DNA of 43,251 bases from Folioceros fuciformis (Eukaryota). The notes under the pieces were generated by a model that searched no databases, had not been told where the DNA came from, and was given only the letters and a program-made list of their open reading frames with translations. Of this stretch, positions 1 to 43,251 are shown piece after piece; within the stretch, counting starts at the first letter, position 1, and each line of letters opens with the position of its first letter. Location of the stretch: positions 52,834-96,084 of the forward strand of contig JBNGIO010006264.1 of NCBI GenBank assembly GCA_049999805.1, written 5' to 3'. The position numbers and the translations under genes are program-made.

Positions 1-1392
1 AATCATTTAATATTATATATTTTTAATTAATATTAAACTAATCACCCAACCCTATGGCCTGGTACCGAACCTAATCCTTCCCAGCTCTGGGACCAAACCT
101 ATACCCACTCTTATAACCAAACCCACTATTTCCTGGTCAATTAACCCAATTAGCATAAAGAAAAATAGGAAAAATGACCAGAAAATCAAGGAAAATTAGG
201 GAAAATAAGTTGAAAAAGAAAACCAAACCATACCACTATTAACCCTTTTTCAACCAAAACAAACTACTACCCCAAACTTAAGAGGTTCACATACCTCCAT
301 GGCTTTAGGATCCATGAACTATGCATTCCCTTGCACATTGTCCTTAGAACGCATTTGTGTGCTCGGTGTGATACTAGTGGATAAGGAAAATGAGTTGAGG
401 TTCATCAAGTTTAGTGTCTTCTACATTTCCTATCCACAATGGTCTTTGTGAGTATCTGTGTCGCATGACATGGCTATGAGCATTCCTTTTCTTATTTCAT
501 CAACATTGTTATTCACACAATCCAATCTCTTGCTGTTAGCAATTTGGTCTTAATCTATATCAAGCTATGTGTATGTCTTGCATGAGGAGGATCCTAGTAC
601 TAAGGAATCCTTTCTCAAGGATTGTCGCATTAGGGACCTAGAGTGAGAGTGTCATCTCTTGCACTTCATCACATGAGAACCACTTCTAAACACTTTGCAA
701 AGCCAATCCTACATTATTTTCAACTATAATAACTTAAGCCCATATGTTGTTATGCATCTACATACTTACTCTAGCATTGTTTTCAAGTATAATAGCTTAA
801 AGTTGCATATTATTATAAGTCTAGATGCTTATTACAAGAGAACCACATATACGATAGAAGGTTAGAATGATCTTTTTATTAAAGGTGTATCCCTAATAAG
901 TAATAGCACAAGGCCTCGAGAGCCTTCGTATTAAAAATAGTTGCGAGAAATTGAAACGAGGAGAGACAGAATGAGATAATCAACATAGATAGCAACTTAT
1001 TACAAAGATGCAAGAACAATCAAACAAATTAATACGAGGATTGATAAAAATTAGATTATGAAAACATACAGTATGCCCTTCGTNNNNNNNNNNNNNNNNN
1101 NNNNNNNNNNNNNNNNNNNNNNNNNNNNNNNNNNNNNNNNNNNNNNNNNNNNNNNNNNNNNNNNNNNNNNNNNNNNNNNNNNNAAATTAGATTATGAAAA
1201 CATACAGTATGCCCTTCGTTGAAAAACCATATGCAATGAGAATATTTTGTAATATAATTTCAAGTTCCATTCTCTAAGAACTCCCTTCAAACCATAGATG
1301 GTCTTGTTGAGTTGGCAAACAAAACCAATTAAATCGTTGTGATGACTCCATTTAAATCTTGTCACATCTAGATCACCATTTAATGGTGATTT

Positions 1393-1882
1393 ATATTCCT
1401 AGATCTTCTCGAACTCATATTCCTAGGTCTTCTCGAACTGATATTCCAAGGTCTTCTCGAACTGATATTGTCTTCTCGAACTCATATTCCTAGGTCTTCT
1501 CGAACTCATATTCCTAGGTCTTCTCGAACTCATATTCCTAGGTCTTCTCGAACTCATATTCCTAGGTCTTTTCAAACTCATATTCCTAGGTCTTCTCGAA
1601 CTCATATTCGCTGTTATTCAATCTCATATTCTTAGGTCTTCTCGAACTCATATTCGCTCTTATTCAATGTCATATTCCTAGGTCTTCTCGAATTCATATT
1701 CGCTCTTATTCAATCTCATATTTCTAAGTCTTCTCGAACTCATATTCGCTCTTATTTCTAGGTCTTCTCGAATTCATATTCGCTCTTATTCAATCTCAAC
1801 CTCATATTCGCTCTTATTCTTAGGTCTTCTCGAACTCATATTCACTCTTATTCAATCTCAAACTCATATTCGTTCTTATTCA
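1393..1882. repeat. Minisatellite, 24-bp unit (CTCGAACTCATATTCCTAGGTCTT), grading into a longer composite unit with CATATTCGCTCTTATTCAATCT
   Basis: Tandem copies are directly visible; the minus-strand ORF reads as a periodic MSSRRPRN octapeptide. Confidence 0.92.
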
Positions 1883-1987
1883 AGTAAAAGGCTAAAAAGC
1901 TCTATCATATTCACTCTTATAAAAGGCTATAGGCTTGACCTTTGCATCCAGGCATTTCGAATCACACCAACTACTTTTGCTATCGAG

Positions 1988-2316
1988 CATACATAGCATT
2001 TCACCCTGAAGTGCTCTAGTCATACATAGCATTTCACCCTAAAGTGCTCTAGTCATACATAGCATTTCTCCCTGAAGTGCTCTTGTCATACATAGCATTT
2101 CACCTTGAAGTGCTCTAGTCATACATAGTATTTCACACTGAAGTGCTCTAGTCATACATAGCATTTCACTCTGAAGTGCTCTAGTCATACATAACATTTC
2201 ACCTTGAAGTGCTCTAGTCATACATAGCATTTCACCCTGAAGTGCTCTAGTNNNNNNNNNNTGAAGTGCTCTAGTCATACATAGCATTTCACCCTGAAGT
2301 GCTCTAGTCATACATA
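1988..2316. repeat. Minisatellite, 33-bp unit (TCATACATAGCATTTCACCCTGAAGTGCTCTAG); contains a short N gap
   Basis: About 10 visible tandem copies; 11-aa periodicity (MTRALQGEMLC) in the ORF track. True copy number is unknown because of the gap. Confidence 0.92.
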
Positions 2317-2588
2317 GGCTTGACGGCCATGAAAAGAAGGATACGCTTGACGACCATGAAAAGAAGGATACGCTTGACGGCCATGAAAAGAAGGATACGC
2401 TTGACGGCCATGAAAAGAAGGATGCGCTTGACGGCCATGAAAAGAATACGCTTGACGGCCATGAAAAGGATAAGCTTGACGGCCATGAAAAGGATAGGCT
2501 TGACGGTAATGAAAAGGATACGCTTGACGCTCATGAAGAGGATAGGCTTGACGGCCATGAAAAGGATACGCTTGACGGCCATGAAAAG
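2314..2588. repeat. Minisatellite, 27-bp then 24-bp unit (CGCTTGACGGCCATGAAAAG[AAG]GATA)
   Basis: About 11 tandem copies; 9-aa then 8-aa periodicity in the overlapping ORFs. Confidence 0.92.
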
Positions 2589-2704
2589 TTCCGAAGGTCG
2601 GCAGTTTGGGCAGGGATAGGATCAAGAAAGGACATTCACCCCGACGAGAAACTCAATATTCTCTGCATAAACACTTGGCATTGGCTATGCGTTCTCCACC
2701 TTTC

Positions 2705-5700
2705 TCACGGTCGACCCTTACAACTGCAACTACCATCTGCGAATCGATGTACACATACCCGTCGCCCACAACGACGTCTCTTTGTTCAAGCCTTGACATG
2801 ATCTCCGTGGAACTGTGACAGTCACTGCACATGCGTAGATTCTTCGTTACCACAAGAGGTGTTCCGCTCGGAGTGTTCAACAGGCCAAACGCAAGAGCTA
2901 GCTTGTCGGCATGCCCACAAAGGGCATCTTCCTTTTCCTTCTCATCCACTGGCTTCAACAACAACTTTGTGTGAGGTACGTGGCCCCCCTTCCTGCTTCA
3001 GACGTTCATTTGTGCTCTCCACCTTAAGCGCAATGTCCTCTCTCCTTTCTCCCACTAGAAACTTGTGTACCTCCTTACTCACCTCAATGGTCGCTACTGC
3101 AGGTTTCTTGTTAGCAGCTGCTAGCTTTCTCTGCGCTTCTATCCTGTCCACATCGATCCACCTACCTGCATCTGCGTAAGCATTGGCCATGAGCACATAT
3201 GCAGGCGCATCCTGGGGGTCCAGCCGAACAATCCTTTCAAAACACCATTCGGCCCTCTCTATATCCCCGTGACTTTTGCTGGCATGCAACAAAGACCTCA
3301 AGCCCACAAGATTACTTTGGTCATCACATGAAAGTAGCATCTTCGCTGCCTCATCTAAAAGGCCCGCACGCCCCAAAAGATCAACCATGCAGGTGTAATG
3401 CTCAACAGTAGGTTGAATACCATGCTGTTCCGCCATGGAATCAAAGTACTTGCGACCCTCCTCCACTAGTCCCTCGTGACTGCATGCTACTAAAAGGAAA
3501 GTGAAAGTAGTACCATCAGGCGGAAAACCGGCAACTAACATCTCCTCGAAACAAGCAACTGCTCTCTGACCATCATCACAAGAACCATACCCATCTGTCA
3601 GGGCCGTCCATGTCACCACATTCTTCGTTTTCATGCTGTCAAAAACTTGGCTTGCATCTTCCAGTTCACCACATTTTGCATACATGCCCACCAGGCAGGT
3701 GCCCAGCACTACGTTGTCCAGCAGTCCGTTTTCGACGATCTGTGAGTGCAGCTGCCGTCCTTGCTGTATGGCACCAGTGCTTCCACACGCCTTCAGAAGG
3801 CAAGCAAACGTAACATCGTCAGCCAAAATCAGTCCCGCTTCCTCCATTCGCCCATACACAACAAGCGCCTCCTGGGGGCATTCTTCCTGTGCATACCCAG
3901 ATATCAGGGCGGTCCACGTCACCACATCCTTTGTCTTCATGCTGTCAAAAACCTGGCGTGCATCTTCCGCCTGACCACATTTTGCATACATATCCACCAG
4001 GCAGGTGCCCAACACTACATTATCCACCAATCTTCTTTCAACAACTTGAGAGTGAAGCTGCCTGCCCTTCTGTCAGTCACCAGTTCCTCCACAGGCCTTC
4101 AGAAGGCAAGCAAAAGTAACATGATCAGCCAAAATGAGGCCTGACTCCTCCATTTGGCCATATACAACAAGGGCCTCTTGCCCGAGTCCTTGCTCTGCAT
4201 ACCCAGACATGAGGGCGGTCCATGTCACCACATCCTTTGTCTTCATGCTGTCAAAAACCTGCCGTGCCTCTTCCATCTGACCACATTTTGCATACACGTC
4301 CACCAGGTAGGTGCCCAACACTACATTATCCACTAATCCCCTTTTGACAACTTGCGAGTGAAGCTGCCTGCCCGTCTGTAAGGCTCCAGTGCTTCCACAG
4401 GCCTTCAGAAGGCAAGAGAAAGTAACATGATCAGCCAAAATGAGGCCTGACTCCTCCATTTGGCTATACACAACAAGCGCCTCTTGCCCCAGTCCTTGCT
4501 CTGAATACCCAGACATGAGGGCGGTCCATGTCACCACATCCTGTGTCTTCATGCTGTCAAACACCTGGCGTGCATCTTCCAGTTCGCCACATTTTGCATA
4601 CATGTCCACTAGGCAATTGCCCAACATTAAGTTATCCAGGAGTCCTCTCTCAACGATCACAGAGTGCAGCTGCCTACCCTTCTGCAAGGCACCAGAGCTA
4701 CCACAGGCCTTCAGAAGGCCGGCGGCAATGACATGGTTGGCTAAAATCAGCCCCTCCTGCTCCATTTGTCCATAGAGAGCAAGTGCCTCATGTCCTAGTC
4801 CTTGGTGGGCATACCCAGCAATCAGGGCATTCCATGTCACCAAATTCTTTGTCGCCATGCTGTCAAAGACCTGGCATGCAGCTTTCAGTTCACCCGTTTT
4901 GCATAGCCGGTTATGAGGCTATTCCATGTCACCACATCCTTTGTGGCCATGCTGTCAAAAACCCTGCGTGCCTCTTCCAGTTCGCCACATTTTGCATACA
5001 TGTCCACCAGGCAGTTATCCACAAACAAGTCAGGAGGAATGCCACAGTGCAGCAGATCACCGTGCACTTTTCTGCCAGATTCCAAGTCAGCGGCAAGTGC
5101 ACAAGCCTGAAGGGCGGCTACAAAGACGCCGCTCGCCTTCACCCCTGACCTACTCAAGTCGTGGTACAGTTGTATGGCCTTCTTAGGTTTCCCATGTTTA
5201 GAGAATGCAGAGATCATGGAAAAGTACATGAAAAAATCTGGTTTGCCCACCCTGGTGAACACGTCCATTGCCTCCTCCAGCCTACCTCCAGCCTACCTCC
5301 AGATGCGTACATGCGTAAGATATAGTTCGCCAAGTATGGATTCGAACGGTACCCAAGTTTGACAGTGAGATCATGAACTCGTCGCCCCACAACTAGATCC
5401 TTCTTAGCTGTACACAGTTTCAGCACAGTGCAAAACAGAGAGTGGGAAATAGCAGAGCCTGTCCGCGCCAGAGATTCCAGGGCCTCAGCGGCCTCAGAAA
5501 GCTTCCCCTGCTCACATAATGTGCTTACGGTTACAGGCGTAACGAGGCCCATTTCCTGTCCTGCACTCTTGCGAGATTCAGGCTTGTCCGCAGAGCGGGA
5601 CTCGGAAGGAGAGGCACCACTACTCACGTGCATATCCAAGGAAACGAGCCGTTCATCAACCCAAGCTGGCTTAAACATGTTGGTTACCCACAGCACCTCT

Positions 5701-6032
5701 ACGGAGCCCTTCCGCCGGAAATCAGGCGAACGGGAGCTCTTCTTATCTTGTCTGTTATCCCACCACATGGTCGGGTCCAGAAAGAATTGTTGCCACAAGC
5801 GCTCCTGCTCCTGTTCCTGCTCCTGGCGACGCCAATCTTTGGATAAACCGTCCCCACCCACATACCTGTCCGGAAGTTTAAGTGCTGAGCCCCTCACACT
5901 GCTGCACCTGGAGGCTTGGTTTCCCAAGGATTGACTCCCTAACATGGGGTGAGCAGGAGCTCCTCCTAGAATCCCTGTACCCAAACCAATCTGTTGGGTA
6001 CACAACGGATCCTGTTGCCACGCTGTGGCCAT
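2705..6032 (-). pseudogene. Disrupted PLS-class PPR-E-DYW:KP (GRP-type) gene with N-terminal PDF-like motif; paralogue of 7543-10017
   Basis: ORF pieces 5214-6032, 4885-5268, 4073-4858, 2942-4030 and 2653-2964 are collinear with the intact neighbour. Lesions: 11-bp duplication (CCTACCTCCAG, about 5281-5302), 1-bp deletion near 4893, in-frame TGA near 4073, extra G near 2985, 1-bp deletion near 2752. The ancestral frame ends ...CSCKGRP* at 2705. The deaminase motif reads HADKLA. Confidence 0.9.
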
Positions 6033-7542
6033 GGCTCAGGAACCTCTGTGGGAAGATGTCTGGCAACAAACGTCGGCAGGATGTTGGGGTAGACATGGGG
6101 TCACCACACCTGTGACCCCACTCCCCCTACCTTAAGCGCTTCTTTCCACCAACCAACTTGTGACAAGCCCAAAAATTGTACTTGTCCATAACAAAAACAG
6201 GCGGAAAACTAATAAGAGCTAAGACTACACTTCCGACTGATCCGCAATCGGATGGATGGTAACAAAATTATTTTTCATTTTCACCAGCTATGGTGAGCAA
6301 GGCCTTGAGCATGCGTCGGCGGCGCCATCAGGGCTGGGTAGTCCGGCTGCGGACCTAGTGAAGGCTGCAGCAAATACATGTCGTGCCACTCTTACATGAT
6401 CAGATCGCGCAGCACCTGGTGGGATTTTGATGACGAGCCTCAGGTTCTTCCCAAGCCTTGTTTTTGGAGTCAGCCTTTCTCAATCCAGCACATCAGGACA
6501 ACTGAGCTCATTCAGCAGGTAGGCAGACTAGGAATACAACCTAAGCACATTTCCCTTGCAATAGGTGCAAGGATGAACGGCAGCGGTGCCGGCGTGGACC
6601 GCAGATTTCAGACCATTGCTCAGATGACGGACGCACTTACACTGTTGTGGTGCACCTCAGATGACGGACAGAACAAACCAGTGGACCAAAACAAGCACGG
6701 TGACAGAACGACGTTCTGTTTCGCACTTGATTCCCGACCAATTATCAATGTCTAAATTACGGGCCTCGTCACAAGTTTATCCAAACTGACAACACACAAT
6801 TCAACTGAGTTCATACATACAATCGCGTTTGGATGCAGTACAGTGTGTGCGTTCGGGGATTTCTCCAGTACGAAGACAGGTGAAGCAAATACCAATCCTC
6901 TCCACTGGAAGGCCCCTGAAGTGTAGAGATCAGGAAATTGGACTATAAAGCCCTCCAGATATTTCAGTGTGGATATTTCCTCCAAACCGTCCAAATGCCT
7001 CCGACCACCTTATTCTCTTGCAGAAGGAGCTAGGGATAGTGCGTGCTTTGCAGAACACTATTCGCCGGAATAACCTCCTGTGTGCTTCCATCCACCTGGC
7101 AGTATTTACATGTTATGTTGCTTCTATAGCGCAGAAATCGACAAACTGTCTTGCCCGAAAAGAGGTGGACAATGGATCAGATATCTAGCTGGGCTTGGGA
7201 CATGCTAGTTTAAATCAAGCAACGTTGAGGTGATAGGCCTGGCTACATCTGCCTTAGAACTGGTTCCATGGCTCACATAGTACAGCGTCTTGTAAGCATG
7301 TAGGCCAAACATGGAGGCATGCTGGGCCCTGCATTAGTGAGCTCGTAACGTACCAGAGAGCTCAGAATTTGTGACCTGGAGACCTGTGGTCAAGGATAGG
7401 CTCAAGGCTATGCTGTTTTCCACAAGTTCCAACGGTAGCCGCTTTTGACGGGGATGGAGTAAAGCGAGAACATTCACCCCGACCAAAAAAAGGCAGTATT
7501 CTTTGACATGCACACGCAACACTGGCGATGCAGTTCGTACTC

Positions 7543-10017
7543 TCACGGTCGGCCCTTACAACTGCAACTACCATCTGCGAATCGATGCACTCGGAACCCA
7601 TCCCTTACAACGATGTCTCTCTGTTCAAGCCTTGACATGATCTCCGTGGAACTGTGACAGTCACTGCACATGCGTAGATTCTTCGTTACCACAAGAGGTG
7701 TCCCACTCGGAGTGTTTAGCAGACCAAACGCCAGAGCTAGCTTCTCAGCATGCCCGCAAAGTGCATCTTCCTTTTCCTTCTCACCCAGAGGCTTCAACAC
7801 CAACTTTGTCTGGGGTACGTGGCCCCCTTCCTGCTTCAGACGTGCATTCGTTCTCTCCACCTTTATGGCAATATCCTCTCTCCTTTCACCTACCAAAAAC
7901 CTATGTACCTCCTTATTCACCTCAATGGTTGCCACTGCAGGTTTCTTGTTAGCTCCTGCTACTACTCTCTGTGCTTCAATCCTGTCTACGTCGCTCCACC
8001 GACCTGCATCTGCATAGGCATTGGCCATGAGCACATAAGCAGGCGCCTCCAGGGGGTCCAGCCTAACAATGCTTTCAAAACACCATATCGCCCTCTCCAA
8101 ATCCCCATGATTTTTGCAGGCATTCAACAAAGACGTCAATCCTACAACATTACTTTGGCCATCGTATGATAATAGCATCATCTTCTCTGCCTCATCTAAA
8201 TGGCCTGCACGCCCAAGAAGATCTATCATGCAATTGTAATGCTCAAGAGTAGGTTTGATTCGATGGTCAGCCATGGAATCAAAGTATCTGCGGCCTTCGT
8301 GGACCAGTCCCTCATGACTGCATGCTGTCAAAAGGCAACTAAAAGTAGCATCACTAGGCTCAATACCAGCAGCTAACATCTCTTCAAAACAAGCTAGTGC
8401 TCTCCGACCATCATCACAAGCACCATACCCAGATATCAGGGCATTCCATGTCACGACATTCTTTGAGTTCATACTGTCAAAAACCTGGCGAGCATCCTCC
8501 ACTGCACCACATTTTGCATACATGTCCACCAGGCAAGTGCTCAATACTACATCATTCAGCAGTCCTCTTCCCACAATCTGCGAGTGCAGCTCTCTGCCCT
8601 TCTGTAAGGCAGCAGTGCTTGCACAAGCCTTCAAAAGGCAAGCAAAAGTAAAGTGGTTTGCCAAAATAAGGCCCTCTTCCTCCATTCGTTCATACAAGGC
8701 AAGCGCCTCTTGGCTGAGTCCTTGCTGTGAATACCCAGCAATAAGTGTCGTCCATGTTACCACATCCTTTGTGGGCATGATGTCAAAGACCTGTCGAGCA
8801 TCCTCTAGTTCACCACATTTCGCATACCCCGATATCAGGGCATTCCATGTAACCACATTCTTCGTGGCCATGCTGTCAAAAACCTGGCGTGCAGTTTTCA
8901 ACTCACCAAATTTCGCATATCCAGATATCAGGCTATTCCATGTCACCACATCCTTTGTGGCCATCCTGTCAAAAACCTGTCGTGCATCTTTCAGTTCGCC
9001 ACATTTTGCATACATGTCCACCAGGCAGCTGCCAACAAACAGGTCCAGAGGAATGCCACTGTGCAGCACATCACAATGCACTTTTCTACCAGATTCCAAG
9101 TCAGCAGCAAGTGCACAAGCCTGAAGAGCAGCCACAAAAACGTGACTATTGGCCTTCAGTCCGGACATACGCATGTCATGGTACAGTTGTATGGCCTTCT
9201 GAGGTTGGCCATGTTTAGAGAATGCAGACATCATGGAATAGCACATGAATGTATCTGGTTCGCCCACCCTCTTGAGCACATCCAACGCCTCCTCCAGCCT
9301 ACCGCCGGACGCGTACATGCGTAAGATATGGTTCGCCAAGTATGTATTCCAACGGTACCCAAGTTTAACAATGAGATCATGAACTCGTCGCCCCACAACC
9401 AGATCCTTCTTAACTGTACACAGTTTCAACACTGTGCAAAACAGAGAACGAGAAATAGCAGAGTCTGTCTGCGCCAGACATTCCAGGGCTCCAACGGCCT
9501 CAGAGAGCCTTCCCTGCTGGCATAACGTGTTCACGGTTTCAGCAGTAATGACGCCCATTTCCGACCGTGCACTCCTGGGAGCTTCAGGCTCACCAGGAGG
9601 GCTGCACTCGGAAGGAGAGGCACCATGACCCATGTGCATATCTAAGGAAACGAGCTGGTCATCTACCCAGGCTGGCTTACACAAGCTGCTAAGCCACAGC
9701 ACCTCACCGGAGCCTTTGCGCCTGAAGTCAGGCGAACGGGAGCTCCTCTTATCTCGTCTGTTATCCCACCACATAGTAGGCTCCATAAAGAATTGTTGCC
9801 ACAAGCGCTCCTGCTCCTGCTCTTCCCCACCCACGCATTGACTCGAGAGTGGAACTGGAAGAGGAAGGGCTATGCTCCTGACATTAGTGCGCCTGGAGGC
9901 TTGGTTACCTAGGGATTGACTCCCTGACGTGAGCGGAGCGGGAGCTCCTCGTAGAATCCCTGTAAACAGGCCAAATTGTTGGGTCCACAACCGGTCTGGT
10001 TGCAGCACTGTGGCCAT
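7543..10017 (-). CDS. PLS-class pentatricopeptide repeat protein with E1/E2 and DYW:KP (GRP-ending) deaminase-like domain; candidate organellar U-to-C editing factor; 824 aa, intronless
   Basis: L-S-P-L-S-SS-SS-P-L-S-P2-L2-S2 repeats, E motifs, KKPAVATIEV (KP box instead of PG box), HAEKLA, KNLRMCSDCH, and C-terminal HRFADGSCSCKGRP. Confidence 0.95.
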   Translation of the reverse strand: MATVLQPDRLWTQQFGLFTGILRGAPAPLTSGSQSLGNQASRRTNVRSIALPLPVPLSSQCVGGEEQEQERLWQQFFMEPTMWWDNRRDKRSSRSPDFRRKGSGEVLWLSSLCKPAWVDDQLVSLDMHMGHGASPSECSPPGEPEAPRSARSEMGVITAETVNTLCQQGRLSEAVGALECLAQTDSAISRSLFCTVLKLCTVKKDLVVGRRVHDLIVKLGYRWNTYLANHILRMYASGGRLEEALDVLKRVGEPDTFMCYSMMSAFSKHGQPQKAIQLYHDMRMSGLKANSHVFVAALQACALAADLESGRKVHCDVLHSGIPLDLFVGSCLVDMYAKCGELKDARQVFDRMATKDVVTWNSLISGYAKFGELKTARQVFDSMATKNVVTWNALISGYAKCGELEDARQVFDIMPTKDVVTWTTLIAGYSQQGLSQEALALYERMEEEGLILANHFTFACLLKACASTAALQKGRELHSQIVGRGLLNDVVLSTCLVDMYAKCGAVEDARQVFDSMNSKNVVTWNALISGYGACDDGRRALACFEEMLAAGIEPSDATFSCLLTACSHEGLVHEGRRYFDSMADHRIKPTLEHYNCMIDLLGRAGHLDEAEKMMLLSYDGQSNVVGLTSLLNACKNHGDLERAIWCFESIVRLDPLEAPAYVLMANAYADAGRWSDVDRIEAQRVVAGANKKPAVATIEVNKEVHRFLVGERREDIAIKVERTNARLKQEGGHVPQTKLVLKPLGEKEKEDALCGHAEKLALAFGLLNTPSGTPLVVTKNLRMCSDCHSSTEIMSRLEQRDIVVRDGFRVHRFADGSCSCKGRP
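9652..9810 (-). other. OSB-type PDF-like motif inside the PPR gene
   Basis: ERLWQQFFMEPTMWWDNRRDKRSSRSPDFRRKGSGEVLWL...PAWV matches my recollection of the PDF motif of organellar ssDNA-binding (OSB) proteins. A second copy is at about 5645-5805 in the pseudogene. Confidence 0.82.
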
Positions 10018-10884
10018 GGTTCAAGAACCACTGTGTGAAGATATCTAGCATTAAACTAGGAGAGGATGCCCGTTTCGACTTGTGTATGACCAGGGACCCG
10101 TCTCAATCGATCCCGGACAACGGTTCTCCATCTTAGCTATCCTTCCCAGCTAGCAACTTGTGCAAAGTAACAAATCTGGAGCAAAATGCCAGCGGAAAGC
10201 AATTGGACTTGCTTCAAATTGATTCAGATTTTCATTTTCAACAAATTGGTTTTCCATTTACACCGCTCCCGATTGACAAGGCTAGTGTCCTTCGGCGGTG
10301 TCTGGTTCACGGTTACAGGGCCACTACCATCACGTCCTCCACCAGGTAATCATGTGTTTACCCGTGAGAATATGTGTTTGCTGAAAGAAAGCTAAATTAG
10401 ATTATATAAAATAATTAGCACAGTGAGGACAATGTTATGCCCGAGCGTCAGTCAAGTCGTTTGTACATTGCACAATCTTTGGAAGTAGCAATTTATGAAA
10501 TTAACGAGCTCTTGTGGAGAAGCAAAGAAGGCTAATGTTTTTATTATTATTTTATTGGATATTACTTGCTAAAGTCTATCTTTTGGTTATTTGATAAAAA
10601 GAACTTATTTTCTTTACCTCTGTATTAAAGAAGAAGTGGTGCAAATAAAAGAAGAAGTGGTGCAAACAAAGGGGGGTGAAGAAGAAATTTTCCTTTACAA
10701 TCTACTATGTCTAGGACACAATCTCCACTCGTGTTCCCAGTATATTGAAATCCGAACAAATTAGAGCTTATTTGAATGAGGACCCTTTCCACATAAAGCA
10801 TTTGATAGATAGGTTCACAAATTTAGCAGTTTATCTTCTCACAAGGTAGAAGATGGGATTGGTTTTCCTCTTCTTATTGGCACA

Positions 10885-11205
10885 TACACTAAATGGGAGA
10901 ATTCTATAGTTTGTGTTGTTCGTGGGCGTTATGGGGATATTATGTTTGAGCACAATCAAATGGGAGAATTGCATAGTACGTACTATGAAAATGCTGTATT
11001 GGAGCACACATTAAATGGAAGAATTCCATAGTGTGTGGCACTGGTGGGCGTTATGGCCATATTACTTGTGAGCATATGTCAAGTGGGAAAATTGCATAGT
11101 GCGTGCTATGGGAATGTTGTATTTGAGCACACACAAAATGGGAGAATTGCATAGTGTGTGGGCTTATTGGGCATTATATATGTTTATGGCAATGTTGTGT
11201 TTGAG
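10885..11205. repeat. Degenerate tandem repeat with alternating about 67/56-bp spacing (about 123-bp dimer)
   Basis: The core AAATGGGAGAATTGCATAGT recurs near 10891, 10958, 11014, 11081 and 11137. Confidence 0.7.
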
Positions 11206-11773
11206 ATACTATGGTGTTTTGCAACACGCTGAGGCTGATGTGCTTATCTTTCATGCCCCTTCAATGTGCAAGTCCACAAGCCTTAAGTAGTGTATGATAT
11301 TTTATAGTGTTACCCTTTCACGATATGCATGTTTAAACTTAGTGAAGAAGTGTACCTTGATGTAGCTCAAGTTTGAAGGGTGCAACCCCTTAAATTAATT
11401 CCCAATGTTTTTCTTCTTGTGCCTAGCTTAGATAAATTTGTGGACGCTTAAAGGTCTAAAAAAGTAGAAAGCTTCATCTTGATTGCAACATCACAAGTGG
11501 CAGCTACACTTGTGAGAAGATGCAGTAGAGGCACTCAAATTTTTTGAAGTACAATGGAAAACTAAGCAACAACAAGAATGGTATTTGTGGCAAGCCTGAT
11601 TGATAAACCATCAATCAAATAGATGAGTAATTATGTGTCACAAAGGAAAATGTAGCATCTATAACTATATCCATGATGGATAAATTCTAAAACATGAGTC
11701 ACTATGTGCCACAAATATAAAATGGATAGCATCCATAGTCAAGAAATGATCATTCAAAAAATTTCATGAGTTC

Positions 11774-13537
11774 TTAGACGGTAGAATTGGTCCTTCGCCC
11801 TCCATAGTACAAGCCAGTACCATCTAAGGTGTGTGAATCGCGAGTGTGATATACCACCATGGAATCAAAAAACTTTGGGAAGTGTGTGCCACTTTGTATA
11901 ACCACACCTTCGGCAGGAACAAAGGCATTATTTGATACACTTGCCAATCTATATCTCATGTCGGAAATGTAAGCTGCTGATGGATAGCCTGCAGTACCCT
12001 TCGCTCCTGTCCCTATTTCTGTAGTACCCATAGTGTTGCCAAACTTTTGTCCACCCCATTGAATTCGTGATGCAAACTCTTGTAGACACAATACAGAGGA
12101 ATCAAGACCTTCCATAGCCCAATATCCCACATCTTCATCGTTAACTTGCAACCACCATGTTGATTGATTTGCTCGCGGATCCTAAAGATTATTTATGGAA
12201 ATGTTATTGTGGCATTAGTTGAATGATTATTATATTATTTATAAGCCAAAAAAAGTTGATCCATTACTTACCTCGTATTGCATGGAGATGGAGAATTTAT
12301 TATAGTCACCACTAGGAGTTGAAATTACGTCCCCCAACACGACAGACTTGCTGGTTTGTACAAAGGGACCACATTGAAGGTTGAAACACATTTGACCTTT
12401 ATTTTGAGCATTTCCCTAAATCATGAAAATCAATTTGTTTAGACCTTGCAATGCCAAGATCAAATCTCTTTCAAAAACATGCTAGAGTTCAATGAAGTAA
12501 GTTTAATTACCATAGTCCTGACGTAAAATCGTGGAGAGTGATCAGAGTTGAAGTTAGAGGGATCAACCTGCATTCAACCAATAAGTGTATGTGTCATAAG
12601 TTACATATTCTTACTCCTTTTGTTTGCAGTACCAACACACAGAAAGAGTTAAGTGGTATTACAATGAATCCCGTTTCCAAATATTGCTCGAATACTTGAG
12701 TTCCATTGTTGCACTTTTCACTCATAACCCACAAAGATGCTGTACTAGCATCACTGTTAATATACACATATGGCTTAGTTTGCTGTAAGTATGCGTATGC
12801 TCCCTGATATGCTGCTCCCTCCACAAAGCCATAAGTCCTCTCAATCATTCCATCATTCCAAATCTGTCACAAATATGAGTTTTCCAATCTTACACTTTTG
12901 AAGTGATAAGTCTACTAAACATAATCAAAGAATGTAAACCCGACAATGAATGGTGTCATACCAAAAAGAGTTTTTGATTGGGGTTGAATGGAAGGGAAGA
13001 GTTGTTGAGCGAACTCCATTCTATAGCATTGCTGTTTATGGGTTGGTGGCGCAAGATTGGTATAAAGCCTGTAGGACAAGAGCCTACTTCATGATGGAAT
13101 GACAACCACTTCTTAAACTCCTTCTTTTCATCAAGATTCTTGTGGTTCTAAAAGAACATGAAAACCAATATTGTTATCAAAATGTATCGATATATAAATG
13201 ATTTTACATTTATTTTATTCAATGTGTACTTACTCGCAATAAGTGACCCTTCATATAGGGTTGTTGTAGAGAGGGTTGATCTTCAAGAGGTATGCAGTCC
13301 ACAATATCTCCGCTGGAGAGCTAGAAGTTGAGCATCAATGCACACAGTGTGAGAACAAAGGCATAACATATTTCGAATGCAACCCATCATAAATTCTTAG
13401 AGACAAGGAATGGTTCTTACAACATGAGATTGTAGAACCCGAGGAGTAAAGGCCGAGACACCATTGTGCAAGACACTTGTACCGAATAATTGAATCACGA
13501 GAGTACAGAAGAGCAACATAGTTGCAAAAGGAGACAT
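11774..13537 (-). CDS. Neprosin-family (pro-peptide plus DUF239/glutamic peptidase G3) secreted protein, about 7 exons
   Basis: Signal-like MSPFATMLLFCTLVIQLF. Exons encode SGDIVDCIPLEDQPSL (13234-13320), SCPTGFIPILR, YLETGFI, VDPSNFNSDHSPRFYV, CFNLQCGPFVQ, DP..STWWLQVNDEDVGYW and WGGQ..TEIGTG. Most GT-AG boundaries are visible; the exon 3/4 junction (about 12840-12960) is unresolved and may hide a lesion. Confidence 0.85.
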
Positions 13538-13775
13538 TTTTCTAAAACATTGAACAACATATCTTTGCATTAGCTGAGCACAACCATTTAGAGGTCCAAC
13601 AAAACAAAAAAGGAGACATTTTTCTAAAACATTAAACAATAAGACCTTTGCATCAGATGAGCACAACTATTTAGATCCAACAAAACAAAAAAAAGAAACA
13701 TTTTTCTAAAACAATGAACAATAAGGCCTTTGCATTAGCTGAGCACAACCATTAAAAGATCCAACAAAACAAAAC
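13530..13775. repeat. 82-bp tandem triplication overlapping the neprosin start codon and leader
   Basis: GAGACATTTTTCTAAAACATTGAACAA...GAGCACAACCATTTAGA..CCAACAAAACAAAA occurs three times; minus-strand ATGs at 13537, 13619 and 13701. Confidence 0.85.
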
Positions 13776-16582
13776 ATGCTATTCCGTGACATCTATTTTT
13801 CTCACAACTCTGACTAGCCCTCTCAAGCTCCATTGAGTTATAAAGTATACCTTTGAACAACAACACCCAAACCTGAAAAATTTAACATTGCTTCTTCTAA
13901 CCTTAGAAGTTCAATTCACCGTAAGGCCACTCTTCAAAGTTGATGCTTAGAAACATCTCATGTTCCATACATATGTAGACTAATGGCTTCAATATCGAAA
14001 ACTTTATCTCGATTGTATAGGGTAAATCTAAGGTTAGAATACTTATCTTATCATTCAAATAAAAAATGATATTTAACCAAGTAATTATTTTGACCGTAAA
14101 CTCATCAATCAGAAGTGTAAATTTTGTAAAAATAATCAAGAGAATAATCGCTCCATCCCGAAATTTCCACCCACTAAGGCATTTAGGGTATTTTAATCAG
14201 AATATTTATGTTCTCATTTTTGAAATAGCATGGATGCTTTTAGGCGATATTTGAAACGTTACGAAGAAAGGAAGAAGTCGAGTGCCATGGTATGTATGTA
14301 TGTGTTGTTGCTCCTTCCTAGTCCGACAAGGCTCTTGTTTGTTGCGCCCTGCCTCTCTATGTCCTAGTCATCGTAACTTCACTGGGACTTGCACAAGAAA
14401 CAAGAGTCTTGTGGGTGGTCCTCTTTGACGTTGTTCAGATTGTTTGTAGCTCAGAGCATAATGGACGTTTGTCCCACTACCGACCTGCAATAACATGGTC
14501 ATGGAATGCGGGATGGTGACACTCTAGTCACGGCCAAGAAGAAAAATGACAAGAGGGTCGACTTCCAAGGAAGGAGCTCTAGTGGAGGGCCTGATTGGGG
14601 AGAGCAACATGGGTCAGGATGGCTTTGTGAAGTTGCAGAGGAGGTAGGCTATGTTGTGTATGCAGTTAGGAGCGGATACACTATTAGGAGCAAGTGGGTC
14701 ATTGTCATTTGATGAAACGATGTGACATCCAGCAGGGAGGATAGACCCTCGGTTGCTATGAGTTTCTCTCTATATTCTTGTAACCCAAAAAGCCTGGGTA
14801 GATAAACAAGTTTGTATGTCTCCCAACGGCGGAAGTGTTAGAAATCAAGCTCTAACTGAATTGTTATTAAGAGCATACAACACTTAGGATAGTGTAGATT
14901 ATCCCATATTGAACTCGTAGTTATCTATCACCTAAGTGTTATCAGAATATATCAGGATATACTAGGATATTGCACCCTCGAGACTAAGGCTTACCTTATC
15001 GAGGGTTGCCCCGCCTGAAGGCTATATATGTAACATCCTGTGCACCATAAGTAAGGAACTGTGGAGTCCTTCTAAGCCTGTGGTGCTATTTCAATAGGAA
15101 GGAGTCTTGCGGGTCTGTCTAAAGACCTGCAAGCAAGGAACTAGATGAAACAAACACGGTATGTGTGGGAACCTCCTGAATCCACATGCTTAGAAAGTTC
15201 CCTCAATGGTTGCTTGCCACACTGGCTTGATCTACAAAGATAGGTGGTGAATAAATACTTGGTCATGGTGTCAGTCCCTCCGTCATCTAGCCGGGAATCT
15301 CGTAAGTCAACAAAGGTTCTTAATGTTCTCAATTCCATGCTCTTACGCTCTTTGATCTCCCTACTGGTTTTGAGCTATACTTCTTTGTTGTCTAACCATG
15401 CATAGTAATCTAAACAAAACAAGGGTGTACGTGGTTACTGCTCCTGACTCACAATGACACCCAAGTACACACCCAAGACTCCACAACATGAGAAGTGCAC
15501 ATTGACAATGACAAGCTTGGCTTATATAAGGGAAGTGAGAAGAAAGCAGTGTAGATACGGTAATAGTAATAATCTCATATTAGAAAGGGGTATTAAGTGC
15601 CCTTATATAGGCTTACATAAAGCGGTTCGTAACTGCTGCTATATAACTGTTTTAATAAAACTACTTAAACTGCTTAAACTGTTTTCTTATATCAGCCCTA
15701 GCGAAACGTGCCCTAAAACTCAAGTTTACTGGCGTGTGTGTAAAAACGACAGCGCGTCAATAAGCAGGCCCAACACCCGTGAAATGTAAGGCGACTCCTA
15801 AAACTCGTCAAGTTATTAATGCAAGCAAGTATGTAGTCGTGGGGTCCATCGTGGGGTCCACCACTCTGACATCGGTAGCCGGTGGAGCCAGCATGCCCTC
15901 GGTGGAGTCTGGCATGCACATAGACATTACCTCATACATACACAGCCAACTCACATACGCCCGTGTATGCCGGGGTTGAAACAACTCACATACACCTGTG
16001 TATGTCGAAACAACTAACATACGCCCATATATGGTGGGGTCGAAACTCACATGGACGTCGTTGCCACAGTTTGTGATGGCAAACACTTCAAATCCCGTTT
16101 TCAAGTAAGGGTGTTTTCCTTTAGTACAAAGGGCTCATTCTAAAGCTCACATCAAGAGCTTTCTTCTGAATCAAGAATCAAAGTATACGGGTAAACATGG
16201 AGACAAAAAATTACATTCAAAGAATGAGTTGGTTGCTATCTTCTTTGACACATAGCAAGGCATATACTAGACCATATCAAGATTGAGATAGCTATTTCTG
16301 AAGCCTACAATAAGAGCATTTTTTCAAATCCATTCTTATAGCCTAAGAATCAGTATAGATACTGGAAGAGACATTCAAAGAACTCATAACAAAAGCTGAG
16401 TTGGTTTTTTTTCTTTCACACATCGCTCAAGATACCTTCGACAAAAATAGGGTACAGATGACTCATTTTGAAGCTTGAATTGAGAGCGTTTTTTTGAATG
16501 AAGCCATGGAGTTTGTGGGCAAGTATGGAGACTACGAAAACTATTCAAAGATATGATGACAGAGGCTAGTTGTTGATGAAGA

Positions 16583-17718
16583 TCACACTTGATTCTCATC
16601 TCGTAGGAGGACTGTGGACATCTTCTCCTTCCTCACCTTCTTCGGATGCTTCCAGCAATTTGCAAGCTCAACAATGCTCTTTTTCCGTTTCAAACTATCG
16701 TAAAGACCATTGTCCATTTTGTTGAGCTGAACAGAATTCAAGGTTTGTGCTCCACATAATTGGGCTTCTACTTGTCGTAGCTTACATAACAGAATGTTGG
16801 CTCCAGCATATGCATGTTGAAGCAAAGAAGGACTTATAGATTGTACAAGATCCTGCAGTGCTTGAATTGTATACTCCCAATCTTTGTATGAGCATTTTTG
16901 TAGCATAGCTTGAGGGTTGCTAGAAGCTTGCACCCCTCGGACACATGATGTGTCCTCTCCTACATGACAAGGTTTAGTGTTTGTTGAAGTATTGTTACAT
17001 ACAAGTGTAAGAAGGAGCTCCCGAGTTGGATGCAATTGCCCTTTCATTTGTAATACCTTTGTTTGGTGTTTGCAGAAAAAGCCTTGCATTCCTCTTGGAC
17101 AATTGCAGCATGCCTAGTCCCCTACAGGATTGCAAACAGTGTATATCAACCTTTTATCTGTGTAGCTTTACACAAGAGCTGGTTCTTGATCGTCAGTAGG
17201 AAGTGTAACGTGGTCCTCAGGTATAGAAAAGGAGTCCCTCATTGCATTTTTGATAATCACCTCTTGCTTTCCATTGTGCTTGAAGCCATGTCGTTTTGTA
17301 AAGTGCTTGTGCCAATACACTTTGCATACTGTATCCGTTAGTGTATGGAGCAACCAATCCATACGCCGACCTCGAAGACACATAAAATCATGGCTCAACA
17401 TGGACTTTAAGAAGCCATGTCAAGCTTCAATTGATGAATTGCAGTCCTGGCCAGCATGTGGCATGGTCCTGGAATACTTTAGCCACATAGGTAGCACCCC
17501 CTCTCACTGATTCTTGAAGTGCTGAATGAACTCTGGAGCTTCTCTTTCATAATCCACGTATAATTGTTGTAGCATCTTCCTAGCCTCAGCTTCTGTGTGC
17601 CAATGACGAGAAACATACATAATGTCACCAAGACGACTAAAGGTTGCCACTCTTCTCTTCCACTACCTAACCTTAAGCAAAAGGTGTCGTAGCCAACATT
17701 TTCTAACATGCCATAAAC
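16583..17718 (-). pseudogene. MULE transposase, C-terminal part with SWIM zinc finger; several stop codons
   Basis: Reads (CL)WHVRKCWLRH...HAGQDCNSSIEA*HGFLK...RRMDWLLHTL...CNCPRGMQGFFCKH and is in frame with the N-terminal part across the copia A TSD. Confidence 0.85.
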
Positions 17719-17915
17719 TGTTGAATAGTTAATTAAAAGTTAACTTACATTGCTATTGTGCTTAGGGTTAGAACTTCATGTAGTTAGGTTAAGTTGACGG
17801 TTGTAACTACCTATGCTATTTTAGAGACTCGGGCAAGACCCAGATATTATTCTTTCCTTTTTTTCAATTCTATTCTTCCTTGATGTGCATATAGAACACA
17901 TTTAATAAGAGAACA
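17719..17915 (+). repeat. Copia A 5' LTR
   Basis: TGTTGAATAG...GAGAACA; 8 substitutions relative to 31999-32195 by manual comparison. Confidence 0.95.
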
Positions 17916-17928
17916 TGGTATCAGAGCC
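17916..17928 (+). promoter_or_regulatory. Primer-binding site, initiator tRNA-Met (copia A)
   Basis: TGGTATCAGAGCC immediately after the LTR. Confidence 0.95.
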
Positions 17929-18054
17929 ATATCTGATCTGTGTCTTTCTGTCTTCATTTTTTATTCAAAACTTCATACAATTGAAGTTCTTGAAAAATGA
18001 ATTATATTCATTTTTACAAAATGCAGAATAGACGCAGATTTTTTTAGCGGACGC

Positions 18055-18573
18055 ATGATGCCGAGAAAAGGCATCAGCAGGCAGAATTGGCCATCTGCCC
18101 ATAGACATGGAAAGGCGCAGCAGGTCCCTATTTCTGAATTACAGGATTTTGGGGCACAATTTGAAAGATTATATTTCAAAAACGTTCTATCTTCGGCGGA
18201 GCAACAGGAGAGAACCAGGTTCTTGAAGACTTTTCTTAAATCTTACGGTGCCAATCAGACGGAGGTATATCCATCTGCTAAATCAGGCCTGCAGATTCAG
18301 ACAGAGTCGTCAAATTATACACAACAATCATCTGGAATCTTTAGATGTTGCAAACCCTATTTGCTACACGATGAGCATAAACAATCAGACCTGAATCAAC
18401 GTGACGCTCTCCTCAGCTCTTTGCTGAATGTGAAGTCTTCACTTCTGGAGACTTCTAGACGTGTAGATATCTTGGCTACACGCTTGGAGCGCTTGGAGAA
18501 ACAGCATGCGTTGGAGCAGATTTCAGCAGTTGGTCTGGAACTGGAAGTCAAGAAACATGCTGTAGATCATTAG
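18055..18573 (+). CDS. Extra 172-aa ORF in the copia A leader, upstream of gag; function unknown
   Basis: Open frame between PBS and gag with a coiled-coil-like C-terminus (LLETSRRVDILATRLERLEKQHALE); no family recognised. Confidence 0.3.
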   Translation: MMPRKGISRQNWPSAHRHGKAQQVPISELQDFGAQFERLYFKNVLSSAEQQERTRFLKTFLKSYGANQTEVYPSAKSGLQIQTESSNYTQQSSGIFRCCKPYLLHDEHKQSDLNQRDALLSSLLNVKSSLLETSRRVDILATRLERLEKQHALEQISAVGLELEVKKHAVDH

Positions 18574-18634
18574 CCTTAGAGAGCAACTTGCTAATCTAAG
18601 GCCCTCAACTTCTTAGTAAAGTAAGTCAGACACT

Positions 18635-21600
18635 ATGGCGGCAGACCAATCCTCTGACCGCTTGCAGGAGAAGGATCGACTTACTTCTCATAAGTTTGAT
18701 GCTTGGTCGTTTAGGGTTGGGTGCATTCTTGAGGAAAAACTTCTGATGGATGTCACTGATCCTAAGAGGGTGGCTGGTCAGCCATCTGGCACATTGACAC
18801 CAGGTGGTGTCAATTATGTGCCTTGAACTCAAAAGGATGCAATGGAATGGAATCACAAAGATAGAAAAGCAAAAACCACATTGGTTGGATCTGTTTCACA
18901 GGAGATGATTCCTCGCATAAAGTTGGCCAAGCATGCTCACGGTGTCTGGACTTTGCTGAATGATATGTATGAAGCAAAGGATATGATCTCAGTTGGAACA
19001 GCCACTGTTCATGGGCAAAATCTGCGCATGAGAGAAAATGAGTCAATTGAGGGCTTTGTTGCCAAGTTTAGGGCAGCAACAGCCAGACTTGCTGCATGTG
19101 GAGTTCTCATTGACGATAGTCGAGTTGCTGTTCAGTTTTTGTTAGCCCTTCCTCCAAGCTGTGAAACTTGGAGTTCGAGTATTCAAGCAACAGCACCTGT
19201 TACCCCAGCAACTACGTCCCTAACTGTTCAGAAGTTAGTTGGAGCCCTGCTGCAAGCAGAAGCCAACAGAAAATACATGAACAGCAAGGGTTCTTCAAGC
19301 TCTTCACATAAGCAAAGTGATACTGCTTTATGGTCAAGTCACGGTAGAGGTCGTGGCAGAGGAAGAGGACGTGGACGAGGAAGTTTGGTAGAGGTAGAGG
19401 ACAAACGTCTAGGCCTGACCCTAACTTCAGTTCACAACAGTCAGTGAAGAAAACTGGAGTGTGCAACTACTGTCACAAGCCAGGGCACTGGGCAAGAGAT
19501 TGCAGACTCAAGCAAAGAGATGATGTTGGAAAAGGAAAACAACACGAAATAAATGTGACAAGAGCAACAACACCTAGTTTACTTGCGTCTTGTCTCTCCT
19601 CAGTTACAACTAGTAAGAACCAGTGGTTCTTAGATAGTGGGGCTTCTAACCACATGTGTTCTTCTAAGAAGTCTTTTCTCAACAACAGAGAGGCTCCGAG
19701 TGAGCATACTGTTGTTCTGGGAGATAATTCCCACATTCCTATTAGAGGGATAGGAACAGTTGTCATTACCCTGCAAAATGGCAAGACTTGGGAGTTAGAA
19801 AATGTGTTGCATGTTCTAGCATTGAAGAAACATCTCGTGAGTACTATGGCTTTGGGAAAGATAGGCCTGTACAGAGTCCTGTTTGAGGGCCTTGAGTGTG
19901 TCATAACCAAAACAAACACACCCACAAATGTCATTGCTAGATGCACCCCCTTCTATGACCTGTACATACTCGATTTTGTTTCAGATGTCCCTCCACAGTC
20001 TGTACAATTAACAGAGAAGGGAGTTAGTAAGTCTTCCCTTGCATTTAAATGGCACTGCAGGTTGGGACATCCAAACATTCAAGCTGTGAGACATTTGCTC
20101 AAAGAAAAGATGGTGACAGGTTTCTCTGAGTCCGACTTACCGGATCTAGATCTTTGTCTTGCTTGTGTGCATGGCAAACAGTTTAAATCTCATTTTGGAT
20201 CTGGTAAGCCTAGAAGACAAATGCAAGTGCTGGATTTAGTGCATACTGACATCTGTGGTCCGATGTCTACACCAAGTTGGGGAGGAGCCAGATACTTTGT
20301 GGAGTTTGAGGATGATCGTACCCATTTCACTGTCACTGAGCTGTTGAAACATAAGAGTGATGTCTTTGACAGTTTTAAAAGATACCTGGCATATGTCGAA
20401 CGTCAAACAGGTTTTCAGTTGAAATGTATCCGTTCGGATAATGGGAAGAATACCTATCACATGTGTTTCAGGAGTTTTGTCAGGAACGTGGCATTAGTAG
20501 ACAGCTTACAATTCCATACCACTCAAATATGAATGGCAGAGCAGAACAAAGACACAAGACAATTTAGGATGCTGCTCGAGCTCTTTTGTTCCAGGGGAGG
20601 TTACCTATTCGCTTCTGGGCTGAAGCTGTTCAGGCGGCAACCTATTTGCAGAATCGTACTTCTGTGTCTTCTCTTCTGAAATGCATGCCCTTTGAGTTAT
20701 AGACAGGTGTCAAGCCTAATGTTGCACATCTTCGAGTATTTGGAAGTACAGCCTACGCCCATATCCCAGACAAGCTTAGACAAAAGTTTGCATTTAAGTC
20801 TAGACGACATGTGTTTATAGGTTACACACTTGGGATACACGGATATAAACTTTTTGAGCCTGTCTCCAGACGTGTTGTCCATGCTCGGACAGTTGCTTTC
20901 GATGAACAAGTTGTGCTGAACCCTCCTGATGATTCACCTCCTGTAGAGGCTGAGTTAGCTCCAGCACTTGATCAGTTTGATGTGTTCGAACCAGAGTTTT
21001 TCGATATTGTTGACTTCCCTCTGTTAATCCTGATCCTCCCGTTCAGCCATCCTCCACATCTGATCCAGTAGCTCCTGTTCTTTTAGATCCTTTAGATGCT
21101 GAGTCGGAAGACCACCTAACTGATACTCAGTCTCAACCTGAGCCAAAGCCAAGTCTGGAGCCCGAGCTTGGTGTTGATGATCCTGTTGAATATACTCTTC
21201 CTGTCCCTGAACCTCCTGTCCCTGTTCCTCGACGTTCCACCCGTCTTCATTGTGGACGTGACCAGAGGCTGGAGACGCCCTATCAGGCTAAAGACTGGAG
21301 GGCTCAGCGACCCTTGGTTCCACCTCTCCCTCAGCCAGTGGGAGCTGCTCTTGAACCTGAATCTGTTCATGAGCTTGTCCAGTTGACTGTGCAGCCAGGT
21401 TATGAACCACATTCTTATCAAGAAGCTATCACTGGTCCTGCATCTCAACACTAGAAAGCTGCTATTACCTCCGAGTATGAATCCCTTCTTCACACTCACA
21501 CTTGGGAGCTTTGTCCCCCGCCTAAGGGGAGGAAGATCATCAGCAGCAAGTGGGTTTTTAAACTCATGTACAAGGCTGATGGGACTATAGCGAGGTACAA

Positions 21601-22992
21601 AGCTCGCCTTGTTGCTAGAGGATTCTCTCAGGTGCCGGGGTTAGACTATCATGACACTTTCTCTCCGGTTGTCAAAGCACAGTCCCTACCTGTTCTATTC
21701 TCTATGTCAGCATTCTACAGTCTGTTTATCCATCAAATGGATGTTAAGACCGCGTTCTTACATGGAAAACTGAAAGAAGAAATTTATATGCAGCAGCCCG
21801 AAGGCTATGAAGAGAAGGGACATGAAGACTGGGTTTGTAAGTTGTTGAAAACAATCTACGGCCTCAAGCAATCTCCTAGGGCTTGGTATCAGTGTATTGA
21901 CGAGTTCTTACTTGAGCTTGGCTTCAGAAAGAGTGATGCTGATTTGAATGTATATTTCCTGCAAGATGACATAGGCTTTGTAGTGTTAGCATTATATGTG
22001 GACGACTGCATCCTACTCGGTACAAACCTTGAAGGCATAAACAAGGTGAAAGGGCTCTTATCTGGCAGGTTCGATATGGTTGATGTAGGAGAACTCTCAT
22101 ACTGTCTTGGTACACAACTCCTGCGAGATACATCAAGTGGCACCCTGGTTATTCACTAAGAGAAGTATATTCACGATATGCTGTTTAAGTATAAGTTGAC
22201 AGACTCTAAACCGGCCTCAACTCCAATAGAAGCAGGCAGCAGACTTACAGCTGTGCATTCTCCCATTACTGATTCTGAAAAACTGGAGATGGAAAGTGTA
22301 CCTTACTCTCAGGTTGTTGGATCACTTATATTCTGTTCAAATCAAACAAGGCCAGATATATCACTACTTGTTAGTATGACTTCCCAATTTCTAAAACAGC
22401 GTGGAAGGACTCACTGGACAGCAATGAAATGGATACTGAGGTACCTTAAAGGAACTAGCAGTCATGGCATACATTACACGAAGCAGCAGTACGAAGGTGA
22501 GTCACTTACCTTGCTAGGGTTTTGTGACGCTGATTGGGCAGCAAATCCAGACTCCAGGAAATCAATCTCGTCATATGCATTCTTGCTGGCTAGAGGAGCG
22601 GTTACCTGGTCATCTAAGAAACAGACCACAGTGTCATTGTCGTCCACAGAGTCAGAGTATTATGCTCTCACTCAAGCAGCCAAAGAAGCAATCTGGCTAC
22701 GAAGGCTTCTTAAGGACTTAGGGCAAGAGCAGAACAGCCCACGACAATCTATTGTGACAGTACTGGAGCTTTGTCACTCGCAGAAAATCCCGTATTCCAT
22801 GCGAGGACTAAACACATTGAAGTGCATCATCACTTCATTCGTGGAGCAATATCCTTAGGTCAGATACATTTGAAGTATGTCCCTACAGACTCAAACGCAG
22901 CAGACGTGTTAACAAAAGCACTACCTAAAGGTAAACATCATCAGCTTAAAGAAGCTTTAGGAGCCCTGGACTCCTCTTACCTTTCCAAGTAA
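18635..22992 (+). pseudogene. Copia A gag-pol polyprotein with frameshifts and stops
   Basis: Gag with RG repeat and CNYCHKPGHWARDC knuckle; protease WFLDSGASNH; WHCRLGH and LVHTDICGP/IRSDNG integrase; RT YKARLVARG, QMDVKTAFL, LYVDD; RNase H CDADWA, RTKHIEV. Confidence 0.95.
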
Positions 22993-23348
22993 AGAGAAAG
23001 GTAGACCCTTATTGTCACTATCATTGAGAGCAAGTCATGGACTAGACCTAGAAGGCCGCAGACACAGAGTCACTGTTAGAGTTAGAGCTACTACTAACTG
23101 TCATGTCAAAGAACACACTGTGTGTATCTACATTCAATCTTTCCCTCTGCAACTTTGAAGGTTTGGGGTCGAGGTTGGATCTTGTTGGCTTCACTTCTGT
23201 GTCATTCTCCTTTGCAGCTAGTCCGTGTCAGCTCCCTTGTACGTCATCTGGTGAATCTCTGTCAGGAGTTGATAAAACTGCAGTCAGGAAGTTAGTCTGG
23301 GTAGCATCCTCAAACCACAACAATAGTATGCGTAAGATCAGAGGCTAG

Positions 23349-23785
23349 CTAGGTAGACTTAAGGTAGAAAGAAATAAAATTTCCGTTGTCACCGCCCCAT
23401 CTGAACCAGTCTTCTCTTACCATCTCTATCCTAGTGAGAGTGCAAACATAAGCTTCAGGGGTAAGAGGGTTGTTGATCCCGTCACCGTCAATAACGAGTC
23501 GAACAGTCTTGCTCTTGTGCCCCCTAGGCAATGTGTAGGGTCTCGGGTTGTGTGGCACTGGCAGGACAACGTACTCGTCTTCAATCTGCGGAAGAAGCTT
23601 CACAGCGTTAAGAGGACCTACTGGTGAGAAGCAACTCCATTCAGAGGGAGCATGCGCCAAGTGAGTGGGAGCACGCGTCGAAGCGCCTGAGCCTATAGCT
23701 GGAGCACCAGAAGCCTGAAGGTGTTTTCGGAGAGCTGAGAGTTCTTGTGTGAGGAGAGCTTTTCGTTTTTTCATCTGCCGGAGCT
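23349..23785 (-). CDS. 3' half of copia A antisense ORF, split by element B
   Basis: Joins in frame to 31460-31787 once element B and one TSD are removed, giving 765 nt (254 aa) with junction ...AHWMKKLRQMKKRKALL... Confidence 0.6.
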
Positions 23786-23790
23786 TCTTC

Positions 23791-24066
23791 TGATGAAATG
23801 GGTCTAGATTAGGGCACTATTCATTAGGGCCTCGTAACTTTAAACATTATTATCCACCTAGGGTTTATTTAGGTAGTTAGTGGTTATATTACTTATATTA
23901 GTTGTAACCGCTTACGGTTGCAACTACTTACGGTTGCAACTACTTACGGTTGCAACAACTTATGGTTGCAACCGCCCAACCACCTAGCCTATTTAAAGGC
24001 TTGTACTTTACTCATTAATTGATTCCGTTGTTTTCTTTCCTATCTGAGAACTATTGATTCTCATCA
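23791..24066 (+). repeat. Copia B 5' LTR with four internal 16-bp repeats (CTTACGGTTGCAACTA)
   Basis: Direct repeat of 31200-31459; TATA-like CTATTTAAA. Confidence 0.95.
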
Positions 24067-24078
24067 TGGTATCAGAGC
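24067..24078 (+). promoter_or_regulatory. Primer-binding site, initiator tRNA-Met (copia B)
   Basis: TGGTATCAGAGC directly after the LTR. Confidence 0.95.
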
Positions 24079-24496
24079 ATCTTTGCTCTCTTGCGTATGC
24101 TTATGTTTCTTATATGTGAGGAGATTGTTTACAAGGCACTCTTAAATCTAGCATTTGTCAAAATGGAGCGCTATTGTCCTATATTCTCTATTTCACCAAT
24201 TCTTTATCTCTTCCTTTAACATGCTTATACTCTTGTTTTGTTAAATAAAAAATAGAATTCAAACTCCATCTCTTCATGATTTTTATGATCAATTTTCATC
24301 TCTCAAAATTCAGGTCTCTAATCTACAAACTGAATTATTTGATTTGAAATCAAAATTTTCTTTGATTAATACTAATCGAGAATTAGAGAGTAGGCCATCT
24401 TCTCCTGAAAACAGCCTAATGGATGAATTCTATATGTGCAATAAAATTGAACATAAGCCTTACCGCCACAACTTTGTCCTTTGAGGACGATTAGCA

Positions 24497-27400
24497 ATGG
24501 CTGGAGTGATTGAAGAAAAATTTGAAGCTACCCCAAACTCACCTATGGGTAATGATAATGTTCATCCTCCTACACATTATTATTTTGATGATGGTTTCAA
24601 AGAGAAAGATAGATTCAACGGGAAAGATTATGATATTTGGGCATTACGTATGCGAGGAGCATTGAGACAAAGAGCATTATGGGGCATTGTTGATGGATCC
24701 ATAACGAGACCAAGGTCTGATGATGAACGTGAACTTTAGATTTCCTGGGACGCCAGGGATGAGAAGGCACAAGATTTGTTAATAAGTTGACTCTCTCAAC
24801 AAATGGTCAGGCATGTTGCACATGCAAAAACATCTCATGAAATGTGGTCTCACCTTGCTCAATTATATTCATCACAAGATGTAATGAGCATTGTGGCAGC
24901 TTCTCGTAACTTCCGTAATTTATCCATGAAGGAGTCCGACACTATTGAACATCATATTAATGCTTTTAGACAAGCATGCTCCCAAGTTGAATCTGCAACT
25001 GGTGTACCTATATCTGAGATGGAAGCTTATGTAACCCTTCTATCTTCATTGCCTCCCTCCTATCGTCCATTCATCACTCCTCAAAACGCAGTTATTCGTA
25101 ATTCACGGAGAACTGCAGATGATGGGACAAAGGGTTTTGACATAAGTGTTTCTGAATTGATCGGAGCACTGCTACAGGAGGAGGCAAGTAGGCACCATTC
25201 TCACTCCAGGCTTAATAAACAACAAGTAATGTACTTGCAGAGAGGCAGAGGAAGAGGACGAGGCAGAGGCCAAGGTTTTTCTTCCCAACGTCCTCCATAT
25301 TCTTCGCCGAGTACCAACATTGGAGAGAGTTCTTCATCCACACCTTCAAAGGATAAAAAGAAGAGCGGCATTATATGCAATTGGTGCAGGATTTCTAATC
25401 ATACAGAAAAGGATTGTCGCAAAAAGAAGAATGGTGAACCTTGCAAGGAGGCTTCACAAGGAGTTAATGTAGCTTCCAAAATGCAATCTTCATCAACTCC
25501 AACAGTGCTCACTGTATGTTTGGCATCATCCAAACCTGCTAATACCTCATGGTAATTAGACAGTGGAGCAACATCACATATATGTTACAACAAAAGTTAT
25601 TTTCAGTCATACTCACCAACCACAGGACATCAATCTATCCTCTTGGGAGATGATCACAACCTACCTATTGAAGGTACTGGTTCTATTGTACTAACATGTG
25701 ATTCATGATAAGTCCTCCACCTCCACCAAGTTCTCCATGTTTCATCAATGTGCAAGAATTTATTATCAGTTGCAAGTATTTGTCAAACCCATTCCATGCA
25801 AGTGACCCTTTTTACAGATAGTTGCTTTCTCTCTCATGTAGGTGATAGCAATCATATCATTTGTAGTGGTACTTTAGAAGATGGCCTTTATAAATTGTCT
25901 GTTCTAGTAGGAGGTCAACAATATGCTCATGTCGCCAGTTCTTCGCCTCAAAGTCCCTCTCCCACAATGTTATGGCATTGTCGTCTTGGTCATCCAAATA
26001 GTCAAAAATTAGTACAGATGTCTAAGGCAGGAAATTTATATCGCACACCCTGCCTCTCTCACATTCAACACCTCTCATGGTGTGAGACTTGTGTCATCTC
26101 CCCACAGAGGGCGAAATGTCCTCTAGAGCTTGTTCATATAGATATTTGTTGCCCTATCTCTACACCTTCTTTCAGTGGTAGCAGATATTTTATGACCTTC
26201 ATTGACGACTACTCTCGGTTTACCCTTATCTATATCTTAAGTCATAAAGGAGATGTTTATCGTTACTTCCAAGACTATATGGTATGGGCTGAGAGGTTAA
26301 CCGAAAAGAAACTCAAAACCTTACGTTCTGATAATGGTGGCAAGTTCACTTCCAATCAATTTACGGATTTTTGTCGCCTTCACGGTATTGCTCAACAACT
26401 TACTGTTGTTTATACTCCACAACAAAATGGCGTAGCTGAAAATAAGAATCTACGTCTTCAAGAGATTACTGGCTACCTGTTAAACCAAGCAAATTTACCT
26501 AAGGTATACTGAGCCGAAGCACTCCTCACAGCCACATATCTCATGAATCGACTGCCCACTTCAGCAGTCCAAGATATGACACCTTATGAAGCCTTTATAG
26601 GTAGAAAGCCCTCCATAGAACACCTCCGCATTTTTGGATTTCCGGCATATGTATTTGTCCCCAAGGCATTAAGAAGGAAGTTCGACCCAAAGGCCGTAAA
26701 ATATACCTTTATTGGTTATTCGGAAGGAATCAAGGGTTATAAATTGTTTGATCCTTCTACTAAGAGGCTTCTCTATGCTCGCAGCGTCACTTTTCATGAA
26801 CATTCCCTATTTTCATCTTCAGTGGGAAATGTTTTGCCTCCTTACCTTTCATCTAAAGATATAGAATCTGAATGTTCTTCCTTTGATGCTAGTGACTATA
26901 TTGTGGATTTTCCTGATCTCGCTCTTCGACTTCCCTTCGATAGACCTGTCATGCAGGAGGAGGAATTAGGACCTAAACTGCGTTCTGACACACCCACAAC
27001 CGACACCAACACCGACACACCGGAGGAGGAGGAGCAATTTTCACATTCATCTGATCCCCTTGAGGCCATTTCGGAAAATGCAGTACCTCCTGTTCAAGAA
27101 GACAATGATCAGTTGGAAGCTGATGATGTTGAAGAAATGGACCCTTTAGAACATGAAGATGAACTAGTTCCTGTGGAAGATACACCTGCACCAAGGTACA
27201 ACCTTAGATCACGTCCACTCATCTCNNNNNNNNNNNNNNNNNNNNNNNNNNNNNNNNNNNNNNNNNNNNNNNNNNNNNNNNNNNNNNNNNNNNNNNNNNN
27301 NNNNNNNNNNNNNNNNNNNNNNNNNATCTTCGGCCCTGCTGGTTGGAAAGAACCTCCTTTGGGATATCTTGCTATTTTTCCTGATTCTAAATCTCCTGAG

Positions 27401-29137
27401 TCTCTTTATAATCAAGCTGTGTATGCAGCCACTATAGACTTAGAGGAGCCCCTTACCCTAAAACAAGCCTTCTCCTCTCCCTCCAAACATCTACGGAAGG
27501 TAGCCGTAGACTCAGAGTATAATTCCCTTATTAGTAATTCTACATGGAAATTAGTTGAACCTCCTAAGGGTAGAAAAATAGTAACCAGCAAATGGGTATT
27601 CAAGATAAAGAGAAAAGGAGATGGATCGGTGGAAAGGTATAAAGCACATCTAGTTGCTAGAGGTTTTACTCAAGTCCCTGGACTAGACTACATACCTTGG
27701 GCCACTTATGCTCCTGTAGCTAAGTTCGCTACTATTCATATAATCTTCGCTATATGCACCCAGTATGATCTTGAACTTCATATGATGGATGTGAAAACAG
27801 CATATTTGTATGGGCGCTTGAAAGAAGAAATATATATGAAGCAACCTAAGGGTTATGAGGTAAAAGGCAAGGAGCATTTAGTATGTAAACTTATTAAGGG
27901 TATATATGGACTCAAGCAATCCGGCAAAAATTGGAACTTGACTATCCATGTACAACTCTTGAACAAGGGATTTTAGCAAAGTAAAGGTGATGCTTGCTTA
28001 TATAGTTACCTTAAGAGAAATGATAGGGTCATATCATTTCCCTTAAAGTAACTATATAAGCAAGGGTCCAATGAAGGACCCTTGCTTATATAGTTTAGGG
28101 TTTAGGGTTTAGGGACCCAAGCAAGGACCCACTTTGCTAAAAGAAACCTTTTACTATACGTCGATGACGTTTTTATGGCAACAAACTCTCTCATTCTCCT
28201 AGATGAGATAAAAGCATGGCTTCGGACATTATATGAGATGACCAACCTAGGAGAAATGAATTATGCACTTGGAGTAAATATTATCCGTGACAGGAGTAAT
28301 AAAAAGTTGAGCATAGTTCAAACCAAGTACATAAAGGAGAGTTTAGCAAAGTTTGGAATGGAAGATGCAAAGCTTGCACCTACACCCTTTGCTAGTCGCA
28401 TCAGGCTTTCCTCCGATATGAGTCCTAAGAGGGCTCAACAGAAAATGGAAATGGCATCTGTCCCATATCGACATGCTGTTGGCACTCTTATATATTTATG
28501 CAATTTCACTAGACCTGATATTTCTTTTGAAGTTAGCTCCTGCTCACAGTTTTTGGAGAACCCTGGACACCAACATTGGATGTCAGTTAAGCGTATTTTT
28601 CGATACCTTAAAGGTACTATGCATACAGGGTTGACATTTAAGCATACACCAGCAATCAAAACATTAACACTTACGGCATATGCCGATGCTGATTATGCTG
28701 GTGATCCTGATACTCGAAAATCCGTACCAGGTTATGTTTTACTTCTTGGAGGAGCCCCAATATCATGGTCGAGTAAGAAACAGCCTACCATTGCCTTGTA
28801 TAGTACTGAATCTGAATATAGAGTACTAACATCTGTTTTCAAGGATATAGTATGGTCTAGGCTAGTTTTGAGTGAACTCAATCACCCTCAGCATAACCCA
28901 ACATCTCTTTTCAGTGATAGTCAGGGCGCCATAGCACTTGCTAGAAACCCTGTTCTTCATTCCAGAACCAAACATATAGCTGTTGAGTATCACTATATCA
29001 GAGAGAAATTGGAAGATAAGACCATAGATATCAGTTATATACCAACCCAAAACAACCCAGCTAATCTGTTAACTAAATCATTAGGGAGAGATTTGCATTT
29101 AAAACACATGAAAATGTTAGGCATTCAAGAGGTTTAA
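24497..29137 (+). pseudogene. Copia B gag-pol polyprotein with stops, a gap and an insertion
   Basis: FNGKDYDIWALRM gag start, RG repeat, degenerate knuckle, W*LDSGAT, WHCRLGH, LRSDNGG, TPQQNGVAE, MMDVKTAYL, LYVDD (about 28157), YADADYAG, RTKHIAV. Confidence 0.95.
27993..28146. repeat. Foldback insertion with (TTTAGGG)3 inside copia B reverse transcriptase
   Basis: 32-bp inverted repeat (27993-28024 and 28033-28064), a second hairpin to 28095, telomere repeats at 28094-28114, and an inverted copy of 27971-27982 at 28131-28142. Confidence 0.85.
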
Positions 29138-29332
29138 GTCAGCTAGCTAGCATGTGTAATTGTATTCCCTACAATCCACACATCTTATCTAGCATAGATA
29201 GTTCCTCTCCTAACTCTATATAGTCTTCACTGTACTCCTTATCCTCTCTCTCTAATGCCCAGAAGGATCCTACAATACACTCCATGGGTTATAAAGTGAA
29301 AATGATGAAAAGATAGTACTTAAGTCGTTAGG

Positions 29333-30322
29333 TTACTTACTGTACAAGTGTTTGGTGTGTCCTTCGTATTCTTCACATGGGGAAGCACCCAAACACATCA
29401 TTTTTATTCCTCTCTTTTCACATACATACTCCATGGGAACTTCAAGATCATCCTTTCCTCCAGGAAGAACCAAGTAGGTTGCCTTACATAAATTACCAGC
29501 TGGCAGGTAGGAACTAGGAATTTTCTTCTTTGCACTTGCTCTCTCTTGAGTAGGTCGTAGAGGTAGGGCAAATCTNNNNNNNNNNNNNNNNNNNNNNNNN
29601 NNNNNNNNNNNNNNNNNNNNNNNNNNNNNNNNNNNNNNNNNNNNNNNNNNNNNNNNNNNNNNNNNNNNNNNNNNNCTTCTTTGCTCTCCTGTTGTTGCCA
29701 CTATAACATCCTCTATTTGGTGATCTGCACAAGGATGTGACCTCCAGCTTGGGCTACCATCACAAACAACCTGCTAGGGGGTCTCTTCTTGTTTTATGGA
29801 GTCTTCTGACTCTTTTGAATCTTCATTTATTTTGAAGTCATCATATTCGGCCTTAGTTGGCGGTGCTGGCTTCATCGGATTATCTACATCCACATTTATT
29901 AGCATTTTGTGCAATCAAAATTTTTATACAATTTATCTTGCAATTCATTGACTTACCAGTCACTTTGACTTCTCTCACAACGACCTCGGATTTTTTCATA
30001 AGCATTTGCACCACAAGACGTCATCATCCTCACCAGCTATGTCTTCACTCGTCGCAACAGGTTGACAACACCTTGCGAGAAATTCAGCACTGAAGTTAGG
30101 ATCATCTGGACCTTTCTCAGTACCTAGTATTGGTGCTGCTGCCTCCCGGAACCACACGATGTTTGCACGGTTTGCCAGTTTCCTTTGCTCTTTTCTTCTG
30201 GCAAGTATTTTTCTCTTGGCCATGCGAACTGCTTGCTTAATTTTATTAACACCCATTTTCCGGCCTCATGGAGCTGGGGGGGCATGGAGCCTCCACTCGG
30301 CGTAAACTGCAGCATCAGCCAT
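29333..30322 (-). pseudogene. Decayed antisense gene in the 3' region of copia B, possibly with an intron
   Basis: MADAAVYAEWRLHAPPAP*GRKMGVNKIKQAVRMAKRK...; candidate GTAAGT...TGTAG intron 29956-29884; further ORF pieces down to 29333; interrupted by an N gap. Confidence 0.4.
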
Positions 30323-31190
30323 CTTTAGGTGTATTATACAGACCGGGAATTAAATATTAATATCAACTATTTTCAACAATTTATCAGAAATTGAGTTCAA
30401 AAAAAAAAAATCATCAGAATTTTCAGGCTGCAACACGTGCACCTGGAAATCAGAAAATTTCAGGTGACAACAAGTGCGTGTTTTTTTGGTTGGAACACCA
30501 CACAAATCTTTTGGCTGGATGGTGGCACACTGGGCTCGCTGGATTTCCGACAAAAATCTACAGGCTAGATCGCGACCAGGGCGCGCACTGGGCTAACCGG
30601 ATTGTAGGCTGGAACGCGCTCGCTGATGCGCGATTTCTGGTCTGGATTGCTGCATATCTGGGCAGAATTTTCAAGCTAATCTCAAACAATCTAAATCGCG
30701 GCTTGGGCGCGCGGCTGGCAGTCTTAAATGCGGGCTGGATGGCTGCGCGGCTGGCAAAATTGGTGGCGGCCTGAGGCGCGGCAGATCAGGGCGCACGGCA
30801 GGTTGGATGGATCGCGTTGCGGCGCTCCGGATTGTGGATGGAGCATAAAGCGGGAGGGGGGAGAAGGTGGTTTCTCCCCATTCACCTCCCCGTCCATTAA
30901 TTGCGGGGGGTGGGCGCGGCCCGGCAAACGGGCGCGCGTTCACAACGGGCATCCACGACGGGGCTGTCCGGGCCAACCGGCCCGTACCCGCTCCTGCAAC
31001 GGTACCGACTATATACAAAAAAAAAAAAAAAAACGAAGGAGGTTCTAACCTGTTGGACCTCCAACCTTTATATGAATGGACTAACCACTACACCAATGCA
31101 TTTTGGTCATAAATACATTGGTTTCGCCTGTACTAAACTTTGTATGAGCATAAGTACAAAGGCATTAGACTTCACCCCTATATTCATAGC

Positions 31191-31199
31191 GAGTGGGAG
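31191..31199 (+). promoter_or_regulatory. Polypurine tract (copia B)
   Basis: GAGTGGGAG immediately before the 3' LTR. Confidence 0.85.
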
Positions 31200-31459
31200 T
31201 GATGAAATGGGTCTACATTAGGGCACTATTCATTAGGGCCCCGTAACTTTAAACATTATTATCTACCTAGGGTTTATTTAGGTAGTTAGTGGTTATATTA
31301 GTTATATTAGTTGTAATCGCTTACGGTTGCAACTACTTATGGTTGCAACAATAAGTTGTTGCAACCGCCCAACCACCTAGCCTATTTAAAGGCTTGTACT
31401 TTACTCATTAATTGATTCCGTTTTTTTCTTTCCTATCTGAGAGCTATTGATTCTCATCA
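31200..31459 (+). repeat. Copia B 3' LTR
   Basis: Matches the 5' LTR except for about 7 substitutions, loss of one 16-bp unit and a microinversion. Confidence 0.95.
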
Positions 31460-31787
31460 TCTTCATCCAGTGAGCATCGGAGGGTGTTGCCTCATGCTTA
31501 ACCCGTCTCAGTCCACTCGTGGTGATGTCGTGACGAAGGCGAAGAGGAGCAGCATCTGGACGGTAGTCTGTGACAGCCTGTGCAGGAACATCGTCTTCGA
31601 CAGGAACATTTGCAGGAGGAGTGTCGCGAGGAGCCGCCATAGCTACAACAACAATAACGTGTTCAGAGACCTTAGACTTCTTTACAGCAGGCGGACTCAG
31701 ACTGATCTCGAAGTTGGAACCTGGCCCTGAAGCTGGCGACGCAACTAGCTGTCTTGAAGTCCCTAGCCCAGCACCATACCGTTCCAT
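31460..31787 (-). CDS. 5' half of copia A antisense ORF, split by element B
   Basis: MERYGAG...MAAPRDTPPANVPVEDD...AHWMK continues in frame at 23785 across the TSD. Confidence 0.6.
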
Positions 31788-31989
31788 CTAGTTGAGCTCT
31801 TGGAGCCTGCAGCAGAAGACAGCGTCTTGTATTCCTGAGCTGAGATTTGAAGCCAAAGATCTGACGCCGACATGCGCGAGTGGGAGTTGAAGTGTTGGTT
31901 TGCAACTCCTCGTGTTCGTACTGCGCTGGCGACCAATTAATTTCGGTTCGATTAATAAACACTTATAGAGTACCTAAGCACTTCGCAAT

Positions 31990-31998
31990 GAGTGGGAG
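31990..31998 (+). promoter_or_regulatory. Polypurine tract (copia A)
   Basis: GAGTGGGAG immediately before the 3' LTR; identical to the PPT of element B. Confidence 0.85.
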
Positions 31999-32195
31999 TG
32001 TTGAATAGTTAATTAAAAGTTAACTTACATTGCTATTGTGCTTAGGGTTAGAACTTCAGGTAGTTAGGTTAAGTTGACGATTATAACTACCTATGCTATT
32101 TTAGAGACTCGGACAAGACCCAGATACTAATCTTTCCTTTTTTTCAATTCTATTCTTCCTTGATGTGCATATAGAACACATTTAATATGTGAACA
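31999..32195 (+). repeat. Copia A 3' LTR
   Basis: Direct repeat of 17719-17915, followed by TSD TAAAC. Confidence 0.95.
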
Positions 32196-33389
32196 TAAAC
32201 ATAGCAAGATTGGCATAGCCTCCCCCCATATGGCTCGTAGAGCACCTATTTCAGCAGCAGCATCATCCACAAAGAAAGCACTGGGTTGCCATAGTGGACT
32301 GTGATGCCGTATATGCATTTGAAATGCATACAACCATGCCCGGATATCCTCCAGTTTACCACTGTCCGTGATAATCCAAGCAGCATGGACTCCACTATAG
32401 TAATTATCAAAGACCAACAAGGTGTACAAGTGGAACTTGTACTTATTGGTACCAAAAGTGGCCTCAAGGGAGATCACATTATTATTTTCAAATTGAAGCA
32501 TCATAGACCTTTGCACCCCTAGTGTGAAGGGGTCCTGAATTGGAATGGTACCATACGATGTTATTGTGATGTTATGTTATTCTGTCCACATCTAAACACT
32601 TACCTCATCATTCGGATGATACTGGTAAAAGCTTGTGGTAACAGTTGATGCAATGTTATCAATGTCATGAGGTTGAAGGAATTCATCACGATAGGGTTCA
32701 TAACTAGATGCCTGTGCTTTCAGATCCAGTCTTTGAACGTGCTCTAAATAGATATGTCTTTTAGTGGCTCCTGCAAAAAGTCTGTGTTGGACCCATGTCC
32801 GTATCTCACTACACAAATGAGCAGCAAACCTTGCCTGTGGGTTTGCATTGTACTGAGAGCCATGACAAATTTCACCAGAGTTGTCAATGTGTTGGTTATG
32901 GACAATAAACATTGCTGCAAGATGAGGCCAACAAGCAAGCTGCTTAACATCAAAGTGGTGTTGACAACCATGCTTCACACTAGAGAGTCTTAATATCTTG
33001 CCTTTGCGTTTCCCTGTGCTTTGAGATGCCTGTATAGCTAGCTCGTTGCTACGAAAATGTGTTCCTCCAAAGGCACACCAATACTTGGTGTGCCTAAGCC
33101 AAGACCACATGTTTTGTCTATGTACAACGTTAGTTTCCCTTGCTTTTCTGTCAATTTCTTTCTAGAACTAGGTAGGAAATGAGTGGTCCATACTATCTCC
33201 GTGGAGCAAGTCCTCCACTCTATCCCACCGAATGATGGTGACATTCGTACATTTTCTTTCAAGCAACACTTGTCTGCCGATGACAACAAAAGATAATGTC
33301 AAATCAAGAACTCTGAAAGGACCTTGCGGTGGTTCTTGTACCTCCCACCCAATTGGCCGATCAAGACCAACTATTGCTTCTATACTCAT
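32196..33389 (-). pseudogene. MULE transposase, N-terminal part; stops present
   Basis: YWCAFGG...KHGCQHHFDVKQL...HIDNSGEICHG; ISLEATFGTNKYKFHLYTLLVFD...AAWII...FFVDDAAAEIGAL...LLCL, i.e. the MULE domain up to the CxxH motif. Confidence 0.85.
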
Positions 33390-33446
33390 GACTTGAAATC
33401 ATGACTTGAAATGTTGGACACTTGATAGATTGACGTTCAGAGTGAG

Positions 33447-33529
33447 TGGTGAAGGCACTCGCGAGGTTGAGCAGTTGGTGAAGGCACTCACGAGTTTGAG
33501 CGGTTGGTGAAGGCACTCGCGAGTTTGAG
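33447..33529. repeat. 29-bp tandem repeat, three copies, in the MULE leader
   Basis: TGGTGAAGGCACTCGCGAG(G/T)TTGAGC.GT three times. Confidence 0.85.
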
Positions 33530-34580
33530 TGCATAATGTAAGTGGAATATAGAGCCTAATAGTGTTCATGGCGTCGTGATCCATTCATCCAAAAAATTAT
33601 GTCGCCCGCAGGCTTAACTACGATGCTTGGATGGATGCATGTTCGTAAGGCCACCACTAGCATGCATCCCATATGCCGGTGGTAACAAAAAACCGGAATA
33701 TGAGTGGCGGGGCTCACGTATGAAGACACGCTTGCATTAATAACTTGACGAGTTTTAGGAATCGGAGAAATGTAAGGGGTGATGCTTAACAAAGGCCTAA
33801 AAGATATAGACCGTTCGCACATATAACAAGTCAGACGCCACTAATGGTGCCCCGCACGATCCGCTTCGTCTCCGTCCGGTACCCGCTATACGCGGAACGT
33901 TTACGGACGGAGGCCAATCTCAATGTGAGTAGCCCTTGAGAATGTCCTGATGGGTACATGCTATCCCTCGACTCGGTCTGCCCATGTTTGGTTTTTCCCT
34001 ATTCTGCAGCCTGAAACAGTTGCATTGCAGCTGAACTAGGATCCTTAGATCCAATTATCTGTTGTGTGAAGGCAAACGCAGCCTTTTGTCATAACATCCC
34101 CACTTGGTGAAAACACCCAGCTTAAAATTAAGTTGGAGAGCAGTTCAAGGGCCATTTGAAGGAACGGGGGTTGCACAGCAAATAATCACGCCACGCTAAA
34201 ACCAGGGAAGCTGGGGATCGTAGCAGAAATGCTTTCATGTACTCTATCTCTATGCCAGGACACTTGTGTAGCCAGGGAACATTGTGACCCGCACGATATG
34301 CTCGCAGGAGCTTCTTCAAGGGAATTTGATCAGTCACTCAAGCTTCTAGGACAACAAGCGTGAGATGCTGAATTTAGAACTGCCGGTTATTTTGGGCGCC
34401 GCATAGAACGGGTGGTTCTCGCAGCTACGAAGAGACTGAATCACCTTGTCGTTCTCCATGGATAGTGGCCGAAAGTTGAGAACAGGTCCTCAGTGACGGT
34501 CTTGTCACAGCTTGATGCCTTCTTTGGAGAGGGCGGGCTGGGAAACACTGCGAAGTTGACGATTGCATCACGAAGCTTAT

Positions 34581-36359
34581 CTACTGCTGAGCCTTGCGAG
34601 CAGTGAACATGATGAAGCTCTCCCTAGTAATTTCTCTGTATTCTTGTAGCCCACAAAGCCTGCACAGATCAGCTAGTTCCGATTTCTCCCAGTAGTGTAG
34701 GGGGATATTGAAGCCGACCTGTCCGAACACCTGCAAACAACGACTTGGATGAAACAAAAAGGGTTTGGTGGGTGTGGGGCAACTCCAGAGTGCACATTCT
34801 GGAAAGGTTACCCCTGAGATTGCTTGGCGGACAGGTTTGAAAAAAAATTGTGGGATTGTGAAGGTAGAAGCCACGAAAACACCACCCGGACGCAGAACCC
34901 TGCTAATCTCAGCTACCTGGAAGTACGTGATGCAGTTTGTTAGAAAACGAAGCCCATAAGATGAAAGAACCCACCACGATAGTTCTCCATCAACCTCTTC
35001 GTACTACTTCCTGGTATAGAAGGACATGGAGTATCTGCTGGCAAATATGGGAGACGGCATGCACGTACCGCAGTGGAGGGTGATCCCCAGCAGTGTATCG
35101 CAGCACCTGCATGGATTGCATCAACGCTACCAGTTGCAAATGGAAGCCGGCCCACATCGGCACGAACCAAGACAATGTCTCTGCGCAGAGAGGAGATAGG
35201 ACCAGTTTCAGTGATCAAACTCACTAACAATTCGGCTATCAGGCTCAGCAAGACTTACGCATCAGCAAGTGAGCTGTCTTGCTTCATGAATTCGGAGGTT
35301 TGGCGCAGCATGTTCTCTGAATAGTCCAAGGCTATCACAGTTTTGTACAGCCCACTTTGAGCGAACCTCCGAGTGAAGAGACCGCTCCCACAACTGACAT
35401 CCACAAGAACTCCCCCAAGTGCGGGCTGGAGGTATTCCTGAGCCATTTTGAACTGCAACATGAACAATAAAGTCCTGAGTAGGGACTAGCAATTGCAACA
35501 GTCCTTTGGACCATAGCATCTCCAGTACATACCTCTTCGTCAGGCCCTGGAAAACCTGCTGATCGAAAATTCTGTCTCCACCCTCTTTCATAGACATATG
35601 ACACCACGGGGCTCCTGCAAATCACTCACCGGAAAGTCAGACATCAGATGTAGACTGCTTACGAACAAAACCATTCTCTCGGATGAAAGATTAGAAGAAG
35701 GCAACCTGAAAAGTTCAGTTGCTTGCCACAAGGTCTCCTTGTACTCCTTGGCTCCATTCACAACCGTGAGGTCCAAGAAAACGTCCCGTGTCGAATATGC
35801 TTTCCTACATCGTGAACACTGAAACCCTGATCTCACCAGGGCTTTCCTGCAGAGAAGGCATCACCATTAATGACATGTCCTCCGCTTCCCCATCAAAAAT
35901 GGGATGAGGTTTGAGCCGAAACTATGCTCACTGCTTGTTCCCAGAAGGGCCTCCACGAATGAGAGGCTGGAAGCAAATTGGGCAGGCAAGCAGCTCCTCC
36001 TCGGCAGGTTTTTCATTCTCCGCGCCTGGAAACCTCTGATGGATCAAAGTCACGACATCTCGTGAGAAGGTGGCTATCAAACTGAACCTACGGCGGAAGC
36101 AAGGAATTCTCGTGCACTTTTTTGTCCTGTGGAGAGCAATTAATTGGAGGCGTACAGGCTCGGAGTCAAGCACAACTGCCGCTGCTACAGCACCCGAACT
36201 AGCTCTCAGTCTTGCTGCGGAGTAATTGCGTTGCGCCTGATGGGCCCGTCGTAGTTGCAAGCCTCCTCGCCTGTTGCCTCGTTTGCATTCAGAACCTGCA
36301 GGGTCGAAGGAACTGCGGAGTAAGCCCTCCACAGCAGCTGGAGACGCGAGAGCTGCCAT
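34581..36359 (-). CDS. SAM-dependent methyltransferase, At2g41040/At1g78140-like (UbiE-related, probably plastid-targeted), about 8 exons
   Basis: Transit-like MAALASPAAV...; LACPICFQPL, FQCSRCRKAY, TELFR|SPVVSYVYERGWRQNF..GFPGPDEE|F, VDVSCGSGLFTRRF, ALDYSENML, RADVGRLPF, HAGAAIHCW, EISRVLRPGGVFVAST; short GT-AG introns. Confidence 0.92.
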
Positions 36360-37452
36360 CTTCGAAAGCAACCAAGCTTCGCAGATGCTTTTGTTTCTTG
36401 GGTTTGAATTCCAACCAGAGGAAACGCTCGCTGAGGTGACCAGGTTGCTGGATCCCGCTACACATGTGGCCGCTGACTGGCTGAGCCAGGGCGGCAAGCC
36501 GTAAAAATCAGGTGGCAGGTCTGGCCCCACCGATCCACTCGTGGAGCGGTGCCATGCTTGATGTATTACATCCCATGGCATGTGCATAGGTGCACGGTCA
36601 GCATTTGTACAGGGAACCGGAGAAATAGAGCAACACGGCGCCGCGGTGTAAGCAAATCAAGATTTGAAATCAGAATTTCAGTACCTAAGCCCTAGTTCTA
36701 CGACCCGCCGGCAGAAACAACCGGTAGCCGGTCAAGCCATGCACCCGGTGCATGTACGATGGTCACATACGGCATGCTTGCAAGCACACGAGTTAAGGAC
36801 AGTGTCAGTGGAGCCCAGACCTGGCCACCTGATTTATACAGCTAACCATGAAGCTTATAGCCTGCGAGCATGCTCTTATAGATGTCTGCACAAATTGCAT
36901 TCGGCGGGTTGGAATCGGGTTCCACCCTTGCTGCGTTGGATCTCGTTTTCCATAAGTAGCCTCCTGAAGAAGCTCCTTGTTCCAACCACGACTCGGATTT
37001 CAGCAGGCAGGGCTCTCCGGTCCCTCCGAGGCGGAGCATCCCGGAGCGGTTGGCTGCTTGGGCAACTGATGTCCCAGCTGGCTTTCACTTTGTCCAGACA
37101 AAATCTGTGCGAGCATGAAACTCTGGTAATCCACCTCAGAAACTTTAACGTTAAGCCATTGTGTGAGCTTGTGACAACCACCTCAAAGAGCAGCAACCAC
37201 AGAGGAATCACGCTGTGAGTCGCGATGGTGATGAGAATCCCGCCTACTCCATGGATCGTGAAATTCTCCACGTCTGCCCATGGTCGTCTGATTTCTGGCT
37301 CTACCTTGGAGCAGGCTCGGGGAACATGTGAGCAAGTAATCTGGGTTTGGGTAGAAATCAGATGGGCATCGTTACCGTGTTGTTCTCGGCAATGAGGGCT
37401 GAAAGGCGTGAGAAAGTGCGCAGCCATGGCTGCCTAGAAGCCGGCGCATTAT

Positions 37453-38263
37453 GTGTCGGCGAGCTGCCTCCGGGATGCTATACTCCCGTTGTTTCACGAC
37501 CTACAAGATCGGAGCAGCGGACTGCAAAGGACGGTGGCGAGGCGTTTACAACGAAGCAGAGGCTGCGGCCCTGTTGTTGCGGAGGGTGATGACGCCTCCT
37601 CAGCGCCTTCTTCTTCATCGAGATCCAGACCGGGAAGCATCTTTCGGACTAAGTACATAGCGGATTCTGCAAACCCTAAAGCTGGTAACCAGGCAGCCGG
37701 GCAGCTGGAGGAGCGGCTGGCTTCCGTCCGGCCTGCGCCATCCGCCCACCAAGTTCTGGAAAGGATAGCAGCTGGCATCCTCCAGGGAAAACTACTGTTG
37801 TGGCGGAGGTGGCTCGGCTTTCTCCTTCAGAATCTCCTGACAGCCATGCGCAGAGGTGTTCCAAGTATGTGGAATGGGGTAATCATGGCTGGCATGCTGC
37901 TGGACATTGTTTTTGAACTATTGTGAGATCCACGATGTAGGTTTGGAATCTGACGGGAGGACTTCATTTGGCTGGAAGGAGTTGACGTTCTTGCTGTACG
38001 CACTGACGACGAGAGATCACCGAACGGAATGGCAGATCTCAGAGCAGTTTGCCAAGGTTCGTGTCACCTGTGTCCCGCTTCCTCCAAATCATGTTTTGAG
38101 CCACGGCGTTATGAATGTGGACTGTTGTGTCATAGTCTATGGTTGTTGTGCAGCGGTGCAGGCTCCAGTCCTGAGGAAGGACTGGATCATTCATCCTCCC
38201 CGCTATGGCGCTAGGGCCTGCAAACCTCTACAGGATAAGACGGACTCTTCTGCCCGAGCCTAG
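37453..38263 (+). CDS. Hypothetical 3-exon gene, divergent from the methyltransferase
   Basis: ORFs 37453-37926 and 37907-38263 join in frame through a GTATGT...TGTAG intron (about 37865-37940); second candidate intron about 38057-38161; no domain recognised. Confidence 0.4.
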
Positions 38264-41200
38264 GTGTGTACTCCCTTACGAGTCAAAGGACCAAAAACGT
38301 TTTGCTCACTTTGTGTTCTAAGAAGAATAATTTAAGCATATACACCACATGGGTGTATATGCCATGTCTGAAAGCGAGGTCATCACTAGCATAGGAGTAC
38401 ACACATGCCATGTTCTAACATGCAATCAACTTTAGAAAGTTTCCGTCCTCTCATGGGTTACTAGTTGGGATCGCAAAATCGTCTTGGCCTACGTTAGGTT
38501 AGGTCATCACCAATTGTTCCGGTGGGGCTGGTTCTAGGACTTCAGGCCATAAGATTGCAAAGTGTAGCGAGCTGCAAGTGAGCTACCACGTTGTTCTGCT
38601 CGCACTCAAAATATATGAGGGAATGGCTTGGAACTCTGATAAAATCTTCGAAGTCCCACGCATCTAAATCAATTTTTAGGACAGCTATTTCAAAATTGAT
38701 GATCGTGTGGGAGGGCCTTGCAATGTCTTCGTCAGAGGAAAGAAGTGGAAAGCGATGGTGAACATGCATCCTACAAAAAGGTGTCGCCCTCCAAGAACTC
38801 GGATTCATTGAAGCAGGAGAAAAATCGCACCTGTGGTGCGAAGAGTCACCTGCCAGTCGCACCCACCACCACCACAGCTGTAGCTGTAGCTCATCCACCG
38901 CTTGCTTGGTACATATATGCTTGTCTTCCATGCAGGGCTCTGGCAACCTTACTCCTCCATCTGGCAATACTTGGCTTCCATACTGGTACGATGGTGCAAT
39001 CTCCCATGAACGGCTCTCCAAACGTGTGCCCTCTCCACTCTCATGACAAGCAGGCTGGCAAAGCAAGTCCCGCTGGCAGCGGGTCACACGGGTCCATGAG
39101 AGTCGCGATTCGCAGGTCTGTATACAGCCCGGCTGCCCAGCTGTGGGAGAAGCCTTAGGCCATATGGCCTCCAGCCATGCTGAACCGCAAACTGAAGGAA
39201 GCTGCTATAAACCAAAGTCGTTGTTCAGCTGCTTCTTCCACAAATAACATCTGTTAACGACTCCTGTAGGAGACAAATCGTTTTGAAGCCACACCGCCCG
39301 CCCCCGACCGTCGTCCCCGGACATGGACGCCGTTTGTGTTTCTTTCCCCCCAAAACGACAAACAAGTGACAACAGGGCGACTCGGGCAGGGTTCGGAGCG
39401 CCTCCCTCCAAGGTGACGGCACCAAAAACAGACCTACGCGCAATAACCACAGCCGCTGCAGAAACGGGATTCAAGCTCGACGTACGATGCAATTTTGTCG
39501 TAATCGAGGCCCCCGCCCGCGTCGGCGTCACGCTTCGTATCGTTCTCCGGTGTGCTGTGGCAGGCCGTCCTTGCAAGGTTCATAGGACCGTGACATGTGT
39601 GGCCATGGCAGAGCCTTGCGCACCCGTCACAACCTGCAGGCGTCTGACACACGGGTCTGCCATCGATTCTCGCAGCCTCGCCGTCAGCCACATCAACCGA
39701 CCTTCACGGACATGTGAGCTGCACGCACCGCACTACATAATCTAAATCTTTATCGATGTACGTATGTATGGATGCACAGGGCAGAAGTTCCCATACGCAA
39801 CCGATCTGGACAGAACACATCCAAGGCAAGCCAAAAACGGAGCACCTGCCTTATCGTCCTCACAGCTTCTCGCCTCCTGATACGCCGTCCGAGGCCACAA
39901 GTCCTCCCAAGTCAAGTAAACCCTTGCTCCTTCACCCTAAACCACAAGAAAACCCCCAAATGAATCCTTCCCCGCACCCTCCCTCCCTTCGTTCGTCAGC
40001 TGCGAACAGCTGGCTCGCCGCTCTCTGGCCGTAATCAAACGGTGCCCCACACATCCTGTAAGCCATCCGTCCCACGTCTTCCGCCGTCGTCGTCGCCGTC
40101 TGCCTCGCAAAGCATCGTCTGTTACAGCTTGCAGTAGCGGCACAGCTCGCAGAGGTGGCATCCGCCATACGCACCAGAACAAATCACCCCGTACACTGTC
40201 GCATATGCTGCCTGCGCCTCTCCCATCGGCGCACGGGGTCGCTATCGCTGGCCATGCAAAGCCGGGTTCGTGCACCGGAATGAAGAACCGGCTCTTTCTC
40301 CTCCAGTGTGACAGTGGCCGGAATAATATTAAACCCCTTTCCACATTTCCGATTCGTTCTCCGTGGCAAATTACAAATCCGTGATACCCTATAGTCTACG
40401 TACACGAGGCCCAGGCCCGTGTCTGCCAACTTGGGCCAGCCCTTTGCTTCCCGTCCAAGGGCACACTCGGGGGCGCTCCGACCAGGGGGGATGCATTCCT
40501 CACGGGAGGGCCCGGTCCTCACACGTGGGCATACTGGAGCGCGGCCTCCTCTCTGGCTCCCAATGCCTTCGATTCCCAGAAACCCCAGAAGCAGCCCACG
40601 CGGGCGGGTAGGTAACACTCACTGTGCAAATAGGCTGCTTGCTAGGCTACACACCTTTTGCATCCGCTGATTGCCTTCCATGTATAAAACTTTCTGCACA
40701 AAGGCAAAAGGCATGGCAAATGAGGCTGCTCAGTACGCCGTGGTGTAGGCCATCCGCTGGGGCCTTCGCCTCAGTGGACTGACGCCAGCAGCATTGAACA
40801 ATTAAATGTATGCATACGGTCTGTTGTCTTTCAAACATCAAAATCTTGCGGTCTGTTTTCGCAATCTAAAGAGCAGCTCGCTATGCGCCTGGACCTGGTA
40901 GGGTCGGACTCCCCAACCCCACCGTCCGGCATATTCCATCTCACAATCACAATCTCACAAACCAACAAACCAACAACCCGGTCCAGAACACAAAACTGCG
41001 CAGTCCGCCGCATACTGCGACTGGATATGTCGATACGCGGTGCACCGGCATGCTCTAATGCCCGGCGTCGAGTCCGGACTTTGCTCTGCCCTGTGTCGGC
41101 CTTTTCCGGTTTGGCGACGCGAATGCATCAGGACCGGGAACAACCGGGCAGTGAAGGTACGTTCTGAACATACTTGCAATCGCCGCATCCCCTCGTCTGA

Positions 41201-42096
41201 TGAGTTTCGAAAATGGAAATGGGATCACTCTCCCAATCACAGCTACGAGTTACTGCACTTCGGTACAATGGGATGCTGAGATACCAAAATTATATCAACG
41301 TACAGCAGTCCGTCGCACCAAGCTTACGGGTCAGCAGAGTGTATGGTTTGTTCGTGCTGGTTTCAACCAAACGTGCATGGTCTGTGTCGATCAACAGCAC
41401 GCTACGAGGAACCAACCCCGTAGTTGCAGAGGGGTGAAGAATGTTTGCCCTTTTCGTGATAAAAATTGGAATGGAAGTTACTAGGTGTGTAGTGGGAGTG
41501 TCGGGCAGCGGGTCGGGCAGCGGGACGGACATCGGCCCACCATTAACAGCAGTCCAAGAGCCCGGCTGGCATCCGGAACATCTGTGTCTAGACCTGAGGA
41601 AGGAACGAGACCGAGTCAAGGCAATCCCCGAGTGGGCCATTGCATTGTGTTCCATTCCATTCCATTTCGCAGAGCCGTGACGACGGTCTACATGCCTGTC
41701 TGTCGATTACCTGGCGCACGGCTTTTACTAGCCCGGAGCATGGCTGTCATATCGACTTTTTCCCTTTGATTCCAGTGCCGGGAAGTGACGTGTGACCCTG
41801 GATCAGCCCGCTTGTTCGCGAAATTGTGTCGGAGAGAAGGAAAGACGTTGTTTCAGTGGAGGAGTTCGGGGGCTCCTGATGCACTGCACACTCTGACAAG
41901 CTTCTGAAACCTCTGGTAATGCAAGACGTGTGAAATCTACGTACTGTGAAGAAAGAAAGTGGGAGCCGGCTGTGATGTGCCATTACAGACTCACAAACCA
42001 ACGATTTCGTCACATGTACATCATGCGCAATCACCCGGTAATGTCGCAGAGATGGAAGGACCGGGCCAGGTGCTACTCGCACCCCAGACCTCCTTG

Positions 42097-42105
42097 GCTA
42101 TTTAA
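42097..42105 (+). promoter_or_regulatory. Candidate TATA box of the extensin gene
   Basis: CTATTTAA followed by a pyrimidine-rich leader, upstream of a putative 5'-UTR intron. Confidence 0.4.
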
Positions 42106-42833
42106 CTCCCGCTGTCTCCCATACTTCCTCATCCTCAGCGCATCCTCTTTGGAGGGGAGTCGGAGCCGGGATTCAGCCGAGGGAGAGGGGGCTGCCGTCT
42201 CACCCACTTGGCGCGAGGGCGCCTGATCGCAGGCAAGTCATCTGCTGTAGGATTTCGAGTCTCTGCCTCACCGTCTGGGAGGAGAGTTGCTGTGTCCATG
42301 TGTGCGCTACAGTCGAGCCGTGAAATGCTCGCATTCTTGGGTTTGTCGTGAATTGCTGCCTCCTTGCGGGCACTTGAGTCGAGGTGAGACGGACTTGAAA
42401 TTGTCGATAGGTCGCAAGTCGACGATGGGTGATACTTTTTCTGTCCTGTGGGTCATGGGATTCCGGCGTATTCGATTACTCGTCACGTGTCTCAGAGGTT
42501 CAGGATGCTGGGCAGAACTGCACGATAGGTGTGAATTGTAGTGCCCACTGTGTCGCAGTGCGTTCTAACAGAACTGCATTGCGTCGTCGAGTGGAGATCT
42601 TGTCAGAAATGTGGTCTGCAGGAGTAGCAATGCTGGTTGAAGCCACGGTTTTCTGTACAGCAGTCCTGAATCGTGCTCTACCAGCCCGATAATGTGCATT
42701 GTGTCGTAGCAGCTGGCTTCGATGATTTGGCCCTGTACGTGCATCTCCATTGTTTCGGTTCATGTAGATTGATGGATCTTTGCTTTGTTCGTGCGTCTGT
42801 GACTGTGCAGAGGCTCATCCCCAGCAGGCGACG

Positions 42834-43251
42834 ATGGCATCGCTTACAATTCCGCTGCTGCTGCAGGGGCTGCTGTTGCTCCTGGTGGCGGGTGTTGGGT
42901 TCATCGACACTGCTGTTGCCGACGAGGAGAAGTGGGCCTCATACAATGAGCCTCCTCATCACAAATCTCCTCCATACCATAAGCCTCCTACTCATCACGG
43001 ATCCCCTCCGTATCACAAGCCTCCTTCTCACCACGGCTCCCCACCTCACCACAAGCCTCCTCACCATCCCAAGCCCCCTTCTCCTCCCAAGGTTTACCAT
43101 TATCAGTCACCCCCTCCTCCCAAGGAGCACCACCACAAATCTCCTTCTCCTCCCAAGAAACACCACCACAAGTCTCCTCCTCCCAAGGTTTACCATTATC
43201 ACTCACCCCCTCCTCCCAAGAAACACCACCACAAGTCTCCTCCTCCTCCTA
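42834..43251 (+). CDS. His-rich extensin / hydroxyproline-rich glycoprotein, 5' part; runs off the window and is absent from the ORF track
   Basis: Signal peptide MASLTIPLLLQGLLLLLVAGVGFIDTAVA, then SPPYHKPP and KVYHY(Q/H)SPPPPK(K/E)HHHKSPPP repeats with Ser-Pro4 and YxY motifs. Confidence 0.92.
   Translation, partial: MASLTIPLLLQGLLLLLVAGVGFIDTAVADEEKWASYNEPPHHKSPPYHKPPTHHGSPPYHKPPSHHGSPPHHKPPHHPKPPSPPKVYHYQSPPPPKEHHHKSPSPPKKHHHKSPPPKVYHYHSPPPPKKHHHKSPPPP

Follow-up and report, generated by a model that had tools for sequence, protein, structure and literature searches.

We analysed a 43,251-nt stretch of Folioceros fuciformis DNA (hereafter, the window), which carries on its minus strand an intact gene, A (7543..10017), and a disrupted tandem paralogue, B (2708..6032). 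Gene A encodes an 824-aa PPR-E-DYW protein with the hallmarks of the DYW:KP type; its stop codon lies at 7543–7545, and its start is the first ATG past an in-frame TGA located 6 nt upstream. Residues 1–62 (9832..10017) form an N-terminal pre-sequence, and from its position and composition we infer that it is a putative organelle-targeting peptide. This is followed by a PDF module, residues 63–132 (9622..9831), recognised by homology, signature residues and its AlphaFold fold, inside which lies the core PDF motif, residues 71–125 (9643..9807). The span 9652..9810 (minus strand) pointed out in an earlier note on this DNA corresponds to residues 70–122 and falls within the module. A linker that is disordered in the AlphaFold model, residues 133–158 (9544..9621), connects the module to the first PPR helix. 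A PLS-type PPR array with the E motif then extends over residues 159–691 (7945..9543), as defined by Pfam and AlphaFold, and the protein ends in a DYW deaminase domain of the KP type, residues 692–824 (7546..7944).

In the Pfam scan of the gene A protein, PPR (7.6e-77, 11 stretches), PPR_2 (3.3e-74), E_motif (5.4e-12, residues 637–699) and DYW_deaminase (6.2e-33, residues 732–822) were detected. PLS-class editing factors are recognised by tandem PPRs that are followed by an E motif and by a DYW deaminase domain with HxE...CxxC at the C-terminus, and this protein has all of these. The same scan returned nothing in the stretch of the PDF motif, because Pfam has no model for it, and gave no SSB domain. 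In a comparison at the level of contigs, those of run X3, which is guessed to be RNA, span the motif bins and are absent over 9908–10400.

The PLS-E-DYW:KP proteins were reportedly described by Gutmann et al. (2020) as putative U-to-C editing factors. As outlined in PMC11845758, DYW:KP domains carry a Lys-Pro pair instead of Pro-Gly, the residue next to the zinc-binding His is Ala or Cys and not Ser, the terminal triplet is other than DYW, and a lysine of the active site (Lys88 in a domain of 133 aa) is conserved. In gene A we observed a KP pair at residues 692–693, within KKPAVATIEV (residues 691–700), HAE at 756 (HAEKLA), CSDCH at 784, and GRP, not DYW, as the C-terminal triplet. KP thus replaces PG, Ala follows the zinc-binding His and the tail is non-DYW, so that the reading of this protein in the earlier note as a DYW:KP enzyme held for all three hallmarks. 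On an assumed numbering, in which 133 residues counted back from the C-terminus let the domain start at the KP pair, K779 (VTKNLRMC) would take position 88. Like the PLS-E-DYW:KP factors of hornworts, lycophytes and ferns, as they are presented in PMC11845758 and PMC9478123, gene A combines a PLS array, an E motif, the KP pair, HAE for HSE and a GRP tail, and we regard it as an E-DYW:KP editing factor of putative U-to-C function. The U-to-C activity of natural KP proteins is described in PMC11845758 as still unknown. Gene A differs from the described DYW:KP factors in having an extra folded N-terminal PDF module, of which there is no mention in the available portions of PMC11845758 and PMC9478123.

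Reviews (PMC6963530, PMC4166229, PMC6451138) credit the PDF motif of OSB1–OSB4 to Zaegel et al. 2006, and it is summarised in PMC6963530 as ∼50 aa with a conserved Pro-Asp-Phe signature. The gene A motif, which contains RLWQQFFMEPTMWWDNRRDKRSSRSPDFRRKGSGEVLWLSSLCKPAWVDDQL, is likewise ∼50–55 aa long, has Pro-Asp-Phe (P96-D97-F98, inside a conserved 55-residue block) and the same invariant W/P/D/R/K/F/L set as OSB1–OSB4. The signature can be written as W-x6-P-x2-W-x-D-x-R-x2-K-x5-PDF-x8-LW-x6-P-x-W. All 14 of the 14 consensus positions that are conserved at ≥80% among 396 motif instances are kept in gene A, and these positions are equally well kept in PPR-linked (n = 55) and SSB-linked (n = 60) motifs.

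By BLASTP, the 58-aa motif aligned without gaps to the C-terminal motif of an ‘OSB1, mitochondrial-like’ protein of Drosera capensis (P0078), 32 of 57 positions being identical (56%; E = 2e-21), and the two motifs of a Ceratopteris SSB protein were 51% and 38% identical to that of gene A. We also searched 1,835,955,588 proteins with a profile whose query consisted of the two window motifs only. The number of cluster representatives that it matched was 619 at a cut-off of E ≤ 1e-3 and fell to 144 at 1e-10 and to 15 at 1e-30, with the best E-values down to 1e-61. SSB (PF00436; Pfam, 1e-5) was found in 38 of the 149 listed matches of this profile, and it lay N-terminal of the best motif match in every listed case where both positions were given. 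A second profile, A4, was built from PPR-linked motifs and matches 438 clusters; among the 120 matches listed, at least 16 were named OSB or OSB1 to OSB4, such as Chenopodium OSB3 (2.6e-72) and Eutrema OSB1 (1e-69). When the 65-aa motif was run against a word index, three candidates and one match came up, so this method lacks the sensitivity that a census needs.

That the likeness to the PDF motif is due to chance or to composition, without homology, can be practically dismissed: this is at odds with such E-values among 1.84 billion proteins, with the ungapped alignment to a named OSB1-like protein and with the presence of OSB1 to OSB4 among the profile matches, and we rejected it on these grounds. 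We are close to certain that gene A is a genuine coding fusion and that the PDF motif in it is a true one, and the resemblance to the OSB motif that the earlier note had seen in the letters was thereby confirmed. Unlike the OSBs, which have an SSB-like OB fold and C-terminal PDF motifs, gene A has the motif at the N-terminus, no SSB/OB fold and PPRs after the motif. Therefore, its product is a PDF-containing protein but not an OSB protein.

The feature is not peculiar to this locus; we observed that the fusion is widespread in seed-free plants. PPR proteins account for 11 of the best 150 matches of the two-motif profile, always with the motif N-terminal, and of 119 PLS proteins that are closely homologous to gene A, 27 contain the motif. 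Among the 120 matches listed for profile A4, at least 51 were PPR proteins, including 48 clusters from Diphasiastrum complanatum and one from Adiantum; further named carriers come from Sphagnum compactum, S. jensenii, Selaginella, Ceratopteris and Pteridium. PDF-PPR proteins are kept across mosses, lycophytes (clubmosses included) and ferns, with dozens of genes in Diphasiastrum, and their database records read ‘hypothetical protein’ or plain PPR protein. Several of them have 2–3 motif copies, so that one to three tandem copies are possible in PPR fusions as in OSBs, and tandem arrays of the PDF motif reach 13 copies in one protein.

The supposed tie of the fusion to U-to-C (KP) enzymes did not survive this comparison. 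A zinc motif of the DYW domain could be recognised in 25 proteins that bear the PDF motif, a biased sample typed by regular expressions that missed at least one PF14432 protein (P0372) and left P0254 without a recognised box. Of these 25, 4 were KP-like and 21 PG-like, and the sample thus did not show the KP enrichment that had been proposed for checking. PDF-PPR proteins that stop at the E motif and lack a DYW domain are much more numerous, and most members have a PG-type DYW domain or none. As judged from sequence, PDF-PPR fusions are an old family with PG-type, KP-type and DYW-less members, to which gene A belongs, and the fusion appears to be concentrated in seed-free plants.

In a tree of the motifs, 54 of the 55 PPR-linked copies fell into two clades, separate from those of the OSBs, with 7 label changes against a mean of 52 for shuffled labels; the support values are modest (0.85–0.87), and the clustering of labels overstates independence because many tips are Diphasiastrum paralogues. 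The PPR-linked motifs have their own residue preferences, e.g. FF, DPS and NPxWV..K. In P0117, the closest KP-type relative, the motif is degenerate (RDF for PDF, CWD for WWD and DT for DP), and therefore the motif may be dispensable in some members.

Paralogue B was delineated by tblastn with the gene A protein and has the PDF-PPR-E-DYW:KP layout in a disrupted form. The matches lie in frames −2 (6032–5286), −1 (5292–4897) and −3 (4900–2708). An in-frame TGA is present at 4073–4075, and the DYW region is frameshifted, going out of frame after LKQEGG and being in frame again at HRFADGSCSCKGRP. Some local assembly error is possible in this copy, because contigs from three runs have one base fewer at 2984 than the window. 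Paralogue B is probably a pseudogene. Its PDF motif (about 5637..5801, within the ORF 5214..6032, both on the minus strand) reads RLWQQFFLDPTMWWDNRQDKKSSRSPDFRRKGSVEVLWVTNMFKPAWVDERL. The earlier statement that both paralogues keep the motif is thus correct as to its presence, but the second copy is broken and therefore gives weaker evidence of conservation than an intact gene.

Between the two copies, the motif is identical at 44 of 56 positions without gaps, whereas the linker (residues 126–160) is identical at only 17 of 35. The pre-motif region has 43 identities in 65 aligned positions plus 15 gap columns, and the first PPRs have 70 in 87. Values of dN/dS, from a rough Nei-Gojobori calculation on 11–28 substitutions per segment, were 0.35 for the pre-sequence, 0.23 for the motif, 1.66 for the linker and 0.29 for the PPRs. 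The observation that the flanking linkers differ more than the motif is therefore well founded.

In the AlphaFold model of the first 260 residues, the PDF module is a high-confidence island between stretches with pLDDT below 50. Residues 1–61 (pLDDT ∼40–44) have no secondary structure and residues 133–153 stand at ∼47, while the module consists of a helix (63–78), two strands (83–85 and 98–100) and a second helix (117–132) at pLDDT 81–96. The motif alone was modelled with a pLDDT of 92 and a pTM of 0.75. As PPR helices begin at residue 159, the model places the motif between a disordered pre-sequence and the PPR array, in agreement with the position between a putative transit peptide and the first PPR that had been read from the letters. 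The module is predicted to be a small, independently folded helix/β-hairpin/helix domain. When the predicted motif fold was compared with the PDB by Foldseek, nothing reached E ≤ 0.001 (the best E-value was 8.9); VIA-align found no clear structural neighbour among 48,161 chains, the highest Z being 3.8, and the motif sequence profile had no match among PDB chains at E ≤ 1, there being no solved structure. These searches on a modelled fold name no known fold for the module, which does not by itself show that the fold is new.

The motif directly follows the pre-sequence, so it might be cut off with the targeting peptide, or it might be what an ancient exon capture left behind, now in decay and without function. 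The degenerate motif of P0117 and the probable pseudogene status of paralogue B agree with such an inert or transient passenger, as does the fact that synthetic KP editors, which start at the PPR array and have no PDF module, are described as functional in PMC9478123. The stable predicted fold speaks against it, together with a motif dN/dS that resembles that of the PPR region, the full set of signature residues in gene A and the retention of the fusion in mosses, lycophytes, ferns and the many Diphasiastrum genes; we consider a passenger very improbable. From its fold and conservation we infer that the PDF module would stay on the mature protein, after removal of the pre-sequence.

What would a retained module bind? 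In AtOSB1, the PDF motif reportedly suffices to bind ssDNA, with no contribution from the OB fold (as reviewed in PMC6963530 and PMC6451138), and for AtOSB1 and AtOSB2 a preference for ssDNA over both dsDNA and RNA has been reported (as reviewed in PMC4166229). As the earlier note suggested, the module might tether the protein to nucleoids, by binding organellar ssDNA in transcription bubbles or in replication or recombination intermediates, and editing would then take place during transcription near the nascent transcripts. The only biochemistry available for the PDF motif in these reviews (PMC4166229, PMC6963530, PMC6451138), being that of ssDNA binding with ssDNA preferred over RNA, argues for this, and the core signature is unchanged in the PPR-linked copies. 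However, the PPR-linked motifs stand apart in the tree and differ in the residues that they favour, so that their ligand preference may have shifted, and the partner domains act on RNA. We judge a DNA tether unlikely.

The module might also serve protein–protein contacts, either in oligomerisation or in docking onto OSBs or other PDF-PPR proteins. AtOSB2 is reported as a tetramer, and PMC6963530, where this is given, leaves unstated which part of OSB2 drives tetramer formation. The tandem arrays and the PDF-PPR proteins with more than one copy would suit such a role, but the sufficiency of the motif alone for ssDNA binding, as reported in the same review, would not. The invariant W, W, R, K, F, W and W residues would also be typical of nucleic-acid contact, and we hold this explanation to be quite improbable.

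The reading that we favour, at about even chances and by extrapolation from Arabidopsis OSB1/2, is that the PDF module provides accessory single-strand binding in cis. It would give the sequence-specific PPR tract an added hold on single-stranded nucleic acid that does not depend on sequence. Since PPR tracts lie parallel to the RNA that they bind, with the N-terminus toward the 5′ end, an N-terminal module on a flexible linker of ∼25 residues would extend to the strand on the 5′ side of the PPR footprint, where it could increase the affinity or keep the site from folding. The C-terminal DYW:KP domain would meanwhile act at the 3′ end. The reported preference of AtOSB1/2 for ssDNA over RNA is a point against a role on the RNA side and fits a DNA tether better.

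MORF/RIP, ORRM and OZ proteins are trans-acting editing cofactors of seed plants. The PDF module may be a functional analogue of these in helping PLS proteins to bind RNA more tightly or to be more active, although the cofactors are separate polypeptides with unrelated folds. A stronger form of cis binding, which we think unlikely, is that the module is a built-in single-strand clamp that the PLS editors of seed-free plants need for full activity, doing a MORF-like job. If that were true, natural DYW:KP and DYW:PG enzymes of seed-free lineages would edit efficiently only with the module, its addition would improve engineered C-to-U and U-to-C editors, and this would be the first function of the PDF fold beyond DNA maintenance.

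PPR-SMR proteins and PRORP are examples of PPR proteins having accessory domains. Like RRM-PPR, MORF-PPR and the other hallmark-domain fusions catalogued in PMC13386178, gene A joins a PPR tract to a second nucleic-acid-related module; what sets it apart is that a PDF motif is the partner and that the fusion occurs chiefly in seed-free plants. Neither ‘OSB’ nor ‘PDF’ occurs in the text of that catalogue. No report of a PDF-PPR fusion was found in a full-text literature search that did not extend to Gutmann et al. 2020 or Zaegel et al. 2006, either of which might mention PDF outside OSBs or N-terminal extensions of KP proteins. Both parts, the PDF motif and the PPR editor, are known, and their combination appears to be undescribed.

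The fusion widens the known range of the PDF motif. Far from being an isolated case, it marks a sizeable PLS sub-family in mosses, lycophytes and ferns, and so has a bearing on the working of editing factors in lineages that edit very heavily. It is also relevant to the choice of which segments to keep when natural KP or PG proteins are assayed or serve as templates for programmable RNA editors.

The motif under study lies in an uninterrupted open reading frame of 824 aa (gene A, protein P0001; 7543..10017 on the minus strand), which starts at the first ATG past an in-frame TGA; the segment 9652..9810 (−) contains the codons for residues 70–122. Pfam recognised 11 PPR stretches (7.6e-77), an E motif at residues 637–699 (5.4e-12) and a DYW deaminase domain at residues 732–822 (6.2e-33), while residues 1–166 were assigned no Pfam domain. 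The available part of PMC11845758 describes the KP subclass by KP in place of PG, a changed residue after the zinc-binding His and a C-terminal triplet other than DYW. We observed all three features in the DYW domain of gene A: the KP pair replaces PG (KKPAVATIEV), the zinc-binding His is followed by Ala (HAEKLA) and the protein ends in GRP.

We built a profile of 58 positions from the two motifs of the window and scored it on 1,835,955,588 cluster representatives, obtaining 619 matches at E<=1e-3, 144 at E<=1e-10 and 15 at E<=1e-30. Pfam was run at 1e-5 on 149 of the best 150 matches, the remaining one, P0002, being annotated separately by Pfam. The SSB family, PF00436, was present in 38 of the 149 and always N-terminal to the best motif match where both positions were known; SSB followed by the motif is the OSB architecture in the parts available of PMC6963530, PMC4166229 and PMC6451138. 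PPR proteins made up 11 of the 150, one match had a kinesin motor domain, and the others were mostly devoid of any Pfam domain at 1e-5. In P0078, an SSB-plus-motif protein that NCBI names 'OSB1, mitochondrial-like', the C-terminal motif was identical to the window motif at 32/57 positions without gaps (E 2e-21). A second profile, A4, made from 15 PPR-linked motifs, matched 438 clusters at E<=1e-3, and its best 120 included 16 rows named OSB or OSB1 to OSB4 (Chenopodium, Eutrema, Raphanus, Ananas, Prunus, Musa and others) as well as green-algal proteins (Chlamydomonas incerta, Edaphochlamys). Fourteen positions (W, P, W, D, R, K, P-D-F, L-W, P, W and L) are conserved in at least 80% of 396 near-full-length motif instances; gene A has 14/14 of them, and, with the exception of the last Leu, they are retained to the same extent whether the motif is PPR-linked or SSB-linked. 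The resemblance to the OSB PDF motif claimed in the earlier note is borne out by the profile matches, the identity to P0078 and the OSB-named proteins, and the gene A motif, as judged from its sequence, is a true PDF motif.

The searches also returned tandem PDF arrays of 8 to 13 matched stretches in P0003 (Kingdonia uniflora, 1160 aa), P0009 (908 aa), P0004, P0011 and P0014, far above the one to four copies given for OSBs in the parts available of two reviews (PMC6963530, PMC6451138). At 1e-5, Pfam found no match in P0003, P0009, P0011 and P0014, and only DUF4927 and NifQ, without a qualifying stretch, in P0004. P0051 (Coptis chinensis, 1526 aa) and P0048 (Striga hermonthica, 1063 aa) have three PDF stretches each; one of these gene models carries a kinesin motor domain and one is named 'Interactor of constitutive active ROPs 2, chloroplastic'; both could be real fusions or merged models.

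Folded alone from a 46-sequence alignment, the motif was predicted with a pLDDT of 92 and a pTM of 0.75 as two helices with two or three short strands between them. In a second prediction, comprising the first 260 residues of gene A, residues 1–61 were structureless (pLDDT about 40–44), residues 63–132 were of high confidence, residues 133–153 fell below a pLDDT of 50, and the PPR helices were confident from residue 159 on. Since the confident segment sits between two low-pLDDT stretches, the model suggests that the motif is a separate module held by flexible tethers. Residues 1–61 are a putative targeting peptide, for which disorder is expected. The motif model had no match among solved structures in Foldseek (best E-value 8.9) or among 48,161 chains in VIA-align (best Z 3.8), and its sequence profile matched no PDB chain at E<=1; these negative results leave the fold without a name and are no proof that it is novel.

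The tandem second copy, copy B (2708..6032, minus strand), also has the N-terminal motif, as the earlier note had stated. The note's remark that the flanks are less alike also holds: identity between the copies was 44/56 and gap-free in the motif, 43/65 with 15 gap columns in the pre-sequence, 17/35 in the linker and 70/87 in the first PPRs. The corresponding dN/dS values, which are rough as they rest on low substitution counts, were 0.23, 0.35, 1.66 and 0.29. By tblastn, copy B is spread over three reading frames, with an in-frame TGA at 4073–4075 and the DYW region out of frame, and from its sequence it would most simply be a pseudogene. At position 2984, near the start of the disrupted DYW region, the contigs of three runs lack one base; because of this disagreement, at least one of the frameshifts may be a local assembly error.

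A contig from X3, a run guessed to be RNA, passes directly from 6515 to 6658, skipping 142 bases with GT..AG ends on the plus strand, which suggests a spliced transcript at 6204..7582 (+) in the spacer between the PPR genes and into the 3' end of gene A (stop codon 7543–7545). In the DNA runs X1 and X2, summed contig depth was ∼140–170 at the motif and linker bins (9386..9907) versus ∼11–12 at the unique spacer (5993..7558). This hints at a genome with many near-identical (>=95%) copies of the gene A N-terminal region, depth sums not being copy numbers. Two Ty1/copia-type retrotransposon remnants, at 18842..22858 and 24803..29137 (+), have ORFs matching copia-type gag, Pol beta-barrel, gag-pre-integrase and integrase core; the second is broken by 100-N gaps at 27226–27325 and 29576–29675.

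In all 11 PPR proteins among the best 150 matches the motif, in one to three copies, was N-terminal to the PPR repeats. The carriers include a PPR-E-DYW protein of Sphagnum compactum with a PG box, HSE and a DYW tail, and proteins of Sphagnum jensenii, Selaginella, Diphasiastrum complanatum, Adiantum capillus-veneris, Ceratopteris richardii and Pteridium aquilinum. The motif was also found in 27/119 further close PLS homologues of gene A in the best-match list. The best 120 of the 438 A4 matches contained 51 PPR proteins (48 from Diphasiastrum, one from Adiantum and two unnamed), 11 of them with a DYW domain; these counts come from best-match lists and are not censuses. The motif is absent from all 22 PPR proteins of Cryptomeria or Ginkgo among the matches listed, and no seed-plant PDF-PPR protein is among the named ones. 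In the lycophyte Diphasiastrum complanatum the PDF-PPR family has undergone a large expansion, to at least 48 clusters at 90% identity in the A4 best 120, with one to three motif copies and PG-type DYW domains or E only; in one member, P0190, the motif at residue 142 is almost identical to that at residue 680, and this model looks like a merger of two genes.

We used FastTree on 396 motif instances, omitting as partial or weak 52 of the 448 that had been detected; two clades of the resulting tree took in 54 of the 55 that are PPR-linked. One (43 tips, 40 PPR-linked, support 0.87) is mostly Diphasiastrum and Sphagnum; the other (16 tips, 14 PPR-linked, support 0.85) has both window copies, fern and Selaginella proteins, P0002, the KP-type P0117, P0175 and P0254. 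The non-PPR tips within both are mostly fragments of ∼150–160 aa. Seven changes of the PPR/non-PPR label were counted on the tree, whereas 300 shuffles gave 52 on average and 48 at the least, a test that overstates independence as paralogues have labels in common. So few changes argue, at the level of the motif tree, that the fusion is probably old and inherited rather than repeatedly re-made.

Typing by a regular expression for the zinc motif, which overlooked at least one DYW protein (P0372), recognised 25 motif-bearing DYW proteins, four KP-like and 21 PG-like. The enrichment in KP enzymes that the earlier note had proposed to look for gave no sign in this sample, which is biased by how it was gathered, and the PG-type carriers and those of other plants show that the fusion is peculiar neither to KP enzymes nor to a single locus. 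Of the four KP-like proteins, P0001, P0117 and P0175 share HAE, KKPA.A.IE and a C-terminal GRP; P0254 combines HAE with a DRH tail, its box not being recognised by the expression. P0117 (753 aa), in which we found the nearest KP-type relative of the motif, has the layout of gene A with a degenerate motif (DT for DP, CWD for WWD, DIR for DNR, RDF for PDF); in some KP lineages the module may thus be in decay. This degeneracy, together with synthetic KP editors that function without the module (available part of PMC9478123), would fit a passenger, either decaying or removed by cleavage, but the predicted fold, the selection on the motif (rough dN/dS 0.23) and its wide retention make a passenger quite improbable.

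A full-text literature search found no description of a PDF/OSB motif joined to PPR or DYW proteins, a mention in Zaegel et al. 2006 or Gutmann et al. 2020 being possible; in the sole paper found to pair PDF terms with PPR, PPR concerns mitochondrial RNA polymerases only. The available main text of PMC13386178 (2026), which catalogues the domain fusions of editing factors across the kingdom, has 0 occurrences of 'OSB' and 'PDF'. The parts are known, and the widespread architecture is apparently undescribed.

These results show that a PPR-E-DYW:KP protein, like many other PLS proteins, has a conserved and folded PDF module within its reading frame. PPR tracts lie on RNA with the N-terminus towards the 5' end, and for this reason the module, if kept on the mature protein, would contact the strand upstream of the PPR footprint, where it may add sequence-independent single-strand binding. 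In the available parts of PMC6963530 and PMC6451138, the PDF motif of AtOSB1 alone is enough to bind ssDNA, the OB fold making no contribution; AtOSB1 and AtOSB2 prefer ssDNA over dsDNA and RNA in that of PMC4166229. The reported preference favours a tether to ssDNA or nucleoids, which we consider a lesser but real possibility, and a protein–protein module appears unlikely. By analogy with the OSBs, we give about an even chance to our preferred reading, that a retained module acts as a clamp in cis, binding the single strand upstream of the PPR footprint.

Follow-up and report, generated by a model that had tools for sequence, protein, structure and literature searches.

An antisense open reading frame of 254 codons, split by a nested insertion, between pol and the 3' LTR of a Ty1/copia retrotransposon of Folioceros fuciformis

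A Ty1/copia retrotransposon of Folioceros fuciformis, here called copia A, carried an antisense open reading frame (ORF) of 254 codons between its pol gene and its 3' LTR before a second element, copia B, inserted into this frame and split it in two. The antisense frame is too long for chance. Constraint at the protein level is further suggested for about the last 60 codons: at the corresponding position, the sister element B has retained a comparable open antisense frame, with a near-equal distance between the matching block and the stop codon. We conclude that the ORF is probably a lineage-specific extra ORF of a copia clade, which is dead in the present copy: B splits it, and A and B are both old, with an LTR identity of about 96%. 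The stretch of DNA analyzed, referred to below as the window, comprises 43,251 nt of contig JBNGIO010006264.1 (positions 52,834-96,084 of the forward strand; assembly GCA_049999805.1), and all coordinates are those of this window.

Copia A spans positions 17719-32195, with B nested inside it, and inspection of its flanks revealed the target site duplication (TSD) TAAAC on the left (17714-17718) and on the right (32196-32200). Its 5' LTR (17719-17915, + strand, 197 nt, TG...CA) and its 3' LTR (31999-32195, + strand) are identical at 189 of 197 bases (95.9%, gapped alignment). Directly after the 5' LTR lies a PBS-like TGGTATCAGAGC (17916-17927, + strand), presumably a match to the initiator tRNA-Met, and a PPT-like purine-rich tract (31987-31998, + strand) immediately precedes the 3' LTR. 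In the decayed gag-pol (18001-22992, + strand), Pfam matches follow the order gag, zinc knuckle, Pol_BBD, pre-integrase, RVT_2, and RNase H, and the last pol frame terminates at 22992, which leaves a post-pol region of 1,332 nt. The presence of Retrotran_gag_2, zf-CCHC, Pol_BBD, and gag_pre-integrs upstream of RVT_2, together with the TG...CA LTR pair and a 5-bp TSD, places A among the Ty1/copia elements. Its reverse transcriptase (RT) is at most 55% identical to any sequence found.

Copia B occupies positions 23791-31459 on the + strand, has TG...CA ends, and is flanked by the TSD TCTTC (23786-23790 and 31460-31464; flanks inspected). Its LTRs (23791-24067, 277 nt, and 31200-31459, 260 nt, both + strand) are identical at 250 of 260 aligned bases (96.2%, gapped alignment). 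Ungapped repeat figures had made the inner LTRs of B appear more diverged than the outer LTRs of A, but this age paradox was gone with gapped alignment (96.2% vs 95.9%). A and B came out as sisters (SH-aLRT 86) in a quick tree of RT sequences with 81 rows, separate from 79 metagenome copia loci; the RTs of the two are only 44% identical. This sister relationship makes an ancestral ORF common to both elements plausible.

The N-terminal piece of the antisense ORF lies at 31787-31460 (- strand; 328 nt, that is, 109 codons plus 1 nt). It begins with an ATG at 31787-31785, immediately preceded by an in-frame TAG, and is rich in A, P, S, and G. The C-terminal piece, at 23785-23349 (- strand; 437 nt, that is, 2 nt, 144 codons, and a TAG at 23351-23349), encodes a basic helix followed by the conserved block at 23546-23418. 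Neither piece contains a stop codon, and their phases of 1 and 2 nt add up to one split codon; the frame is therefore continuous over 254 codons plus the stop once B and one copy of the TSD are removed. Coordinates, phases, and the TCTTC flanks thus confirmed what the initial annotation had described, namely the nested anatomy, the stop-free pieces of 328 and 437 nt, their exact join at the TSD, and the antisense position, and they establish that the 254-codon frame was present in A before the insertion of B. With the pol stop at 22992 and the PPT at 31987-31998, the ORF lies wholly between pol and the PPT. This is the layout named aORF-3R or eORF-3'R, in which the frame is located between the end of pol and the 3' LTR on the strand opposite to gag-pol. 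The start codon is 211 nt from the 3' LTR of A, in line with the distance of about 210 bp given previously, and the spacer thus delimited (31788-31998, - strand) is the sole room for an internal antisense promoter. A TATA-like TATAAG at 31967-31962, 175-180 nt upstream of the ATG, is by its sequence a candidate promoter element.

In first-order Markov simulations, the longest open frame attained 254 codons or more in 4 of 20,000 runs for the post-pol region (counted in the simulation script from 22859, hence 1,466 nt) and in 6 of 300 runs for the whole window. Apart from the ORF frame, each of the five remaining frames of the two pieces, all three sense frames among them, has 3-13 stops. In 29 related copia loci, the longest antisense frame within the 1,332 nt after the pol stop had a median length of 79 codons. 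Just one of these loci reached 254 antisense codons, and that frame is a neighboring NLR host gene outside the element; the count of in-element frames of this size is 0/29. Long frames seen downstream of pol in two of the relatives were discarded, as one is an NLR gene (L055) and the other is the gag-pol of the next element (L005). It had also been pointed out that the ORF stays open although gag-pol carries many lesions. This is true, since the pol of A has at least three frame changes and 4-5 in-frame stops between 19396 and 22968, but it is not significant: at about two lesions per kb, a lesion-free stretch of 765 nt has a p of about 0.2. The codon-position composition and the codon-usage correlation of the ORF were not discriminating either, because T at position 1 is already lowered by the very choice of an open frame.

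The case for constraint comes from B, whose post-pol region contains an open antisense frame at 29336-29575 (- strand), next to a placeholder gap at 29576-29675. Codons 29518-29396 of this frame match residues 80-122 of the C-terminal half of the A ORF, with 16 of 41 codons identical (39%) and 22 of 41 positive. The Smith-Waterman score of this block is 50, against a mean of 25.2 (sd 4.4) after shuffling, for an empirical p of 0.0004 (30,000 shuffles). Among the 18 same-strand pairs of A and B frames, only the two open frames match (z 6.2; runner-up 2.2), whereas alignment of the same stretches as DNA remains at chance level (z -0.8). The stop codon follows the block by 22 codons in A and by 20 codons in B. 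It should be noted that equally sensitive settings gave three chance hits as strong as this one in 461,601 nt, so that the match has a p of about 0.013 for the 2,062-nt target and does not amount to proof. The N-terminal half and the basic helix had no significant match in the antisense frames of B (p 0.11-0.69). Further weak hits in the window, at 15472-15570 and around 39-41 kb, do not fall in open frames and were set aside as noise.

The same type of search returned a stronger hit to the gag of a related locus (L052; 27.3 bits, E 0.049, Smith-Waterman z 7.8), and a gag origin of the ORF was therefore considered. This did not hold, as the hit proved to be due to chance when judged with a profile of the copia gag N-terminus built from 35 polyproteins: the C-terminal half of the ORF scored -2.2 bits, a value equaled or exceeded by 10.65% of 2,000 shuffles, while the gags of A and B scored 76.6 and 94.0 bits as controls. 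No tandem repeats were detected beneath the ORF with TRF. The antisense ORF is no tandem-repeat artefact, is not antisense to pol, and is not gag-like.

Other copies of the stretch were also sought. In X1, contig depth at 23433 summed to 218.6, compared with a depth of about 11 for the contig of the locus itself; the stretch coding for the C-terminus thus seems to be multi-copy, with the caveat that summed depth is not equal to copy number. In a related contig of 3,622 nt, an unaligned spacer of 285 nt is followed by renewed alignment at 23356, at most 5 nt from the ORF stop, and a single base, at 23433 within the conserved block, is deleted from a related multi-copy contig of depth 58.5. A joint across 23790/31460, as expected from a copy of A without B, was not present among the 15 joints listed of 102. 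A run presumed to be RNA (X4) gave four records, none of them on the ORF, which is no measure of its expression. The X3 run showed a large excess of C>T and G>A, so that its diverged contig at 31517-31724 could represent this very locus with converted bases. It was not counted as an additional copy, and the ORF itself is read from one interrupted copy.

The rival explanation that survives best is that the frame was never translated, lies open by chance in spacer DNA that is non-coding and decayed, and resembles B by coincidence. Such a frame would require two independent improbable facts to occur together, its length and a protein-only match in the sister element, with that match found at the same position, on the same strand, and at a matching distance from the stop; moreover, no in-element antisense frame of such size exists in the 29 related loci. 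Yet events with p = 0.0002 to 0.02 are met whenever very many windows are scanned, the A-B match reaches only a p of about 0.01, and the search that produced it also produced the stronger but false gag match. The deletion inside the block of the multi-copy relative, the lack of a homologue in any searched collection, and the low fold confidence (both described below) are likewise what a chance frame would predict. On balance, we consider this explanation rather unlikely.

Homologue searches covered protein, nucleotide, and structure collections. Pfam gave no family for the antisense ORF at E <= 0.01 and unrelated noise only at E <= 10, and the ORF had no match to PF04195 (Transposase_28, the family of the Retand/Tat TRP28 proteins). 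A phmmer search of 1.84 billion representative proteins with the C-terminal half or the A+B block returned no genuine relative; its two hits were both judged spurious, as they are tandem-repeat proteins matched in 8-9 stretches. Word-indexed protein searches yielded 37 candidates of near lengths, with 0 at E <= 0.01, and, when run with an alignment and at longer lengths, 257 candidates, with 0 at E <= 10. Pattern matches were confirmed neither in metagenome contigs (0/403) nor in genome contigs (none of 321 and none of 30) nor in viral contigs (0/15), and a search of the latter with the RT alignment gave 19 matches, 0 of which were confirmed. Relatives of the ORF were also missing among 80 related copia loci, the best E being 0.12 for a match of the N-terminal half in L026 that was rejected, as it does not fall within any open frame. 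In the ESM Atlas, there was no usable hit, and the recognition value of 2187 was below the level attained by 91 of 100 known-family proteins.

These searches bear on a second rival explanation, in which an ancestor of A captured the ORF from a host gene or a different mobile element, by transduction or an old nested insertion, and the ORF has a coding origin but no role in the element. Gene capture is indeed one source of extra ORFs according to the review text of PMC7264820, and the extra ORFs of LTR elements are described in the survey text of PMC6317226 as highly heterogeneous and seemingly acquired independently. The host lineage is also poorly sampled, with the RT of A no more than 55% identical to anything, and a parent host gene could therefore escape detection. 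However, no search returned a host-like or transposon-like homologue, the profile scores argue against derivation from gag, and the stretch seems to be multi-copy and not private to the present copy. A real match to B would make the sequence older than the split between A and B. A captured fragment is, in our view, quite improbable. A functional antisense RNA that regulates the element via double-stranded RNA or siRNA, with an incidental open frame, is very improbable: despite the TATA-like hexamer 175-180 nt upstream of the ATG and the antisense promoters or non-coding antisense RNAs reported for micropia, Ty1 RTL, AtRE1, and Mdoryco1-1 in the pertinent sections of PMC7264820 and PMC12786077, the transcript would not overlap gag-pol, and both the 254-codon stop-free frame and the similarity to B at the amino-acid but not the DNA level would be left unexplained.

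The predicted protein was modeled with AF2 without an alignment, each half separately (mean pLDDT 46 and 48). The N-terminal half has no secondary structure except for a short terminal helix at residues 102-107, while the model of the C-terminal half has a helix at residues 2-25 (pLDDT about 70) and low-confidence strands in the C-terminus. These models can check the structural description in the initial annotation only in part, and its "globular" C-terminus was not borne out (pLDDT 32-51).

Returning to a lineage-specific extra ORF as the preferred explanation, the ORF would represent an extra gene of a Ty1/copia clade placed antisense in the spacer that separates pol from the 3' LTR, in the layout of the gypsy aORF-3R (eORF-3'R). 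It would be transcribed from the 3' LTR or from an internal antisense promoter located within the 211-nt spacer. The protein made would be small, with a disordered N-terminus, then a basic helix that contains KKRK, and at the C-terminus a small domain rich in beta structure. The helix could serve in nuclear import and/or nucleic-acid binding, and the protein may act in the nucleus on the expression or integration of its own element, by analogy with what has been proposed for Grande gene23 and the Retand proteins. We infer such a function for a working accessory gene from these features, and the anti-silencing or nuclear-targeting role suggested earlier is conjecture. A more far-reaching version, which we offer tentatively and think somewhat doubtful, is that an antisense accessory gene, old and constrained at the protein level, lies between pol and the 3' LTR in a Ty1/copia clade that includes the A and B families, in a poorly sampled lineage of land plants. 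It would be the counterpart in copia of the gypsy aORF-3R and of retroviral HBZ-like genes, and it would encode a new fold with a basic nuclear-type helix.

If an antisense gene is conserved in copia, this layout would have originated or been maintained in both superfamilies. The ORF would then provide a small (254 aa), tractable protein for probing what antisense accessory genes do, and it would argue for annotating antisense frames in copia spacers, in non-seed or otherwise poorly sampled plants. Should it be a chance frame or a captured fragment, the locus amounts to nothing more unusual than two old copia elements, one nested in the other.

Among LTR retrotransposons, antisense accessory genes have been documented for gypsy elements of the Tat clade; the relevant passages of PMC7264820, PMC11963269, and PMC4093653 record antisense ORFs between pol and the 3' LTR for Grande, RIRE2, Retand, and PvRetro13. 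The extra ORF of SIRE is in forward orientation (PMC6317226 and PMC4093653, in the parts that treat it). The view that 3' antisense ORFs are mainly a gypsy feature, and that Sirevirus extra ORFs are sense, agrees with these passages of the four sources. As in the gypsy Tat aORF-3R (Grande gene23, RIRE2, Retand, PvRetro13), the ORF of A lies antisense between pol and the 3' LTR, has no cellular similarity, includes a basic region that hints at a nuclear or nucleic-acid-binding activity, and would need its own internal promoter (PMC7264820, PMC11963269, and PMC4093653, same passages). It differs from them in belonging to a Ty1/copia element and in its smaller size (254 aa), and it has no Transposase_28 or SMC-like domain. 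The post-pol region of A is also short, at 1,332 nt, compared with the 2,933-6,566 bp given for Retand in the text cited.

Extra ORFs of at least 250 codons were surveyed by Neumann et al. 2019 for REXdb, and the survey text reports them in 582 copia elements, divided into 45 similarity groups; 3' reverse is one of its orientation classes (PMC6317226). The ORF of A resembles these copia extra ORFs by the criteria of that survey: it has 254 codons, although only across the B insertion, lies outside the polyprotein region, and has no tandem-repeat array. As the survey has a 3' reverse class, at least in the text concerned, it is uncertain whether an antisense accessory ORF of copia is "undescribed", as had been proposed. 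Two differences from the REXdb ORFs are that the survey text, in the sections on copia, singles out only the forward SIRE ORF as lineage-characteristic (PMC6317226), and that the antisense ORF of A matches no protein in the searched collections. The env-like ORF of SIRE/Sirevirus is a sense frame (eORF-3'F; PMC6317226 and PMC4093653, passages on SIRE), whereas the ORF of A is antisense and much shorter. Both are additional copia ORFs downstream of pol. A further parallel is offered by HBZ of the deltaretrovirus HTLV-1, a bZIP protein, and by APH-2 of HTLV-2. The parallel, which is also drawn in sections of PMC7264820 and PMC11963269, is no more than an analogy, as the sequences are unrelated, and the ORF of A has only one short predicted basic helix. 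Like the ORF of A, HBZ and APH-2 are antisense; they are transcribed from the 3' end and are nuclear, with a basic region.

Removal of element B, a second copia nested in the Ty1/copia element A, together with one copy of its target site duplication (TSD), leaves a 254-codon frame on the minus strand, since both pieces lack stop codons and have compatible phases. The N-terminal half (31787-31460) comprises 109 codons plus 1 nt, its ATG immediately following a stop codon, and the C-terminal half (23785-23349) comprises 2 nt, 144 codons and a stop; the remaining five frames of each piece contain 3-13 stops. The initial annotation had described this hidden frame as antisense, located after pol and about 210 bp from the 3' LTR, and this description was confirmed: the frame lies wholly inside the 1,332 nt that separate the pol stop (22992) from the 3' LTR, with its ATG 211 nt from the LTR. 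No tandem repeats were found under it with TRF. AF2 models built without an alignment were of low confidence (mean pLDDT 46.4, C-half; 48.1, N-half), with a helix at residues 2-25 of the C-half (pLDDT ~70) and, in the N-half, no secondary structure except a short helix at the very end (residues 102-107).

Element A (17719-32195, plus strand) has 197-nt LTRs, the TSD TAAAC, a PBS-like TGGTATCAGAGC and a purine-rich tract preceding the 3' LTR, and its plus-strand gag-pol matches the Pfam families Retrotran_gag_2, zf-CCHC, Pol_BBD, gag_pre-integrs and RVT_2. Element B (23791-31459) has the same orientation and is flanked on both sides by TCTTC. The LTRs are 189/197 identical (95.9%) in A and 250/260 (96.2%, gapped alignment) in B, values equal within error, which suggests that little time passed between the insertion of A and that of B into it; the opposite age order, taken from an ungapped repeat listing (92%), was overturned by these gapped identities. 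Contigs from two DNA runs of one sample, X1 and X2 (depth 20.1 and 11.9), link 17705 to 32194 in the flanks of A with 5 letters between, the filled locus's own contig having depths of 10.9 and 8.5, respectively. This joint is an empty site without A and B, which could reflect a polymorphic insertion, a second haplotype or an empty paralogous locus. Runs of N occur at 1084-1183, 2252-2261, 27226-27325 and 29576-29675 (three of exactly 100, one of 10). Because contigs span 27207 to 27335 with 22 letters, at least the run at 27226-27325 is a placeholder of arbitrary length, and the frame of B across 29576-29675 is thus not fixed by the assembly.

The surrounding sequence is plant nuclear DNA. A minus-strand tandem pair of PLS-DYW pentatricopeptide (PPR) genes encoding E and DYW deaminase domains occupies 2039-10068. 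One copy is intact (7543-10020, 825 codons), and its broken partner, 77-91% similar to it, is split over at least three frames (2942-4072, 4073-4918 and 5214-6035). The 306-bp periodic repeats of the pair are P-L-S triplets, and a 33-bp tandem repeat (1955-2284, about 7 or more copies, 73-94% identical) lies just upstream of the broken gene. An isolated minus-strand frame at 11774-12181 matches the Neprosin domain (E 1.4e-13, profile positions 97-213 of 214) and probably represents either part of a gene or one exon. In the GC-rich stretch 34000-42000 (49-55% GC), both strands carry numerous overlapping open frames 120-240 codons long; Pfam gave no match in four frames scanned (35928-36656, 36652-37218, 38542-39204 and, just upstream of this stretch, 32592-33161).

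An open frame arising by chance is possible but unlikely. First-order Markov simulations produced frames of at least 254 codons in 4 of 20,000 cases for the post-pol region and 6 of 300 for the whole window. As a real-sequence control, we used 80 metagenome copia loci (RT 38-50% identical to that of A); the pol C-terminus was visible in 61, and 29 extended 1,332 nt past the pol stop. The longest antisense frame in these 29 had a median of 79 codons, reaching at least 150 in two and at least 254 in one. The latter was rejected as an in-element ORF, as it is a flanking NLR gene outside the element. Together, the simulations and the 29 loci make the frame of A unusual. The initial annotation had also stressed that it stays open while gag-pol has decayed; the openness is real, but the argument is weak, because the pol frame shifts at least 3 times and meets 4-5 in-frame stops within 3.6 kb (~2 per kb), a density at which 765 nt would escape with p ~0.2. 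Elsewhere in the control set, in locus L055 (2248-4578) a copia element and an oppositely oriented NB-ARC/LRR-type resistance-gene frame lie 205 nt apart, and L005 (2322-7133) has two copies of one copia family, head to tail.

A second line of evidence bearing on chance comes from B. Residues 80-122 of the C-half align with an open antisense frame of B (29518-29396), with 16/41 codons identical and 22/41 positive, differing codons being used at 10 of the 16 identical residues. The Smith-Waterman score of 50 exceeded the shuffle mean (25.2, sd 4.4), giving an empirical p of 0.0004 (30,000 shuffles) and a Gumbel p of 0.00036, with six pairs tried. When the 18 same-strand frame pairs of these stretches were compared, the pair of open antisense frames was the sole match (z 6.2; runner-up 2.2), and the DNA itself gave no alignment (z -0.8). 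The stop follows 22 codons after this block in A and 20 in B. Nucleotide identities by codon position (0.46/0.66/0.24), partly forced as the alignment was chosen on amino acids, are compatible with protein-level conservation. A quick-search RT tree that combined the two elements with 79 of the 80 loci (L039, with short coverage, left out) places A and B as sisters (SH-aLRT 86), so an ancestral ORF confined to their clade is reasonable, and the 39% identity of the block is within the range of their pol domains (RT 44%, RNase H 45-46%, integrase 32%). The same sensitive tblastn settings returned 3 matches of at least 23.1 bits in 461,601 nt of the 80 loci, so a match of this strength in the 2,062-nt post-pol region of B (29138-31199) has p ~0.013. 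The best of these (L052, 27.3 bits, SW z 7.8) coincided with the gag of another copia. A relation to gag was rejected, as a gag N-terminal profile built from 35 polyproteins scored the frame at -2.2 bits (10.65% of 2,000 shuffles as good) and the gags of A and B at 76.6 and 94.0 bits; persuasive-looking matches of such size can therefore be false.

The region 17600-32300 was compared at 80% likeness with contigs from three DNA runs of this sample, covering 40 of the 3,427 variant sites. At position 23433, summed contig depth in X1 was 218.6, whereas the error-free contig of the locus itself had 10.9; the C-terminal coding stretch thus seems to be multi-copy, although summed depth does not equal copy number. 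The alignment of a related 3,622-nt contig (depth 58.5, ~79% identical in pol) breaks off past 23070 and resumes at 23356, at most 5 nt from the ORF stop, which fits the conservation expected of coding sequence. Against conservation of the last 28 codons, this contig has a 1-base deletion at 23433, inside the block. In the third run, X3, C>T (624) and G>A (596) changes far outnumber all other kinds (14-142 each), a pattern suggestive of a base-conversion (methylation) library made from the same sample, so its diverged contigs are not to be read as other copies.

No relative was found by word-indexed protein searches or by scans of metagenomes, genomes and viral contigs, and no Pfam family matched. 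An exhaustive phmmer search of 1.84 billion representative proteins gave only two matches, both tandem-repeat proteins taken as spurious (8-9 stretches matched by one short query segment). These blanks are weak evidence, as the RT of A is at most 55% identical to anything found and the host lineage is poorly represented. A captured fragment is improbable: the searches yielded no source, and, if the match to B is real, the stretch is older than the divergence of A and B. An antisense RNA with an incidental open frame is the least probable explanation; a TATAAG at 31967-31962, in the spacer upstream of the ATG, is compatible with it, and the match to B, seen in the amino acids and not in the DNA, speaks against it.

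The reading judged most likely, at an even chance, is that the frame is an extra ORF of the aORF-3R kind, antisense and restricted to this lineage, and that it is dead in this copy. An antisense transcript might start in the spacer, which holds this TATAAG, or in the 3' LTR. The predicted product is a small protein, disordered at the N-terminus, in which a basic KKRK helix is followed by a small C-terminal domain; it could have a nuclear role in the cycle of the element itself. The proposal of an undescribed, functional copia accessory protein is partly supported, by the frame length and one similarity of p ~0.01, and is weakened by the lack of relatives in the collections searched.

As far as the text of PMC7264820, PMC11963269 and PMC4093653 goes, antisense ORFs between pol and the 3' LTR are described only in gypsy elements, and all 15 common bean families with an antisense ORF2 are gypsy, the only two copia families there that carry an extra ORF having a sense, env-like one. 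In PMC6317226, 582 copia elements are reported to carry additional ORFs that span 250 codons or more (45 groups); its orientation classes include 3' reverse, and its main text singles out only the forward ORF of SIRE. The earlier statement that 3' antisense ORFs are known mainly from gypsy elements and that Sirevirus extra ORFs are sense agrees with these four sources as far as their text goes. A full-text literature search returned no title or abstract describing an antisense ORF in a copia element, and the supplements of PMC6317226 may already list such cases. The frame of A shares its position between pol and the 3' LTR, and its orientation, with the gypsy antisense ORFs, but its host element is a copia; it may thus represent a new version of a known layout.
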